Positions 1 through 64,000 of a stretch of 64,000 bases of DNA are shown here, in pieces (position 1 is the first letter of the stretch; each line of letters starts with the position of its first letter). The stretch comes from a virus (Duplodnaviria; Heunggongvirae; Uroviricota; Caudoviricetes), in the IMG/VR virus record IMGVR_UViG_2917461297_000001, positions 56,643 through 120,642 of that record. One strand, written 5' to 3'. The notes under the pieces were generated by a model that saw nothing but the letters and a program-made list of their open reading frames with translations, made no database searches and had not been told where the DNA came from. The position numbers and the translations under genes are program-made.

Positions 1-50
1 TAATTATGCCGATTAGGGCAGTTTAAAATAAAATAAAGGAGCAGACCAAA

Positions 51-323
51 ATGAATCAACAATTAAAATTAGTCGTTTACGAAATATTATCAGAAATGGG
101 ATACATTCAAAAAAATTTAATATATGTGCAAGACATTATAAAATATAATGATGTTGAAATTGAAAGAATGATAGACGCTTTTTTTAAACTTCACGATTTG
201 GAAGAAATCCGCCAGCTTGATGAAAAGGAAAAAATAAACGGCGGTAAATGGGCTTATATCGTTACACAAAAAACTGGTTACCAAAACTATTTACTTGCCG
301 ACATTTTAAGTGTCGAGGCTTAA
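51..323 (+). CDS. hypothetical protein
   Basis: 90-aa ORF with AAGGAG RBS upstream; no recognisable motif. Confidence 0.4.
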   Translation: MNQQLKLVVYEILSEMGYIQKNLIYVQDIIKYNDVEIERMIDAFFKLHDLEEIRQLDEKEKINGGKWAYIVTQKTGYQNYLLADILSVEA

Positions 324-436
324 AAATTAAAAGGTTAGAATTTTAAAGGTTAGGTTATTCCTTATGTGCTTATCAAATTTTAAAAGTAAGCGCATAAGGA
401 ATAATAAAAATTACTATGTGTTAGGAGTATCAAAAA

Positions 437-1006
437 ATGAAAAGAATGGAAAGGCACAATCTTGATTTGCTAGAACAAATAGAAACAGAAAACCGTTATT
501 TTTTGAAATGGGACTATTATACAGACAGTTTTAATAATAAAGACAGCCATACCGTCGAATTTGCTGAAATTGAAAAATTAAAAAATGGTACCTATAAATT
601 ATCAATAAAATGCAAAACTTTTTATAGTCCTTTAGAAATCAAGTATATTATGTATAATTATCTCGAAGCTGATACAGTAGTATTTAAAACAAAAGAATTT
701 GAAGATTTTTACAGTTTACGCTCATGGCTGAAAAATGAAAAACACATGCTAGAAATGGATTCACTCGACTATAAAAACAGTTTTTTGCATCTTTTTGATG
801 AATCAGAAAGAATAAGCAGAATATTAATTAATGTTGTCAGCGCTTTAAATGTTGGGTTACCTTATCCATTTTACTATTATAAGCATGAAAAGGACTTAAA
901 AGATAAATTGGTGTATGACGTAAAAAAACGATACGGCGATTTGTGCACGTACCGAATTGAAAAAGAAAATGTATATGATGAAGATTATTGTATAACATTT
1001 TATTAA
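437..1006 (+). CDS. hypothetical protein
   Basis: 189-aa ORF with RBS GGAG upstream; no recognisable motif. Confidence 0.4.
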   Translation: MKRMERHNLDLLEQIETENRYFLKWDYYTDSFNNKDSHTVEFAEIEKLKNGTYKLSIKCKTFYSPLEIKYIMYNYLEADTVVFKTKEFEDFYSLRSWLKNEKHMLEMDSLDYKNSFLHLFDESERISRILINVVSALNVGLPYPFYYYKHEKDLKDKLVYDVKKRYGDLCTYRIEKENVYDEDYCITFY

Positions 1007-1026
1007 TTTAAAAAGGTGAAATTAAA

Positions 1027-1578
1027 GTGGAAGATAAAAAATATATTAAAATTGAAAAAGATGAAAACAATAAATTTTATTATGAAGTGTCTTATTTAAC
1101 TGATTATTATGGAGAACTTGAAATCGCAAAAAGTAGTTTCTTTTTTAAAGATGTTTTAACTCCAACACGTTTAAACGAATTTGAAAATGAACTGAAAAAT
1201 GCTTATTTTGATACTGAGGAGGTAGACACAAACGAAACGTATACAACATATACGTTGTATGATTTAATTAAAAAAATGGGAATGTTTGAGGAAGAACCCA
1301 AAACATATTTTGACATGATGTTGAAATCAAATGAAATAATTAATAATGAGGTACGTCAGCACAGTGATGTTGACAAGTACGATGTACAATTTTTTGAAAG
1401 CGAAAGAGAATTTGAAGATGTTGAATGTTTTGAATCAGAATTCCCAAACGTCAATTATAGCAAACCAATTTTTGTTATTAGTTATATTGAAAATGGCGGA
1501 CTTATCAAAGTTTTAAACGCAAGTAAAGTAAAATCATATAAAGATTTAACAAATATTATTGAAGATGGAGGGTGCTAA
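1027..1578 (+). CDS. hypothetical acidic protein
   Basis: 183-aa ORF with GTG start after AAAGGTGA; highly acidic composition. Confidence 0.35.
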   Translation: MEDKKYIKIEKDENNKFYYEVSYLTDYYGELEIAKSSFFFKDVLTPTRLNEFENELKNAYFDTEEVDTNETYTTYTLYDLIKKMGMFEEEPKTYFDMMLKSNEIINNEVRQHSDVDKYDVQFFESEREFEDVECFESEFPNVNYSKPIFVISYIENGGLIKVLNASKVKSYKDLTNIIEDGGC

Positions 1579-1856
1579 GAATGAAAAATAATAATAAATC
1601 TTATGTAATCGAAATGTATCAAACAAATGAAAGTGTTAATATTGTGACGCAAGAGGGTAATATGTTTTTTAGTTATGACATTCCGAATGAATATTTACAA
1701 AATGAAAGTGATGTTGATAATTTAATGCTGTATGTTCGTGATAAAGAGTTAAATTTCAAATTTTTAGGAGAGGAGGAGCAGACATCAGACAACATCGAAT
1801 ATTATACATTTAATGATGTTGAGGATACTTTGAAATATTATTTAAAAAATAAGTGA
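1572..1856 (+). CDS. hypothetical protein
   Basis: 94-aa ORF overlapping the upstream stop, suggesting translational coupling. Confidence 0.35.
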   Translation: MLRMKNNNKSYVIEMYQTNESVNIVTQEGNMFFSYDIPNEYLQNESDVDNLMLYVRDKELNFKFLGEEEQTSDNIEYYTFNDVEDTLKYYLKNK

Positions 1857-1895
1857 ATTTAATAATTGGATAAATTAGAATTAAAAGGCGGTCAA

Positions 1896-2267
1896 TTACG
1901 ACCGTCTTTTTTTATATTCTTGAAACAGTTCGAGCATCACACCATCACGCTGAAATATGTCTTGATACAATTTTTCATATACGTTCAACATTCTTCTGTC
2001 TGTTTCGACTTCTTCAGACGTCCCCAGAACGTCATAAATGCTTGCTATATCTTCATGAAAATATTTTTGAGCAATTTTGGCAAATTCATTTAATGCTTGT
2101 TTATCGGCTTGCTGATACGCTTTATTAACATCAGTAATATTAAATTTTATCAACTCATTAATAATATGGTCAATTGTTGTATTATCTTGCTTTGTGAGTT
2201 GATTCAAGTAACTGAAATTATCATCATCGATGTTTATTATTACTTTCATGTTGCACCTCCTTTTCAA
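1896..2267 (-). CDS. hypothetical protein
   Basis: 123-aa ORF on the minus strand with RBS GGAGGTG (reverse complement of 2270-2280); diverges from the recombinase gene. Confidence 0.4.
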   Translation of the reverse strand: MKRRCNMKVIINIDDDNFSYLNQLTKQDNTTIDHIINELIKFNITDVNKAYQQADKQALNEFAKIAQKYFHEDIASIYDVLGTSEEVETDRRMLNVYEKLYQDIFQRDGVMLELFQEYKKRRS

Positions 2268-2889
2268 ACAGAAATATGACTAATCATGATTATACATCAT
2301 TGTGTGAGCAGCTACACGACAGAATGATATTGTGAATTGATTTTGTTTTAAAAAATTGGGATTAAATTACTGAAAATGTGGCAATATTGTGGCAAAATTT
2401 AACGATAAAATACTGATTTTATTGCAATTATGACCCCTTATAAAGCCCGTCATAGCGCCGTTTACAGTGGGTAGTACCTACCCACACGAAATAGAAAGAG
2501 CGTTGAAAGGCGTCGTATAGGCGTCGTGTGTGCATTTTTTATTTTATCCGAAACTTTTAACCTTTTTGGTTGATAGATGACAACCACATACACCAGCCAC
2601 AACAAACAACAATTTCACAACATGGGAGGTATGACAAAAAAATATAAAGACAAACACTTTGGGGGTTAGTATGGTTGAATAAAAAACGCTATATAACAGG
2701 CGACTTTAAAATCTACAGGGAGTTTTCATTCTCGAATTTTTCGACAAAAATTTACTATATAACAGGGTGTAAAACTTCTGCATGGAATTTATCAAAAAAG
2801 ACTTGTTATCTTTAAAGAAATAAATTATAATAAAGTTAAGATAAATAAAACGAACGAACACAAAAAAACAAAGGAATGGAGAGGAAAAG

Positions 2890-3942
2890 ATGACAGCGAG
2901 TGTTATAAGATTAGAAAATCATATTATGAGTAGTAAAAGTGTAACTAATAGTGTCATGAGTTTAGTTAATGAATTTGCTAATGAAGCGGGAGCTAATTCA
3001 CAAAGCACTAAGTTAGCTTACTTAAATGATTTAAAACAATATCTTAGCAAAGTCTTTGGAAGCGAGAATATTAAAGTAGACTTAGTCGTTTACACTATGA
3101 GCAGAAAACAGTTAATTCAGTATAGAAGTGTTTTAATTGATAATAAATTAAAGCCAAGTACTATTAATCGTAAAATGTCGGCTATAATCGAATTCGCAAA
3201 ATTCCTATACAACAGCGGGTATGAAATTGACCTCGTGGGTATTAACAACATTGCAAAATTAAAAACATCTAAAAATTCATATGAAGTATTGAGCTATGAT
3301 GAAGCGCTTGAGTTTATCAATTGGTTTAAAGAGAATGAGAAAGAGAAAGCAATTGAGAAATACTATTACACTGCTTTAGCGTTTGACACTGGAGTACGTG
3401 CCGAAGCATTAAACAATATCACTCCTCAATCATTTATCTGGAAGAAAGAAGAAGTTGTATTAAAAGGCGTAGATAAAGGAAAGAAACAATTTATTAAAAG
3501 TTTATCATTAGAATTCGCATCGGCGATGTTTAGCGATTTGCATTTAGATAAGGAATCTACTGAGTCAATCTTCAATTTTTCTAGTGAAGTCAGATATAAA
3601 ATGATGAAGCGGGCTAAAAAGGCTCTAGGATATGAAAATAGAAATATTACTTTTCACAGTTTCAAAAAAGGGGCAGTAAACTACGCCTATGAAGCTACAA
3701 AAGATATTCAAGTAGCTAGACAAGTGGGCAATCATGCGAATATCAACACTACTCAAATTTATCTTGAAGACAATAAGCAAGTGTTTCAAGGTGCTATATC
3801 AAATAAACAGAAAATTGATACGGCTGACATTAGATTTTCTGATTACAGTAAAACTGAGTTAATTGAGGCATTAGGTAATTTACCAGAAGCAACACAATCT
3901 ATGTTGAAAAAAGAATTAGCTTCATTAACGCAAATAAAATAA
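2890..3942 (+). CDS. tyrosine recombinase-like protein (phage integrase family)
   Basis: N-terminal SAM-like core-binding region. Catalytic-domain motifs TGVRAEAL (box I Arg), HSFKKGAVNYA (HxxK in place of HxxR) and GNHANINTTQIYLE (His, then Tyr nucleophile). Confidence 0.6.
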   Translation: MTASVIRLENHIMSSKSVTNSVMSLVNEFANEAGANSQSTKLAYLNDLKQYLSKVFGSENIKVDLVVYTMSRKQLIQYRSVLIDNKLKPSTINRKMSAIIEFAKFLYNSGYEIDLVGINNIAKLKTSKNSYEVLSYDEALEFINWFKENEKEKAIEKYYYTALAFDTGVRAEALNNITPQSFIWKKEEVVLKGVDKGKKQFIKSLSLEFASAMFSDLHLDKESTESIFNFSSEVRYKMMKRAKKALGYENRNITFHSFKKGAVNYAYEATKDIQVARQVGNHANINTTQIYLEDNKQVFQGAISNKQKIDTADIRFSDYSKTELIEALGNLPEATQSMLKKELASLTQIK

Positions 3943-4172
3943 ATTATACGAAAAATTGCATAGACAATAATTGTATTTTGTGGTTAAATGTAAGTAGTGA
4001 GTTAAAATATGCTCAGCTTGACTTTTAATTTGAATTCACTATCAACTGTTGAAACTACGATTTAAATCGATAGGTTTCAACTAATAGATGCTTGTGTTTT
4101 TAAAAATCGAAAAAACAAATTAAACAAAACAGAGAAACCAAAAAATAAAAATCGATAAATCAAAAAGTAAAA

Positions 4173-5486
4173 ATGACAAAAAGGAGGGAAAGCATGAATA
4201 ATAAATTCAAGGCTTTTAAAGAGGTTATTACACTTCTGAAAAATCAAGACACTAGTAAATCAATTAATAAAATTGCCAGTGAAATGGAAAGAAAGTATAG
4301 AGTCCCTAGTGGTATCACACATTCTTTCTTGAATCGTGAATTAGACGATAACTTTTTCGATACTACTGACATTCGACTAATTTCATTATTCATTTTAGAA
4401 AGTTTTAAAATATTGGGGCATGAAGATAGTATACAGGAGTATCTAACAGCCGGAGAAATTAATGAAGCAAAACAGTTTGATTTTCATGCATTCTTAGAGC
4501 AAGACAAAATTACTTTCCCGTATGATTTTCAACCGGTTGTTAAGGTAAACAATGTGTATAGCACAAAAATAAGTGTTAAGCAAATTGCAGAATTTGTTGA
4601 TTCTAAAGTAATCAATTATAACTTTGACATTCAACGAGAATCAAAATTGGAAAAACGAATTGGAAAAATTATTAGAAAGCCAATGTTAAACCAAAAGAAC
4701 ATTAGTGAGATGGAAAAGTTGCTTTTAGAAGATGGATTAAAAGAAAGTACACTTTTCTTTAATGCCGCTCCTATGACAAGTGTGAGTGGTGATGAATTAA
4801 TTTATGACCCAGAAAGTTATACATTAACGATTACTGAGGGAACTAGACTAGATGTTATCGATGGTTTCCACCGAGTTTTAGCAGCACAAAATGCTTATCG
4901 TGAGAACCCGACTATCAATTTTGAATTCAATGTGGTGTTTAGTAACTTTACTACAGCTGAAGCTATCAAATGGCAAGCGCAACACAGTAAGGCGACTCCG
5001 TGGTCAAAGAACAGAGTAGCTGAGTTACAACAAGAATCTGGAGGCGCCAAAGTTGTTAAGGCAATAAAAGATAAAGATGTTGTGTTTGAAGGTGTTATTA
5101 AAACTACAAGTAGCACAACAGGTGGTGGTTCAATAGCTTTTTCTGAACTAAGCAAGTATATTGATGAATTATTTACTGTAGAAACTAGGAGAGACCAAGT
5201 AAGTACAGCTCAAGAAGTTTCAGAAGTGATTTTGGCATACTTAGACTTGCGAGAAATCAATAAAACCTTTAATACTCGTGCCTACATTTACGCTTTCCTT
5301 AAAAACTATGTCGAAAGCGGTTTAACAATTAAAGAATTTTTAAATGAAACTCACAAGGTGGCTAATTATCTAAAAGATAACGAGGTCAATTTCAGAATCG
5401 AAGTGGCAAACCAAAGTGTTAAGAAAGTGCAAATTGAAGCAACCAACAATATAAAAACCTTGTTTGAGAAAGCGAGAGTGGAATAA
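4173..5486 (+). CDS. DGQHR-motif protein (DndB-like / ParB-like nuclease superfamily)
   Basis: VIDGFHRVLAAQNA resembles the invariant DGQHR motif of the DndB/DGQHR family; 437 aa; its stop overlaps the next start (TAATG). Confidence 0.4.
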   Translation: MTKRRESMNNKFKAFKEVITLLKNQDTSKSINKIASEMERKYRVPSGITHSFLNRELDDNFFDTTDIRLISLFILESFKILGHEDSIQEYLTAGEINEAKQFDFHAFLEQDKITFPYDFQPVVKVNNVYSTKISVKQIAEFVDSKVINYNFDIQRESKLEKRIGKIIRKPMLNQKNISEMEKLLLEDGLKESTLFFNAAPMTSVSGDELIYDPESYTLTITEGTRLDVIDGFHRVLAAQNAYRENPTINFEFNVVFSNFTTAEAIKWQAQHSKATPWSKNRVAELQQESGGAKVVKAIKDKDVVFEGVIKTTSSTTGGGSIAFSELSKYIDELFTVETRRDQVSTAQEVSEVILAYLDLREINKTFNTRAYIYAFLKNYVESGLTIKEFLNETHKVANYLKDNEVNFRIEVANQSVKKVQIEATNNIKTLFEKARVE

Positions 5487-6499
5487 TGTTTTACAATAGT
5501 TTGTATAAGAGACAGTTTTTACAATCTTTAGAGCGTGAAAACGAAATAAGAGTGTATACTGCATTATTCAATAACAGCAGTAAAGTAGAGCAACAATTCG
5601 ATACTGATTTGTATAACTTTACAACTTCTGAAATAGAAATTTTGCTTTATAATATCTATTCCTCCAGTAAAAACACTTTACTAACTTATTTAACATTTGC
5701 TAAAAAGTATACTGATTACGCTATCGAGAGAGGAGATAGATTATCTAACATTAATTTGTTCAGAATGTTTACGTACGATAAGATTGATAAGTTTGTATAT
5801 AAACATAAACAAAAGTTTTTCACGTACGAGAAATTCCTACTACATGTTAGTAGCTTCTATAATGCTAGCGATAGAGCATTAGTTTCAGCAATCTTTCATG
5901 GCATTTCTGGGGCGGCTTATAGCGAACTAATCAATCTAACCATCGATGATATTAAAGAAGCTAGAAGTAATCCAACACATGTCGCTGGTGATGAACAATA
6001 TTATAAATTGAGGCTTTTAAACGATAAGAAAGGTGAAACAATTGAGCGCTATATTGAAGTGCCAGAGGTTTTGTTAGATGATATGGAAAAATCATATAGA
6101 GCTACAATCTATTACACCAAGAACGGTGACCCTAGTTCTAGAAGACCTGCAAAAGACATAATAGGCGGAAATCATATTTTTAGAAATGTCGAGTTTACTG
6201 ACACCACAACAGAACAAATTGATAAGCAAGTAGTATATAGACGAATGAAAGTCCTACAAGACTTAACTAACAATTACATTTCAAGTGTTACTAACGTAAT
6301 TGATTCTGGTATATTGCACTATATGTATTTACTATCAGAAAACGGAAAATTAGATTACATGAAAATAGAAAAAGTGATGAGAAGATATAGTAAACACATT
6401 TATGAAAAGTCACTACCATATACAATCGCTAGGTTTATCAAACAATATCAAGATGCTTTACAAGATTTATATGGAGTAGTAATAGTGAATAAGCCCTAA
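5486..6499 (+). CDS. recombinase-like protein, catalytically degenerate
   Basis: N-terminal integrase SAM-like pattern. The box I-like stretch GISGAAYSELINLTIDDI lacks the catalytic Arg, and no HxxR/Y pair is evident. Confidence 0.3.
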   Translation: MFYNSLYKRQFLQSLERENEIRVYTALFNNSSKVEQQFDTDLYNFTTSEIEILLYNIYSSSKNTLLTYLTFAKKYTDYAIERGDRLSNINLFRMFTYDKIDKFVYKHKQKFFTYEKFLLHVSSFYNASDRALVSAIFHGISGAAYSELINLTIDDIKEARSNPTHVAGDEQYYKLRLLNDKKGETIERYIEVPEVLLDDMEKSYRATIYYTKNGDPSSRRPAKDIIGGNHIFRNVEFTDTTTEQIDKQVVYRRMKVLQDLTNNYISSVTNVIDSGILHYMYLLSENGKLDYMKIEKVMRRYSKHIYEKSLPYTIARFIKQYQDALQDLYGVVIVNKP

Positions 6500-6543
6500 A
6501 AAATTATTAGGGCAAATCAAAGGAAATAAATTAATAAAAAGTG

Positions 6544-6572
6544 TTGACGTAATTCCAATTTGATAGTATAAT
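6544..6572 (+). promoter_or_regulatory. sigma-A type promoter (TTGACG, 17 nt, TATAAT)
   Basis: TTGACG at 6544-6549, 17-nt spacer, TATAAT at 6567-6572; the AAATAAATTAAT motif lies 8 nt upstream of the -35. Confidence 0.6.
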
Positions 6573-6646
6573 CATATTTGTGGTTGTATTATGAAATTGT
6601 AATTACTCAGATTACAAGAAATAAATTAATCGAAAGGGGAAATGTT

Positions 6647-6889
6647 TTGGCTCATTACAGTGTTAGAATTACACGAGACAAATCTTTTAAGAAATTGAAA
6701 GATAAAGAGCTCGAAGCAATTAAGAAAGAAGCAATAGAAAGTGTGTACGAGTTGATTAAGAAACACATTATCGCTCACAATTTGAGTAAAGATGGAGGAA
6801 ATTCAACCGTTATCGAGTTTGATATTGATGTTAATACTCCTCCAGTTACACGTGACAAAGAGTATACAACTATTATTGAATTACTTTGA
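6647..6889 (+). CDS. small hypothetical protein
   Basis: The track ORF 6578-6889 begins inside the promoter; the likely start is TTG 6647 after AAAGGGG. Confidence 0.35.
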   Translation: MAHYSVRITRDKSFKKLKDKELEAIKKEAIESVYELIKKHIIAHNLSKDGGNSTVIEFDIDVNTPPVTRDKEYTTIIELL

Positions 6890-6916
6890 TTCTATTATGA
6901 TGAAAGGAAAAAGAAT

Positions 6917-7390
6917 ATGGATTTAAAGACATTGAACGTTTTTGTAGAAAGTGACGCTTTTGATTTTGCTGGTGACGCTTTTAACTTCTTGCTAGAGATG
7001 CGAGAAAAAGCATTAAACGAGCTAAAGTTACTACTTGAGAAAGAATTAGCGATTGAAAATGTTAAAGATTCTGAGGAATTGTATCTCTTAGAAGACGACA
7101 TTTACGACATTGTCGGTGAAGATGAGATAGAAACTGGTTTGATTGGCAGTGATGTTGAGGAAATTGCCGATGTTGAAGAAGTTGTTGATGTACCTAACCA
7201 CACACGTTATGACACAACTCTTTCTTCTAAGATTGAGAAGTTTAAAGATTTTGTTGCGTATGCTGATTCTGTCATTAGCAAGAATGGTGTACATAACTTT
7301 ACGACTAACGACCCAGTAAACGAAATTATTAGTGAGTTTAAAAAGATAACAGCTGTTGATTATGGTAATTTTACTGTGCTGAAGAAATAA
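6917..7390 (+). CDS. hypothetical acidic protein
   Basis: 157-aa ORF with RBS GAAAGGAAAAAG; acidic, rich in D/E and V. Confidence 0.4.
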   Translation: MDLKTLNVFVESDAFDFAGDAFNFLLEMREKALNELKLLLEKELAIENVKDSEELYLLEDDIYDIVGEDEIETGLIGSDVEEIADVEEVVDVPNHTRYDTTLSSKIEKFKDFVAYADSVISKNGVHNFTTNDPVNEIISEFKKITAVDYGNFTVLKK

Positions 7391-7403
7391 GGAGAGGGTA
7401 GAG

Positions 7404-8039
7404 TTGAATTATTTAATTATTAAGCCTAAGCAATCAAACAGATTTATTGAAGTTTCAGTTAAATCAGTTAGTAATCCTGATACTTTTATTCAACAAGAAA
7501 TTGGAGCGCCGGCGTTAGCAAGACAAGTTGGTGACTATACTGTTTGGATTGCAGACCCACAAGAAGTTGTGCTAGATGAAGAGGGGTTAGCGTTTAAGGG
7601 TACGAGATTATCTAACGTTACACCTAACATGCTAATCAACGAGTTTGAAGTTGCTTATGGTAACGTTGTTGTTACATCTAATTACAAAGTGACTTCTAAC
7701 AAATATTCTGGTTTAAATGAACAGGATATTGCTAATGTGATGAACGCACTATTAAACTCGAATTCAACTCTAGTTGATTTCAAAGGTTCACAAGTCACAA
7801 TTGATTGTTTGAATGATGCTTTCTTAGCACCTAACGGAATCACAATTGACTATTATGATGAGCCAGTTATCGATAGTTTAGGGTATGAAAAAGAAAAAGC
7901 ATTGTCTGATTCATTTGAACATAAAGAACGTTATAGCGATGAATTATTTGAGCAAAAGTTTGTTCCAACGAATACAAACGAATACTTGAAGAATTCTTTA
8001 AATAATGAGAAGTTACAAGAGAAATTGAAGAAGTTATAA
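7404..8039 (+). CDS. hypothetical protein
   Basis: 211-aa ORF with TTG start after AAGGAGAGGG. Confidence 0.4.
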   Translation: MNYLIIKPKQSNRFIEVSVKSVSNPDTFIQQEIGAPALARQVGDYTVWIADPQEVVLDEEGLAFKGTRLSNVTPNMLINEFEVAYGNVVVTSNYKVTSNKYSGLNEQDIANVMNALLNSNSTLVDFKGSQVTIDCLNDAFLAPNGITIDYYDEPVIDSLGYEKEKALSDSFEHKERYSDELFEQKFVPTNTNEYLKNSLNNEKLQEKLKKL

Positions 8040-8085
8040 TCTTAAAATCAATAAAAATAAATTAAAATACATAGGAGAGAATAAT

Positions 8086-9036
8086 ATGGCTGAAAACAAA
8101 CGATATGAGAACAAAGTAACGGTAGTAGGAGAACTTAAAGAGTTAGAGGTACGAGAAATCACAACTAAAAAAGGTGTCCCAATGAAAATGGCAAACATCT
8201 CTGTACAAGTTGGTAAAGGTGAAGTACATAAAGCTAGAATGTCAGCTATGGAATACTATGAAAACGATGGTAAAAAGGAAGAGAACAAGGCTTATAAAGC
8301 TATTGAGACTATGCAAGATGAATATGTAAGTCTTAAAGACATTGCTGAGAAAAACTTACAAGGCGTTAGTCCAACTGTTATTGGTATTAATGGACATATT
8401 GAAAACAATGTGTATCAAGGACGTGACGGTAAATTAGTGGAGATGCCAACAATTCAAGCTAATTTTGTATCTCGACGTAATGTTGAAAAAGAAGATTATG
8501 GTGCTGAATTTATCTTCCAAACATTTGCTTTATCAAGTGCCACTCGAGTTACTAATAAAGAGGGGGACGAAACAGATAGCGTACGTTTCAAAGTAGCAGC
8601 TATTCATCGTGGCATGGCTCAACCGTTTGAAGTTCAAGCGACTGATGAATATGGTGTTGCTGAATGGTTAGAAGATAATCTTGAAAAAGGTATGACATTA
8701 ACTATTAATGGTCAATGGATTAATAAATATATTCTAAAACAAGTAGAACGTCCTAATCCAGCCGGCATCGGTAAACCAATCGTAGATACTAAACGTGAAA
8801 TTGAAAACCGTATTTTAGTTGAAGGTGTCACTCCGGTAGAAGATGAAGAATCAGTTGATTACATTACTACTGATGAAATGAAAGACGCTATGAAGAAATA
8901 TGAAGACTATAAAGTAGAGCGTCAATCAGCTTCACAAGAGAAGAAAAAGCAAGAGGTTAAAAAAGGAGTTAATATTGTTAAGAAATCTACGGCGGCAAGT
9001 ACTCCGGCTTTAACAGATGAAGATTTACCTTTTTAA
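8086..9036 (+). CDS. putative ssDNA-binding protein (SSB-like acidic tail)
   Basis: C-terminus ...ALTDEDLPF matches the SSB C-terminal tip (D-D-D-[IL]-P-F); sits at the head of the replication module; the rest of the protein is not a canonical SSB. Confidence 0.4.
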   Translation: MAENKRYENKVTVVGELKELEVREITTKKGVPMKMANISVQVGKGEVHKARMSAMEYYENDGKKEENKAYKAIETMQDEYVSLKDIAEKNLQGVSPTVIGINGHIENNVYQGRDGKLVEMPTIQANFVSRRNVEKEDYGAEFIFQTFALSSATRVTNKEGDETDSVRFKVAAIHRGMAQPFEVQATDEYGVAEWLEDNLEKGMTLTINGQWINKYILKQVERPNPAGIGKPIVDTKREIENRILVEGVTPVEDEESVDYITTDEMKDAMKKYEDYKVERQSASQEKKKQEVKKGVNIVKKSTAASTPALTDEDLPF

Positions 9037-9127
9037 TATCAAGAAATAAATTAATTGATGTTATGTGTAGATTGTAGCAAGGTGAGATAATTCTTGCCTT
9101 GCTGATATTAAAGGAGACAGAGGAGAA

Positions 9128-10228
9128 TTGGTATCAGAAATACAATTAAAGATAAATAAGTTGAAAGAGAAGCGTATTCAAGACGACTTAGAAGAATATG
9201 GAAAAAAATTCTTTGTATTAAAGAAAAAGGGAAATGGTTACTTTGCTAGTGATAAACAAAAAGAATTTATCATCAACACTTATTCAAAGAAGTATGAAAA
9301 CGCAAAATCAATTAGCAAAAGATTTGGTATAAGCTCTAGTTGGATTAATGCAAGATTAAGACAATGGGGAATATCTATTAAATCCTCAAAAGAGTTACTT
9401 CAATTACATAGTTATAATGAGGATTATTTTGAGATGATTGATTCAGAAGAGAAGGCTTATTGGTTAGGAATGTTATATGCCGATGGAACACTTACTTATA
9501 ACAAGATAGGTAAAGATGGTAAGGTCAAGAATAGATTAAAACTAGCTTTACAAGGTGCCGATAGAGAACATTTAAAATTATTTGCTAAACACATAGAGCT
9601 TGAACATTATAATCCCAAGACATATTACACGACAGTGGGCGAGAAAGAATATTCTTATTGTGAATTGGTGGTTTCTTCTACAAAAATGATAGAAGATTTG
9701 ATTGATAAAGGAATGATTCCTACAAACAATAATATTGGCAAAGAAAAGAAGGAATTGATACGTTTTCCTGACGAAACTCAAGTCCCTAAACATTTGTTAC
9801 ATCATTTTGTAAGAGGATATTTTGATGGTGACGGTTCGTTGACTAGGATTAGAAACAAAGGAAAATATGTGGATTCTCAACATTACACTTTCAAATTTGT
9901 TTCTAACAAGACTTTTTGTGAACAACTTAAAGAGTTTTTTAAACTTGATGAGTTGAACGGATACAATAGGAATGTTTCTAACATATACAAAGCAAAAAAT
10001 AAGAAATATATACATACTTTTGAATGCGGTGGTAATCATAGAGTGTTTCATATATATAATTTGATGTACCAAAACGCAACAATTTATTTACATAGAAAGA
10101 ATAAGAGAATTAAAGAGTTTTTAAGTTATTATCAAGAAAATAATTTAATTGACAAATTAGATACATATCGACCAAAGCATTGGAGTAAACGAATTAATAA
10201 CAAAACAAATAAAATAATTTTTAACTAG
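9128..10228 (+). CDS. LAGLIDADG homing endonuclease (free-standing)
   Basis: Two LAGLIDADG motifs, YWLGMLYADGTL and FVRGYFDGDGSL; N-terminal HTH-like region. Confidence 0.75.
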   Translation: MVSEIQLKINKLKEKRIQDDLEEYGKKFFVLKKKGNGYFASDKQKEFIINTYSKKYENAKSISKRFGISSSWINARLRQWGISIKSSKELLQLHSYNEDYFEMIDSEEKAYWLGMLYADGTLTYNKIGKDGKVKNRLKLALQGADREHLKLFAKHIELEHYNPKTYYTTVGEKEYSYCELVVSSTKMIEDLIDKGMIPTNNNIGKEKKELIRFPDETQVPKHLLHHFVRGYFDGDGSLTRIRNKGKYVDSQHYTFKFVSNKTFCEQLKEFFKLDELNGYNRNVSNIYKAKNKKYIHTFECGGNHRVFHIYNLMYQNATIYLHRKNKRIKEFLSYYQENNLIDKLDTYRPKHWSKRINNKTNKIIFN

Positions 10229-10241
10229 GAGAGATTTATAC

Positions 10242-11216
10242 ATGTCATTAGATATTTTTAACCCAACTATTTCAGTAATTCCGAAAGGTTTAGAAGGTAA
10301 GTCGTTTTTATTATACGGTCAAAACTCATCAGGTAAAACTAAACAAGCAGCCGCAATGAGTAAACCATTCTATTTAGGTTTCGAGAAAGGGTTGAATGCT
10401 ATTTCTGGTATTCCTTTTCACTATGTAACTAAGTGGTCAGATTTCAAAAAGATTAATAAGCAATTAACTGGCAAAGATGTTAAAAAAGCTCGTGAAGCAT
10501 ACAGTACAATCATTTTTGATACAGTTGACATTGCCGCTATTTATTGCCAAAGATATGTGGCTAATCAACACGGTGCGGCTGATGTGGCAAGCGGCAACGG
10601 AGGTTATGGATTGTGGCAACAATACAAGGAAGAATTTTGGGGAGAAATTGATAAATTAACTTCAGTTGGATACACGGTCGTATTTATCGGACATGAAAAA
10701 GTGGACGAAAATGGCAAAATCATTCCAGCAGGTGATATTCGTTCAATGGGTACTGTACGTGATTTAGCTGATATTGTTGTGTACTTAAAAACAAACGGAG
10801 TAGATGACGAGGGTAATGTTATCTTGTCTACTGGATATGTACGTGAGACTGACGAATACTTTGCACGCTCCCGCTTTGACTTAATGCCTAATATGATTGA
10901 ACCATTTACAGCTGAAAACCTTGAAGAAGCGGTACGTATTGGTGTAGAACGTGCCGAACAAGCAGGTGGTAAAGCAGTTACATATGAGGAATTTGTTGAA
11001 AATACAAGTTCTGAAGAATTAAACTTCGGTGAGTTACAAGAAAAATTAATTGGTTTAGGAAAAGCGTATATGGAAGCTGGGCGTTTAGAAGAATTTACTG
11101 AGTTAATGGACGATACTTTTGGTGAGGGTACTAGGGTACATGAACTGAAAGAAAAACAAACAGAAGCAATGGCTGTTATTGTTGATGACTTAACAGACAA
11201 ATTAAAGTCTGAATAA
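10242..11216 (+). CDS. RecA-like / Sak4-like AAA ATPase
   Basis: Walker A GQNSSGKT near the N-terminus; a Walker B-like hhhhD stretch (IIFDTVD); same position as SPbeta yorG. Confidence 0.45.
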   Translation: MSLDIFNPTISVIPKGLEGKSFLLYGQNSSGKTKQAAAMSKPFYLGFEKGLNAISGIPFHYVTKWSDFKKINKQLTGKDVKKAREAYSTIIFDTVDIAAIYCQRYVANQHGAADVASGNGGYGLWQQYKEEFWGEIDKLTSVGYTVVFIGHEKVDENGKIIPAGDIRSMGTVRDLADIVVYLKTNGVDDEGNVILSTGYVRETDEYFARSRFDLMPNMIEPFTAENLEEAVRIGVERAEQAGGKAVTYEEFVENTSSEELNFGELQEKLIGLGKAYMEAGRLEEFTELMDDTFGEGTRVHELKEKQTEAMAVIVDDLTDKLKSE

Positions 11217-11286
11217 ACATTCTTAAAGTCTCAGTGGTATCGCTACGCTGCTGAGACTTACTCCTAAATGTAAGTTGGTGAACTAA

Positions 11287-11781
11287 ATGGCTAACGTTAA
11301 ATGCCCATACTGTGAACAACAAGATAGCAAAGAAAACATGATTAAAGTTGGTAGAAGATACTGGCATGAAACTTGTAGAGAACAATTTATTAACGAGCAG
11401 AACGAAGAAGAAAAACGCAAATTACAAGACAAAGAAGAATATAAAGAGTTAATTGAGTATGTGTGTGCTTTATTTAATACCGATAAACCATCTGGATTTG
11501 TATTAAAACAAATTCAAACATATCATAATAAACCTTACGGATACAGATACAAAGCAATTAAGATGGCTCTAGAATATTTCTTTGATATAAAAAACAATTC
11601 TACTAGAAACTCTAAAGGTATCGGTATTCTTCCGTATATTTATGATGAAGCGGCAGACTTTTATCGTAATCTAGTGAGAATACAAAACACAGAAGTAAAA
11701 AACAAAGAAGAAGTTAAAGAAGTTGTCGTTAAAAAAGTGAAAAAGAATAAAAAGAGAAAGTTTGATTTGAATGAATTGTAG
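11287..11781 (+). CDS. zinc-ribbon containing hypothetical protein
   Basis: N-terminal CPYC...HETC; lysine-rich C-terminus. Confidence 0.35.
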   Translation: MANVKCPYCEQQDSKENMIKVGRRYWHETCREQFINEQNEEEKRKLQDKEEYKELIEYVCALFNTDKPSGFVLKQIQTYHNKPYGYRYKAIKMALEYFFDIKNNSTRNSKGIGILPYIYDEAADFYRNLVRIQNTEVKNKEEVKEVVVKKVKKNKKRKFDLNEL

Positions 11782-11794
11782 AGGAAGTGGATAG

Positions 11795-13354
11795 ATGGAC
11801 TTGTTTCCTAACTCAAACGTATGTAGCGCTTTAGCTTGCTTGATGAAAAAGCCTACGTTGATTGAGGAGAGCAAAATAAAATTAGAAAAAAATGATTTTA
11901 TAGCTAAGGGTGAGAGTAAGTTTTACTATATTATTTACTCAGCAATAGCTAATTTGTTCATGGACGGTATGAGAGAGGAAGTTACTCCCGCAGCAGTTGA
12001 TGAATTTTTAAGTCATTATGACGAACCATATAAGATATTCACACAAAACGACGGTGTTGAATTTTTATATAATGTTATTTCAACATTAGGAAGCCCAGAT
12101 TCTTATCATCGACATGCAACACGAATTCGTAAGTTTACTATTTTAAGAGAAGCAGTAAATTTAGGGTTTGGTCTTGAAGATGTTTATGAAACGTCAGATG
12201 ATGATGAAGAGAACACAGCGTTACAAAATAGATTTGAACATTTAAGTGTCGATGACATTATAGAGCATTATGAAAGAATTGTGAATGAGTTTGCTAGTAA
12301 GTTTAAAATCGGTTATGAGACTGAAGGAGGAGTTGCTGGTGAAAATGGTTTACAGTTGTTCAATAGCTTTAAAGAAGAGCCACAATACGGGGTTTCAACT
12401 TGTGGGAAACTGCAAAACAAGATATTCAGAGGACAATTATTAGGTGCTTCAATGTTACGCTCAGCTTCCACCAATACCTTTAAATCACGTACATCTTTAG
12501 GAGAAGCCACTGATTTAGCAATCACAAAATGGTACAACTGGAAAACAGGTGAGTGGGAAAGTAAAGGCACATCTGAGAAAGTGTTATACATAACTACCGA
12601 GATGGAGCAAGAGGAATTAGAGCCGACAATTTGGGCTTATATTAGTGGTGTACCAGAAGAACGTATTAAGGATTATAACTTATCACCAGAAGAAGTGAGA
12701 GTTATTGAAGAATCAATTCAAGAGTTAAACGACTGTAAATCATTTTACATCGAGTACATTCCACAATTTGAGCCAACAACAATCAACGCAATCATTAAGA
12801 AGTACGTAACTCAATATAATGTTGAATATGTATTTTTTGATTACATTCACTTAAATTTCCAAGTAATGATGGAAATGGCGAGCAAAACTCGTGGCATGAC
12901 TACCCGTGAAGATATGATTTTAGGTATCTTTGCAGCCGGATTAGCCGAAATTGCAAAAGAACATAACGTGCACCTTTCAACTTCTACACAGGTTAATGGC
13001 GAAGCGGTGCATAGCAAGAAATTAGACCAAAACGTATTACGTGGTGCCAAGAATATGGCAGACAAATTTACAAAAGGTATTGTTATGACTAGACCGACGA
13101 GCGAAGATGACAAGATTATAGAAGCAATTATGGGTAAGTTAAAAGGTGTAAACAAGAAGCCTAATATGATTTGGCACATCTATAAGAATCGTCACTCAAA
13201 ATATAAAGGTAAACTATATCTTTACGTTGACTTCGATACTATGCGAATGGAAGATTTGTTTATGACTGATGATAGAGATGAGTTTATGGAAGTTACACCA
13301 CTTGAATTATTGGTTCAAGAGGAAGAAAAAGAAGAAGAAACACTACCATTTTAA
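11795..13354 (+). CDS. DnaB-like replicative helicase family protein
   Basis: VLYITTEMEQEELEPTIWAY resembles the DnaB SLEMS region; has an N-terminal DnaB-like helical domain; the Walker A lysine is not evident; C-terminus EEETLPF. Confidence 0.5.
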   Translation: MDLFPNSNVCSALACLMKKPTLIEESKIKLEKNDFIAKGESKFYYIIYSAIANLFMDGMREEVTPAAVDEFLSHYDEPYKIFTQNDGVEFLYNVISTLGSPDSYHRHATRIRKFTILREAVNLGFGLEDVYETSDDDEENTALQNRFEHLSVDDIIEHYERIVNEFASKFKIGYETEGGVAGENGLQLFNSFKEEPQYGVSTCGKLQNKIFRGQLLGASMLRSASTNTFKSRTSLGEATDLAITKWYNWKTGEWESKGTSEKVLYITTEMEQEELEPTIWAYISGVPEERIKDYNLSPEEVRVIEESIQELNDCKSFYIEYIPQFEPTTINAIIKKYVTQYNVEYVFFDYIHLNFQVMMEMASKTRGMTTREDMILGIFAAGLAEIAKEHNVHLSTSTQVNGEAVHSKKLDQNVLRGAKNMADKFTKGIVMTRPTSEDDKIIEAIMGKLKGVNKKPNMIWHIYKNRHSKYKGKLYLYVDFDTMRMEDLFMTDDRDEFMEVTPLELLVQEEEKEEETLPF

Positions 13355-13368
13355 AGTGGTGACATAAA

Positions 13369-14484
13369 ATGTTCGATAAAGATAAATTCAAAGAAACATT
13401 AAGCATAGAAGAAATTCAGAAAGTACTTACATATTATGGGGCTAGTCACCACGTTAATACGAAAGGTGAAATAGTTTCCGAGACAATTTGCCACAATAGA
13501 GCTGGTGGTTCACATAAGCTATATTATTATCCAGACACACATACTTTTTATTGTTACACACATTGTGGTGCATTTGATATATACGATTTAATTATTAAAG
13601 TCAATAAAACTCGAGGAAGTAAAATTGACTTTAATCAAGCGATAAAAATTTTAGGAGAGATATTAGGAAGAAAGATTGACTTTAGTAGAAAAGTTAAAGG
13701 TGTTCAACTTGAGGTCAAACTTATCGATGATTGGGCTTGGCTGAATAGACTCAAGCCTAAAACTCAATTTATTCCTGATTTAAACATAATTAACAAAAGT
13801 ATAATGAAGTATTTTGACGAAATGTATCCGAGCGCTTGGGTAGAAGAGGGCATAAGCCTTGAAACTATGGAAAAATACGGGATTAGGTTTTACCCTGAAA
13901 TGAACCAAACTATTATCCCTCACCTCGATGGTGAGGGAAATCTGATTGGCATACGTAGTCGAAACTGGCGTAAAGACTTAATAAAGAAAGCTAAGTATAT
14001 TCCCACCTACATTGGTGAGAGAGGTTTCAATCACCCGTTAGGTTATGCATTGTACGGTTTGTTTCAAAACAAGGAGGCTATTAAAAAGAAAAAGAAAGTC
14101 ATGATTGTTGAGGGAGAAAAATCATGCTTATTTTCTGACACTTTTTATGGTGATAACAATTTTGTGGTAGCAATTTGTGGCTCAAATATGAGTAGGTACC
14201 AAGCTAATTTGTTACTAGATTTACAAGTTGAGGAAGTAATCATAGCAATGGATAAAGAATACATGATTGTTGATTCTCCTGACTATGATGAATATATGAA
14301 GAAGATAAGAAAGATAGCGAAATTATTCGCTCCTTACTGTACAACGTATCATTTAACTGATACTAAAAATAGATTGTGGCTTAAAGAGAGTCCATTAGAT
14401 TTAAATAAAGAAGAATTAGAGTTAATGATGAAAGAAGATAAACATTTAATAACACTGAAAGACTTAGAGGAGACACAAACATGA
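13369..14484 (+). CDS. DNA primase (CHC2 zinc finger + TOPRIM)
   Basis: CHNRAGGSHKLYYYPDTHTFYCYTHCG zinc finger; TOPRIM residues VMIVEGEKS and IAMDKE. Confidence 0.7.
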   Translation: MFDKDKFKETLSIEEIQKVLTYYGASHHVNTKGEIVSETICHNRAGGSHKLYYYPDTHTFYCYTHCGAFDIYDLIIKVNKTRGSKIDFNQAIKILGEILGRKIDFSRKVKGVQLEVKLIDDWAWLNRLKPKTQFIPDLNIINKSIMKYFDEMYPSAWVEEGISLETMEKYGIRFYPEMNQTIIPHLDGEGNLIGIRSRNWRKDLIKKAKYIPTYIGERGFNHPLGYALYGLFQNKEAIKKKKKVMIVEGEKSCLFSDTFYGDNNFVVAICGSNMSRYQANLLLDLQVEEVIIAMDKEYMIVDSPDYDEYMKKIRKIAKLFAPYCTTYHLTDTKNRLWLKESPLDLNKEELELMMKEDKHLITLKDLEETQT

Positions 14485-16235
14485 AAGTAAAATTAAAAAA
14501 TGATGTTAGTGTTGACAATAATATCGAACAGGTGTTAATGAACAGGGGGATTAAGAGTAACTTAATAAAGAGTTATCTTAGCCCCCAAAGTCATTTAATG
14601 CCAGATTACAGCAAACTAAAAAATATTGAAGCGGCTATCGAGCTATTGAATAAACACGTTAAAAATAAAAGTAAAATTGCATTAACTGTAGACGTTGACA
14701 TGGACGGCTTAACAAGTGCTGGGATTATTTATAAATATTTAGTGAATTACATTGAATATGATAAAGAGTTAATTAAATTAATCATGCCTAAAGGAAAAAT
14801 ACATGGAATTCTCGTTGACAGAGTTTTAAATGAGATTGAGTCTGGTGACTTATTAATTGTAACAGACGCTGGTTCAAGCGACTTTAAAGAACATAGACAG
14901 TTATACGAGCAAGGAATTAATTGTGTTGTGGTTGACCACCATCTAGCATCAGAAGAAGAAACGCCAGCCATAATCGTAAACAATCAGTTATCACCTGAGT
15001 TTGAAAACAAAGGGCTAACTGGCTCAGCTATGACGTATCTTTTTTGCACTGCATATAGCGATAAATATGAATTAAAAGAACCAAAAGAATTACTAGATTT
15101 AGCAGCTATTGGTTTGGTTGCTGATAGAGCTGACTTTTCTGTTGACTTAGGCGCTTACTATATAATGAGAAGTGGGCTAAAGAAACAAAATATTCATAGC
15201 AAATTATTGAAAAAGGTTATTGAAAAGAACGGAAATATGGAAGAAGATGCTGATTTGAACGCTACTGATATTAGTTTTAACGTTGCACCAATTTTTAACT
15301 CAGTGTTTCGTATGGGCAAGCCTGAGGAAGTAGAGCAGGTTATTCATGGAATGTGTGAGTTTGATTACGAGATATATAACTCAAGAAAGAAGATAAATCA
15401 AAGCATTATTGAAGAAGCATATCTTAGAGCCATGTCAGTAAAACGTCGTCAAAAGAAACAAGAAGACGAAGTTATGGAAAAAATTAAGGAACGTATTAAT
15501 GAGAAAGGTTCTGACAAGTTCAAAATCTTAATTGTTAATGCTAATGGTATTATTGAAGATAATGGATTAACCGGCTTAGTAGCTATGAAATTAGTGAGAG
15601 AGTACAATAAACCAGTGTTATTGGTTAAACAAAAAGGAGAATTATTTAAAGGTTCGGCACGTAATTTATCCAACTCGCCAATAAAAGATTTAAATAAGTT
15701 TTTAACTGACACAGGGAAGTTTATTTGTAGAGGTCATGCAAATGCGTTTGGCGTCGAGTTTGAACTGAATGATGCATTAGAAATACAGACAATTATTGAG
15801 TCTGAGTTAATTGATGTTGATTTTGATGATGTAGAATACGAGGTTGATTTTATTTGGTCAAACTTTGTAGATATGAATGTTATTCTTGATTTAGCAGAGC
15901 AGAAAGATATGTGGTGCAATGGCATTGACGAGCCGCTTATCTATCTAAAGAATATTTACATGAAGAAAAGTGATTTCAATTTTATTGGTAAGACTGGTAG
16001 TACTCTAAAATTGCAAGTACAAGGCGTAGATTGTATCAAGTTTAGAATTTCGGAAGATGAAAAGAGTGAAATCGCACTTGCTGATGACACTGTGTTTATC
16101 GATATGGTATGCACAGCTAGTGTAAACAGCTATAAAGGCAGAAATACACCACAGTTGATGATTGAAGATTTTACAATTAAGTCGGCACAAGAACAAGTAG
16201 GTAGTGCATTATGCTTAGATGATTTACCATTTTAA
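14481..16235 (+). CDS. RecJ-like DHH-family ssDNA exonuclease
   Basis: DHH motifs VDVDMDG and VVVDHHL; DHHA1 GH in CRGHANAFG; C-terminus LDDLPF; synteny with SPbeta yorK. Confidence 0.7.
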   Translation: MKVKLKNDVSVDNNIEQVLMNRGIKSNLIKSYLSPQSHLMPDYSKLKNIEAAIELLNKHVKNKSKIALTVDVDMDGLTSAGIIYKYLVNYIEYDKELIKLIMPKGKIHGILVDRVLNEIESGDLLIVTDAGSSDFKEHRQLYEQGINCVVVDHHLASEEETPAIIVNNQLSPEFENKGLTGSAMTYLFCTAYSDKYELKEPKELLDLAAIGLVADRADFSVDLGAYYIMRSGLKKQNIHSKLLKKVIEKNGNMEEDADLNATDISFNVAPIFNSVFRMGKPEEVEQVIHGMCEFDYEIYNSRKKINQSIIEEAYLRAMSVKRRQKKQEDEVMEKIKERINEKGSDKFKILIVNANGIIEDNGLTGLVAMKLVREYNKPVLLVKQKGELFKGSARNLSNSPIKDLNKFLTDTGKFICRGHANAFGVEFELNDALEIQTIIESELIDVDFDDVEYEVDFIWSNFVDMNVILDLAEQKDMWCNGIDEPLIYLKNIYMKKSDFNFIGKTGSTLKLQVQGVDCIKFRISEDEKSEIALADDTVFIDMVCTASVNSYKGRNTPQLMIEDFTIKSAQEQVGSALCLDDLPF

Positions 16236-16254
16236 AAATAAATTAATAAAAACG

Positions 16255-16283
16255 TTGACAAAGAAAAAATGTTGATATATAAT
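16255..16283 (+). promoter_or_regulatory. strong sigma-A promoter (TTGACA, 17 nt, TATAAT)
   Basis: TTGACA at 16255-16260, 17-nt spacer, TATAAT at 16278-16283; the AAATAAATTAAT motif lies 7 nt upstream. Confidence 0.65.
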
Positions 16284-16582
16284 TTAGTCATAAGGTAAAA
16301 ACAGGAGATAAACAATGAGTAATCATTGGTTTGTGTTGATAATCTCACCTTATCAATATTCTCGAATGATTAGTCTTTAATAATTAAATTTAGTCTAATA
16401 GGGATTAACTCCCTATACGCTCATGCACATAGTTTGTGGTATTATTGATACACAGGTGCAATTCCTGTATGTGAGCCCCAAAACACATAGTAAATGTAAT
16501 CAGGCGTTTAGTATTTCTAACCTTATACTAGACGCCAACTTTTAAAAGAATAGAAATAAATTAATATATAAGAGGTATAAAA

Positions 16583-16996
16583 ATGGATAAGGATACAAAA
16601 TTCTATAAAACGCATAATTCATTTAATTTAAGAAACGAGCATTTTGAAAGATTGGTGCGGTTGAGTAAATTACATAACCAGAACAGAAAAGCGTTTGCAC
16701 CAGAATTAAGAGATTCCGTTACTTTCAAAGAAGCGGAGATTATCTTCAAACTCCCGCCCAATACCATAACTAGAGATTTCAGTCGAGGTTTAGTGAATCA
16801 AAATAGAATTAGAAAAAGTGCGGGAGTCTGGTTAATTTCACTCAGAGAAGCAAAAAAACTTTACGAGAACTACTGGAGTAGACGAGCACGTGTGAATAAT
16901 AGTCATCTATACTCTTCGTTAGACGGTGTTAAAATGAGTGAGACAGAATATTACATTAAGCAAGGAACTGAAAGGGAGGAAGAAAATGAATATTAA
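16583..16996 (+). CDS. hypothetical protein
   Basis: 137-aa ORF with RBS AAGAGGTATAAAAATG. Confidence 0.4.
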   Translation: MDKDTKFYKTHNSFNLRNEHFERLVRLSKLHNQNRKAFAPELRDSVTFKEAEIIFKLPPNTITRDFSRGLVNQNRIRKSAGVWLISLREAKKLYENYWSRRARVNNSHLYSSLDGVKMSETEYYIKQGTEREEENEY

Positions 16997-17399
16997 CATT
17001 AATAAGAAAGTAAGGCTATCAGAGTTATTGGAGATTGCTTGGGAAGAAGATTTTAGCGAACGTACATTTGTAGGAAACGAGAAAACAAAGGTTTATTTTG
17101 ATTCGGACGGCTATGTTACCGTAAGTCAAAAGTTTACGTCTGAGGAAGAGTTTGATGTAACAACAAGCAAATCAGTTGATAAAGATACAATTCTTAATCG
17201 AGTCGATATTGTGATTAATAATAGCGGCGTAGGAAATAAAGCAGAATCATTAGGAAAATTAATTACAATCACACAAAGCAATGTGTCTATTAACGGTGTG
17301 TTGAATAATAATCCTAATGTGACTTCGATTATTTATACTGATGACAGAGGGATTGCTACAACAATCTGGAGTTTTGAAGAAGAAAAAGAAATAAATTAA
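16986..17399 (+). CDS. hypothetical protein, paralog family MxIxxKK
   Basis: Start moved to ATG 16986 (RBS GGGAGGAAG); the N-terminus MNININKKVRLSELLEIAWEED is paralogous to ORFs 19611 and 19972. Confidence 0.45.
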   Translation: MNININKKVRLSELLEIAWEEDFSERTFVGNEKTKVYFDSDGYVTVSQKFTSEEEFDVTTSKSVDKDTILNRVDIVINNSGVGNKAESLGKLITITQSNVSINGVLNNNPNVTSIIYTDDRGIATTIWSFEEEKEIN

Positions 17400-17454
17400 T
17401 TTATATTGACAAGTAGAGTGGATAATAGAAAACAAAATTGGGAGTTGATTAGAA

Positions 17455-17781
17455 ATGGAAGTACTAATTGAACATTATGTGACGTTCGGGAAGTGGGATT
17501 CTGAAACTTTGGTTGAGGAGTATGTAACAGATGATTCCGAAGAAACTCGTAAAGAGATTGTTGAAGATATAAACTACAGTTGGTGTTTTCAGAAAGACAA
17601 TTTTATTAATGGAGAAATTGATATGGTTGATTACGAAAGAGACGGAGGAGATTGGGACGAACCAACAGGTGGTTATATAAAAGTAACTTCATATCAAGAT
17701 AAGCTAGAAGAATTGCAAAATCAATTTGATAGAGACCTTGCAAGGTTGAAAGGACAATTTGGAGTTTTTGAAAAATCATGA
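17455..17781 (+). CDS. hypothetical acidic protein
   Basis: 108-aa ORF with RBS GGGAG. Confidence 0.4.
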   Translation: MEVLIEHYVTFGKWDSETLVEEYVTDDSEETRKEIVEDINYSWCFQKDNFINGEIDMVDYERDGGDWDEPTGGYIKVTSYQDKLEELQNQFDRDLARLKGQFGVFEKS

Positions 17782-17879
17782 AAAATAAATTAATTGATAA
17801 GGAGTGGTGGTATGAGTGAGAAAAGTCGTTATTGGGATAAGAAAGATATTTTAGAACGTGTAAAAGAGGCGTTAGGACG

Positions 17880-18107
17880 ATGAGTAAATCTTACAAGAAT
17901 ACAATTTTTATCACAACGTTAGATGACAAAAACGAAGAAATTATATCGGCAATCAGAGATGTGCAAAAAGTTGAATGGAATGATACTTTGCTTAGACTTT
18001 TTATTACATATAAAGATGGCGATACCCAATTATTCTTTTTAGACCACTTTAAAGAAAGTTTACTAAGTTTACAATTCGGCAGTGATATTAAGTTTAATGA
18101 GTATTAA
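17880..18107 (+). CDS. hypothetical protein
   Basis: 75-aa ORF. Confidence 0.3.
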   Translation: MSKSYKNTIFITTLDDKNEEIISAIRDVQKVEWNDTLLRLFITYKDGDTQLFFLDHFKESLLSLQFGSDIKFNEY

Positions 18108-18127
18108 GGAATACGAGGAGAATAATT

Positions 18128-18682
18128 ATGGTAAAGATTTATATTATCGAAGAACAAATAACTGAGTATGTTTTTAATGAATATGACGATTTTGATACAA
18201 CTTATTACAACAATGTTATTGGTTACACTGATTCTTTGAAAGAAGCAGAGTTTATTAGAGATAATTACGGTACTGATTATAAAATCGTTATAAACGAATA
18301 TCCTTATTTAAACAAAGAGATACTTATCGAAAAACAACGATACTATAAATACTGGTTTAATATTGAGTTGAAAAGAGTTGGTGGGCATTTTCGTATATAT
18401 GAAGTGGGTAAAGTTGAGAAAGAGAAAATTTTCAATAATGAAAAAAAAGATATTAAATTCAATGAATTAAATTTACAATGTTCTGACGATACTTATTTTA
18501 ATAAAAATAAAATTTCAGTTTATGCAAAACTATACTTACTGGGAGAAAATGAGGAAGCGTTTGTGCACCTGAAAAAAGACAGTTTAGTGCAAAAGATTCA
18601 ATTTCTCTTAAAGCATAGTATGAAAGCTGATATACAAAGTAAAAAAGAAATTATGAAAGCTATTGAAAAGTTAGGAGAGTAA
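18128..18682 (+). CDS. hypothetical protein
   Basis: 184-aa ORF with RBS GAGGAGAA. Confidence 0.4.
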   Translation: MVKIYIIEEQITEYVFNEYDDFDTTYYNNVIGYTDSLKEAEFIRDNYGTDYKIVINEYPYLNKEILIEKQRYYKYWFNIELKRVGGHFRIYEVGKVEKEKIFNNEKKDIKFNELNLQCSDDTYFNKNKISVYAKLYLLGENEEAFVHLKKDSLVQKIQFLLKHSMKADIQSKKEIMKAIEKLGE

Positions 18683-18687
18683 ATAAT

Positions 18688-19017
18688 ATGAAACAAGTTA
18701 TGACAGGACGTGGCACAGGTAAGACAGAACAAACAGTTTTGATGATGCAAGAGAATAAAAAGTTATATACAATTTTACCAACGTATCATTACAGATTACC
18801 TATTCGTCATACGTGTAAGAAGCTAGAACTGACAGAAGTAGAAACTAGAGAAATACTAGATAGAACGGTAACACTTGATGAACTACTGGAGCATGACTTC
18901 CCTGTAGATTCACAAATTCATATTGAGGAAGCAGACGCAGTGTTACGAAGTCTGTTAAGAATTCAGTTTAATACAATGACAACAAGCCATTGGTCTGTAC
19001 AAAAATTTGAGGAGTAA
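18688..19017 (+). CDS. hypothetical protein
   Basis: 109-aa ORF with RBS GGAGAG. Confidence 0.4.
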   Translation: MKQVMTGRGTGKTEQTVLMMQENKKLYTILPTYHYRLPIRHTCKKLELTEVETREILDRTVTLDELLEHDFPVDSQIHIEEADAVLRSLLRIQFNTMTTSHWSVQKFEE

Positions 19018-19233
19018 AGATAAATGCCAGATAGCGAAGAAACTTACTACGTAATTGAAATTGGTTTTGACATTTTTGGTAGAGAAAATAAGAGAGTATA
19101 TAATTCATATTCAAAGAAAGAAGTAGCAGAAGATGTTGCTGATAGATTAAACGCTAGTTGTTTTAACTGAGGCGAAAATTATTTCATAGTGATGAGCGCT
19201 AAGAATTATTTAAAAATTTAAGGAGTGTTTGAG

Positions 19234-19614
19234 ATGATACCAAAATTTAGGGCATGGGAAAAAACTGAAAATCTAATGTCAGATGTTCGTGAAATCAACA
19301 TTTTTGATAAATATGTCGAGCTAGAAAATGGTGCATTTAGAGGACTTGATGAGGTTGTTTTAATGCGGTCAACAGGACTACATGACAAGAATGGTATAGA
19401 GATTTTTGAGGGAGACATAGTGAAGTTCTCAGCAGAGCATGATGGATTAAGTAAGGTTCCACGCAATATAAAATACGAGATTGCTATTGAAGATTTAGTA
19501 GCTTTAATTAAAAATATGGAAAATAAATTGGTATTAAGAATGGTTAATCAAGAAATGGAAACCGTCGGCAACATACACGAACATAGGGAATTATTACAGG
19601 AGGAACGACGATGA
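19234..19614 (+). CDS. YopX-family protein
   Basis: C-terminal TVGNIHEHRELLQEE matches the YopX signature GNI[YH]xNPELL; start moved to ATG 19234 for RBS spacing. Confidence 0.55.
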   Translation: MIPKFRAWEKTENLMSDVREINIFDKYVELENGAFRGLDEVVLMRSTGLHDKNGIEIFEGDIVKFSAEHDGLSKVPRNIKYEIAIEDLVALIKNMENKLVLRMVNQEMETVGNIHEHRELLQEERR

Positions 19615-19982
19615 AGATAAAAGTAAAAAAGGAATTTAAACTATTAGAACTTTTTGAATACATTAAAAAAAATGAGGTAGCAGACAAAGTGTTTTTTGAT
19701 AATAAAGGCAAAGGAAAAGTGGTGGTTGGTGATGATAGATACCTTTATATGACTGACTTAAACCTAACTGACACCTTCACCGTCGAAGTAGAAGAAGAGC
19801 TGAATATGGAAACAGATATACCAGTATTAATTGAATTGAATCGTGGAGAATTTCACTTTCATTATGATTCTTTTTTAAGAGGGGAGAAAAACTGTAATTC
19901 AGATGCTTTTTATATATTAAACAATGATATGACTATGACTCTATTATGGACGAGAAACGGGGAATTAGTAAATGAAAATTAA
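19611..19982 (+). CDS. hypothetical protein, paralog family MKIKVKK
   Basis: N-terminus MKIKVKKEFKLLELFEYI; paralog of ORFs 19972 and 16986. Confidence 0.45.
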   Translation: MKIKVKKEFKLLELFEYIKKNEVADKVFFDNKGKGKVVVGDDRYLYMTDLNLTDTFTVEVEEELNMETDIPVLIELNRGEFHFHYDSFLRGEKNCNSDAFYILNNDMTMTLLWTRNGELVNEN

Positions 19983-20379
19983 AGTTAAAAAGAAAATGAA
20001 CCTACATGAATTAATTCAATGGGCTTGGGAGAACGATGTTAGAAATAAAACTTTTAGAAGTGATAAGGTTTTAGGTCAAATTGTTAGATTCGATGAAAAT
20101 GGATATTTGGATATTAGTAACAAGATTACTGCGAAGAATGAAACATTTACAGTAGAAATCGAAGAGACAATCACGGAGGAGTATAAACTCCCTGAAGGTT
20201 TAGCAATGTATAAGAGTGATAATGACGATTTACAAAATATTCAATTAAAAAATCTAAGTATTAATGATGCTAAAAAGTATGTCGACGAGTTAGATGGAAA
20301 ACTTGAAGCGTTTTATATGGTTAATAGTAGCACTGATTTAGTATTAATTTGGAAAGATGGGAGATGGTGGAATGAGTAA
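19972..20379 (+). CDS. hypothetical protein, paralog family MKIKVKK
   Basis: N-terminus MKIKVKKKMNLHELIQWAWENDV; tandem paralog. Confidence 0.45.
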   Translation: MKIKVKKKMNLHELIQWAWENDVRNKTFRSDKVLGQIVRFDENGYLDISNKITAKNETFTVEIEETITEEYKLPEGLAMYKSDNDDLQNIQLKNLSINDAKKYVDELDGKLEAFYMVNSSTDLVLIWKDGRWWNE

Positions 20380-20794
20380 AAGAAATAAAAGACAACTCAT
20401 GGATAGTTTTATTTACTATGTGAATCATGATAAAGAGTATTTGCTTAACAAGGAACAAAGAAAAGTTGTAAAACCTTATGTGTGGAGATATAAACTGGTA
20501 ACACCTTTAGCAAAAATTAAAATTGGTTTAATACCTATTAATGAATTTATTTTTGATGGGTTGAGCTTCCTTTTGGAAAAGGCAAATGATTTAGTAAGAG
20601 ATATAGAGTATCGTATTTTTAAATTTTTAAGTACAGACCCACTTTTTGTTAGAAATACTAGGAAGAAATTTGAAAATAAGTTAATAGAATTGGAAGATGA
20701 TACTGGTTTAGAGAGATTAGCTAGATTCAAAGAAGAAAAAAAGGAGAAGAATCTTGTGTATGTTCGACCTACAAAAAGTAATAAAAACAATTAA
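20357..20794 (+). CDS. hypothetical protein
   Basis: 145-aa ORF; an alternative start at ATG 20372 is possible. Confidence 0.35.
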   Translation: MGDGGMSKRNKRQLMDSFIYYVNHDKEYLLNKEQRKVVKPYVWRYKLVTPLAKIKIGLIPINEFIFDGLSFLLEKANDLVRDIEYRIFKFLSTDPLFVRNTRKKFENKLIELEDDTGLERLARFKEEKKEKNLVYVRPTKSNKNN

Positions 20795-20847
20795 AGGAGT
20801 TTTCAAACACAAACTGATTACCCAATCTAATTGAGGAGGACGAGCTA

Positions 20848-21225
20848 ATGAAAGGTTTTATAATTAATAGTTTAAACAATCAAATTCAACAATTAAAGGA
20901 AAAAAATATAATCAGTACAAAGGAAGTTTCAGACGGTTACCACACTTTTGGTCAACTCTATCATGACAGAGCAGTATTGTTCGCAGTAATTTTAAATACA
21001 TATAAAGAAAAAGCATGGAAATCTAAGCAACATCATGACGGTACAATGTTTGGTAAACCTAATGAAATGTTTATTGTGGGTGTCGATACGCCTGAAGGAC
21101 AGTATACATATCATTACCCTATGGTGTATTGGCACATGTACGATGTGAAAGAGTTAGATAAGGCGCCAGAATACGATGGGCATACTTTCTTGGATATTGA
21201 TAGACTATTTGGGTTAATCGACTAG
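20848..21225 (+). CDS. hypothetical protein
   Basis: 125-aa ORF with RBS GGAGGA. Confidence 0.4.
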   Translation: MKGFIINSLNNQIQQLKEKNIISTKEVSDGYHTFGQLYHDRAVLFAVILNTYKEKAWKSKQHHDGTMFGKPNEMFIVGVDTPEGQYTYHYPMVYWHMYDVKELDKAPEYDGHTFLDIDRLFGLID

Positions 21226-21247
21226 AACGATTTAAGGAGGAAAAGCA

Positions 21248-21655
21248 ATGAGTTTAGATTTTGAAGTAGTAGGAGTGACATTAAGCAAAAGGAAAGTGGA
21301 GCAAAAAGGTTTGCAGCATTTTGTCAACAATTTTAGATACAAAGATGTATTAAAGAAAAATAAATATGAAGAGTTTAATTTCGAGATTGATTTTAGAAGA
21401 CCCGATTATTTAATGGATTTATTATTAAGAGACGCTGAAGAATATCGTGATAGTATTAATGAGGAATACGAAGGAATATATGTTTTAACTAAAGATAAAA
21501 TAATTGATTTGTTTAATACAGAAATGAACGAACAAACTTTTAAAAATTCTAACGACAGAAGTTATTATCATAGCCTTATGTCCCACATCTGTGATTTAGT
21601 GGGGTACGATAGTAAGCACAACGATTTCTACATGTTTATGTTCATTAGCGGATAA
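21248..21655 (+). CDS. hypothetical protein
   Basis: 135-aa ORF with RBS AAGGAGGAA. Confidence 0.4.
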   Translation: MSLDFEVVGVTLSKRKVEQKGLQHFVNNFRYKDVLKKNKYEEFNFEIDFRRPDYLMDLLLRDAEEYRDSINEEYEGIYVLTKDKIIDLFNTEMNEQTFKNSNDRSYYHSLMSHICDLVGYDSKHNDFYMFMFISG

Positions 21656-21666
21656 GGGGTGTTACT

Positions 21667-22077
21667 ATGTGCGATTACAACAAGAAGTTAATTGAGCATA
21701 TTTTATACAGGTCTTACGTCAATGAGTCGCCAGTTAGTCATATACATTTAAACAAAGTATGGTATTTTTCCTTAGGTTATCTAATCTACCACGACTTAGA
21801 TTTAGCCTTAAAGGTATACAATCGTAGCAAAGTTAGAGAAGGGGTATGGGGAGCAGTATTGCCATACATTCAAGACAATTATTCTTTCTATAAAGTTACA
21901 CCGATATTTGAAGAAGGGGCAAAACATAAGTCATTTAACTTTATGAATTACATCATAGATAAACTCATTGCTATAAACACAATGGTGCTCGTTGATATAA
22001 GTCAAGAACACAAGGCAAAGAATGAGTATTACACGTTTAAAGAGATTAAAGAAGCATTTAAAAATATAAAATGGTAG
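21667..22077 (+). CDS. hypothetical protein
   Basis: 136-aa ORF with RBS AAGGGGTG. Confidence 0.4.
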   Translation: MCDYNKKLIEHILYRSYVNESPVSHIHLNKVWYFSLGYLIYHDLDLALKVYNRSKVREGVWGAVLPYIQDNYSFYKVTPIFEEGAKHKSFNFMNYIIDKLIAINTMVLVDISQEHKAKNEYYTFKEIKEAFKNIKW

Positions 22078-22089
22078 GAGTATATTATC

Positions 22090-22371
22090 ATGAGTGAAAT
22101 AAAATTAGACTTAGTGAAAAGTAAGCGTGATATTAAAGAAAATGATGATTGTATTTTTGATGAAATTAAAAAACTTGGTTCGTTTTTATTTGACGTTTTA
22201 CAGCGATGGAATGAGTATAGTATTGCTGGTATAGAAGAAGTAGCAGCAATGAAATTTATAAGTTATGAAGAAGCGAAAAAAGAATATGACAGCTTAATGT
22301 ATATTATGGACAAACTAGCTGAACACAATATTATTGAAAGGAAAGTAAGGAACTTGAAAAATGGGAACTAA
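22090..22371 (+). CDS. hypothetical protein
   Basis: 93-aa ORF with RBS GGAG. Confidence 0.35.
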   Translation: MSEIKLDLVKSKRDIKENDDCIFDEIKKLGSFLFDVLQRWNEYSIAGIEEVAAMKFISYEEAKKEYDSLMYIMDKLAEHNIIERKVRNLKNGN

Positions 22372-22756
22372 CGCAAGATTTAAAGGAAAACAACGCTTAG
22401 ACTTTTTAATAGCGCCAACAATTTATATTCTCAATTTAAAAGGATATAAAACTAAATTTAGTTGTTCTGGTCATATAAAGAATAAACAGTGGCGTCATAC
22501 TTATATACTCTTTGAGGATTACAACGAACCTAACTCTTTACCAAAATATTTTCGGAATAATGCGGGCTTACCAAGTGAAGTAATCAATCCAATTACACCT
22601 GAAGTCTTTACTGAGCCGAGGAAAAGAGCAACAATACATTTAACTCAAGAATTTATACACAGAAACAAAACTAATAAACTTTTAGCGATATTTAAAGCCA
22701 ATATTTCCCTTTTGATTTGGTCACTAAAATTAAAATCTAAAAATAAAACGGAATGA
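22361..22756 (+). CDS. hypothetical protein
   Basis: 131-aa ORF overlapping the upstream stop. Confidence 0.35.
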   Translation: MGTNARFKGKQRLDFLIAPTIYILNLKGYKTKFSCSGHIKNKQWRHTYILFEDYNEPNSLPKYFRNNAGLPSEVINPITPEVFTEPRKRATIHLTQEFIHRNKTNKLLAIFKANISLLIWSLKLKSKNKTE

Positions 22757-22767
22757 GGTTATGATGA

Positions 22768-25074
22768 ATGAAACAATTAGTATTACTTAGAGGCGCGCCA
22801 GCTAGTGGTAAGTCAACCTTTTTAAAAGAAAATGGCTTAGAACCGTTCGCATTATCACCTGATGTGTTAAGGTATTCGGCACCAGTAGTCAACGAAACAG
22901 GTCAACTGGTAATGTCTCAAGAAAACGATAATAAAGTATGGAAGTTGTTGTTCGAGATTCTTGAAGAGCGTATGAAAAATGGTGATTTTATTATTGTCGA
23001 TGCTACTCATTCAACAGCTAAACTAATTAACAAATATAAAAAATTAAGAGAAAGTTATGGTTACCGTACATATGTGGTTGATTTTGATATACCCTTAGAA
23101 GAATGTTTAAAGAGAAATAGCCGAAGAAAAGAGTATGAATTTGTTCCAGAAGAAGCTATTGAGAATATTCATGAACGATTAAAGTACGAGAATATTCCTA
23201 GTTTTGCTAAAGTGTTAAAACCAGAAGAATTGTTGGAAGAAATTGAATGGAAAGTGCAAGATTTTAATCAATTTAATAAAGTCAAAGTTATTGGTGATGT
23301 GCATGGTTGCTATACTGCATTAAATGAATTAGTTACATATGAAGAAATTGCTGATAATCAAGACACAGCTTATATTTTTGTAGGAGATTTGTTCGATAGA
23401 GGGTTAGAAAACGCAAAAGTATTTGAATTCATTGAATCTATTTATAACTTGTCTAACGTGTTTCTGATTGAAGGGAATCATGAAAGACATTTGAGAACAT
23501 ATATAAAAGTATATGACGAGTTAATTGATGAGCTTAATTATAGCTTAGGTGATACTGAAAAAGATAAGTACAATAAAATGTATAAATACATTAAGTCTCG
23601 TGGATTCATTCAAACGACACTAAAAGAATTTTTAGATAGTGGAATCACAAAAGACCGAGTAAAGCCAATCCTAAGAAAATTGCTACAATGCTTGTATTTT
23701 GAGTTAAATGGTTCTCAATATATTGTGACTCATGGTGGTATTTTACCGAACATGATTCCAAATTTAAACTTAGTTTCTACTAGCCAATTAATTAATGGAA
23801 TTGGTGGATATGAGTTTGAAATCGATGATGAATGGAGTGATGAAAACTTTTACATGATTCAAAACCGTATTATTCAAATACATGGTCACAGAAATCTTTA
23901 TCGTATTCCATTGGACGTAGATGCAAGCTCAATCAACTTAGAAGGAAGAGTTGAGAAAGGTGGGCATTTGAGAGCCATTACTATTATTAAAGGGAACCCT
24001 TTTGTTAAGAACAAAATTGAGACTCATGAAATTAAGAATGATGTGTTTGACTCAAAATGGTTAATTTCAGACGATTACACAGAAAAGTTAGATGTTGATT
24101 TAACAGTAGAACAATTTATTGATGCAGCAAAAAGTGATAGAAAGTATATCAAAGTTCAAAATCAATATGATAATGTGTGCTCTGTTAATTTCACATCAAA
24201 GCTGTTTAATAGTGGGAAATGGAATCAGTTAGCAGTGCATGCAAGAGGGTTATTTGTTAAAGACGATGGAGCGGATAGTGTAGTTAAAGGTCGAGCGTAT
24301 AACAAATTCTTCAACATTGATGAAAACAAAAAAAATAAATTAGATAAACTTATTGACAGACTGGAGTTTCCTGTAAAAGCATATCGAAAAGAAAATGGAT
24401 ATTTAGGAATCCTGTTTTACGATAGTGATATTGACGAACTTGTGTATGCTTCAAAGAGTAAAACTCACAAAGCAAAGTATGACAATCAATATGCGTTGTG
24501 GTTCAAGGATATAGTTGAGAATGCTTTAAGTGTTGATGAATTGGAGAGGCTAAAAAATGAGCTTAAAGAGTACAACGCATCAGCTGTGTTTGAAGTAATT
24601 GATGTTAAGAATGACCCACACATCGCTAAATATGATAGAAGTAAAATTATACTCTTAGATGTTGTAAAGAACCAACTACAATTTGAAAGAGTGAGTGAAG
24701 ATTACAGTCGAGAACTAGCTGCTATGATTGGACTAGAGCACAAGGAGTTAGAGTTTACTTTCAATAACTGGCAAGATTTCTATCAATGGTATAAGGTGCA
24801 AATTAAGAGCTTGGACGCAAAACATGAAGGTTGGGTACTTGAAGACAGCAAGGGCTATATGCTCAAGATAAAATCTAAATGGTACAAAGACTGGAAGTAT
24901 ATTAGAAAGTTCATTGGTAAGATTAACACTGGTTATTCACCAAAACAATTTATTTTACAAAGTAACCATGAAGTAAGAGATTTTTATTACTGGTATAAGA
25001 AAAATGGAAAGAAAACAGATAGAGATAGCGACTTAATTAGATTGAGAGATGAGTTCTACGAACAAGAGGGTTAA
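22768..25074 (+). CDS. Pnkp-like RNA repair enzyme (5'-kinase / 2',3'-phosphatase / ligase-type nucleotidyltransferase fusion)
   Basis: N-terminal P-loop LLRGAPASGKSTF. Central calcineurin-like motifs GDVHGCY, GDLFDRG, GNHE, THGG and GHRN. C-terminal nucleotidyltransferase motif I KxDG (FVKDDGAD). Same architecture as bacterial Pnkp. Confidence 0.6.
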   Translation: MKQLVLLRGAPASGKSTFLKENGLEPFALSPDVLRYSAPVVNETGQLVMSQENDNKVWKLLFEILEERMKNGDFIIVDATHSTAKLINKYKKLRESYGYRTYVVDFDIPLEECLKRNSRRKEYEFVPEEAIENIHERLKYENIPSFAKVLKPEELLEEIEWKVQDFNQFNKVKVIGDVHGCYTALNELVTYEEIADNQDTAYIFVGDLFDRGLENAKVFEFIESIYNLSNVFLIEGNHERHLRTYIKVYDELIDELNYSLGDTEKDKYNKMYKYIKSRGFIQTTLKEFLDSGITKDRVKPILRKLLQCLYFELNGSQYIVTHGGILPNMIPNLNLVSTSQLINGIGGYEFEIDDEWSDENFYMIQNRIIQIHGHRNLYRIPLDVDASSINLEGRVEKGGHLRAITIIKGNPFVKNKIETHEIKNDVFDSKWLISDDYTEKLDVDLTVEQFIDAAKSDRKYIKVQNQYDNVCSVNFTSKLFNSGKWNQLAVHARGLFVKDDGADSVVKGRAYNKFFNIDENKKNKLDKLIDRLEFPVKAYRKENGYLGILFYDSDIDELVYASKSKTHKAKYDNQYALWFKDIVENALSVDELERLKNELKEYNASAVFEVIDVKNDPHIAKYDRSKIILLDVVKNQLQFERVSEDYSRELAAMIGLEHKELEFTFNNWQDFYQWYKVQIKSLDAKHEGWVLEDSKGYMLKIKSKWYKDWKYIRKFIGKINTGYSPKQFILQSNHEVRDFYYWYKKNGKKTDRDSDLIRLRDEFYEQEG

Positions 25075-25075
25075 A

Positions 25076-25360
25076 ATGGTATATTTGCGCTATTTAAATA
25101 AGGCTAAAAAGAAACCAGTGGCGATTGATTTTATTCAATTCACTGGAATTGAGAGTGCAGAAGCAATTGAAGAGTGGACATATAACAATGTAGTATATAC
25201 AGTCACTAATCATAAACCTAAAATGAAGGTGAGAACGTTAGAAGGCATCATGACAGCTGAATTAGGTGATTATATTGTGAAAGGGATAAAAGGCGAGTTT
25301 TATCCAGTTAAGCCGGATATTTTTAAGAAAACTTACGAAATTTTGGAGGCGAGTGAATGA
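25076..25360 (+). CDS. hypothetical protein
   Basis: Start moved to ATG 25076 after GAGGG. Confidence 0.35.
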   Translation: MVYLRYLNKAKKKPVAIDFIQFTGIESAEAIEEWTYNNVVYTVTNHKPKMKVRTLEGIMTAELGDYIVKGIKGEFYPVKPDIFKKTYEILEASE

Positions 25361-25699
25361 CTGTTTTATATGTAGTATCACTTCTTTTAAGCGGAGCTGT
25401 TATTTCGGATTATGTAAGGTTACGTAAAAAAAATAAAAAGTTGGGATATAATGTCAGCGTCCTTTCGGAACAAGTTATGAAAGATTACGGAGAAAATTAC
25501 GTTAAAAGCATTATTAAATTTTAAAATAAGGAGGAAAAGTGAATGACTAATGAGGAACTATTTGAGGTGTTTCAAGAAGCAATGCGTGAATTAGAACATT
25601 CTATTCGGCAAATTGATAACGAAGCCGATAGATATATTATTAATAAAGCTATAAAATTAATTGATTCTGTGGCTTGGAAGTATGAGGAGGACGAGTGAG

Positions 25700-26257
25700 A
25701 TGAAAGCACCACATAAAGTATTGAAAGAAATAGAAAAAAGCATTTTTAAACCTGAATACACTTTCGAGCACATAAAAGACTTAGCGGGTGAAACACTAAC
25801 ACATGTTTTTCATTTAAAAACGAGAGTTGATACTTCCGGTAGGCTTCCTGCTATCATATTTGTCACTGAAACTAAAAAAGTATTTATTTATTCTTTAAGA
25901 ATCGACACAGAAATGCAAGAAGAGATGGACTTACTCGACATAGATGCTATTACAAAAGCATATATTAGTGAGCATCGACTTAAATATATGCTTTTAAACA
26001 AAGAGCTACAATTTGAGGGCTATCTTACTGAAGAAAAATTACCTTTTGTGAATCATGAAGCGATTAAAGAATACCGTGACTATGTAGAAAATAAATTAAA
26101 AGAGGAAAGGGAAAAGTACACAAAAGAACAGGAATACAGAACGTATTTAAAATTAAAAGAGAAGTTTGAGGGGGACACACCTGAAAAAGAAATTAAGAGC
26201 AAAAAAGAATTTATTCATACATTACATAATGGCGATGGTTTAACAAAAAACATCTAA
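25700..26257 (+). CDS. hypothetical protein
   Basis: Start ATG 25700 after GAGGAGG. Confidence 0.4.
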   Translation: MKAPHKVLKEIEKSIFKPEYTFEHIKDLAGETLTHVFHLKTRVDTSGRLPAIIFVTETKKVFIYSLRIDTEMQEEMDLLDIDAITKAYISEHRLKYMLLNKELQFEGYLTEEKLPFVNHEAIKEYRDYVENKLKEEREKYTKEQEYRTYLKLKEKFEGDTPEKEIKSKKEFIHTLHNGDGLTKNI

Positions 26258-26330
26258 CTGGCATTTAATTACATATTAGGTGATGAAATAAAAGTTTTAT
26301 CTTAAAAATAAAAGCATAGAGGAATGAGTT

Positions 26331-27011
26331 ATGAAAATCAGAAATATAGATTGCTTAATTGGAATGGAAGAAATACAAAAAGAAAGTATTGACGCTTTAA
26401 TTACAGACCCACCATATAATATTGCAAGAGATAATAATTTCAAATCAATGGGTAGAGCAGGGATTGACTTCGGTGAATGGGATAAGAATTTTGATATGAC
26501 AAGTTGGTTGCCAGTCGCTATTTCTAAAATAAAAAAAGGAGGAAATATTGTTATTTTCACTGATTGGAAAGCAATAACACCTATAATTAAAGAATTAGAA
26601 AGATTGGATTGCGACATTAAGGATATGTTGAGAATTGAAAAGTCTAATCCTATGCCACGCAACAGAGATAGACGGTTTATAACGGATTATGAAATTGCAA
26701 TTTGGGCAGTGAAAAAAGGCGAGAAATGGACTTTTAATAGATTATCTGAAACTTACGAAAGACCTTTAATAAAAACGAAAGTCACTCCTAAGTCCGAAAA
26801 AATAAATGGCGGACATCCTACCCAAAAGAATATCGAAACGATGGAGTGGATAATTCAAAGATTGACCAACGAGAGAGATGTCATTCTTGACCCGTTTATG
26901 GGGAGTGGAACAACAGGTGTAGCTTGCAAAAAATTGAATAGAAGATTCATAGGCTATGAATTAGAAGAAGGATATTTTGGAATTGCTAAAGAAAGATTAT
27001 TAATTATTTAG
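26331..27011 (+). CDS. DNA amino-methyltransferase (N6-adenine or N4-cytosine, beta class)
   Basis: Motif IV ALITDPPYN precedes motif I DPFMGSGTTGVA; no cognate restriction endonuclease is evident. Confidence 0.7.
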   Translation: MKIRNIDCLIGMEEIQKESIDALITDPPYNIARDNNFKSMGRAGIDFGEWDKNFDMTSWLPVAISKIKKGGNIVIFTDWKAITPIIKELERLDCDIKDMLRIEKSNPMPRNRDRRFITDYEIAIWAVKKGEKWTFNRLSETYERPLIKTKVTPKSEKINGGHPTQKNIETMEWIIQRLTNERDVILDPFMGSGTTGVACKKLNRRFIGYELEEGYFGIAKERLLII

Positions 27012-27333
27012 AATAAAAAAGTTTGAGGTGGGGAAAATATATGATGCCATATGTTTCAGAGAAATACTATTATACAGGTGTAAGTGATGAGTATTTTACT
27101 ACAGGAAAGCAATATACAGTAATTGAAACAGGGAGACACTGGTTTAAAGAGTGGGGTTGTGGTGCATAGATGACAACTGATGAATATCCTAAGACTAAAG
27201 ATATAGATTATGGTTGTTTTGTATCATATGAAAATTTTGGAAAAAACAAGAACTTTGAAAAATACTAGATGAAATAAAAGTTTACCAAGAGGATTAGAAT
27301 AACATATAAAACTAGAATTTTAAAAGGAGAATC

Positions 27334-27735
27334 ATGATGATTAATAAATACAGAATTTTTAATAAAGTTAAAAATAAATATGTGGAAGATGTTGTTGTAG
27401 ATGATTTTCATAAAACTTTATGCCAACCAGCAATTACACCAGATGGAAAATTAGTTGCTCTTTATTATGATGAAATTTATGATGTATTGCCTAATACTTA
27501 TTTAGTTGAATATTCAACTGGGTTGTTAGATACAAATAAAATAGAAATATTTGATGGAGACATCATAAAAAAAGAAAATATATATTACAAATATTATGAA
27601 AAAGTTTATTATGACAGAGAGTTAGCTTGTTGGTGTGCAGGTAAAAATGATACTTTATCTAATATCACAAATTTAGAAGTAGTAGGTAATATACATCAAA
27701 ATCCAGAATTATTAAACGAGGGTGCAGAATATTAA
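27334..27735 (+). CDS. YopX-family protein (second paralog)
   Basis: C-terminal VVGNIHQNPELLNEG; lower local GC than the surroundings; flanked by 16-bp direct repeats. Confidence 0.55.
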   Translation: MMINKYRIFNKVKNKYVEDVVVDDFHKTLCQPAITPDGKLVALYYDEIYDVLPNTYLVEYSTGLLDTNKIEIFDGDIIKKENIYYKYYEKVYYDRELACWCAGKNDTLSNITNLEVVGNIHQNPELLNEGAEY

Positions 27736-27795
27736 ATATAAGCAAGATTATTAATTATTTAGAATAAAATTAAATTTTTATAGGAGAAATTATTT

Positions 27796-28023
27796 ATGAC
27801 AAAAGGAATTAAATTAGAAACATTAAAACAAGTGATTGAAAGGAGTAAGTTTGACTTATCTACTGATGATGTTTTATCGGATATAGACCGAGATGAATTC
27901 GAGGAGATACTAAATTTTGCGGAAGAAAATTGGGAAGAGGTTAATTTCATTATCAATATGGCAATATCACACTCATTAAATAGGTTGGCAATTAGAAGCA
28001 GTTTTGCCGCAGATATTGAATAA
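27796..28023 (+). CDS. hypothetical protein
   Basis: 75-aa ORF with RBS GGAGAA. Confidence 0.35.
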   Translation: MTKGIKLETLKQVIERSKFDLSTDDVLSDIDRDEFEEILNFAEENWEEVNFIINMAISHSLNRLAIRSSFAADIE

Positions 28024-28168
28024 CAAGAAGATTGAACTAATGGCGAACAAGGCTTAGCAGTAATGTCACCGTTTGCAGTTTTGAATCTCATTATCGGATA
28101 TTCTTGATTGATTGGAGATAACCGAAGCATAGATATTACTGTTTTTCAAACAAGGAGGCGCTGAGGAA

Positions 28169-28357
28169 ATGACACAATACTTAATCACAACTTTCGTAGA
28201 TGTCTATGGTCAAACGTATACAGAAGCAACTAAAGCTAGAGGTAATCAAGCGTTTACTGTTGTAGAAGCAGAAAGTAAGGAAGAAGCAATTAAAAAATAC
28301 AACTTATATGCTAAAAATAGACAAGTTGGCGAACCTAAGACAAGTGTAAATCAGTGA
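28169..28357 (+). CDS. hypothetical protein
   Basis: 62-aa ORF with RBS AAGGAGG. Confidence 0.4.
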   Translation: MTQYLITTFVDVYGQTYTEATKARGNQAFTVVEAESKEEAIKKYNLYAKNRQVGEPKTSVNQ

Positions 28358-28367
28358 GGAGCACTAA

Positions 28368-28829
28368 ATGAAATCTAATGAGACGTTAGCAGCAGAAAAA
28401 TACTTGTATAACTTATTATTAAAAGATAGGTTAAGCATTTATGGGTGTCACGAAGTAACCATTGGAATAGAACCTTTAAGAAAAGGTCGAGAGATTGTAG
28501 ATTTTTTAACTTACGACAACAAAAATGTTTTTAGAGCTTATGAAATAAAAGTTACAAAACAGGACTTAAAAAGTAGTGCAAAATTATCGTTTGTTGGACA
28601 TTACAATTACTTAGTGATGACTGAAGACTTATACGAGGAAGTAAAGAATACTAATTTAATCCCGTTTAACATCGGAATTGTGATAGTAGGCAAAGGTGTT
28701 ATTAAGAAATCAGGAAGAAAGACTTTGAACATGAGCGATAACATTAAGTTGTTAGAAAGTTTGATGAGGTCGCTTGATAGAGAAAATAGAAAAGATAAAT
28801 TAAAGGATAAAGGTGATGAGATTGGCTAA
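28368..28829 (+). CDS. PD-(D/E)xK-like nuclease fold protein
   Basis: Spacing of the D...EIK triad (IVDFLTYD ... AYEIKVTKQD) fits a restriction-endonuclease-like fold. Confidence 0.35.
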   Translation: MKSNETLAAEKYLYNLLLKDRLSIYGCHEVTIGIEPLRKGREIVDFLTYDNKNVFRAYEIKVTKQDLKSSAKLSFVGHYNYLVMTEDLYEEVKNTNLIPFNIGIVIVGKGVIKKSGRKTLNMSDNIKLLESLMRSLDRENRKDKLKDKGDEIG

Positions 28830-29349
28830 TATACTAACAGTAGAGCAATTAGAAGAATTATTAACGATACAAAAGGAATTCGACGATAGAATACCGACAC
28901 TTAATCTACAAGATAGCCAAATCGCTTACGTAGTTGAGTTTTTCAAGTGGTTTAATACACTGGAAACGTTTAAAAACTGGAAAAAGAAGAAAGGCAAACC
29001 ATTAGAAACGCAATTGAATGAACTTGCTAACATGTTAACGTTTGGGTTGAGTATTGCAAATCAATGTCTTGACGGGACTGAAAAAGTTAATGATGAGTTC
29101 ACACAAAAAGAAATAATAGAGTTTATTGAAAAGGCAAATCGTAATTTAGGATATGCAAATGCCTTTACGCAATTTATGTATGATTTATATGGCTTATACG
29201 ATTATGATTACAAAACTAAAATGCTTCTACCTTTTGCTTTTGCGTATGAATACTACACTATCGACCAACTCGTTGCGGCATATAAAAAGAAAATGAAAAT
29301 CGAACTTATCAAACTGAATAAAGGTTTAGAACCTTTGGAAAGCGAGTGA
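28813..29349 (+). CDS. all-alpha NTP pyrophosphatase-like (dimeric dUTPase/MazG-like)
   Basis: Weak resemblance to phage dimeric dUTPase-like proteins; the call rests on pattern only. Confidence 0.25.
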   Translation: MMRLANILTVEQLEELLTIQKEFDDRIPTLNLQDSQIAYVVEFFKWFNTLETFKNWKKKKGKPLETQLNELANMLTFGLSIANQCLDGTEKVNDEFTQKEIIEFIEKANRNLGYANAFTQFMYDLYGLYDYDYKTKMLLPFAFAYEYYTIDQLVAAYKKKMKIELIKLNKGLEPLESE

Positions 29350-29792
29350 ATACAATGAGTGTACTAGGGTTTGTGTTGATTTCATTGACAACTTTATTTT
29401 TATTGATGATAGTTTTGTTTCCAGAGGATAGGCTCTACTTTAGAAAATATCCTAAAACAATCAATCTAGATGAATTAGAAATAATTGAGCACTATGATTT
29501 AATAAACCTGTATATGAGAGATGGTAAAAATTTTGTGCTTGATTTAGAAGACTACAAAAAGCAATATAATTCAGATAGCGATTTTATAACTTTAGATATT
29601 GGCTTAATAGCTAGAAAAGATAGTTTTGTATTATTCGATATGTACGGCGCAGGAACAGCGAAGTATAAAGAAAAAGAGTTGTCATATTTAAAAAATAGTA
29701 ATGGCGAGTTTACTTCTTTATATGCGAAGAATGAGAGAATGTTTAAGAAATTGGAGTATAAGATTCGTGATGGTAAAGCAAATAAATGTTGA
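29346..29792 (+). CDS. hypothetical membrane-anchored protein
   Basis: N-terminal hydrophobic segment VLGFVLISLTTLFLLMIVLF. Confidence 0.35.
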   Translation: MNTMSVLGFVLISLTTLFLLMIVLFPEDRLYFRKYPKTINLDELEIIEHYDLINLYMRDGKNFVLDLEDYKKQYNSDSDFITLDIGLIARKDSFVLFDMYGAGTAKYKEKELSYLKNSNGEFTSLYAKNERMFKKLEYKIRDGKANKC

Positions 29793-29804
29793 AAAGAGGA
29801 TTTT

Positions 29805-29993
29805 ATGGAAAGTGTAATTAATAAATCAATCAATTTTATATTATATTTAAATATTTTTATTTTTTGGCTATTTGGCACATGGGATTCTACTAATGAAAAC
29901 TTAGCAGGTGTTGTGTGGGACATTTTCATGATAATCATTTCGCTCGTAGCTTTACAGTTAATCAACGATAAATCGACAAGAGAGGGTGTTTAA
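29805..29993 (+). CDS. small membrane protein
   Basis: 62 aa with two hydrophobic segments. Confidence 0.3.
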   Translation: MESVINKSINFILYLNIFIFWLFGTWDSTNENLAGVVWDIFMIIISLVALQLINDKSTREGV

Positions 29994-29995
29994 AT

Positions 29996-30484
29996 ATGGA
30001 AGAATATTGGGTTGCAAAACTTCCGAAAGGATATTGGAACGAACACGCAGATGATTGGGTTAAACCTGTTCATGCAACAATGTTGAGTAGTATTGCGAAC
30101 ACTAAAGAACAAGCTGAAGATTGGTTTAAACAGCGCATTGATAAACCGTTTGTGGTAGTGTCGTTGAAAATAAATTACCATGTAGCAGATTATGCTCAGC
30201 ACGAAGAAAAAGATTTGACTGAAATTTCAAAAACTGATGCTAAAGACCTTAAAGAACTGACATTTGAAAGTATTGAAGAATACGTTTTTTCTACGGAAGA
30301 AAAGTTGTTATTGAGAGATTTATTACGTGCCGCTAGAGAGGACGCTATAAAAGGATTTGATAGAACACTCTATCGTATAAATAAATATGAATTTAGAAAT
30401 AGTGTTATAGAAAGTGCGCTGAAACTTAAAGGTTTTGAAGTAGAAATATACGAAGATGAACTATATTTGTCGTGGAGAGATTAA
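29996..30484 (+). CDS. hypothetical protein
   Basis: 162-aa ORF with RBS AGAGGGTG. Confidence 0.4.
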   Translation: MEEYWVAKLPKGYWNEHADDWVKPVHATMLSSIANTKEQAEDWFKQRIDKPFVVVSLKINYHVADYAQHEEKDLTEISKTDAKDLKELTFESIEEYVFSTEEKLLLRDLLRAAREDAIKGFDRTLYRINKYEFRNSVIESALKLKGFEVEIYEDELYLSWRD

Positions 30485-31035
30485 GACTTAGCGCTATGGA
30501 ACGAGCTAAAATGGGGGGGGTAAACAATGAACACAATAGAGGCTTCTTTACTCACAATTGCTTTTTTGGTGCATTAATCTTGCTTGTAAAACCAATTGTG
30601 GTAGACAGAAAGAGAATGAAGAAAGTTGTCGCAATTGTAAAAGGAATCGATGAAGAAGTATTTTTAAGAACACCTTTAGAAAAAAGAGTTAAATTAAAAC
30701 TTGCTAATAAAGAGGAACATGATGTAAGCTGTCACGATTTTAAACAACCAAATTTCATTAATATAAGTCAAAGTGAAAGAATACATAAAACAGCCATAGT
30801 TTCGGAGTACCACTATACAAAAGCAGTAATCGTACAAGGCGACTGGATAATTGAAATCTTAGGCGATGTAAATGGGAATCTAGAAGTTGCCCGTATATAT
30901 CATGTGAAAATAGAAAAACTCTATGTATACCAGATTAGCTGGTATTTTGAAGATAATAAGGTTAAAAATCTAACTGTAAAATCTAGACATTACTTTTACG
31001 ATGCCAGAAAGGACGAGATTAGCATAAGTATGTGA
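30472..31035 (+). CDS. hypothetical protein
   Basis: 187-aa ORF; start uncertain. Confidence 0.3.
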   Translation: MERLRLSAMERAKMGGVNNEHNRGFFTHNCFFGALILLVKPIVVDRKRMKKVVAIVKGIDEEVFLRTPLEKRVKLKLANKEEHDVSCHDFKQPNFINISQSERIHKTAIVSEYHYTKAVIVQGDWIIEILGDVNGNLEVARIYHVKIEKLYVYQISWYFEDNKVKNLTVKSRHYFYDARKDEISISM

Positions 31036-31058
31036 TATGAAAACAAAATAACAGGAAG

Positions 31059-31508
31059 GTGAATTATATGAAAAGAAATAGACGACTGATATATGGTGCT
31101 TTGGGAGAGTATATAGTTCATGGTAATGACAATTTTTTAAACTCAGAACAAATTAAAATAGCAAATGAATACAACAAAGAGCTGCAAAAATTATTAAAGG
31201 AATCTTTAAGAGAAAGACGTTTGAGAAAAATTACTACCTTTATTAGTAAAACTCCAAGTTATATATTGCAAGGGCTGAGCAACATCGTTAATGCTTTGAT
31301 TATACCGTTCGAGTGGATTGCTATGAAAATGGACGATATAGCCGTTACCCATGAAAACAAAATAAATCTAACAGTAAGTAAATTAGAAACAGCAGATAAT
31401 TTAAATACTTATGCTCATGATGTGGTCTTACCTTTGCTTGAAGATGCTGAAACAGACGATATGTTTGAATTACACCAAAAAGAGATTAAAAAACTAAAAA
31501 GAAACTAA
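31059..31508 (+). CDS. hypothetical protein
   Basis: 149-aa ORF with RBS AGGAAGGTG. Confidence 0.4.
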   Translation: MNYMKRNRRLIYGALGEYIVHGNDNFLNSEQIKIANEYNKELQKLLKESLRERRLRKITTFISKTPSYILQGLSNIVNALIIPFEWIAMKMDDIAVTHENKINLTVSKLETADNLNTYAHDVVLPLLEDAETDDMFELHQKEIKKLKRN

Positions 31509-31512
31509 ATTC

Positions 31513-31797
31513 ATGGAGGAAAAAGAAATGAAAGAACTAACAAAGAAAATTGCAGATATTATGAATTATGAAGTTTGGTATAAAAAGTTAATTTTATTGA
31601 TTGTATTGTCAGGATTATTGGTTGTAGGAGTATTGCTTGTAGATGCGTTGATTAATGTTATTCGTATCTTGTTTAACATTGAGTTATTTGTATTCTTATC
31701 GCCAGTGTTCGCTTTATTATTCTTATTTGGTTGTCAGATTAAATATCCCAAGGATAAGACACGAAATTATAGTGAGTATGCTAAGAATAGAATGTAG
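31513..31797 (+). CDS. small membrane protein
   Basis: 94 aa with two TM-like segments. Confidence 0.4.
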   Translation: MEEKEMKELTKKIADIMNYEVWYKKLILLIVLSGLLVVGVLLVDALINVIRILFNIELFVFLSPVFALLFLFGCQIKYPKDKTRNYSEYAKNRM

Positions 31798-31804
31798 AAA
31801 AGGA

Positions 31805-31836
31805 AGAGATAGTGTTGAGCTATCTCTTTTTATTTT
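31805..31836. terminator. bidirectional rho-independent terminator
   Basis: Stem AGAGATAG/CTATCTCT (8 bp) followed by a T-run, between convergent genes 31513-31797 (+) and 31830-32504 (-). Confidence 0.55.
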
Positions 31837-32504
31837 GATAATTTCTGGCAACCGATGCAAACAATCAAGCCAATAAGTATGTTTATGAAAATTAATGGCA
31901 TTTGCTCTACGAGACCGGTTGGGAGCGACCCGAATATTTTACTAAATAAATATTCATAAATCATTTGTTCGTAAAAATCACTAATAGATTTGCTGAAGTC
32001 GTTAATAACATAAGTCGTTTTTGGGTATTTTACTCTCCCAGTATTCAGAGTATCGAGTAGCTGGTCGAGGAGCTGAAAAGTGAAAAACGACTGTTGTAAA
32101 CTAAAATCTTGTTTTTCTATTTTCTCTATGTTTGAAACAGCTTCTTCAATTATTGAATCATCATTTTCAATTTCTCTTAATATCTTCTCACCAGTAGAAA
32201 TGTTTAAGACGGGAAGTTTAACTTGAGGAGGAACGCTAAGTATCTGTGGAGTTTGTATCTTAGAAAGTTGTGCTGCCAACTCTAATATCGGCTTATTTAA
32301 CTGAAAATAAAAATCTCTGTAAATTTTATTTAATTGTCGGCTAATTTCAAGCGTACTGTTGAGTTCAGGTAAAACTTCCTTGTTATACATTTGAGCCAAT
32401 CTAATTTGTGGTCTCAATGCATTTGTCCTTGAGACGGCTCTACTCATTCTTTGAAAAATTTCCATGTTCTTTCTAAATGGGTCGGGGAAAGTAAAATTAG
32501 ACAA
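31830..32504 (-). CDS. hypothetical protein with C-terminal TM segment
   Basis: 224-aa minus-strand ORF; C-terminal hydrophobic stretch LIFINILIGLIVCIGC. Confidence 0.4.
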   Translation of the reverse strand: MSNFTFPDPFRKNMEIFQRMSRAVSRTNALRPQIRLAQMYNKEVLPELNSTLEISRQLNKIYRDFYFQLNKPILELAAQLSKIQTPQILSVPPQVKLPVLNISTGEKILREIENDDSIIEEAVSNIEKIEKQDFSLQQSFFTFQLLDQLLDTLNTGRVKYPKTTYVINDFSKSISDFYEQMIYEYLFSKIFGSLPTGLVEQMPLIFINILIGLIVCIGCQKLSK

Positions 32505-32524
32505 TAAACAACATCTCCTATTAT

Positions 32525-32938
32525 TTAAATTTTTATATCATATAAACAATCAAACGGTAACCAAATAGAATCGGTAGAACGTTCATTGGTTAATTGAACC
32601 TTTTGATTTAGCTCATCAATAGTTTTAATGTAACCCTTAACTGAGTGCATATAACCATTCTTCCAGTATTCTACTGTTATATAACTATTATTATACACAA
32701 CATATTGAAGTTTTTGGTTTACATCTTGTATTTGTTCTTCAGAAAGTAGTGGCATATCTATTTTGTTTTGATTTTCTTCATATTGCTTTATCATTTCATA
32801 TTGTTCAGGAATAGTTTTAAATGGTTGCCACTTCACAGAGCCACGTCCTTTGGGTATTCTTGGGTTAAGTAAATGTCGTGGTATTTTACGATAATCAGTT
32901 ATATGTTGATATTCTTCAGGTAAGTTTTTATCAATCAT
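32525..32938 (-). CDS. YolD-like protein
   Basis: KGRGSVKWQPFKTIPEQYEMIKQYEE resembles the YolD-family RGxIKW...LPEH core (named after SPbeta yolD). Confidence 0.45.
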   Translation of the reverse strand: MIDKNLPEEYQHITDYRKIPRHLLNPRIPKGRGSVKWQPFKTIPEQYEMIKQYEENQNKIDMPLLSEEQIQDVNQKLQYVVYNNSYITVEYWKNGYMHSVKGYIKTIDELNQKVQLTNERSTDSIWLPFDCLYDIKI

Positions 32939-33098
32939 TCTGTCACCTCACACACACATTGTAGAACATTTGTTCTTGTTGGGCAAGAGAATATGTTTTA
33001 TATATTAGTAAGATGTGTTTATTTTTTAAGCGCACCTTTTTATTTGGGCGGTGATTATACAGATTATGAAAAGATTAAAAATAAATTAATGAATATTG

Positions 33099-33127
33099 TT
33101 GACATATAGAAAATGAGGTTGTATAGT
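33099..33127 (+). promoter_or_regulatory. strong sigma-A promoter driving the TnpB-like gene
   Basis: TTGACA at 33099-33104, 17-nt spacer, TATAGT at 33122-33127; the AAATAAATTAAT motif lies 8 nt upstream. Confidence 0.6.
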
Positions 33128-33169
33128 ATTAAGTGTAACAAAGAAAAAAAATTAAATGAGGTGAAACGA

Positions 33170-34522
33170 ATGGAAAGTGAAAAAGAAAAATATGTCGTGC
33201 AATCGTACGGGATTAAGCTAATTAAACCAGTAGGTGTTGATGAAGGAGATTGGGATTTTGCTGGTAAAGTGTTAAGAGATTTAGACTACGCTTGCTTTAG
33301 AGTTAAAAATAAAGCAGCTACTAGAACTTACATGAACGTAATTGAGAAATTAGAATATGAAAACATTCATGGTAAAGGAACATATGATAAGTATTTTAAA
33401 ACGAGATATGGTAAGACATTTTCAGCCTATAACAGCGAATGCGCAAGAGAAGATAAAGAATTAAATAAAGGAGATTTATACAGAGAATATTTCAATTTAA
33501 TGGCTCGTGAGGGTGAAAAGGTTGTAAAATATAACATGAAAAAAATATTAAATGGGAACGCAAGCAACATTACTTTCAAAAGAAATCAACCAGTCCCTAT
33601 AACTTCAAGAATGATTTTTATCACAAAAGAAAGTGGGAAATATTATGCTGAGTTGACTTTGCTAAGTCCTGAAAAAGCGAAAGAGCTTGGCAGAAAAGGG
33701 AAGAATGGTACAAGAATCAAATTTTTACTTAGCTCTAAAGGACAGGAAAAAGTTATATTAGACAGATTAACAAGTGGTGAATATGATTTAAGAGATAGTC
33801 ATATTCACGTTAAAAAGAAAGGAAATAAATTAACTAACTATTTAATCATTGCTTATAGACATAAAGTAAAAGACGATAACGATTTGATTCCGAATAAAGT
33901 ATTAGGTGTTGACTTAGGAGTATCAAAAGCGGCATATATGGCTGTTAGTGAATCACCAGTGTCTGAATATATAAATGGTGGAGAAATTGAGCAGTTTAGA
34001 AATGGCGTTGAAGCTAGAAGGAACGGCATGAGAAATCAGTTGAAATATCACTCTAGCAACAGAAGCGGACATGGCAGAGCAACGAAACTAAAGCCGTTAG
34101 AAAAACTTAGAGAGAAAGTCAGCAATTTTAGAAAACTAACAAATCATCGTTATGCTAAATTTATTGTTGATACCGCATTGAAAAATAATTGCTCAATTAT
34201 TCAAATGGAAGAATTGAAAGGTATCTCGAAAAACGACACATTTCTGAAGCGTTGGAGTTATTTTGATTTACAAGAAAAAATTGAGAATAAAGCAATAGCA
34301 GTAGGTATTGAGGTGAAAAAAGTTTCTCCTAAATTTACCTCTCAAAGATGTAATAAATGCGGTTATATCGATAAAGAGAGCCGAAAAAGTCAAGAGAAGT
34401 TTGAATGTGTGAATTGTGGGCATAAAACTAACGCTGATTTAAATGCCGCAAGAAACCTTTCAATGCTCAATGTTGAAAAAGAAATAAAAGCGCAATGTAA
34501 GGCACAAAAAATTAAGTATTGA
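33170..34522 (+). CDS. TnpB/Cas12-like RNA-guided nuclease (RuvC + zinc finger)
   Basis: RuvC-I VLGVDLGVS, RuvC-II IIQMEELKG and RuvC-III NADLNAARNL, with the zinc finger CNKCGY...CVNCGH between II and III. Start moved to ATG 33170 (RBS GAGGTG) because 33113 lies inside the promoter. Confidence 0.75.
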   Translation: MESEKEKYVVQSYGIKLIKPVGVDEGDWDFAGKVLRDLDYACFRVKNKAATRTYMNVIEKLEYENIHGKGTYDKYFKTRYGKTFSAYNSECAREDKELNKGDLYREYFNLMAREGEKVVKYNMKKILNGNASNITFKRNQPVPITSRMIFITKESGKYYAELTLLSPEKAKELGRKGKNGTRIKFLLSSKGQEKVILDRLTSGEYDLRDSHIHVKKKGNKLTNYLIIAYRHKVKDDNDLIPNKVLGVDLGVSKAAYMAVSESPVSEYINGGEIEQFRNGVEARRNGMRNQLKYHSSNRSGHGRATKLKPLEKLREKVSNFRKLTNHRYAKFIVDTALKNNCSIIQMEELKGISKNDTFLKRWSYFDLQEKIENKAIAVGIEVKKVSPKFTSQRCNKCGYIDKESRKSQEKFECVNCGHKTNADLNAARNLSMLNVEKEIKAQCKAQKIKY

Positions 34523-34749
34523 AAATAAATTAATAAATTAAATATCGCAAGGTGCTAAACGTCATAGCATCGTGGCAGTATCATGTCACAAAATCGAGAA
34601 AGTGTCGTTTTAACAAGGTAAATACATAATTTTTAACGATATATAAAACGAAATACACTCGAAAGGTAAACTGAATAATCAGTTTGAAATCTAGCTCACA
34701 AATACCGAGTTAGACTACTCGCCAATGTTTGACGTTAGATTGGTTAGAG

Positions 34750-34903
34750 GTAACAGTACCAAGTTATTTAACAGAGTAGTGATACTATAAATTCGGTACA
34801 TGTAGTAATCTTCTAGTAACAGTACCAAGTTATTTAACAGAGTAGTGATACTATGATGGTATAGTCTTTTACCCACAGCATGTAACAGTACCAAGTTATT
34901 TAA
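34750..34903 (+). CRISPR. CRISPR-like mini-array (2 full + 1 degenerate 39-bp repeat, two 27-bp spacers)
   Basis: GTAACAGTACCAAGTTATTTAACAGAGTAGTGATACTAT at 34750-34788 and 34816-34854; spacers 34789-34815 and 34855-34881; third copy 34882-34903 matches the first 22 nt and then diverges. Confidence 0.6.
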
Positions 34904-35037
34904 AAAGATAAATTAAATATATAACATGAATAGAAAATTTATAATAGATTAGTTTGCAAACAGAGAAATGGTAAAATGTAAAAAATAGTTATAAAATTTA
35001 AGCGATATTAAAAATAAATGAAAAAGGAGACTTAAAA

Positions 35038-35418
35038 ATGAGTCTGTGTGTGGTAAATTATTATGACACTAGAAACAAGTATTTATCTTCTGTACTTTTC
35101 GATTCAGACGTTGACGCTATGGAGGAACTCGAGAGTAATAATTATTATATGAAAAAGTGGGGTAATTATTATAATGACGAAACACAAAAATATGCAGTAA
35201 TAGAAAAATGCATTAGAAATATAAGATATTCAGCAAATAACTCAAATGATGAGCTAAAGTGTTTTGTACTATTTTCTAGAGAAAGATATAAGGAAGAATA
35301 TTCAAAAGATTTTGTCAGTGCTTATATTTCAGATGAAGCAGGAGTGAAGAAACTGATTAATGAGCTATATAGTGTTGACGATTTTAATAATTTAATATAT
35401 AGTTATGAAGTGATATGA
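35038..35418 (+). CDS. hypothetical protein
   Basis: 126-aa ORF with RBS AAAGGAGA. Confidence 0.4.
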   Translation: MSLCVVNYYDTRNKYLSSVLFDSDVDAMEELESNNYYMKKWGNYYNDETQKYAVIEKCIRNIRYSANNSNDELKCFVLFSRERYKEEYSKDFVSAYISDEAGVKKLINELYSVDDFNNLIYSYEVI

Positions 35419-35445
35419 TAACCAAAATCAAAAGGAGAGAATATT

Positions 35446-35661
35446 ATGCGAGTTTATATTGTAGAATATAGAATTTACGACTGGGGCGGTGAGAAAGATA
35501 ATATGACAGATGGTTCATTTTTTCGTAGTTTCGACGAAGCAGAGTACTACTTGTTAAAAGAAGGATTTAAACATTACGAAGATGACCAGTACATTATTGG
35601 TGACGATGTAGATAAGATAGTAGCCACAATTAAAATGTTGACACCTTATGTTGAGATTTAG
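35446..35661 (+). CDS. hypothetical protein
   Basis: 71-aa ORF with RBS AAGGAGAG. Confidence 0.4.
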   Translation: MRVYIVEYRIYDWGGEKDNMTDGSFFRSFDEAEYYLLKEGFKHYEDDQYIIGDDVDKIVATIKMLTPYVEI

Positions 35662-35672
35662 TTGGTGGAAAT

Positions 35673-35972
35673 ATGGATATAATTACTGATGTATATTTAA
35701 AATTTATAAACAATAAAAATAAAATAATTTATATTGACAACAAAGAAGTTGAAGTAAAAATTTCTAATAGTTTTGCAACCGATGATGGAAGCGTTTTTGT
35801 ATTGGCTTTGAGATATAAAGACACATTCGAGATTTTTGAAATATCTCAAATGTATTTTAGCGATTATGTGACTATAAAAACTAAATATGAAAGAGTTGGC
35901 GTAAAGAATGAAGAAGAGTTTGATTTTGCTATAGAAAGATTGATAACGAGATATTTATTAGATAAGAATTGA
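35673..35972 (+). CDS. hypothetical protein
   Basis: 99-aa ORF. Confidence 0.35.
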   Translation: MDIITDVYLKFINNKNKIIYIDNKEVEVKISNSFATDDGSVFVLALRYKDTFEIFEISQMYFSDYVTIKTKYERVGVKNEEEFDFAIERLITRYLLDKN

Positions 35973-36259
35973 ATGTTTTGAAATAATACGTGCGGAGGAT
36001 AATTTTTATGGAAGTTTCGCAAAACGGTCGAAATTATAATATCGACTTGACCGATAGTATGTACGTCTGTGGGAAATAATGGGGTACAACGGTGATAGTA
36101 ACATGATTGGAATTTATGATGTTAAAGAAGAAGCAATGAGTAAAGTTGAAGAAGTAAATAAGAAAACTGGTAATCCCGCATATTTCTTAGAGTATGTGCT
36201 TATTGAAAGATTGTAAAAAGTAAAGTGCAAACGTAGAACTATTAAAGGAGATGTTTTAA

Positions 36260-36571
36260 ATGAAAGTATATCAACCATGTTATTACAATGGGGAATATTA
36301 TGAAGACCATATTGAATTGGAGAGTAATTATGTGTATACAAACATAGCTAAAGCGATTAAAGAAATTGAAAGCTACAAAGCGTTCAATATGGGAGGTAGA
36401 GAATATAAATATAATAGATTATTTGATGATTTCAAGATGTATAAAAATTTAGTGTTTCCTGCCACAAGTAATCATTCTATTAAGTTACGGGAAGATTTCA
36501 GTCTCGATATTCAAAAAGATGGATATGCTTTCATCAAGGTGTATGAGCTAAATACGGAAGTGCTAATGTGA
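36260..36571 (+). CDS. hypothetical protein
   Basis: 103-aa ORF with RBS AAGGAGA. Confidence 0.4.
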   Translation: MKVYQPCYYNGEYYEDHIELESNYVYTNIAKAIKEIESYKAFNMGGREYKYNRLFDDFKMYKNLVFPATSNHSIKLREDFSLDIQKDGYAFIKVYELNTEVLM

Positions 36572-36645
36572 AAAACAAAGAAGAGTTTAATTTTGCTGTA
36601 GAGTGATTGATAACAAGATATATGTAGAAAAGGAGTTAAATTAAT

Positions 36646-36861
36646 ATGACATTTTGTGTGCGGTCGCAAGAAAAGCAAGCTAGAGAATTTTTGTTAAATC
36701 AAGGAGAAGTTGAAGCATCAGAATTAGCGGTAATGACTACAGAAGAAGTTATAAGTAAAATAGAAACATGGGCGGAAAGTAATGATTATATGATTATTTT
36801 AGCAGACGAAGATATTGGGTTGATTCCAAAAAGTGCAAAACAGTATTGGTTTTCGAGATAA
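36646..36861 (+). CDS. hypothetical protein
   Basis: 71-aa ORF with RBS AAGGAG. Confidence 0.35.
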   Translation: MTFCVRSQEKQAREFLLNQGEVEASELAVMTTEEVISKIETWAESNDYMIILADEDIGLIPKSAKQYWFSR

Positions 36862-36890
36862 ATTAATTTATAACAAAGGAGAGGTATTGA

Positions 36891-37100
36891 ATGGAAAAAT
36901 TATATTTTTTACGCACAGAAATGGTGGAAGCGGGGGACGAATATGTTGCTTTACGAGATACCAACGGCAAAGTGATTCTTGAAGGAGATACTTATCACGA
37001 TAAAATCGAAGAAAAAATTGATGGTTTTATGTCAGGGCTTGCATATTTAGGATACAAAGCAGATATAGTGAAATTAGGCGTAGGAGTTGAATTCCAGTAA
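36891..37100 (+). CDS. hypothetical protein
   Basis: 69-aa ORF with RBS AAGGAGAGG. Confidence 0.4.
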   Translation: MEKLYFLRTEMVEAGDEYVALRDTNGKVILEGDTYHDKIEEKIDGFMSGLAYLGYKADIVKLGVGVEFQ

Positions 37101-37161
37101 GAGGAAGAGTCGAGACTTCCTGAACACAAGCATTCAAAATAATAATCGAGTGGTGAAAAAT

Positions 37162-37359
37162 ATGTTTATAATTGAATATACGAGTTATTTTCCAAATAAT
37201 GAAAGTTATTCTTTAGACGACTATTACTTTGTCGAGAAAGAAGAAGCAATTGAATATTTAAAAAATGATGGGTTTAAAATGGAGCGGCATGATATTTATA
37301 AAAAAGGCGAAATGTTCGGAACTAGGGCAAATATAACTCAATTAGCTAAGTTTAAATAA
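37162..37359 (+). CDS. hypothetical protein
   Basis: Start moved to ATG 37162 after GGTGAAAAAT. Confidence 0.35.
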   Translation: MFIIEYTSYFPNNESYSLDDYYFVEKEEAIEYLKNDGFKMERHDIYKKGEMFGTRANITQLAKFK

Positions 37360-37542
37360 TTTAATTATGAAAGGAGAGGCAATAATGAAATATGAAAAAA
37401 TGTGGGAACAGCTACTCAACGAAGTGAAAGAACGCATGGATAAATACGCTTTAACAGATAGATATAGGTATCAATTTTTCAGAATGTTGCATGACAGAAT
37501 GAAAATGATTGAAAAAGAAGATAAGACACGGGAGGACTATGA

Positions 37543-37770
37543 ATGAATGAACTATTCAGAGCTGTGGCACTGGACGATGATTACTATGGGACTGGTACTA
37601 CATTAAAAGGCTTTGGAGTATTTACTATCAAATTTTCAGACGATTATTTCGCTAAGACTGGTAAACGAAAAGAAACGTATTTGTATACAGATTATCATGG
37701 AAAAGTTAAAGTTGATGAGAATTCTATTGAACAGCTTGAGACTAAATTTAAAAAGGTGAAAAGTCTTTGA
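37543..37770 (+). CDS. hypothetical protein
   Basis: 75-aa ORF. Confidence 0.35.
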   Translation: MNELFRAVALDDDYYGTGTTLKGFGVFTIKFSDDYFAKTGKRKETYLYTDYHGKVKVDENSIEQLETKFKKVKSL

Positions 37771-38015
37771 TTAAAGGAGAAATATCAGATGGAAAACAGG
37801 AAAGCAAAATTATGGTTGGGAGTTGTTCTTTTATACTTATCACTCTCCGTAACAGTTAATGTGATAACTACATCGTTTATGGGCTTTGTTATTACTGGCA
37901 TGCTTCTCATGTCAGTGTTCGGTTTAAATTTAATTATAGAAAACTTAGACGTGTGATAAATTCTAGGTTTTAAAGATAAAATAATTGCAAAAATTATAAG
38001 GAGAAAGTTAGATAA

Positions 38016-38816
38016 ATGAATATTTCATATATTAGTGATTTACATATTGATAATTGGGTTAAACACAATAACAACCAAATCAAACACGAAAAACAAGTTA
38101 AAGAGTTTATTAATAATTTAATTGAAAGAAGTAATTTAAAAGTCAAGGAAGTGTTAGTTATTGCTGGAGATATTTCACATTACAATAGAATCACAATGTG
38201 GGTGCTAGAGGAGTTCTCTAAGCAATTTGATAAAGTATTCTTTGTGAGTGGTAATCATGACTATTATTTAGTATCTCAACAACAAACGAAAAAATATAAA
38301 AATGAAAGTAAATTGCGGGCTAAAGAATTATCAGAGTTAGTTAAACAATTAGGCAATGTGACTTTCTTTAATAGTATGTATAGTGATAATTCCGAAGTGT
38401 ATAAAGGGGTTACATTTGCTGGTGCTACTATGACTAGCCTACCAACAACAGAAGAGGAAGTTAGATTCTATCGTGAATTCATGAATGATAGCAAGTACAT
38501 TACAGAAGAGCCCAAGTTGTACAACACTTATGACAAAGTAATTTATGAGAACATTTTAAGTGAGAAAGTAAAGCCAGATGTATTTCTCTCACATTATCCG
38601 TTAATCACAACATCATCTCATAGAAAGAATCTAAGTGATGGTTCAATCGGTTCATATAAATGTGAGGTTAGTGAATTGATTGCGCCGATTAACTTTTTCG
38701 GGCACGTACATGAACATCAAGTAATGTATAAGGTTGCTGACACGAAGCATTATTGTAATGCATTGGGTTATCCGAATGAGAATACAAATACTATTATTAG
38801 ACAAATTGAAATTTAA
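38016..38816 (+). CDS. calcineurin-like metallophosphoesterase
   Basis: Motifs SDLHID, GDISHY, GNHDYY and GHVHEH. Confidence 0.65.
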   Translation: MNISYISDLHIDNWVKHNNNQIKHEKQVKEFINNLIERSNLKVKEVLVIAGDISHYNRITMWVLEEFSKQFDKVFFVSGNHDYYLVSQQQTKKYKNESKLRAKELSELVKQLGNVTFFNSMYSDNSEVYKGVTFAGATMTSLPTTEEEVRFYREFMNDSKYITEEPKLYNTYDKVIYENILSEKVKPDVFLSHYPLITTSSHRKNLSDGSIGSYKCEVSELIAPINFFGHVHEHQVMYKVADTKHYCNALGYPNENTNTIIRQIEI

Positions 38817-38834
38817 TTCAAAGGAGAAGATAAC

Positions 38835-39299
38835 ATGAAAAGGTTACTATTGGAACACGCTGATAAAATAATTGAATTTGAAGAGATAATTAGAGAGAAG
38901 TATAAAGTAGAAGATATTGAGCTAAAGGTAAAATCTTACACGTCATATTTTGGAGAAGAGTTACGTGTGGAGTGTGAGCAAGGAGACTATCTCTTTATGT
39001 TTTATGATGAAGATGGTGAGTTAGAGGTTAAATACCACTATGCGCCAATGAAAAATGATAAGGAATTTTCTATCACTGTTGATGAAACGGCTACTTATCG
39101 TGAGAGTTGGGATTTAGAAATTATAAAGCTAGAAAATGGTGATTTTACTTATAAAAACTGGCGTGATTATGTTTCTACTCATAGTTTTACTGATATTGAT
39201 TCATTAGTGGAACACGTAATTGAGCACGACACATTGTCTAAGCAAGTTACTTACAGCAACAATGAGGTAGAATTCGATTATACAATTTTGGAGGATTAA
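38835..39299 (+). CDS. hypothetical protein (tandem paralog A)
   Basis: 154 aa; paralogous to ORF 39302 (shared KYADKVVEFEE, GEELRVE.EQGDYL, YDYKILE). Confidence 0.45.
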   Translation: MKRLLLEHADKIIEFEEIIREKYKVEDIELKVKSYTSYFGEELRVECEQGDYLFMFYDEDGELEVKYHYAPMKNDKEFSITVDETATYRESWDLEIIKLENGDFTYKNWRDYVSTHSFTDIDSLVEHVIEHDTLSKQVTYSNNEVEFDYTILED

Positions 39300-39301
39300 T
39301 T

Positions 39302-39766
39302 ATGGAAAGATTGCTTGTTAAATATGCAGATAAAGTAGTTGAGTTTGAAGAAAAATTAAGAAATAAATACAAATCAGATAGCATTAAGTTAGAGGTAAGG
39401 TCATCTGTATCGTGGCTTGGAGAAGAGCTTCGAGTAGAATCAGAACAAGGAGACTATCTTACGTTATTTGATGATGAAAATGGTGAGTTGAGTATTGATT
39501 ATTATTTTGTACCAACTGAAGAAGCCGAATCATTTACAATCGAGGTTAAAGGTACCTACGTGTTTCGTGAGGAATGGAAATTAGACATTATTAAATCATC
39601 TGAAGGTAAATATACTTACAAAAAATGGTACAGAAAAGTACCTGCATTTGATACAATCGATTCGCTAATAAAGCATGTTGATGAAGACGACCCAACTTCT
39701 AGAGTGCATATTTCAGACGGCAAAGAAAGCAGAGAATATGACTATAAAATCTTGGAGGAGAGATGA
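39302..39766 (+). CDS. hypothetical protein (tandem paralog B)
   Basis: 154 aa; tandem duplicate of ORF 38835. Confidence 0.45.
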   Translation: MERLLVKYADKVVEFEEKLRNKYKSDSIKLEVRSSVSWLGEELRVESEQGDYLTLFDDENGELSIDYYFVPTEEAESFTIEVKGTYVFREEWKLDIIKSSEGKYTYKKWYRKVPAFDTIDSLIKHVDEDDPTSRVHISDGKESREYDYKILEER

Positions 39767-39858
39767 TGATGAAATCAGAAGAAAAGAAGCTAAACAGGGC
39801 TCGAAAAGCTAAATATTACAGAACAAAAAGAAATAAAATAAATTTCTAAGGTGATAAA

Positions 39859-41262
39859 ATGGCAGAAAGAAACGAATATGTACTACACCATAACCATTCA
39901 TATTACTCTAACTTGCGTTTAACAGATGCGATTACTTCACCAAGACAATTAATCGAGACAGCCAAACAATATGGTTATAAAGGTATGAGTATTACTGAAC
40001 ATGAATCACTTTCTAGCGCTGTCGATATGATTAAAACAGTGAAAGAGATGAAAGCTAGTGGAGAATTACGAGAAGATTTTAGAATGCTGTTGGGCAATGA
40101 AATCTATCTCGTTGATAGCTTGGAAGAGGTTAGAGACAACTATGAAAGCGGAAAAACAAAATTCCCACATTTTTGTTTAATTGCAAAGAATAGAAAAGGT
40201 TTTGAAGCATTAAGTAAATTAAGCTCACAAGCGTGGAAGAATTCGTTTTTTAGTAGTTCTATTATGGAACGTGTTCCAACTGAAAAAGCATATTTAAGAG
40301 AAGTAGCGCAGTCAGATGAGTATAAAGGAACATTGATGGCAAGCAGCGCATGTCTTGGAAGCCCAATCTGCTTATATTTACAAGAAAAAATGCTTATGGA
40401 ACAAACTTTTGATAAAGAAAAGATTCAAGAAGCACACAACAAAGCTAAAAATGAAGTTCAATGGTGTGTTGATACATTTGGTAAAGACGATTTTTACATT
40501 GAATTACAGCCAGCGGATACACCCGTGCAACGTTATGTTAATGAAAACTTATTAGAGTTTGTTAAAGAATTTGATTTAAAATATATAGTTGCTTGTGACA
40601 CACATTACGCCAACAAGTCTCATGCTACAATTCATGCTGCATTTCTCAACTCTAAAAATGAAGAGCGTGAGGTAGAAGAGTTCTATAAGTATACATATAT
40701 GCATAGTGTAGACGATATTTATAAACAAATGGCTTACTATTTAGGTGAAGACGTGGTCAAACAAGCGCTAGAAACTACAACGGAATTATACGATAAATCA
40801 GAGGATTATGACTTAGCCCATTCACCAATTATTCCACGAGCCGAGATTCCTGAATTTGAGTTAAAGCACTTGTTTCAGCCCGCTTATGACAAATATAAGA
40901 GTCTTGAAAGATTAGCGTATTCTGATAAGAAAGACGAAAGATATATGCTTCATTTGTTAGAGGAAGGTTATCTGAGGGAGCTACACAAAGAAGATATAAC
41001 TAAAGAAGAGTTTCATCAAATATTAGCAAGGCTAGATGTTGAAATGGAAGAGATTTTAGGTGTAGGAGATAAGATTAATCAAACAGTAAGCTCATACTAT
41101 ATTACTGTGCGTGATATAATCAACACAATTTGGGAAGAAGATACTTGTAACGGATATTCTGGTTCATTAGTTGGCAGTGGACGTGGGTCATCTGGTGGTT
41201 TCTTATCATTGTTCTTACTTGGAATTACTCAAGTTAATCCATTAGAACATAAAAATATGCCA
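39859..41262 (+). CDS. dnaE: DNA polymerase III alpha (DnaE-family), exon 1 (PHP domain and start of catalytic core)
   Basis: PHP signature YVLHHNHSYYSNLRLTDA. Homology runs to ...NPLEHKNMP; the annotated ORF then reads into non-homologous sequence and stops at 41349. Confidence 0.55.
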
Positions 41263-41656
41263 CATTTCAGACATTTGCATAAAAGTCGTCAAGATTTCCC
41301 TAAATTATTGGGGATTAAATGTGAACGCAAGACAAAGCGGTGTGCTTAGAATTATTCTAAGTGCTAACAGTATCAGTTGAATAAGACTACCATTCAAGCC
41401 TTACAAGGAGATAATGGAAATAAATTAAAAGACGAAGCAGCTGACTAAGAGAGCCTAAGGTCTATTAATAAAAATAGATAGCTGGTAATACTGTGCGAAG
41501 CCTTTAGTTCAAAGGAACGTGCAACGACTATCCTGTAAAGGAGTACGCCTGATTTTGTCACAGGTGGAAGCGCATTTACATACATATGTATGGTGATATA
41601 GTCTATTCCGACTGTTAATTCAGTGTTAAAGTATTAGGAAACTAACGGTGTATAAG
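41263..41656 (+). ncRNA. putative ORF-less group I intron interrupting dnaE
   Basis: About 394 nt with no ORF, inserted inside the conserved NPERxSMP-DIDIDF region; the 3' end is ...UAUAAG (terminal G); exon 2 resumes in frame with DVDVDIE. Confidence 0.4.
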
Positions 41657-44143
41657 GACGTAGATGTAGACATAGAAAGTAAACGAAGACAAGAAGTTAT
41701 TCGAGCATTAAAGAATAAATATGGTGAAGATAAGGTTCTAAATGTTGCTACTTTTACAACAGCTGGTACTAAATCTTGTATTAAAATAGCAGCAAGAGGA
41801 TTGGGAATCGAGGATACAGAAGCCCAATATATTGCTAGTTTGATTCCAACTGAGCGTGGACAACAGTATACACTCAGTGACTGTTTATATGGCAATGAAG
41901 AAAAAGGTAGAAAGAAACAACAACAATTTATTAATGAGATGGAAAAGTATCCAGAATTATTGAAAACAGCTTTAGGTTTAGAAAGTATTGTCGTTGCTAA
42001 ATCACAACATGCTGGTGGAGTAATCATCTTTAATGATGAGATTCATAAACACAGTGCAATGATGAAAGCGGCAAAAGGAGAAGCAAGTATTACTCAATGG
42101 TCGCTTAAAGATAGTGAGTACATGGGTTTAGTAAAGTTTGACTTATTATCGATTGATAACTTGGATAGGATTAGAAGCACCTTAGAATTGATGGAAAAAG
42201 ACGGTGTGATTGAATCAAAAGGAAGTCTAAAAGATACATTTAACGAGTATCTACACCCACGTGTACTTAATCATGAGGATAAACGTTACTATGAATTAGC
42301 TTCAAGAGGGATAGTAAACGATACATTCCAATTCAACACTAATATTGGTATTGAAACATTAAAGAGAATCAAGCCTGAAAACTTTGAACAATTCAGTGCT
42401 GCTAACTCATTAATGCGATTGCAGTCACAAGAAGGTAAAGAACCACCAATGGACATTTTCATTAAGCATAAAGAAAACATTCAAACTTGGTATGATGAAA
42501 TGAATGAGTGGGGATTAACAGATAGCGAAATTAAGGTTATGGAAGAGCATATTGGACATACGTTAGGAGTCTCTCCTGTGCAAGAACAAGCTATGGGACT
42601 ATCTGGAGACCCTAGAATCGCAAACTTCACTGTAGAAGAGCAGAATAAGCTCAGAAAGGCTATTGCAAAGCCAAAAGGAGCGGCTTTAGATGAAATAAAA
42701 TTGCTGTTTTATCGTAAAGGTAAGAAACAAGGAACAAGCAAAAACTTACTTGATTATGTATGGGAAACTCAATTCACACCAATGTTCAGTTATGCATTCA
42801 GTTCCATTCACTCTAATCTGTACTCAATCATCGGTATTCAGAATTTACATCTCAACTTGTTCTACAATCCAATCTATTGGCAAACAGCGTGTTTAAACGT
42901 TGACAGTGGCGCTACATCAGAAGATAGTGAATTTCTCGTAGACCATGAAAAGATTGCTAATGGTATTGGTAAGATTAAAGAGTTCGGTGTAGAAGTTAAG
43001 TTACCTGATGTTAACAAGTCTGATTTTGCGTTTACACCTGACGCTGAACACAATGTAATCATTTATGGACTTAAGCCTGTTAAGTCATTAAACTCAAAGA
43101 CAACGCACCATATTATCGAAAACAGACCATACAACTCTATCGAAGATGTACTTACTAAGCTATATGACAATAAACTGGTTACAAACACACAATTAATTAA
43201 TATGGTTAAGTCTGGCATGTTAGATAACATTTGCGAGTCACGTAAAGTAGCGATGATGGAAGTTATCAAACATATAACTAAAGTCCCTGAAACTTTGACT
43301 ATGCAAAATATTAAGACATTAATTGAGTCCGGTATTCTTGAAGGTAGACCAGAAGAAGAAATGGTGCTATTTAGAGAATCATTTAAGAACAAAGTGGTCA
43401 GAAAAGAGAAGCAAGGTAAATATAATGTTAAGATATTTAAAGTTGAAGATATGGAATTGTACGACAAATTGTTTGGTAACACAGGTGTCGTAAATGTTAC
43501 AAGTAACTATTATGAAGTTGATGAGAAGCAGTTCAAGAAAGTGTTCGATAAGAAGATTAAAGACCTTAAAGAATGGTTAAAGTCTGATGAGCAACTTAAG
43601 AAAGTACAGAGTTATGAATTGAATAAGCAGTGGATTAAATATGCTTTAGGTAGTTATTCAAAATGGGAAATGGAAACATTGTCGTTCTACTACCATGAAC
43701 ACGAGCTATCTCAAGTAGACAGTAAAATGTACAACCTAAGCAGATACAATGAATTGCCTGAAGAACCCCAAATAGTTGATACATTTATGTTTAAAGGAAG
43801 AGAGTTCCCTAAGTACAAAATCGATTCAATTGCCGGTGTTGTGATTTCTAAGAACGCTACAAAGAATATGGTCACAATTATTGCTACCGATGGTTCAGTA
43901 GTACCAATTAAGTATCAAGGAAATTTCTCTTACTACAACAAGGCAGTAAAAAGAAATGGCAAGATAGTTGAGGATAGTTGGTTTGGTAAAGGGAATTTAT
44001 TAATTGTTAGTGGATTTAGAAGAGGTAATCAATTTGTCGCTAAGAGATATGCTGATTCAAACACTTCCACGACAACAAAGCTAATTGATTATGTAGGAAA
44101 GAACGGCGAAGTCACTTTTAAACTAGAAAGAGAATATATTTAA
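41657..44143 (+). CDS. dnaE: DNA polymerase III alpha (DnaE-family), exon 2
   Basis: DVDVDIESKRRQEVIRALKNKYGEDKVLNVATFTTAGTKSCIKIAARGLGI aligns with DnaE PDIDIDF...RREEVI..KYG...TFGT..AK..IRDVGRVLG. Confidence 0.6.
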   Translation, partial: DVDVDIESKRRQEVIRALKNKYGEDKVLNVATFTTAGTKSCIKIAARGLGIEDTEAQYIASLIPTERGQQYTLSDCLYGNEEKGRKKQQQFINEMEKYPELLKTALGLESIVVAKSQHAGGVIIFNDEIHKHSAMMKAAKGEASITQWSLKDSEYMGLVKFDLLSIDNLDRIRSTLELMEKDGVIESKGSLKDTFNEYLHPRVLNHEDKRYYELASRGIVNDTFQFNTNIGIETLKRIKPENFEQFSAANSLMRLQSQEGKEPPMDIFIKHKENIQTWYDEMNEWGLTDSEIKVMEEHIGHTLGVSPVQEQAMGLSGDPRIANFTVEEQNKLRKAIAKPKGAALDEIKLLFYRKGKKQGTSKNLLDYVWETQFTPMFSYAFSSIHSNLYSIIGIQNLHLNLFYNPIYWQTACLNVDSGATSEDSEFLVDHEKIANGIGKIKEFGVEVKLPDVNKSDFAFTPDAEHNVIIYGLKPVKSLNSKTTHHIIENRPYNSIEDVLTKLYDNKLVTNTQLINMVKSGMLDNICESRKVAMMEVIKHITKVPETLTMQNIKTLIESGILEGRPEEEMVLFRESFKNKVVRKEKQGKYNVKIFKVEDMELYDKLFGNTGVVNVTSNYYEVDEKQFKKVFDKKIKDLKEWLKSDEQLKKVQSYELNKQWIKYALGSYSKWEMETLSFYYHEHELSQVDSKMYNLSRYNELPEEPQIVDTFMFKGREFPKYKIDSIAGVVISKNATKNMVTIIATDGSVVPIKYQGNFSYYNKAVKRNGKIVEDSWFGKGNLLIVSGFRRGNQFVAKRYADSNTSTTTKLIDYVGKNGEVTFKLEREYI

Positions 44144-44223
44144 AATATTCTCTTGACTTGTTGTAAATTAGAGCATATAATGATTAAAGAAATAAATTAT
44201 TTGAAATAGAGAGGAGGATAAAA

Positions 44224-44643
44224 GTGAGAGGGACGATTATTGTGAACAACACACAGCAGTATTTGGAGGAATTAGAAAGTGAAATTACATATGCTAGACA
44301 AATGATTAATGAGTCAGCTGCAAAAGTTAATGAATTGTACCATGATATTGAGACAAGAAATTTTAATGCATATGAGGCTTGGGTGCTATGCAAAGAATTA
44401 CAAAATGTCTTACAAGAAAGACGAGCATGGAAGCAAAGATGCTTTGAAGCAAAAGAATCGTTTAACGATTTAGGTGGAAAGAAGAAATTAAACCAATTGA
44501 AAAAACGGCAAAAGAATCGAGTTAATAAGTTTATGAAATTAAACTCTTGGTTTGACCATTTTTCTGAGGAAGCGAAAGAAATTATGGCTGGTAACACGGC
44601 AATCAAAGTTAAGCGCAATGATACTTTAGTTAATCAAAAATAA
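44224..44643 (+). CDS. hypothetical coiled-coil protein
   Basis: 139-aa ORF with RBS GAGAGGAGGA and GTG start. Confidence 0.4.
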   Translation: MRGTIIVNNTQQYLEELESEITYARQMINESAAKVNELYHDIETRNFNAYEAWVLCKELQNVLQERRAWKQRCFEAKESFNDLGGKKKLNQLKKRQKNRVNKFMKLNSWFDHFSEEAKEIMAGNTAIKVKRNDTLVNQK

Positions 44644-44724
44644 AATATTTTATTGGTTATCCTTATGGTTATGTGGTATAATATAAATATAAACAAACAC
44701 ATAAGACAAAGAGGAGAGCAACAT

Positions 44725-45072
44725 ATGAGTAAATTACATAATGAAGTGAAAGAAACACAATCATTGGTAGATGATATTGAAAAGTTAGGATATAAGGCTT
44801 TAGATGAGGGAGATTTAGAATTAATCAACAAGTTTATCGAAGCATTAGAGCCATACTTACAAACGGTTGATTCAACTATTAATGCTTTAGAGAATAAATT
44901 AAATGATAAAAAATGTAAAGAAACAAAGAAACAATTGTCATTTTATAATTACAAATCACGTGAGCTTCATCGCCTTATTCCTGAATTAAAAAAACATGCC
45001 GTAAATACAAAAGCGTGCTTAGTAGCACAAGGAGGTTATCATGGAGATTCAGAAATTGTACGAAGTGCTTGA
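44725..45072 (+). CDS. hypothetical coiled-coil protein
   Basis: Start ATG 44725 after AGAGGAGAG; extended -10 TGgTATAAT at 44674-44682 upstream. Confidence 0.4.
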   Translation: MSKLHNEVKETQSLVDDIEKLGYKALDEGDLELINKFIEALEPYLQTVDSTINALENKLNDKKCKETKKQLSFYNYKSRELHRLIPELKKHAVNTKACLVAQGGYHGDSEIVRSA

Positions 45073-46366
45073 AAGTTTGAAGAAAACTTCTAGTAGAATC
45101 GTGAAAGAAAATATTTTACGAAATAACAAGAATGATGAATTACTACAAAATGTTTTAAAATTCTTATACGACGACTTAATCACAACTGGGCTGTCCACAA
45201 AAAAGATTGCCAAACCAGTTAATCCAGTAGAGGTCGATATTCCAAATTTGCAAGTATTAACGGACTACTTGAAGAGAAACAACTCTGGTAAGGACAAAGA
45301 CATTGCGTTAGCAAAAGGGTATATCCAAGCATTTAAAAAAGAATATGGAGAAGATGTTGCTAATTTTGTTAAAAGCATCATTATTAAAGATTATCCTGCT
45401 GGTGTAAGTAAGATTACTTTGAATAAAGTGTTTGGTAAAAACTTTATTTTTAAATTTGACGTGCGCAAAGGAAGTAAATTTGAAGGAGAGTTAAAACCAA
45501 ACGTAATTTATTCTCAAAGTGTAAAGATTGATGGGCATCGTTGCGTAGCCTTGGTAGATGAAGAAGGAGTGAAATTATTCGCACGAAGCGGTAAAGAGTA
45601 TAAGGGCTTGATTACTTTTGAGAAAGCTCTAGAAGCGTTCTACGAGGAACATAAGCAACCAATGATGTTTGATGGTGAACTTTTAGCATTTAACGATAAT
45701 GATTTAAGTAGCGACAAACTATTCAAAGTTACTTCAAGTCGATTAAGAAAAGATGGTGTTAAGTCAGATATTCAATATATTATGTTTGATTGTATGCCAT
45801 TAGAAGAATTTAAAGACGGTAAGTCAAAACTTAAATACATTAAACGACGTGAGCAACTTGCTGAGCTTACAGGCTTACTTAATACATATACGAATGGAAA
45901 CAAACAAGGACGCAAGTATTTCACAAATGTTAAGTCCTTGTATCAAGGAAATGACCTAGCAGAGATTCAACGTGTTCAAAAGAAAATGGAAGAATTAGGA
46001 TATGAGGGGACTATGCTAGATGATATTAATGCTTTCTATACAACTACACGAACAAAGACGTTACTAAAATTTAAAACTTTTTATAACGCTGATTTGAAAG
46101 TGTCACGAGTAGTTGAACACACTCGTGGTGGTAAGTTAGGAAGTATCGTTGTTGAATATAAAGGGAATGAGTTACAAGTAGGTTCTGGGTTTACGGAAAA
46201 AGAAAGAATTAAGTATTGGCAAGAGCCTGAACTAATCGTCAATAAGATTGTTGAAGTTGGTTATTTTGAAGAGTCAAGTGATAAAGACGGGAAACTAAGT
46301 TTACGCTTTCCAACATTTAAACAAATTAGAGAAGACAAAGAAGTTACTGATGTGTCTTATCATTAG
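45041..46366 (+). CDS. ATP-dependent DNA ligase
   Basis: Motif I SVKIDGHRC (KxDGxR), motif III MMFDGELL, motif IV YEGTMLDD, motif V TLLKFK. Confidence 0.8.
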   Translation: MEIQKLYEVLESLKKTSSRIVKENILRNNKNDELLQNVLKFLYDDLITTGLSTKKIAKPVNPVEVDIPNLQVLTDYLKRNNSGKDKDIALAKGYIQAFKKEYGEDVANFVKSIIIKDYPAGVSKITLNKVFGKNFIFKFDVRKGSKFEGELKPNVIYSQSVKIDGHRCVALVDEEGVKLFARSGKEYKGLITFEKALEAFYEEHKQPMMFDGELLAFNDNDLSSDKLFKVTSSRLRKDGVKSDIQYIMFDCMPLEEFKDGKSKLKYIKRREQLAELTGLLNTYTNGNKQGRKYFTNVKSLYQGNDLAEIQRVQKKMEELGYEGTMLDDINAFYTTTRTKTLLKFKTFYNADLKVSRVVEHTRGGKLGSIVVEYKGNELQVGSGFTEKERIKYWQEPELIVNKIVEVGYFEESSDKDGKLSLRFPTFKQIREDKEVTDVSYH

Positions 46367-46395
46367 TAAATAAATTAATTGAAAAGGAAAATAAA

Positions 46396-46767
46396 ATGGA
46401 AGATAAATTGTATATATTCAAAGGAAAGTGCGTCAATGTAGTTGATGGAGATACCATCGACGTACAGTTAGATTACGGCTTCAAGACATACGCAGACAAA
46501 AGACTTCGCTTGTTAAATGTTGATACGCCTGAGCGTGGGCAGCCGCTATATGCAGAAGCCAAACAATTTGTTATCGAGAAAGTCTTTGAGATGGATATTT
46601 ATGTGCAAACTTATAAATCTGATAATTTTGGAAGATACTTAGCAAAAGTGTTTTTCTATGATGAAGGAGAACTTAAATGCTTGAACGAATTGCTACACGA
46701 AGAAAAACTACTGAAAGATAATTCAAAATGGAATAAGGAGACCGAAAATGAGCACGGAAAAGACTAA
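46396..46767 (+). CDS. thermonuclease (SNase-like) family protein
   Basis: VVDGDTIDV and RLLNVDTPE match SNase catalytic-core motifs. Confidence 0.6.
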   Translation: MEDKLYIFKGKCVNVVDGDTIDVQLDYGFKTYADKRLRLLNVDTPERGQPLYAEAKQFVIEKVFEMDIYVQTYKSDNFGRYLAKVFFYDEGELKCLNELLHEEKLLKDNSKWNKETENEHGKD

Positions 46768-46925
46768 GAATCTTTATTTATTGCACAGAGAGATTGCAAT
46801 GACTTTAACAGAATTCTTCGATAAATGCGAAGAAGCACTATTTAGTGGAGAAAACCTTGAAAGCACACTTGAACACATTGGTTTAAAATGTGATGAGTTA
46901 TTACAAAAGATGTAGGAGAGACGTT

Positions 46926-47177
46926 ATGATTGAAGAAATTGTGTATGACAAGAGTTATAAATGTGAAAGTGCCGACGGTAAGGTTACAGGCAGCTTCAGC
47001 TTTATCAAGAGTGATTTAGGTGACACGTGGATAACCTTTATCACCAATGGCGCTAAACAAATTAATGTGAAAAACATTTTGCTTACGACAGAGCCGGACG
47101 TTGATGAATTTGATATTGAAACAGTAAATATCATTCTGAAGGATTCTAATTTACAGTTTGCCGGTTATGCTGAATAA
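46926..47177 (+). CDS. hypothetical protein
   Basis: Start ATG 46926 after GTAGGAGAG. Confidence 0.35.
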   Translation: MIEEIVYDKSYKCESADGKVTGSFSFIKSDLGDTWITFITNGAKQINVKNILLTTEPDVDEFDIETVNIILKDSNLQFAGYAE

Positions 47178-47186
47178 ATTTAAAAG

Positions 47187-47519
47187 GTGGATATGCATAT
47201 GGAAAACAAAAATGATTACAAGATTACAATGCCAAGTTTTTATGTACTGTTGGAAAGAGATGAAGAAGAATACGTTATCAAAAATATTGTAATGAACAAA
47301 AACGGTAATAATTTATTGGAAAAATCATTGGACGCTGATGATACGAACATTATTCTTTTTGAATTAATTGAATCAAGGCTTGCGGCAGAAAAAGTGATTA
47401 GCGACACAGTAACTAAAAGTGAACAATTAAAAAACGAAAATGAATATTTGTTAGACAAGATTAACACGCTTGAGTCATCTTTAGATGAAATTAGAGATGG
47501 AGTGAAAGAAGTTGAGTAG
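47187..47519 (+). CDS. hypothetical protein
   Basis: 110-aa ORF with RBS AAAGGTGGA. Confidence 0.4.
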   Translation: MDMHMENKNDYKITMPSFYVLLERDEEEYVIKNIVMNKNGNNLLEKSLDADDTNIILFELIESRLAAEKVISDTVTKSEQLKNENEYLLDKINTLESSLDEIRDGVKEVE

Positions 47520-47826
47520 CCGTGTAATACCTTTTCATGAGTATTTAGATATTAAAGAGTTTATTATTGAGCTTAATAATACTAAGAAGCTGTTCGCCAG
47601 ACTGCCAGAAGATAAATGGAAATTACCAGAAAATGAGTTAAAAGGCTTAATGGCTAAGTTAGAAGTAATTAAACTCAGAGATATTAAAATTGAAAAGATG
47701 TATTATAGCGAGAAAAACGACGCAACCATCTTTGAAGTTTGTATTCATGACTTTTTAAGATATGGATTCATCAAGTTTAAGAATGGTGATATTAGTTATG
47801 AGCAGCTAAATTGGAAAGGTTATTAA
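47512..47826 (+). CDS. hypothetical protein
   Basis: 104-aa ORF overlapping the upstream stop. Confidence 0.35.
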   Translation: MSSRVIPFHEYLDIKEFIIELNNTKKLFARLPEDKWKLPENELKGLMAKLEVIKLRDIKIEKMYYSEKNDATIFEVCIHDFLRYGFIKFKNGDISYEQLNWKGY

Positions 47827-47854
47827 AAATAAATTATTTAAATAAGGTGAAAAT

Positions 47855-48049
47855 ATGACAAACTATACATACATTAGACCAAACAATTTAGAACAAGTAA
47901 TTGAAGAGTTATCAAAAATTATTGAGCATAAAAAACATGACAAGTTAAGCAATTTGTTGAGTGATTTAGAGTGGTTGCAAAAAGACGATTTTGAGTTATT
48001 TGATAAGAATGAAGTTTATGACTTAATGTTTGATAAAGGCTTGTTTTAG
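47855..48049 (+). CDS. hypothetical protein
   Basis: 64-aa ORF with RBS AAGGTGA. Confidence 0.4.
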   Translation: MTNYTYIRPNNLEQVIEELSKIIEHKKHDKLSNLLSDLEWLQKDDFELFDKNEVYDLMFDKGLF

Positions 48050-48059
48050 GGGGAGAAAA

Positions 48060-48680
48060 ATGGCAAATCATATTAAAGATAAAGTAGTTTATATGGGTGG
48101 ACATCTGTTAAACGAAGCTATGGTCGAGTATCGTGAGAAACAGCATAATATAGTAGAGGATATTGTAGGAGTGACACCTTATTCACCGCACAAGGATAAA
48201 TCAATTAACGACAAACAAAATGCAGTACAAGAAGGATTAGCTGAGCGTATTTTACGCAATGATTTTAAAGCTATGCAAGAATCAGATATTTTTGTATTTG
48301 ATATTCTTAATGAGGGATTAGGAACAATTGCAGAACTGGGTATTGTTTTGGGAATGAAGCATCAAGCTCAAAAAACTATTGAACGTTTAGAAGAGGAGTC
48401 AGAAATTGTAAGGTATGATACTGAGGGCTATGAGACTGATTCATATGAACATCTACAAGATGAAATTGAAGAACAAGAAAAGATTTTTAATAAACCAGTA
48501 CTCTGCTATTGTTCTGATATTCGTCAGGGACATGGCAAGCCTTACAACAACCCTGACAGAGCGGAGTTCAGTACGAACCAGTTTGTTTACGGTGCTGTAT
48601 TGGAGCTCACTAATGGTGTAGGGTTCATTTCTTGGGAGAAAGTGCTTGAAGAATTAGAGAAATTAGGTGTTTCGAAATGA
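48060..48680 (+). CDS. nucleoside 2-deoxyribosyltransferase-like protein
   Basis: VVYMGGHLL near the N-terminus and FDILNEGLGTIAELGIVLGM resemble the NDT-family Rossmann motif and DxGTxxExG catalytic motif; start ATG 48060 after GGGGGAG. Confidence 0.4.
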   Translation: MANHIKDKVVYMGGHLLNEAMVEYREKQHNIVEDIVGVTPYSPHKDKSINDKQNAVQEGLAERILRNDFKAMQESDIFVFDILNEGLGTIAELGIVLGMKHQAQKTIERLEEESEIVRYDTEGYETDSYEHLQDEIEEQEKIFNKPVLCYCSDIRQGHGKPYNNPDRAEFSTNQFVYGAVLELTNGVGFISWEKVLEELEKLGVSK

Positions 48681-49402
48681 TTGAACTTAACAAAATTTAT
48701 AACGAAGATTGTTTAGAAGGTATGAAAAGAATACCGGATAAATCAGTTGATATGATATTATGTGATTTGCCTTATGGAACCACTAGGAATAAATGGGATA
48801 TAGTTATTGATTTAGAAAAGTTGTGGGAACAGTATAAGCGGGTTATTAAAGATAATGGCGTTATCGCACTTACAGCAGCCCAACCTTTTGAATCACGACT
48901 TGTTAATAGCAATCCTAAAATGTTCAAATACGATTTAATTTGGAAGAAGAGTTTACCTACCGGATTCTTAAATGCAAAACGTATGCCTTTAAGAAGTCAT
49001 GAAAGTATTCTTATTTTCTACAAAAAACCTCCCGTATACAATCCTATTATGCGCAAAGGAAAGTTTAGAAATAAAGGGAATACAGGTAAAAAAGGTGGCA
49101 GATGTTATGGCGAAACTAAAAGGTATGAATCATGGAATGATGAGTACTATCCTACATCGGTAATCGAAGTTAGTAATGCTAGTCAGAAAGGGAAAATACA
49201 CCCTACTCAGAAACCAGTTGAGTTATTTCAGTGGTTGATTAAAACGTATACAAATGAGGGAGATACGGTACTGGATAACTGTGTCGGCAGTGGCACAACA
49301 GCAATTGCTTGTATGAATACAGGTAGAAACTATATTGGTTATGAGCTAGATAAAGAATATTACGATGTTGCAATTGGACGCATTGAGTCAGCTAAACAAT
49401 AA
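48677..49402 (+). CDS. DNA amino-methyltransferase (beta class)
   Basis: Motif IV-like MILCDLPYGTT precedes motif I VLDNCVGSGTTAIAC. Confidence 0.6.
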   Translation: MIELNKIYNEDCLEGMKRIPDKSVDMILCDLPYGTTRNKWDIVIDLEKLWEQYKRVIKDNGVIALTAAQPFESRLVNSNPKMFKYDLIWKKSLPTGFLNAKRMPLRSHESILIFYKKPPVYNPIMRKGKFRNKGNTGKKGGRCYGETKRYESWNDEYYPTSVIEVSNASQKGKIHPTQKPVELFQWLIKTYTNEGDTVLDNCVGSGTTAIACMNTGRNYIGYELDKEYYDVAIGRIESAKQ

Positions 49403-49434
49403 AAATAAATTATTTAAATAAGGTGATATTACCA

Positions 49435-49612
49435 TGTTTGATTTTGAAACATTTGATTATAGTAAATTAATGTGGCATTCAGACTGGAACGGTGATGAAG
49501 TAGGATACGACGATGTAGATGTTGTTGGTTATTATTCGTATCACGATTTAAATTTATACATAGACACGAGTACATTAAACATACTTGAAGCATGGTTTAA
49601 TGAAGAAGATTA
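49435..49612 (+). CDS. small hypothetical protein
   Basis: 59-aa ORF with RBS AAGGTGA. Confidence 0.3.
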
Positions 49613-49774
49613 AATTTTACTTTTATTTTCTTTATGAATTGCTTCATATGAGGTAGAAGCATACTTGTCTATCTCACAAAAATTTAAGAGCTCTAGGTCA
49701 TATCCTAAGTTTTTAATCGCTGTTTCTGGCGCTCCAATGCCAGAGAATAAGCTCAACATTCTAATCTTTTTCAT
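49611..49774 (-). pseudogene. C5-cytosine DNA methyltransferase 5' fragment (motifs I-II) on inverted segment
   Basis: Minus-strand translation MKKIRMLSLFSGIGAPETAIKNLGYDLELLNFCEIDKYASTSYEAIHKENKSKI* carries C5-methyltransferase motif I (FSGIGA) and motif II (EID); RBS AAGGAGAG upstream on the minus strand. Confidence 0.6.
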
Positions 49775-49831
49775 TATTTCTCTCCTTGGTATTATATAGT
49801 TTTAAGGTGAACGTGATAAAAGTAAAAATTT
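49611..49831. repeat. inverted repeats (about 17 bp, 12-bp perfect core ATAAAAGTAAAA) flanking a 187-bp invertible segment
   Basis: TTAAATTTTACTTTTAT at 49611-49627 versus ATAAAAGTAAAAATTTA at 49815-49831; the core is in the same codon phase in both methyltransferase fragments. Confidence 0.55.
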
Positions 49832-50690
49832 ATCCGACGTAAGATTAGTTAACGGTACAACAATTAAAGATGTTGATTTATTGTTCCACGGCTCACCTTG
49901 CCAATCGTTTAGTATAGCGGGTAAACAAGAAGGTGGAGATAAAAATAGTGGAACAAAATCATCTTTAATGTGGGAAACAGTTAGAATTGTATCAGAATGT
50001 AAGCCCAAGGTTGTTATCTGGGAGAATGTTAAATCTGTATTGAATAAGAATCATAAACATAACTTTGACGCTTATTTAAATGAGTTAGATAGCTTAGGAT
50101 ATACTTCTAGTTACAAAATTATAAGTCCAAGAGATATTGGTGAGGCTCAAAGCCGACCTCGTGTCTTTGTTGTAAGTATATTAGGGGGCAAATTCGAGTT
50201 TCCCGACATTCAAAAGCAAAAACAGCGTGTGATTGGCGATTATTTAGAGCCAAAAGCAAGTTAATCATACATACTTTCTAAGCAATCAGTTTTGGCTCTA
50301 GCAAACAACAATCCTAACTTTAAAGGTAGAATGACAGTGTTAAAACATAATGAATTAGCTTGTTGTTTAGTGGCTAAAGGTGGAAAGGCGGCTAGGACTA
50401 ATAATTTTGTGTTATACAACACAGAAGATTATTCTAAGCTGATTAACCCCAAAGATATTAACTATCTAGTGGATAATAACATACATATTAGAGGTTTAAC
50501 TCCTTTAGAATACTGGAGACTTCAAGGTTTTACAGACAAACAATTTTATGAAGCTCAAAAAGCATTAGCTGATACATATAAGAATGGTGAATTAATTAAA
50601 GCAGATGCTCAATTGTATAAACAAGCAGGAAATTCAATTAATGTAAAAGTATTGGAAAGTTTTATTGGTGAGGTTATTGAGAATTTATAA
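49805..50690 (+). pseudogene. C5-cytosine DNA methyltransferase body (motifs IV-X), no start codon, one in-frame TAA
   Basis: LFHGSPCQSFSIAGK (motif IV PCQ), ENVKSVL (motif VI) and QAGNSINVKVL (motif X); the frame opens at 49805 with no start; an in-frame TAA at 50262-50264 splits it into ORFs 49881-50264 and 50292-50690. Confidence 0.6.
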
Positions 50691-50718
50691 AAATAAATTA
50701 ATGGAAGGTGGAATTATA

Positions 50719-51231
50719 ATGAGTGATTTAGTTAAGTTTGAAGGTTTGATTTATTCAAGAGACGAGTTAAAAGGCGAGTTACAAGAAAAAAGAGAAAAAC
50801 AAAGAGAATTTACAAATGTTATTAAACAGTTTAATTACACTGTTACAGAAAGCAAAGACGCATTATTACAAAGAACACCAGTGTTTACAACATTTGAGGA
50901 ATTGGGTGAAGAAGAGTTAGGTGCATTCTATATGGCTGGATATAATGTACACCCATTCCGAAAATTTGAATCAGAAGGAAATACTTATGTTGTGTACGCA
51001 ATTCAATTAAAACTAGACGATTACAAAGATTTAGATGACTTAGAGGATTTGTCTAATGTGGTTGATAAGTTGCATGAACATTTAGAATGGCGTGAAATTA
51101 AGCCGTTAATCAGAGATTGTGCGATTTATAACTATTCAGGTGAAGATATTTTTCGAAAAAGTTTTATTGCTGTATTGCGTGATATTCTAAAAGACAAACC
51201 GGAATTAAAAGAGTTGTTGAAATTAAAATGA
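50719..51231 (+). CDS. hypothetical protein
   Basis: Start ATG 50719 after GGAAGGTGGAA. Confidence 0.4.
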   Translation: MSDLVKFEGLIYSRDELKGELQEKREKQREFTNVIKQFNYTVTESKDALLQRTPVFTTFEELGEEELGAFYMAGYNVHPFRKFESEGNTYVVYAIQLKLDDYKDLDDLEDLSNVVDKLHEHLEWREIKPLIRDCAIYNYSGEDIFRKSFIAVLRDILKDKPELKELLKLK

Positions 51232-51539
51232 AGCTATTTATCTTAGGAGCTATAATCATAATCATCATTGCTGTTGTTTTGTATTTATTACTTTCATATT
51301 TAATGAATGTGTTTAGTCATTTAGAGGAGAAACGTGAAATATTAAGCAAAGCAAAAGAGAGTAAAAGAAAGCAAAAGTTAATGGAAGCAGAGTTAAAGAC
51401 ACGACAACGTATTTTAGAAGAACAAATTAGAGCAAAAGTTGGTATGTTCTATCCTATGGGTGAAATACGTAGGCTTGAAAATGAACTAGAACAAGTAAAT
51501 CAAACACTTGATGAGATTAAAAATGGAGGGAATATTTAA
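51228..51539 (+). CDS. small membrane protein with coiled-coil tail
   Basis: N-terminal TM segment LFILGAIIIIIIAVVLYLLL; coiled-coil tail; overlapping stops/starts with its neighbours. Confidence 0.45.
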   Translation: MKLFILGAIIIIIIAVVLYLLLSYLMNVFSHLEEKREILSKAKESKRKQKLMEAELKTRQRILEEQIRAKVGMFYPMGEIRRLENELEQVNQTLDEIKNGGNI

Positions 51540-52321
51540 TGTCAAAAGGATTAGTTGCAACAATTGGAGCATTAACAGTAGCAGCATTGCTTTTATTAGC
51601 TGCTTGTATCGAGAAAGTACCACAAGGTAATGTAGCAGTAATGTATAGTACAGCGGGGGTAAAAGATAAGACACTCAACGCTGGTTGGCATTTAGTGTCA
51701 CCATTGACACGTACTACTGATTATCCTGTACGTACACAAACGAAAGAATACGATAAATTGAATGTAGCAACATCAGATGGTAAGAACTTAACAATGAGCA
51801 TCAGTGTGAACTATCATGTAGATGCTACTAAAGTTGTTCCTATCTTTAATAAATTTGGTAATGCTGATATTGAACAATTAGAGAATGGCTATTTACGTAC
51901 AAGAGTACAAGATGGCTTGCGTCAATCAGTATCAAAATACTCAGTTATCGAAACATTCGGTGTAAAAGCAGGAGAAATTAAAAAGGATACTATTGAAACA
52001 TTGCAAAAACGATTAGAAAAAGAAGGTTTTATTGTTGAAGATATTGCAGTATCGAGCCCAGAGGCAGACAAAGCAACACAAGCATCAATCGATGAACGAG
52101 TTAAGGCTAACCAAGAATTAGAAAGAGCAAAAACGGATAAACAAATCGCTAGCGCTAATGCTGAGAAGAAACGTATTGAAGCTGAAGGTGAGGCAAAAGC
52201 AAATAAGATTCTTAATGACTCTTTAACACCAGAGCTTATTGAAAAACAAAAGATTGATAAATGGAAAGGCGAGAATCCTTTAGAAATTAATTCTCAAGGC
52301 GTAATCGTTGGTGGAAAATAA
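51539..52321 (+). CDS. SPFH/band-7 (stomatin/prohibitin-like) domain protein
   Basis: N-terminal TM anchor followed by an SPFH-like pattern (EKVPQGNVAVMYSTAGV...), with a C-terminal coiled-coil. Confidence 0.55.
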   Translation: MSKGLVATIGALTVAALLLLAACIEKVPQGNVAVMYSTAGVKDKTLNAGWHLVSPLTRTTDYPVRTQTKEYDKLNVATSDGKNLTMSISVNYHVDATKVVPIFNKFGNADIEQLENGYLRTRVQDGLRQSVSKYSVIETFGVKAGEIKKDTIETLQKRLEKEGFIVEDIAVSSPEADKATQASIDERVKANQELERAKTDKQIASANAEKKRIEAEGEAKANKILNDSLTPELIEKQKIDKWKGENPLEINSQGVIVGGK

Positions 52322-52914
52322 TGGTAAACTTTTTACATATGTTAAACATCTTGGTTGTGGCAATCTTTATGGTTGGTTATTTACCACAAGTTTATACAAC
52401 TATTAAATACAAACAACACAAAGGCGTGTCAACTTCTTTTTGGTACTATGTTGCTGTGTCAACTTCAATTACGTTGCATAACATGATTATTACTGGTGAA
52501 GCTGAGTGGTACATGTATATGGGGCAAATCGTCAATGCCTTGTTTGCAGTCATTTTCTTTGTATATTTCAACCATATGCGTAATAAACATTACAAAGCAA
52601 GATATATCGCTTTTCTAGTAGCTTACCTGTTAGTAACGCCAATGGCTACTAACTTATTAGATGTAAGCCATTCACAAATCGTTGCTTCAGTCGCAATTGT
52701 AGCGGCATATGTGTCACAATTAAAACATTTTTATATTAATAAAACGTCAGAAGGCACTAATCCATTACTATATGGGCTATTTGCAACAGGTATTTTAGTC
52801 TTAATACTTATCTTATTGCTCACGGGAGCAAGCACACACGTTATTATCACAGAATCAATCAATGTTGGTCTATTGTTCGTTTGTTACGTAGCCGCTGTGA
52901 TTTATAAGAAATAA
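52321..52914 (+). CDS. polytopic membrane protein
   Basis: At least five hydrophobic segments; translationally coupled to the SPFH gene. Confidence 0.45.
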   Translation: MVNFLHMLNILVVAIFMVGYLPQVYTTIKYKQHKGVSTSFWYYVAVSTSITLHNMIITGEAEWYMYMGQIVNALFAVIFFVYFNHMRNKHYKARYIAFLVAYLLVTPMATNLLDVSHSQIVASVAIVAAYVSQLKHFYINKTSEGTNPLLYGLFATGILVLILILLLTGASTHVIITESINVGLLFVCYVAAVIYKK

Positions 52915-52928
52915 ATTATTGAAATAGG

Positions 52929-52957
52929 TTGACACACTATAAACAATCATTTAATAT
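52929..52957 (+). promoter_or_regulatory. sigma-A promoter (TTGACA, 17 nt, TAATAT)
   Basis: TTGACA at 52929-52934, 17-nt spacer, TAATAT at 52952-52957; the 12-nt motif (AAATAAATTATT variant) ends 8 nt upstream of the -35. Confidence 0.55.
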
Positions 52958-53006
52958 AGTAACAGTAATGATGAGTTGTGTGTCAACCATAAAAGGAGAG
53001 AGCCCT

Positions 53007-53519
53007 ATGGAAGACATGAAACTTTATGATTACACTGAATCTTATCATAACGTATTAAGACTTATTGATGAGAACGAGGATTTAACTTACGAAGATTTAA
53101 AAGATACTTTAGATGCTATCGCTGATGGTGCCGAGGAAAAAATTGCAAACACAGGCAAGGTTATCCAAAAGTTAGAAGACGATTTATTAGTTATTAAGAA
53201 TCGTAAAAGCGAGATTGATAACCTAAGAAAAAAGAAAGAGAAACAAATTATTAGACTCAAAGAATATTTGTTACATAACATGAAAGAGCTTAACAAAAAG
53301 AAAGTAGAAACGCCTACTATCAAAGTATCAACTAGGAATTCAAAAGTGTTACATATCTATGATGAGTCTAAAATGCCTAAAGAGTTTATTAAAGAAGAAC
53401 TTATCAGCAAACCAGATAAAGAAGGTTTCAAAAGGTATCTTAAAGGTTTGAGTGAGGAAGAAGTAGAAAAGATTGATTACGCCAAGTTGGTTACTAATCA
53501 AACACTTTCAATTAAATAG
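53007..53519 (+). CDS. hypothetical protein
   Basis: Start moved to ATG 53007 (RBS AAAGGAGAGAG) because the track ORF starts inside the promoter. Confidence 0.4.
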   Translation: MEDMKLYDYTESYHNVLRLIDENEDLTYEDLKDTLDAIADGAEEKIANTGKVIQKLEDDLLVIKNRKSEIDNLRKKKEKQIIRLKEYLLHNMKELNKKKVETPTIKVSTRNSKVLHIYDESKMPKEFIKEELISKPDKEGFKRYLKGLSEEEVEKIDYAKLVTNQTLSIK

Positions 53520-53531
53520 GAGGGAAACATT

Positions 53532-54221
53532 ATGCCATTATACACAGTAGATGGTTTAAGGTTCGAGAATGAAGAAGAAGCAATTAATTGGTTTCTTACA
53601 ACTCTATCTGATAAGAGCCCAGTTGGTTCGTTCTATGAATATCTTCATGAGCAAGATTGGGGAGATTATAGTATTCAAGCGTCAGGGATTAGTGAGCAAG
53701 AGTTTCATATTGCATTAGATGCAGCTAGTCACAAAGAAAAAGTTTATCGAGGTGTTGTTATCAACACTTACAATGAACCAGTTGAAATTACTAAAGAAGA
53801 GTTAGCCAAAACCTTAAAAGAAGTTTCAAAATCAGTTGATGTAGCGGCAATTGTTGCTAATGGTGAGATTAGCAAAGTTGAAGACAAGATTGAAACTGAT
53901 GAAACTTTAAACGACGATTTGGTTACTGATTTTAAAAACTTGGTTTTACGTGTAGTAGCAGAAGTTGATAAATATGGTGGTAGAATGATTTTTGCTATCA
54001 CAGACACTATTACAGGTAAACAACTACAGTCATACCTAGTAATTGAAGAAAACCGAATTGATGTTGATTTAATTAAAGAATTAATCGAAGGCATGTTCAA
54101 GAAAACTATTGAAGGTGAGTTCAATGGTGATGAGTTTAAAGTTGGTGAGACGAGTTTAAACCATATCTTTGATTATGCTTCAGAAAACAAAAAGAAAGTT
54201 AAGATTGAAATTATAGACTAA
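53532..54221 (+). CDS. hypothetical protein
   Basis: 229-aa ORF with RBS AGGAGGGAA. Confidence 0.4.
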   Translation: MPLYTVDGLRFENEEEAINWFLTTLSDKSPVGSFYEYLHEQDWGDYSIQASGISEQEFHIALDAASHKEKVYRGVVINTYNEPVEITKEELAKTLKEVSKSVDVAAIVANGEISKVEDKIETDETLNDDLVTDFKNLVLRVVAEVDKYGGRMIFAITDTITGKQLQSYLVIEENRIDVDLIKELIEGMFKKTIEGEFNGDEFKVGETSLNHIFDYASENKKKVKIEIID

Positions 54222-54359
54222 CAGACTAAAATTATTAAAGACGAGAGGTCATACAAATGAATACAGAGATTGCAGAAACAAGCCAAGGTTATGTTTACAT
54301 TGAGGGAACAGATAACACAGCTGATTTTACCGAGTCATTAGAGATATACGAGGATTTTC

Positions 54360-54809
54360 TTGTCAACTTACAATATGATTTTTATGAATAAAGATAAATT
54401 AATTGATAAAAGGAAGAAGGTAAGTCTTTTGGATAAAGATATTCTAGTTGTCTACTATACTTATACAGGAAAAACAGAAGTCTTTGCAAAAGAGTTAAGA
54501 GCTTATGGTATTAGAACGCTTAGCATTGACGAAAGCAGTGTTGTTAATGAACCATTTATCCTTGTTACACCAACATATAGTTTTGGAGAAGTGCCGAAAA
54601 CAGTTCTGGCATTTCTTGAAAACAACAGCGATAATCTTAAAGCAGTTATGTCCTCAGGTAACAGAAACTGGGGAGGTAACTTCGCTATAGCCGGTGACAT
54701 TGTATCAAAAACATACGGTGTTCAATTGATAGGCAAGTTTGAAATGAATGGAAACAAAAGTGATGTGGAAAAGTTGGTGTCATACATAAAAGGAGTGGAT
54801 AATCATTAA
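54360..54809 (+). CDS. nrdI: NrdI-like flavodoxin
   Basis: LVVYYTYTGKTEVFAKEL resembles the NrdI FMN-binding loop; directly upstream of nrdE; start uncertain. Confidence 0.45.
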   Translation: MSTYNMIFMNKDKLIDKRKKVSLLDKDILVVYYTYTGKTEVFAKELRAYGIRTLSIDESSVVNEPFILVTPTYSFGEVPKTVLAFLENNSDNLKAVMSSGNRNWGGNFAIAGDIVSKTYGVQLIGKFEMNGNKSDVEKLVSYIKGVDNH

Positions 54810-54822
54810 AATTCAAAAATTA

Positions 54823-55182
54823 GTGGATAATCAAATTGCCTTGATAAATGAATTACAAACAACTAGCGAGCAAGATTTTAAACTAATCTCTAAAGCCGTG
54901 AAATGTTTAAAAAAGTTAAAGGATATACAATTTGAGTTTGAAGAAGATACAGAGTTCAATATCATATCCGAGTTTAGCGGGATTGGAATAGAGCACTTTT
55001 TCATAGACGATATGAATGATAATTTCAATGAGTTTGATGAAGCGGCAATGGATAACTCATTAACTTGGTACAAAAAGATGAATGATGCTTTAACACAAAA
55101 AATTATCAAAGACATTGACTTCATCAGGAATGCTGACGACAAAGAAGTACAAGATTACAAAGATAAATTATTAAATCATTAA
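54823..55182 (+). CDS. hypothetical acidic protein
   Basis: 119-aa ORF. Confidence 0.35.
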   Translation: MDNQIALINELQTTSEQDFKLISKAVKCLKKLKDIQFEFEEDTEFNIISEFSGIGIEHFFIDDMNDNFNEFDEAAMDNSLTWYKKMNDALTQKIIKDIDFIRNADDKEVQDYKDKLLNH

Positions 55183-55195
55183 TGGAGGTTATTTA

Positions 55196-57304
55196 ATGAG
55201 CAAATGGATTGAAAAGAATAACGAAATGATGAGAAGAGATTCAGTGGGTCAATTAAGCCTTCATAAAGATAAAGAAGCTATTGAACTTTATCTCCAACAC
55301 GTTGATTCAAAAACAAAAAAGTTTACGAATGAGATTAATCGACTTCGCTACTTAGTTGAAGAAGGCTATTATATTGACGTATTTGAGCAATATAATGAAT
55401 CAGATTTAATTGAGCTTACTGAATATGCATACTCATTCAATTTCGAGTTCCAAAGTTTCATGGCGGCAAGTAAATTCTATGAAACATACGCATTGAAGAC
55501 ACGGGATAAGAAGCAATGGTTAGAAAACTTTGAACAACATAATGTAATTGTTTCATTGTATCTAGCTAATGGTGATGTAGAACAGGCTAAGAAGTACATC
55601 AAAACACATACTTTACAAACTGTTCAAACAGCTACACCTACATATTTAAATGCAGGGCGTAAACAACGTGGAGAATTAGCTTCATGTTACTTATTTACAA
55701 TGGACGATACATTGAATTCAATTAACTTTATTAGAGGTCAAGTATCACAAGCAAGTAAAATTGCGGGTGGTGTTGCAGTAAACTTAACTCGTTTGCGTGG
55801 ACGTGGCGCACCTATCAAAGGTATTAAGAATGCTGCTAAAGGTGTGTTCCCTGTGGCTAAGTTAATTGAAGGTGAGGTTGGTTATGCTGACCAAATGGGC
55901 TCAAGAGATGGTGCAGGAGCCGCTTATCTTAACATCTTCCATTCAGACGTTATTGAATTATTGAACAGTAAGAAGATTAATGCTGATGAAGGAGCTCGAT
56001 TAGCGACTCTATCCATTGGGTTAATTGTTCCCTCACTATTCTTTGATTTAGCTAAGGACAACAAAGACTTGTACATGTTTGAACCATACTCAATTGAAAA
56101 AGAATACGGCGTAATTCTTGATGATATTAATATCGCTGAATGGTATGACAAATTAGTTGAGAACGAGAATATTGTTAAGAAAAAGATGAACGCACGTGAC
56201 ATGCTGAATATGATTGCACAAACACAATTGCAATCTGGATACCCATATATCATGTATAAAGATAATGCTAATAAGAATCATGCTTTGAACGAACATGGCG
56301 AAGTGAAAATGTCTAACTTGTGTACAGAAATTTTCCAATACATGAACGTATCAGAAATCAACGACTACCATAAAGAAGATAACTTAGGACAAGATATTAT
56401 TTGTAATTTAGCTTCGTTAAATATGGTTAAGTCGATTGAAGAAAACGCAGTTGAGGAATCAATCAGAACAGGAATGAGAGCTTTAACATTTGTAGCAAAT
56501 AACTCACGTATTGAACATTTACCATCTGTTCATAAAGCAAACAAAAATATTCGTGCCGTTGGGCTTGGAGTAATGTCATTCCACTCAATGTGTGCCAAGA
56601 ATCAAATTAGATACGGCTCAGAAGAATCATTAGACCTAATTAATGTTTACTGTATGATGATGGATTATTATTCATTAGATGAATCAATGCGAATTGCAAA
56701 AGAACGCAACGATAAATTCTATGGTTTTGAAACATCTGATTATGCAATTAAAGATAAAGAATACGGTGAATATTTCTATAAAAACAATCGTGTAACAGAA
56801 GATGTTAAGCCTGTAACTGATAAAGTAAAAGAAATCTTTAAAGATATTTACATTCCAACAAAAGAAGACTGGCAACGTTTAGCAAAAGATGTTGGTAAAT
56901 ATGGTTTGTACAACGGATACAGGCTTTCGGTGGCACCAACCCAGTCTATCAGTTACATAACAAACTGTAGTTCAGCATTAACGCCTGTTGTCGATATTGT
57001 TGAACGACGCACATATGGTAATTCAGAAACATTCTACCCAATGCCATATTTATCACCACAAACAATGTGGTACTATTCACCAACAGCATTTGAAATTCCA
57101 AACGAACATATTATCAATGTAGCTGCTGTTGCACAGAAATGGATTGACCAAGGTGTTTCAACAATCTTATTTGTTAATAGCGAGATTGAAACTAACAAGC
57201 TAGCTAGATTGTACGCATATGCACATGATAGAGGATTAAAATCACTCTACTATACTCGTAATAAGTTGTTAAGCATTGCTGAGTGTACAAGTTGTGCTGT
57301 GTGA
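55196..57304 (+). CDS. nrdE: ribonucleotide reductase class Ib alpha subunit
   Basis: 702 aa; active-site MSNLCTEI; C-terminal CTSCAV redox pair; nrdI upstream and nrdF downstream. Confidence 0.8.
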   Translation: MSKWIEKNNEMMRRDSVGQLSLHKDKEAIELYLQHVDSKTKKFTNEINRLRYLVEEGYYIDVFEQYNESDLIELTEYAYSFNFEFQSFMAASKFYETYALKTRDKKQWLENFEQHNVIVSLYLANGDVEQAKKYIKTHTLQTVQTATPTYLNAGRKQRGELASCYLFTMDDTLNSINFIRGQVSQASKIAGGVAVNLTRLRGRGAPIKGIKNAAKGVFPVAKLIEGEVGYADQMGSRDGAGAAYLNIFHSDVIELLNSKKINADEGARLATLSIGLIVPSLFFDLAKDNKDLYMFEPYSIEKEYGVILDDINIAEWYDKLVENENIVKKKMNARDMLNMIAQTQLQSGYPYIMYKDNANKNHALNEHGEVKMSNLCTEIFQYMNVSEINDYHKEDNLGQDIICNLASLNMVKSIEENAVEESIRTGMRALTFVANNSRIEHLPSVHKANKNIRAVGLGVMSFHSMCAKNQIRYGSEESLDLINVYCMMMDYYSLDESMRIAKERNDKFYGFETSDYAIKDKEYGEYFYKNNRVTEDVKPVTDKVKEIFKDIYIPTKEDWQRLAKDVGKYGLYNGYRLSVAPTQSISYITNCSSALTPVVDIVERRTYGNSETFYPMPYLSPQTMWYYSPTAFEIPNEHIINVAAVAQKWIDQGVSTILFVNSEIETNKLARLYAYAHDRGLKSLYYTRNKLLSIAECTSCAV

Positions 57305-57341
57305 TATAAAAACATTAAAAGACAGAAAGGATAATACATAA

Positions 57342-58361
57342 ATGACAACAATTCAAGCTAAAGCTACTAACTGGGATAAAGAGCATATTGCATTAACATT
57401 CTGGAAACAAAACGTAGCACAAATGTGGACAGAAGATGAATTCAAGCCATCAAAAGATATTACATCATGGAAAAGTTTATCTAAAGATGAGCAAGAGGTT
57501 TATATTAAAGTGCTATCAGGTCTTGCGGGACTTGATACCACTCAAGCCGCAGAGGGCATGCCTTTAATTCAATTTCATTATCCTCACCCATTATGGTCAT
57601 CAGTATTCTCATTTATGGGTATGATGGAAAACATTCATCATAAGTCGTACACTCACATCTTTACGACTTTAATTGACCGTAAGGAAACAGAATACTACTT
57701 AGAAGAATGGGTGCCAGCCAATAAGTATTTAAATAAGAAAACAACACTTATTGCTAAATATTATCGTTCATTACTCAAAGAAAAAGTATCAGATGAAGAA
57801 TTATACATGGCAATGGTTGCGTCAGTATTCCTTGAGTCATTCTTATTTTACTCAGGTTTCTATTATCCATTGTTGCTTTCCGGACAAGGTAAGATGATTG
57901 CTTCAGGTGAAATCATTCGTAAGATTATTCTTGATGAAAGTATTCATGGTGTTGGTGTGGGTATTGCAGCACAAGATATTTACAGTACATTTGATGAAGA
58001 CACTAAGAAACGATTGAAGAAAGAAATGATGGAACTATTCGATGCACTTTATTTTAATGAGTGCGAGTACACAGCGTCGCTATACGATTCTATTGGTCTA
58101 ACCGAAGATGTAATTCGATACATTCAATATAACGGTAATAAAGCGCTAATGAACTTAGGACACGATGTTGTGTTTAACCCAGACCCATTTAATCCAATTG
58201 TAGAAAATGGTTTAAATACGGAAACTAAGAATCACGACTTTTTCTCAACAAAAGGCGACGGATATGTCTTGTCACTTAATAACAAGGACTTACGAGATAA
58301 AGATTTTGATTTCAATAATGTTGAATCATATGAAATCTCTAAGAAATTTTTAAATCATTAA
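57342..58361 (+). CDS. nrdF: ribonucleotide reductase class Ib beta subunit
   Basis: 339 aa; ferritin-like metal ligands (ESFLFYSGF, DESIHGVGV); follows nrdE. Confidence 0.75.
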   Translation: MTTIQAKATNWDKEHIALTFWKQNVAQMWTEDEFKPSKDITSWKSLSKDEQEVYIKVLSGLAGLDTTQAAEGMPLIQFHYPHPLWSSVFSFMGMMENIHHKSYTHIFTTLIDRKETEYYLEEWVPANKYLNKKTTLIAKYYRSLLKEKVSDEELYMAMVASVFLESFLFYSGFYYPLLLSGQGKMIASGEIIRKIILDESIHGVGVGIAAQDIYSTFDEDTKKRLKKEMMELFDALYFNECEYTASLYDSIGLTEDVIRYIQYNGNKALMNLGHDVVFNPDPFNPIVENGLNTETKNHDFFSTKGDGYVLSLNNKDLRDKDFDFNNVESYEISKKFLNH

Positions 58362-58374
58362 TGGAGTGAACAAT

Positions 58375-59025
58375 ATGGCTAAAACCCCAATTCCTACATT
58401 ATACAAACCAATTAACATTAAACAAATTAATATTGCCTTAACAGGAAAAATGCGTTCAGGTAAAGATTCAGTAGCCAGCGCTATCGTGAAATCTTTAAGT
58501 AATCCTCATAGAAACGTATATGTTAGAACATTTAGTTTTGGAGATTCGTTGAAACAAACAGCTAGACAATTGTATCCTCATGAATTTAACGAAGAGCAAA
58601 AGCCTAGACAACTTATTCAGTGGTTAGGTCAAACTTTAAGACAGAGAAATGAGAACATTTGGATTGATTTTGTTGCTAAAAAGATTAATGACAATCTAAG
58701 AAATATTGGGTTTGACTATGGTAGCTATACTATTGTCAACATCATTACTGATTTGCGACAACCAAACGAATATGAGTTTGCTAAACAGAATGATTTCATA
58801 ATCATTAAAGTTGAATGTGATGATGTTGTACGTCTTAAACGTATGCAAGAGTTGAATGATGACTTTGACGAAAAAGACTTACAACATGAAACAGAAACTT
58901 ATATCGACTCATTTGACTATGATTACTTAATTACAACCACACATATTAATAAGAATGAATTATATCATCGAGTCAAAGATTTGAGTGAATTAATACAAAA
59001 TAAAGATAAAGAGGTAAATAAATAA
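58375..59025 (+). CDS. deoxynucleoside monophosphate kinase-like P-loop protein
   Basis: P-loop ALTGKMRSGKDSVA; sits within the nucleotide-metabolism cluster. Confidence 0.45.
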   Translation: MAKTPIPTLYKPINIKQINIALTGKMRSGKDSVASAIVKSLSNPHRNVYVRTFSFGDSLKQTARQLYPHEFNEEQKPRQLIQWLGQTLRQRNENIWIDFVAKKINDNLRNIGFDYGSYTIVNIITDLRQPNEYEFAKQNDFIIIKVECDDVVRLKRMQELNDDFDEKDLQHETETYIDSFDYDYLITTTHINKNELYHRVKDLSELIQNKDKEVNK

Positions 59026-59261
59026 TGAAAGAAACTAAATTTATTTTATTCGGCTCACCAACGTGCAATCCATGCAAAGCAGTTAAGAATCATTTAGAGT
59101 CAATCAATTTTAAATATGAATATGTAGATGTAACGGAACGTCCAGACTTAGCAGGTGAATATGGCGTAATGTCAACTCCTACTATGGTTCATTTAATTGA
59201 CGACATTATAGTTAATAAAGAAGTCGGATTGAAGATTAACGCATTCGCAGAAGGGTTTTAA
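59025..59261 (+). CDS. nrdH: NrdH-like glutaredoxin
   Basis: 78 aa; CNPC redox motif near the N-terminus; thioredoxin-fold pattern. Confidence 0.6.
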   Translation: MKETKFILFGSPTCNPCKAVKNHLESINFKYEYVDVTERPDLAGEYGVMSTPTMVHLIDDIIVNKEVGLKINAFAEGF

Positions 59262-59281
59262 TTTTAAGAGGTGTGTAACGT

Positions 59282-59518
59282 ATGACAAGTAAAAGGAGAG
59301 AACTAGATAAAGTAGTTAAAGGGATTTACATGACATACGCACACTTATTAGATGAGCAAGAAATGGACAAGATGTCAGCTGTTATACTTGAATATCGGGT
59401 CTTTAAAGTTATTAGGGAGTTAAGAAAGCTCCCTTTTAGCTTATCTAATTTGTGGTATGTGATTGTGACTAGGCGTAAATTACAAAAATTAGTAATTGAA
59501 ATACAACAATACAAATAA
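59282..59518 (+). CDS. hypothetical protein
   Basis: 78-aa ORF. Confidence 0.3.
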   Translation: MTSKRRELDKVVKGIYMTYAHLLDEQEMDKMSAVILEYRVFKVIRELRKLPFSLSNLWYVIVTRRKLQKLVIEIQQYK

Positions 59519-59532
59519 GGGAGAAAAAGAAT

Positions 59533-60255
59533 ATGTTTACAAAATTTAAGAACGGAAGTTTTGTCATTGATACAGAAACTAAGAAATCAGGTAAAGTGAT
59601 TGGTCAAGAAGGTGCTTACGTATTAGTAGAAGTTATTCTTGAACAAAATAAAGAAGAAGGAACACGTACAACACAACTAATCAAAGTACCACATGTGAAC
59701 CTTAAACCATATAATCCAAAGCAGAACAACAAAGTATACAAGCCATATTTTGACGTTATGGAGTTTCATAAAGCATTTGGACACCCAGTAGCAATTCAAC
59801 CAACTCCAATTACACCAAAAAGAGCTCAACAGCGTGCCGACTATTTAGTAGAAGAGTTGGTTGAATTCTTATGGGCTTCAGTGTCAGGTGATGAGCAACA
59901 AACAGAAAATTTAGTAAATGATTTAATTCATTCAGTACATAAGGCTAAGAATAAATGTTTTGCTAAAGGTACATTCCCTAATGATGAAGTCTTATTACAC
60001 CAAACTGACGCTCTCAATGATATTAATTACATTAACTATGGTTCAATCGTTGAGACTGGTGTGAATCCTAAACCAGTATTTGAAATTATTCACCAAGCTA
60101 ATATGAAGAAGCTAGACGAAAACGGCAAGCCTATTATTGATGCTGTAACTAACAAAATTATGAAGCCAGATGGTTGGGAAGAAAAGTATAAACCAGAACC
60201 TCTAATTAAGAAAGAAATCGAATCTCAATTAAATAAATCAAAGAGAGGACAATAA
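59533..60255 (+). CDS. MazG-like nucleotide pyrophosphohydrolase domain protein
   Basis: Central MEFHKAFGHPV...RADYLVEELVEF resembles the MazG EExxE helix. Confidence 0.35.
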   Translation: MFTKFKNGSFVIDTETKKSGKVIGQEGAYVLVEVILEQNKEEGTRTTQLIKVPHVNLKPYNPKQNNKVYKPYFDVMEFHKAFGHPVAIQPTPITPKRAQQRADYLVEELVEFLWASVSGDEQQTENLVNDLIHSVHKAKNKCFAKGTFPNDEVLLHQTDALNDINYINYGSIVETGVNPKPVFEIIHQANMKKLDENGKPIIDAVTNKIMKPDGWEEKYKPEPLIKKEIESQLNKSKRGQ

Positions 60256-60257
60256 GA

Positions 60258-60683
60258 ATGGGCAAATTAACGTTAAAAGAAGCGCAAGAAAAAGAAGAAA
60301 ATTTAGTTACCCAGTTACACGGGTGTTTAAACGAAATTGAAGAGTTGGCTTTATGTGATGATAACCTTATCATTGATTCAGTAGAGTTTAACAACAGTAA
60401 AAATTATTACAACTCATTCAACACGAACAACCATGATATTACTATGCAACTAATGATTACAATCAAACATGCTAATTCATTTGTGGACGAAGATGAAGCA
60501 GATAATGGTCAACGGCTTCAAGACAGAGCAGAACAAATATTAAAAGACTACAAAGAATATTGCGACATGTTGTACAAGGAACGAGAGTTTAAACCAAGTG
60601 ATACTGATAAAGCTAGCACGCTTCATAAATATTTTAATAATAGCATGAAAAAAATATTTGTTAGTGATGGATTGGTGAAATAA
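60258..60683 (+). CDS. hypothetical protein
   Basis: 141-aa ORF. Confidence 0.35.
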   Translation: MGKLTLKEAQEKEENLVTQLHGCLNEIEELALCDDNLIIDSVEFNNSKNYYNSFNTNNHDITMQLMITIKHANSFVDEDEADNGQRLQDRAEQILKDYKEYCDMLYKEREFKPSDTDKASTLHKYFNNSMKKIFVSDGLVK

Positions 60684-60687
60684 TTTT

Positions 60688-61275
60688 ATGACAAATAAAA
60701 CATGTAAGCTATCTTTACCGCTACCTACATCATTAAACAAATTATACATACAACAATTCTCTGGGGGCAGACCAACGGGCAAGAAGATTTTATCCAAAGC
60801 TGGCAAAGAGAACAGAATGGATATTATGATTAATGTTGAGAGACAAATGTCCTTGCCAATAAATGTTGATTGGGATATTGAATATACACGTGATAATTAC
60901 ATATTTATGGATATTGACGCATATGTAACAAGAGTGAACGTTGACTTGGATAATACTTTGAAGTCACTTAATGATTCAATTGAGGAATCGGGATTAGTTT
61001 TTATTAATGATAAAAAAGTAGTTCCAAGATTTAACAGAGTATATATCGATTCAGCTAACCCTCGTTTAGAATTAACATTTACTCAAACAGGTTGGCATGG
61101 CATTTTTAACAACCAGTACGAAAGAGATAAGTTTGAAAGCAAGTGTAAATTATGCACAAGGTATAGAAACGGTGTTTGTTCAATCTTGAAGAAAACATTA
61201 GAAAATAAATTAATTGATGAAGTCATTGAAGAAGACAATCAATACGTTTGTTCTAAGTTTAAGGAGAAGAAGTAA
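60688..61275 (+). CDS. hypothetical protein
   Basis: 195 aa; cysteine pairs near the C-terminus (CKLCTRYRNGVC). Confidence 0.35.
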   Translation: MTNKTCKLSLPLPTSLNKLYIQQFSGGRPTGKKILSKAGKENRMDIMINVERQMSLPINVDWDIEYTRDNYIFMDIDAYVTRVNVDLDNTLKSLNDSIEESGLVFINDKKVVPRFNRVYIDSANPRLELTFTQTGWHGIFNNQYERDKFESKCKLCTRYRNGVCSILKKTLENKLIDEVIEEDNQYVCSKFKEKK

Positions 61276-61501
61276 GATGAAAATTGTTATGGATAGATGT
61301 GTTTTAGAAGAGTTTGCAACTAAGTGGAGAATTAAAATCAGAAGAGAAAGAATTACTGATATGGCGAAAGTTATAAGTCAATATTGTTAATACATATTTG
61401 CATTCCTCACATGAAAAATTGTGGGGAATTTTTATAGACAAATAAATGCACAGAGTATATAATGATTATAAGGAAATAAATTAATAGATAAAGGTGATAA
61501 A

Positions 61502-62056
61502 ATGAAAAGGTGGACGAAGGAAGAGGTTGAGCTACTTATCGACTTAAAAGAAAATAAGAAACTTAAATATAAGGACATTGCTAATATTTTAAACAAAACA
61601 CCTCAGCAATGTGCTAGTAAATATCAACGTCACCACAAATATGATTACACGATAAATGGCTCTTTTAGGACAAATAGAAAATGGACGCATGAAGAAGACA
61701 ACCTTTTAAAAAAATATAAAGACAACACATACAAAGAATTGATGAAATTATTTCCTGACAGAACCATTAACGGCATTACCAACAGAATGCAAAAATTAGG
61801 GGTTAAAAGAGTAGCAAATAATACTATTAATTATGAACAAGAACAGTTTATAAAAGAAAATTATTTAAAGATGACTAATATTCAACTGGCTAGAGCTTTG
61901 AATGTAGACAGGCAAGTCATAGCCAGAGTTAAAAGAAGAGAAGGACTAGAAACAGACAAAGTGTGGAGACTAAAAAAGATTGAATTTGATGAGGAAGATG
62001 TAATGTCTATAAACGCAGAATTTGAACTTAGTTTAGAAAAGAAAGAAGGAAGCTAA
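61502..62056 (+). CDS. Myb/SANT-like DNA-binding protein (candidate recombination accessory/regulator)
   Basis: Repeated W/helix pattern (RWTKEEVELL.., RKWTHEEDNLLKKY) typical of SANT/Myb repeats, plus a C-terminal HTH; its stop overlaps the recombinase start (TAATG). Confidence 0.4.
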   Translation: MKRWTKEEVELLIDLKENKKLKYKDIANILNKTPQQCASKYQRHHKYDYTINGSFRTNRKWTHEEDNLLKKYKDNTYKELMKLFPDRTINGITNRMQKLGVKRVANNTINYEQEQFIKENYLKMTNIQLARALNVDRQVIARVKRREGLETDKVWRLKKIEFDEEDVMSINAEFELSLEKKEGS

Positions 62057-63615
62057 TGAATAATATTATGAGCGGCTACTATGACGAATTAGATAACCAA
62101 GAGAGCCAAATTCAAAATGTAGCTATATATGCAAGGAAATCACGTGCAGATGAGGGAGAAAAAGACTTAGCTAATCATTTACTTAGGCTAAAAGCTAGGT
62201 GTGATTTAAACGAATGGCGGTACGAAATATACAAAGAAATTGGTTCCGGAAGCACGATAGATGATAGACCAGAAATGATTAGATTATTAAATGACGTTCA
62301 GACTGGTGTATATGACGCTGTTGTGGTTGTTGATTTGGACAGGTTATCAAGAGGTAAGGGTGCTGATTTAGATAGGATATTAGGTATTTTTAGAAACAAT
62401 AATGTTAAGATAGTTCAAGAATCACCTTATGAAGTATATAACTTAGCAAATTCAGACCATGCTCAAATGTTAGAAATGAAAATGTTCTTCGGCAATATGG
62501 AATTAATGCAGTCAAAGAAAAGATTCAGAGAAGGTAGACGCTTAGCTAGGCATCTAGGAAAATGGGTAAGTGGTCAAGCTCCATTAGGATATGACATTGA
62601 CAGGAAGACAACTAAATTAGTTATCAATGAAAAAGAAAAAGAAATAATCGATTTAATGAAAGAATTATACCTTGTAGCAAATTATAATGGTGTAGAAATA
62701 GCAGAGGAGTTAAATTCAAAAGGCTATAAAACAAAAAGGGGAAAGTTATTTACTTCTAGCAGCGTATATAAGACATTAAAAAATGAAACATATACGGGTA
62801 CGACTGTATATAACAAATCAAGAGGAAATCATAGAAACTCTAAAGATTTATACTCATCAGGGTTGCCGTTTGAAAGGTTAGATGAGTCAGAATGGAAACG
62901 TAATTATAACACACACGAACCTATTATTTCTAAACAAGAATATCAACAAATAATCGAAAAAATTAACGAAAACAAATATGTTAGAGAAGATAAAGGGCGA
63001 CGCTCGGCATTATCGGGATTATGCTATACGCCCGAAGGTTTACTTTACACAAACGGTAATTATGATAGACACACAAAAATGCCTAAAAATATTACAGTTA
63101 AAAATAGGAAAGCGACAGAAGCAGAAAACTATATAGCTGTACCAATAATGCTCGTTGAGTCTGTGATTCTTGAGTCATTAAAAATTCTTGAAGAAGAAAT
63201 TATGGAAATGTTAGATAGTGACGACAATACAAAGTTAGTTGAACAACTAGAAAGTAGAGCAGAAAAGATAAGCAAAGAAGTAATTAAAATCGAAGATGAA
63301 ATCATGAGAATACAAGATGGATTTTTGTCTGGATTATTTGATGCTAAAGAAGCTAAAGAAATTAAAGAGAAAAAATTAAAAATCATCACAAAAAAGAAAA
63401 GTGAAATTGAGGGTATCAAAGGGGAAATCGACAAAGTATCTAAGAGTAAAAACATAACAAAACTAGAAAGGATAAATAACTTTTATAATAAAATTGAAAC
63501 CACAACAGATGTAAATGAGTTGAACCAAATCTATAAGCGATTAATTAATAAAATTATAGTAAGTAGAACGGTAAATAATCCAAACGTGGTAAATATTAAA
63601 GTGAACTTTAAATAA
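62056..63615 (+). CDS. large serine recombinase (prophage integrase)
   Basis: N-terminal resolvase catalytic domain with AIYARKSR (Ser nucleophile), [11 protein letters not shown] and DRLSRG; 519 aa with recombinase and coiled-coil C-terminal region; last phage gene before the host gene. Confidence 0.8.
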
Positions 63616-63664
63616 AAGTTGTTCTATTTATTGTTGTGTACCAAGCATAAAATGTTTCGTTAAT

Positions 63665-64000
63665 ATGGACGGAACAGCGATCATGCAAGGTGTCGCTACC
63701 ATTTTCATTGCACAATTATCTGGTGCCGATTTAACAGTACTACAACTCATTACCGTAGTCACTGTAGCCGTGATTGCATCTGTCGGAACAGCCGGCGTCC
63801 CTGGTGTAGGACTCATCATGTTAGCGATGGTATTGACTGCAGTCGGTTTAAATCCAGCCGCTATCGGTATTATCTTAGGGATTGACCGCTTGTTAGATAT
63901 GACGCGTACAGCTGTCAACATTACGGGTGATGCCGCATGTGCGTTGATTTTATCAGAACGTGAAGGTAAAAAACTAAAAGGTAATATGCATGTAGAATAA
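63665..64000 (+). CDS. host dicarboxylate/amino acid:cation symporter (DAACS) family gene, 3' portion (continues past window)
   Basis: [22 protein letters not shown] is the DAACS C-terminal signature; GC content is higher than in the phage genes; the frame is open from 63605 but upstream residues are not transporter-like. Confidence 0.55.

Follow-up and report, generated by a model that had tools for sequence, protein, structure and literature searches.

A probable inversion switch on a C5-cytosine methyltransferase gene of SPbeta-like Staphylococcus prophages

The RecV-dependent switches of Clostridioides difficile (cwpV, flgB, cmrRST) and the fim switch of E. coli (FimB/FimE) are inverted by tyrosine recombinases, and consist of elements of about 150–314 bp bounded by repeats of about 9–21 bp; RecV is encoded far from the switches that it targets. 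What is inverted in these chromosomal host loci is a promoter or a 5'UTR regulatory element. The invertible segments of phages Mu (G segment, Gin) and P1 (C segment, Cin) are about 3 kb in size, and swap alternative 3' tail-fibre exons through an adjacent serine invertase, an enhancer and 26-bp sites, so that mixed progeny provide a form of bet-hedging over the hosts that can be infected (Mu references are collected in PMC7911514). Phage methyltransferases are usually viewed as constitutive anti-restriction armour.

Recent inverton catalogues describe 'partial intergenic' or gene-altering invertons, in which only one of the two repeats falls within coding sequence and inversion alters the encoded product (Milman et al. 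2023, PMC9881135; Chanin et al. 2023/2024, PMC10028968). In the portions of these two sources considered here, the examples are mostly shufflon-like swaps of alternative domains (hsdS, PglX, tail fibres, SusC), the partial intergenic class is significantly longer than the rest, and neither a cytosine methyltransferase nor a Staphylococcus example was found. Heritable and reversible changes of the methylome via changes in the DNA are produced by the type I R-M hsdS 'epigenetic invertons', such as SpnD39III/PsrA of S. pneumoniae (Huang et al. 2020, PMC7672463), and by Mod phasevarions. Both are host N6-adenine systems; the hsdS invertons change specificity and are not ON/OFF switches, and their recombinase is usually adjacent, while Mod phasevarions operate by slippage of simple-sequence-repeat (SSR) tracts. 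Our search of the literature found no description of an inversion-switched phage C5-methyltransferase.

The locus described here lies in a 64-kb stretch of prophage DNA, referred to as the window, and is very probably a recurrently inverting ON/OFF switch on the C5-methyltransferase gene of an SPbeta-like Staphylococcus prophage, present in the window in its OFF state, as judged from comparison of sequences. By its geometry it belongs to the partial intergenic class; compared to the catalogued invertons it has a cassette of only 163–192 nt and no alternative exon, and its output would be pure ON/OFF control of an orphan phage C5-methyltransferase. Like the RecV and fim switches it combines short inverted repeats and a small invertible element with an ON/OFF output, but it acts on a phage gene, and its cassette carries the start codon and catalytic motifs of the gene that is regulated. 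Like Mu G and P1 C it is a phage-borne inversion with one boundary inside a coding sequence, but the 189-nt cassette lies at the 5' end of the gene and provides no alternative exon. It would share with the hsdS and Mod systems a heritable and reversible effect on methylation, and differs from them in that a type II-like orphan phage 5mC enzyme is switched by inversion. If the term phasevarion is taken to mean a methyltransferase switched ON and OFF by SSR slippage, with genome-wide changes in expression, the locus falls outside it, since switching is by inversion; the T-run in the left arm does differ in length (4 or 5 bases), but is not part of the frame read in the ON gene.

To assign the window to an SPbeta-like prophage we looked for a YopP/YopQ/YopR(MrpR)-type module, a terminal large serine recombinase, and replication genes typical of a large genome. 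The window encodes an MrpR_N_CB domain at 5486–6499 and a large serine recombinase beside a host gene fragment, and related UViGs are 118–122 kb in size. The tyrosine recombinase of the window is 53% identical to that of 'Staphylococcus phage SPbeta-like'. No close relative was found among phage records by megablast, either with the region or with 25 kb of the window as query.

In the window the methyltransferase gene is divided between the two strands (Table 1). The first-pass annotation had placed motifs I and II on the minus strand with their own ribosome-binding site, and the remainder on the plus strand in a frame without a start codon; both placements are correct, with the N-terminal ORF reaching 49610 (previously 49611) and the body open from 49806 (previously 49805) to 50690. 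The cassette contains a promoter-like site and the ribosome-binding site, and encodes the methyltransferase from its start codon through the first ~50–53 codons, including motif I (FSGIG) and motif II (EID). The flanking inverted repeats had been described as ~17-bp arms with a perfect 12-bp core, enclosing a 187-bp segment. The core is as described; the arms measure 19 nt (89% complementary) and the distance between the cores is 189 nt. The outer part of the left arm overlaps the stop codon (49611–49613) of an upstream 59-aa ORF, and the right arm lies inside coding sequence, within codons N-K-S-K-N-L. A second 19-nt, 89% inverted pair was found near the switch, and the repeat is therefore unremarkable by itself. 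Perfect inverted pairs of at least 12 bp whose members lie within 400 nt number only seven in the whole 64-kb window; that of the switch flanks precisely the part of the gene that is on the other strand, and does so in phase, and it is position and conservation that set this repeat apart. No further copies of the arm sequence, which could represent other recombinase targets, were found within the window, in which no Rfam family was detected either.

Table 1. Positions of the switch, its methyltransferase gene and the two candidate recombinases in the window
Feature	Position	Strand	Remarks
YopP-like tyrosine recombinase, candidate invertase	2890–3942	+	46 kb from switch; Pfam Phage_integrase and SAM-like N-terminal domain
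Left inverted-repeat arm	49608–49626		Perfect 12-bp core TTTTACTTTTAT at 49615–49626
N-terminal fragment ORF, 54 aa (MKKIRMLSLFSGIGAPE...HKENKSKI, stop)	49610–49774	-	Translation MKKIRMLSLFSGIGAPETAIKNLGYDLELLNFCEIDKYASTSYEAIHKENKSKI, then stop
Invertible cassette, 189 nt, OFF here	49627–49815	-	Opposite orientation of same segment in L013, L014, L022
Ribosome-binding site AAGGAGAG of N-terminal fragment	49780–49787	-	Read from sequence; AAGGAGA kept in relatives
Predicted promoter-like site, TTATCA-17-TATAAT	49791–49819	-	10/12 consensus; -35 box straddles junction of right arm and cassette
Methyltransferase body, part 1 (motifs IV PCQ, VI ENV, VIII QSRPR)	49806–50261	+	Open frame GERDKSKNLSDVRLVNGTTIKDVDLLFHGSPCQ..., no usable start codon
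Right inverted-repeat arm	49816–49834		Perfect core ATAAAAGTAAAA at 49816–49827
In-frame TAA, codon 199 of reconstructed gene	50262–50264	+	Glu (GAG/GAA) in closest relatives
Methyltransferase body, part 2 (target-recognition region, motifs IX–X, ...QAGNSINV...)	50265–50690	+	Natural stop codon included
Large serine recombinase, 519 aa	62056–63615	+	Pfam Resolvase and Recombinase; followed by fragment of host sodium:dicarboxylate symporter gene at 63665–64000

Flipping the 189-nt segment in silico produced a gene of 340 codons with the junction ...HKENKSKNLSDVRLVNG..., and the predicted in-frame fusion of the two parts was confirmed by gap-free alignment across this junction to intact homologues, namely the 343-aa methyltransferases of Staphylococcus phages PT1-1 and PT94 (69% identity) and the 342-aa S. 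pseudintermedius protein P0001 (88% identity), and to M.HhaI, with which the reconstructed protein was collinear (residues 4–325 aligned, E = 6e-28). For membership in the C5-cytosine DNA methyltransferases (PF00145 / TIGR00675 dcm), we looked for the motifs FxGxG, PCQ, ENV, QxRxR and GNS in order, together with a score above the curated cut-off. The reconstructed protein has motifs I, IV, VI, VIII and X in the canonical order, and scores 188.2 bits with the TIGR00675 dcm profile (cut-off 100.65). As encoded in the window, the gene is split both by the inversion and by a TAA codon. Assembly of a split enzyme from the two OFF fragments was also considered and is unlikely, as the body has no in-frame start with a ribosome-binding site. 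Phage C5-methyltransferases with an M.HhaI-like fold include the methylases of the SPbeta group and the enzymes of PT1-1 and PT94. The genes of the latter two are collinear, and the positions homologous to the arms have no more than a weak 10-bp inverted repeat. This repeat is a possible third co-varying arm pair (TTTTGTTTTT / AAAAACAAAA), matched by 13 of 200 shuffles and thus a lead rather than evidence.

Examination of homologous prophages revealed the same cassette in both orientations. The first-pass annotation had put forward this comparison as the one that could count against a switch, if a single orientation were always observed; the arms proved to be invariant and the cassette to lie both ways. 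ON loci were found in S. pseudintermedius (L013, L014) and S. hyicus (L022), with arms identical to those of the OFF loci, which include the S. pseudintermedius type (the window, L004, L023–25 and L044–46), S. chromogenes (L015), and the S. hyicus type (L016–21 and L052, with the complete genomes CP008747 and CP170216 among them). ON and OFF segments are 96–100% identical in S. pseudintermedius and S. hyicus, and the junctions of the relatives swap exactly at the arms. For example, L024 (OFF) and L013 (ON) are 100% identical in the segment, 99% in the right flank and 97% in the left flank, and L022 (ON) is 100% identical to L017–21 (OFF) over 1000 nt of right flank. Among the matches listed, the S. 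pseudintermedius gene occurs as a 342-aa (ON) form on ~16 contigs and as a 283-aa (OFF) form on ~84, the S. hyicus/agnetis gene as 341-aa forms on ~15 contigs and 302/277/306-aa forms on ~28, and the S. chromogenes gene in both 285-aa and 340-aa forms. Many OFF bodies are publicly annotated as methyltransferase genes of 275–302 aa, and the N-fragments as 'DNA cytosine methyltransferase' or hypothetical protein. Short ORFs the same as or nearly identical to the N-fragment of the window are predicted as genes in further OFF genomes (P0121–P0126).

It is scarcely credible that the strand flip is an artefact of assembly. The window is 100% identical over 6783 nt, orientation and TAA included, to a GenBank contig (GCA_002902785.1, PPRV01000020.1), and the independent Logan assembly of run SRR5029766 gives the same result over the same length. 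The same architecture is present in the complete genomes CP008747, CP120078 and CP170216, and arms of 12–19 nt are shorter than commonly used assembly k-mers. Each assembly examined crosses the switch in one orientation, which fits a low switching rate in lysogens. Contigs L044 and L045 end near the switch, but away from the branch points that mixed orientations would create in the assembly graph, and are uninformative in this respect.

The 12-bp core is 100% conserved in four lineages, while the neighbouring 30 nt of non-coding sequence are about 48–51% identical and the adjoining 30 nt of coding sequence are 77–81% identical. The two arms of S. hyicus differ in run length, with 4 T on the left and 5 A on the right in ON and OFF genomes alike, and the exchange must therefore take place inside the inner core. 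Comparison of genomes that are without exception in the OFF state gave dN/dS values of 0.02–0.10 for both the N-fragment and the body, which shows strong purifying selection on the two pieces of the gene. Because the polymorphism is seen between genomes only, with one orientation per assembly, ON and OFF could conceivably be two old and stable alleles, produced by one ancient inversion and spread by recombination between prophages, with no switching at present. We consider this improbable, since both states occur within at least three Staphylococcus lineages as well as in an unrelated phage lineage, and ON/OFF pairs are 99–100% identical in segment and flank, so that several independent and recent events are required. 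Purifying selection at the level measured in OFF alleles is also not expected of a gene that has long been split, and the non-coding left arm is perfectly conserved. The staphylococcal flips thus appear to be recent and independent. The state that the first-pass annotation had assigned to the locus, an ON/OFF inverton that is OFF here, is supported by the two orientations in relatives, by the second phage lineage described below and by purifying selection.

The in-frame TAA requires a separate explanation. The corresponding codon is Glu in P0001, P0002, P0005 and L004, eight of nine reconstructed genes have no internal stop, the gene of the window being the exception, and the frame 3' of the TAA remains open and conserved, indicating that the nonsense change is recent. 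It is a private mutation of the window lineage: a separate G-to-T change (GAA to TAA, codon 199) has truncated the gene here and left the switch itself intact. Of the two possibilities raised previously, recent decay thus agrees with the codon in the closest relatives, and a further layer of control does not. Programmed read-through or recoding at the TAA was ruled out, as the codon is an ordinary Glu codon in close S. pseudintermedius-type relatives. An ON flip in the window genome would yield only a 198-aa fragment, and the switch has no functional output there because the nonsense codon breaks the gene. The nonsense codon, present in addition to the inversion, could suggest that the whole locus is a one-off rearrangement in a decaying pseudogene, as had been proposed as the alternative. 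This is very improbable given that inversion with the same arms is common to many genomes with otherwise intact genes, and that the TAA is restricted to the window lineage, with the frame beyond it open and conserved.

A second lineage, comprising ~190-kb phages from gut metagenomes, shares this arrangement, interrupted at the equivalent codon (..VDKKL|NLNDI..), with arms of its own (AAAATTAATTTTTTAT / ATAAAAAATTAAATTT) and a segment of 163 nt. These phages also occur in both states, OFF in L026–32 and L050 and ON in L040–43, with the segments of L050 (OFF) and L041 (ON) 100% identical. The ON forms came from the protein database alone, and exact-pattern and protein-pattern scans of IMG/VR for this lineage found nothing close. 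Only 18 nt separate the arm from the start codon in the gut-phage cassette, which leaves no room for a promoter. The promoter proposed for the staphylococcal cassette is only a consensus match; the conserved cassette content is the ribosome-binding site, the start codon and motifs I–II.

Recombinase-like genes in the window encode the YopP-like tyrosine recombinase, an MrpR-like protein, the large serine recombinase and TnpB, none of which adjoins the switch or is specifically linked to it. The two candidates named as invertases in the first-pass annotation, the tyrosine recombinase and the large serine recombinase, gained no specific support. The YopP-like protein seems to retain the catalytic R, K, H, H and Y, with Lys (HSFK) apparently in place of the second Arg, as judged from a weak alignment (E about 0.007). 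Its homologues are found in Staphylococcus, Mammaliicoccus and Bacillus phages of the SPbeta-like type, and the gene is on the same UViG as L004; co-occurrence was rejected as a specific link to the switch, as the gene is common to SPbeta-like phages generally. The large serine recombinase is most likely the prophage integrase, because of its position at the prophage end beside a host gene fragment, and is unlikely to act as the invertase. Invertases of the Hin/Gin/Cin type are characterized by a ~190-aa Resolvase and HTH gene adjoining the segment, and by ~26-bp sites; among the ~40 window ORFs scanned, the 519-aa enzyme of integrase type was the sole protein with a Resolvase domain, and none was a small serine invertase. 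No gene of the Hin/Gin/Cin type was found within 3–6 kb of the switch at any locus, and no invertase gene adjoins the switch in either phage lineage. We infer that a site-specific recombinase, probably of the tyrosine family and not encoded beside the switch, carries out the flipping.

The missing neighbour could also mean that the inversions are real and recurrent, and proceed without a dedicated invertase, by short-homology recombination or replication template switching at a contingency locus. The Sak4-like AAA_24, RecJ-like and RusA proteins encoded by the window phage may assist in such events, mainly during lytic replication. Consistent with this possibility, the arms are lineage-specific and yet always match their own partner (TTTTACTTTTAT in Staphylococcus prophages, TTAATTTTTTAT in gut phages), PT1-1 has the weaker TTTTGTTTTT pair at the homologous positions, and each lysogen assembly has one clean orientation. 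However, homology of 12–17 bp is very short for the ON/OFF ratios of ~15–35% among isolates, among the matches listed, and short inverted repeats are only rarely expected to undergo template switching, which frequently fails to produce a clean inversion. Even arms with a one-base difference exchange only within the inner core, a precision typical of site-specific exchange, and the segment sizes (163–192 nt) and arm lengths match those of known tyrosine-recombinase switches. We therefore regard inversion without a recombinase as unlikely, though the least so of the alternatives.

If the locus is a recurrently inverting switch, recombination within the 12-bp core would invert the cassette. In the ON state the N-terminal codons would be fused in frame to the body, and the full 340–342-aa enzyme could be made, while in the OFF state the body lacks a start codon, a ribosome-binding site and motifs I–II. 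Populations of phages and lysogens would then contain a mixture of 5mC-methylated and unmethylated DNA. Such a mixture could be a hedge against two kinds of host, one with restriction enzymes that methylation blocks and one with type IV enzymes that attack methylated DNA, a role that draws on general knowledge of restriction systems; alternatively, the switch could limit the cost of methylating the lysogen chromosome. A broader interpretation, plausible rather than probable, is that a conserved flip-switch at the 5' end of phage C5-methyltransferase genes serves epigenetic bet-hedging in two lineages, and acts as a prophage-borne phasevarion in lysogens. In this interpretation the same codon is kept as the point of exchange, the arms co-vary between lineages with no linked invertase, the opposing type IV enzymes are methylation-dependent and SauUSI-like, and flipping is due to an as yet unnamed recombinase or to a recombinase-free mechanism.

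For annotation, the OFF body and the N-fragment should be recognised as the halves of one switchable gene. A prophage methyltransferase, PamA, has been reported to change S. aureus phenotypes (cited in PMC13076061). The switch described here could alter the methylome of the host where staphylococci of veterinary and zoonotic importance (S. pseudintermedius, S. hyicus and S. chromogenes) are lysogenic. If our reading is correct, phages would diversify the epigenetic state of their own genomes, in a counterpart of the tail-fibre inversions of Mu and P1, and it provides the testable hypothesis that methylation protects phage DNA from type II restriction and exposes it to methyl-dependent type IV enzymes.

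The methyltransferase gene of the window is divided between strands (table below), in a 64-kb region where the plus strand holds nearly all ORFs of at least 90 aa. Its N-terminal codons, with their own ribosome-binding site, form a minus-strand ORF, and 32 bases to the right of this ORF the body frame opens on the plus strand. Inverted-repeat arms flank the segment, and only seven perfect inverted pairs of at least 12 bp within 400 nt occur across the whole window. The first-pass annotation had described this architecture accurately, with coordinates that were off by one or two bases. Joining the two pieces across the KSK codons that they share gave a 340-codon ORF that was 88% identical to a 342-aa Staphylococcus pseudintermedius protein (P0001), and 69% identical to the unbroken 343-aa methyltransferases of Staphylococcus phages PT1-1 and PT94, with no gap where the pieces meet. 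The rebuilt ORF also aligned end to end with M.HhaI (residues 4–325, E = 6e-28) and scored 188 bits against the TIGR00675 dcm model, above the cut-off of 100.65. The pieces meet in the linker that connects motif II with a GDI-type motif III. These alignments bear out the earlier prediction that inversion would fuse the pieces in frame.

Coordinates of the methyltransferase switch and of other genes in the window
Feature	Position	Strand	Remarks
N-fragment ORF	49610-49774	minus	54 codons, MKKIRMLSLFSGIGAPETAIKNLGYDLELLNFCEIDKYASTSYEAIHKENKSKI then stop; C5-cytosine DNA methyltransferase motifs I and II
Ribosome-binding site		minus	AAGGAGAG, precedes the N-fragment ORF
Methyltransferase body frame	49806-50690	plus	no start codon; begins GERDKSKNLSDVRLVNGTTIKDVDLLFHGSPCQ; motifs IV-X; one TAA at 50262-50264
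Inverted-repeat arms	49608-49626 / 49816-49834		19 nt, 89% (repeat finder)
Perfect core	starts 49615 and 49816		TTTTACTTTTAT / ATAAAAGTAAAA; 189 nt between cores
Promoter-like site	49819-49791	minus	TTATCA-17-TATAAT (10/12, consensus scan); -35 box straddles arm
Tyrosine recombinase	2890-3942		Xer-like
DndB-like protein	4173-5486
MrpR-like protein	5486-6499		MrpR N-terminal core-binding domain
RNA-ligase fusion	22768-25074		768 aa
N6_N4_Mtase family genes	26331-27011; 48677-49402		second directly upstream of switch
Short block with YolD-like gene	31830-32938	minus
TnpB-like ORF	33113-34522		OrfB_IS605 and Cas12f1-like TNB domain
DNA polymerase III alpha	39859-41349; 41648-44143		two ORFs
Myb-like DNA-binding protein	61502-62056
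Serine recombinase	62056-63615		519 aa

A protein search returned full-length (340–342 aa) and N-terminally truncated (275–302 aa) versions of the protein from the same species, together with stand-alone N-fragments matched by the 54-aa fragment. At the DNA level the arms were identical in every Staphylococcus locus parsed (left AAATTTT(T)ACTTTTAT, right ATAAAAGTAAAAATTT, 189–192 nt between). The N-terminal codons are fused to the body (ON) in L013 and L014 of S. pseudintermedius and in L022 of S. hyicus; they lie on the opposite strand (OFF) in the window, in S. pseudintermedius-type loci L004, L023-25 and L044-46, in L015 of S. chromogenes, and in S. hyicus-type loci L016-21 and L052, which include the complete genomes CP008747 and CP170216. 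Comparison of ON with OFF junctions shows a precise swap of the inner flanks, each as its reverse complement; in S. hyicus, for instance, CATGAC (ON) or CCTCAT (OFF) comes after the left arm, and ATGAGG (ON) or GTCATG (OFF) before the right arm. A single orientation, with collinear and repeat-free relatives, had been named as the observation that would count against an ON/OFF inverton; we found the opposite, both orientations with the same arms, which supports the reading of the window as an inverton in its OFF state.

The OFF locus L024 and the ON locus L013 are identical over the 190-nt segment, and 99% and 97% identical over the 1-kb right flank and the left flank, while the 1-kb right flank of ON locus L022 is 100% identical to those of the OFF loci L017-21. 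Between the S. pseudintermedius and S. hyicus lineages, in contrast, identity is only about 61–64% (left flank), 73–74% (right flank) and 78–80% (segment). Orientation therefore does not track phylogeny, and these comparisons indicate that the flips are recent and independent. In a rough census, drawn from listed subsets of protein-cluster members, S. pseudintermedius was ON (342 aa) in about 16 contigs and OFF (283 aa) in about 84, and S. hyicus/agnetis was ON (341 aa) in about 15 and OFF (302, 277 or 306 aa) in about 28; among the listed members, S. chromogenes had both forms (ON 340 aa, OFF 285 aa), and S. delphini was seen only as OFF (275 aa).

Both the arms and the coding pieces appear to be under constraint. 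The 12-bp core is invariant in four lineages in which the neighbouring 30 nt are 48–51% (non-coding) and 77–81% (coding) identical, and every synonymous position of the right arm is invariant as well. In genomes that are all currently OFF, dN/dS was 0.00–0.09 for the N-fragment and 0.08–0.10 for the body, and eight of nine reconstructed genes had no internal stop. Constraint of this kind would not be maintained on a permanently split gene, so over evolution the pieces must at times have been joined and functional. S. hyicus loci, whether ON or OFF, carry four T in the left arm and five A in the right, and both 4/5 and 5/5 T/A combinations are present in S. pseudintermedius. Because flipping leaves the T-run where it is, the point of crossover is in the inner part of the arms, within TTTTACTTTTAT; the window has the 4/5 combination, and exchange there restores the reading frame. 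The left-arm run is four T in the window (49615–49620), L004, S. hyicus and S. chromogenes, and five T in other S. pseudintermedius loci, while the right-arm A-run (49822–49826 in the window) is always five. With four T the perfect repeat is 12 bp instead of 17 bp, a difference that could modulate how often the cassette flips. The collinear gene of the sewage Sextaecvirus phages PT1-1 (L001:2937–2946 and 3150–3159) and PT94 (L002, likewise) has a 10-bp inverted pair, TTTTGTTTTT / AAAAACAAAA, at positions that correspond by homology to the two arms. Compared with the prophage arms, the middle bases of this pair show co-variation (ACT/AGT against GTT/AAC); alone the pair is non-significant, being reached in 13 of 200 shuffles.

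The 54-aa fragment also matched N-fragments of 61–92 aa, all diverging after AIHKVDKKL, on gut-metagenome contigs of about 190 kb with NrdD, PARP-like and HU genes. These phages are a second lineage, unrelated to the staphylococcal prophages. The N-fragment again lies on the strand opposite to the methyltransferase body and all neighbouring genes, between arms AAAATTAATTTTTTAT / ATAAAAAATTAAATTT that are 163 nt apart and located at the homologous codon (VDKKL|NLNDI). Full-length proteins of 487 and 457 aa exist, with DNA in the ON orientation and the same arms (L040), and OFF locus L050 and ON locus L041 are identical over the segment and 97% identical over the left flank. The arms differ between the two lineages, each matching its own partner. 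In three ON loci (L041:2966–3165, L042 and L043) the right arm is mutated to ATAATAAATTAAATTT, which gives D-N-K-L and leaves at most about 7 bp of perfect repeat shared with the left arm; these may be natural 'locked ON' variants. In OFF locus L050 the arms are perfect and the segment is identical. In the OFF loci L028 and L029 a frameshift splits the body into 298-aa and 91-aa ORFs, either through decay while OFF or through assembly error.

The first-pass annotation had placed a promoter on the segment. A consensus match exists in the window, and a similar TTATCA-17-TATAAA is kept in S. pseudintermedius relatives. In the gut lineage, however, the start codon is just 18 nt from the arm, and there is a TTGACA box immediately beyond the left arm, outside the cassette. 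What the cassettes of the two lineages have in common is therefore a ribosome-binding site, a start codon and motifs I-II rather than a promoter. The window's cassette promoter is a prediction only; if real, it would fire leftwards in the OFF state, antisense to an upstream 59-aa ORF and the N6/N4-methyltransferase gene at 48677–49402.

For the in-frame TAA, decay or a further layer of control had been proposed. The TAA is codon 199 in the window; this codon is GAG or GAA (Glu) in P0001, P0002, P0005 and L004, on which ground we reject control. PT1-1 and PT94, whose proteins are more distant, carry His or Pro close to it. The frame 3' of the TAA is intact and conserved. The same TAA occurs in GenBank assembly GCA_002902785.1 (PPRV01000020.1) and in the Logan assembly of SRR5029766 (SRR5029766_40), each matching the window at 100% over 6783 nt; a sequencing error would explain it only if the two assemblies were built from the same reads. 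Decay is therefore the part of the proposal that stands, and on these comparisons the TAA is a recent nonsense mutation private to the window's lineage. The switch itself remains intact in this genome; turned ON, however, it would yield a 198-aa fragment.

Neither recombinase nominated earlier as the invertase is specifically implicated. Besides these two, the recombinase-like genes of the window are those for the MrpR-like protein and TnpB. The serine recombinase is followed by a host symporter gene fragment, and is most simply the prophage integrase. The tyrosine recombinase apparently keeps R, K, H, H and Y relative to archaeal XerA, with Lys for the second Arg (a weak alignment, E about 0.007); it shares its UViG with L004 and is 53% identical to a 'site-specific tyrosine recombinase' of an SPbeta-like Staphylococcus phage. 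Homologues in phages of Mammaliicoccus, Bacillus and Lactococcus suggest a general SPbeta-type gene without a specific tie to the switch. A scan of about 40 window ORFs revealed no small serine invertase, and no recombinase lies within 3–6 kb of the switch at any locus of either lineage. The fim and C. difficile RecV targets are tyrosine-recombinase switches, and they resemble this one in short arms, a 160–190-nt segment and precise exchange. This geometry leads us to favour flipping by a site-specific recombinase, of phage or host, over a less probable recombinase-free flipping through short homology. The phage encodes Sak4-like, RecJ-like and RusA proteins, which may help in the latter.

Other genes of the prophage were also recorded. 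The tyrosine recombinase, the DndB-like protein and the MrpR-like protein, which is probably the prophage master repressor, form a yopP/yopQ/yopR-like SPbeta-type module. The TnpB-like ORF lies inside the prophage and adjoins the YolD-like block. DNA polymerase III alpha is divided by a 298-nt gap into an ORF with PHP and the start of the NTPase domain and an ORF with the remainder; Rfam at gathering threshold found no intron in the gap, and the gene could be split, contain an intron that goes unrecognised or be frameshifted. With two N6_N4_Mtase genes besides the C5 gene, the phage carries at least three methyltransferases, and L015 has yet another C5-methyltransferase upstream. The 768-aa protein joins a polynucleotide-kinase-like AAA domain to a metallophosphatase and a T4-type RNA ligase; it looks like an RNA-repair protein (Pnkp/Rnl-like) that perhaps counters host defences based on tRNA cleavage. 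At the prophage end (62056–64000), the serine recombinase, which follows the Myb-like gene, abuts the 3' portion of a sodium:dicarboxylate symporter gene of the host, presumably the integration target.

Gene-overlapping invertons are a recognised class (PMC9881135, PMC10028968). Type I hsdS genes are a known case of methylome variation driven by inversion (PMC7672463), and such variation has also been reported for gut-bacterial methyltransferase fragments (PMC11741434). Our literature search turned up no case of a phage orphan C5-methyltransferase whose 5' end is switched ON and OFF by inversion, and a 2026 review of prokaryotic methyltransferase regulation mentions no such switch.

Phage methyltransferases protect against type II restriction, and 5mC exposes DNA to type IV enzymes such as the staphylococcal SauUSI. 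With a flip-switch, the phage could produce mixed progeny, fit for either kind of host. In lysogens, OFF may be favoured if methylation of the chromosome is costly, which would fit the OFF majority in the census and the additional knockout mutation in the window. One prophage methyltransferase, PamA, reportedly alters S. aureus phenotypes (PMC13076061), and it is therefore also conceivable that the switch acts as a prophage-borne phasevarion.
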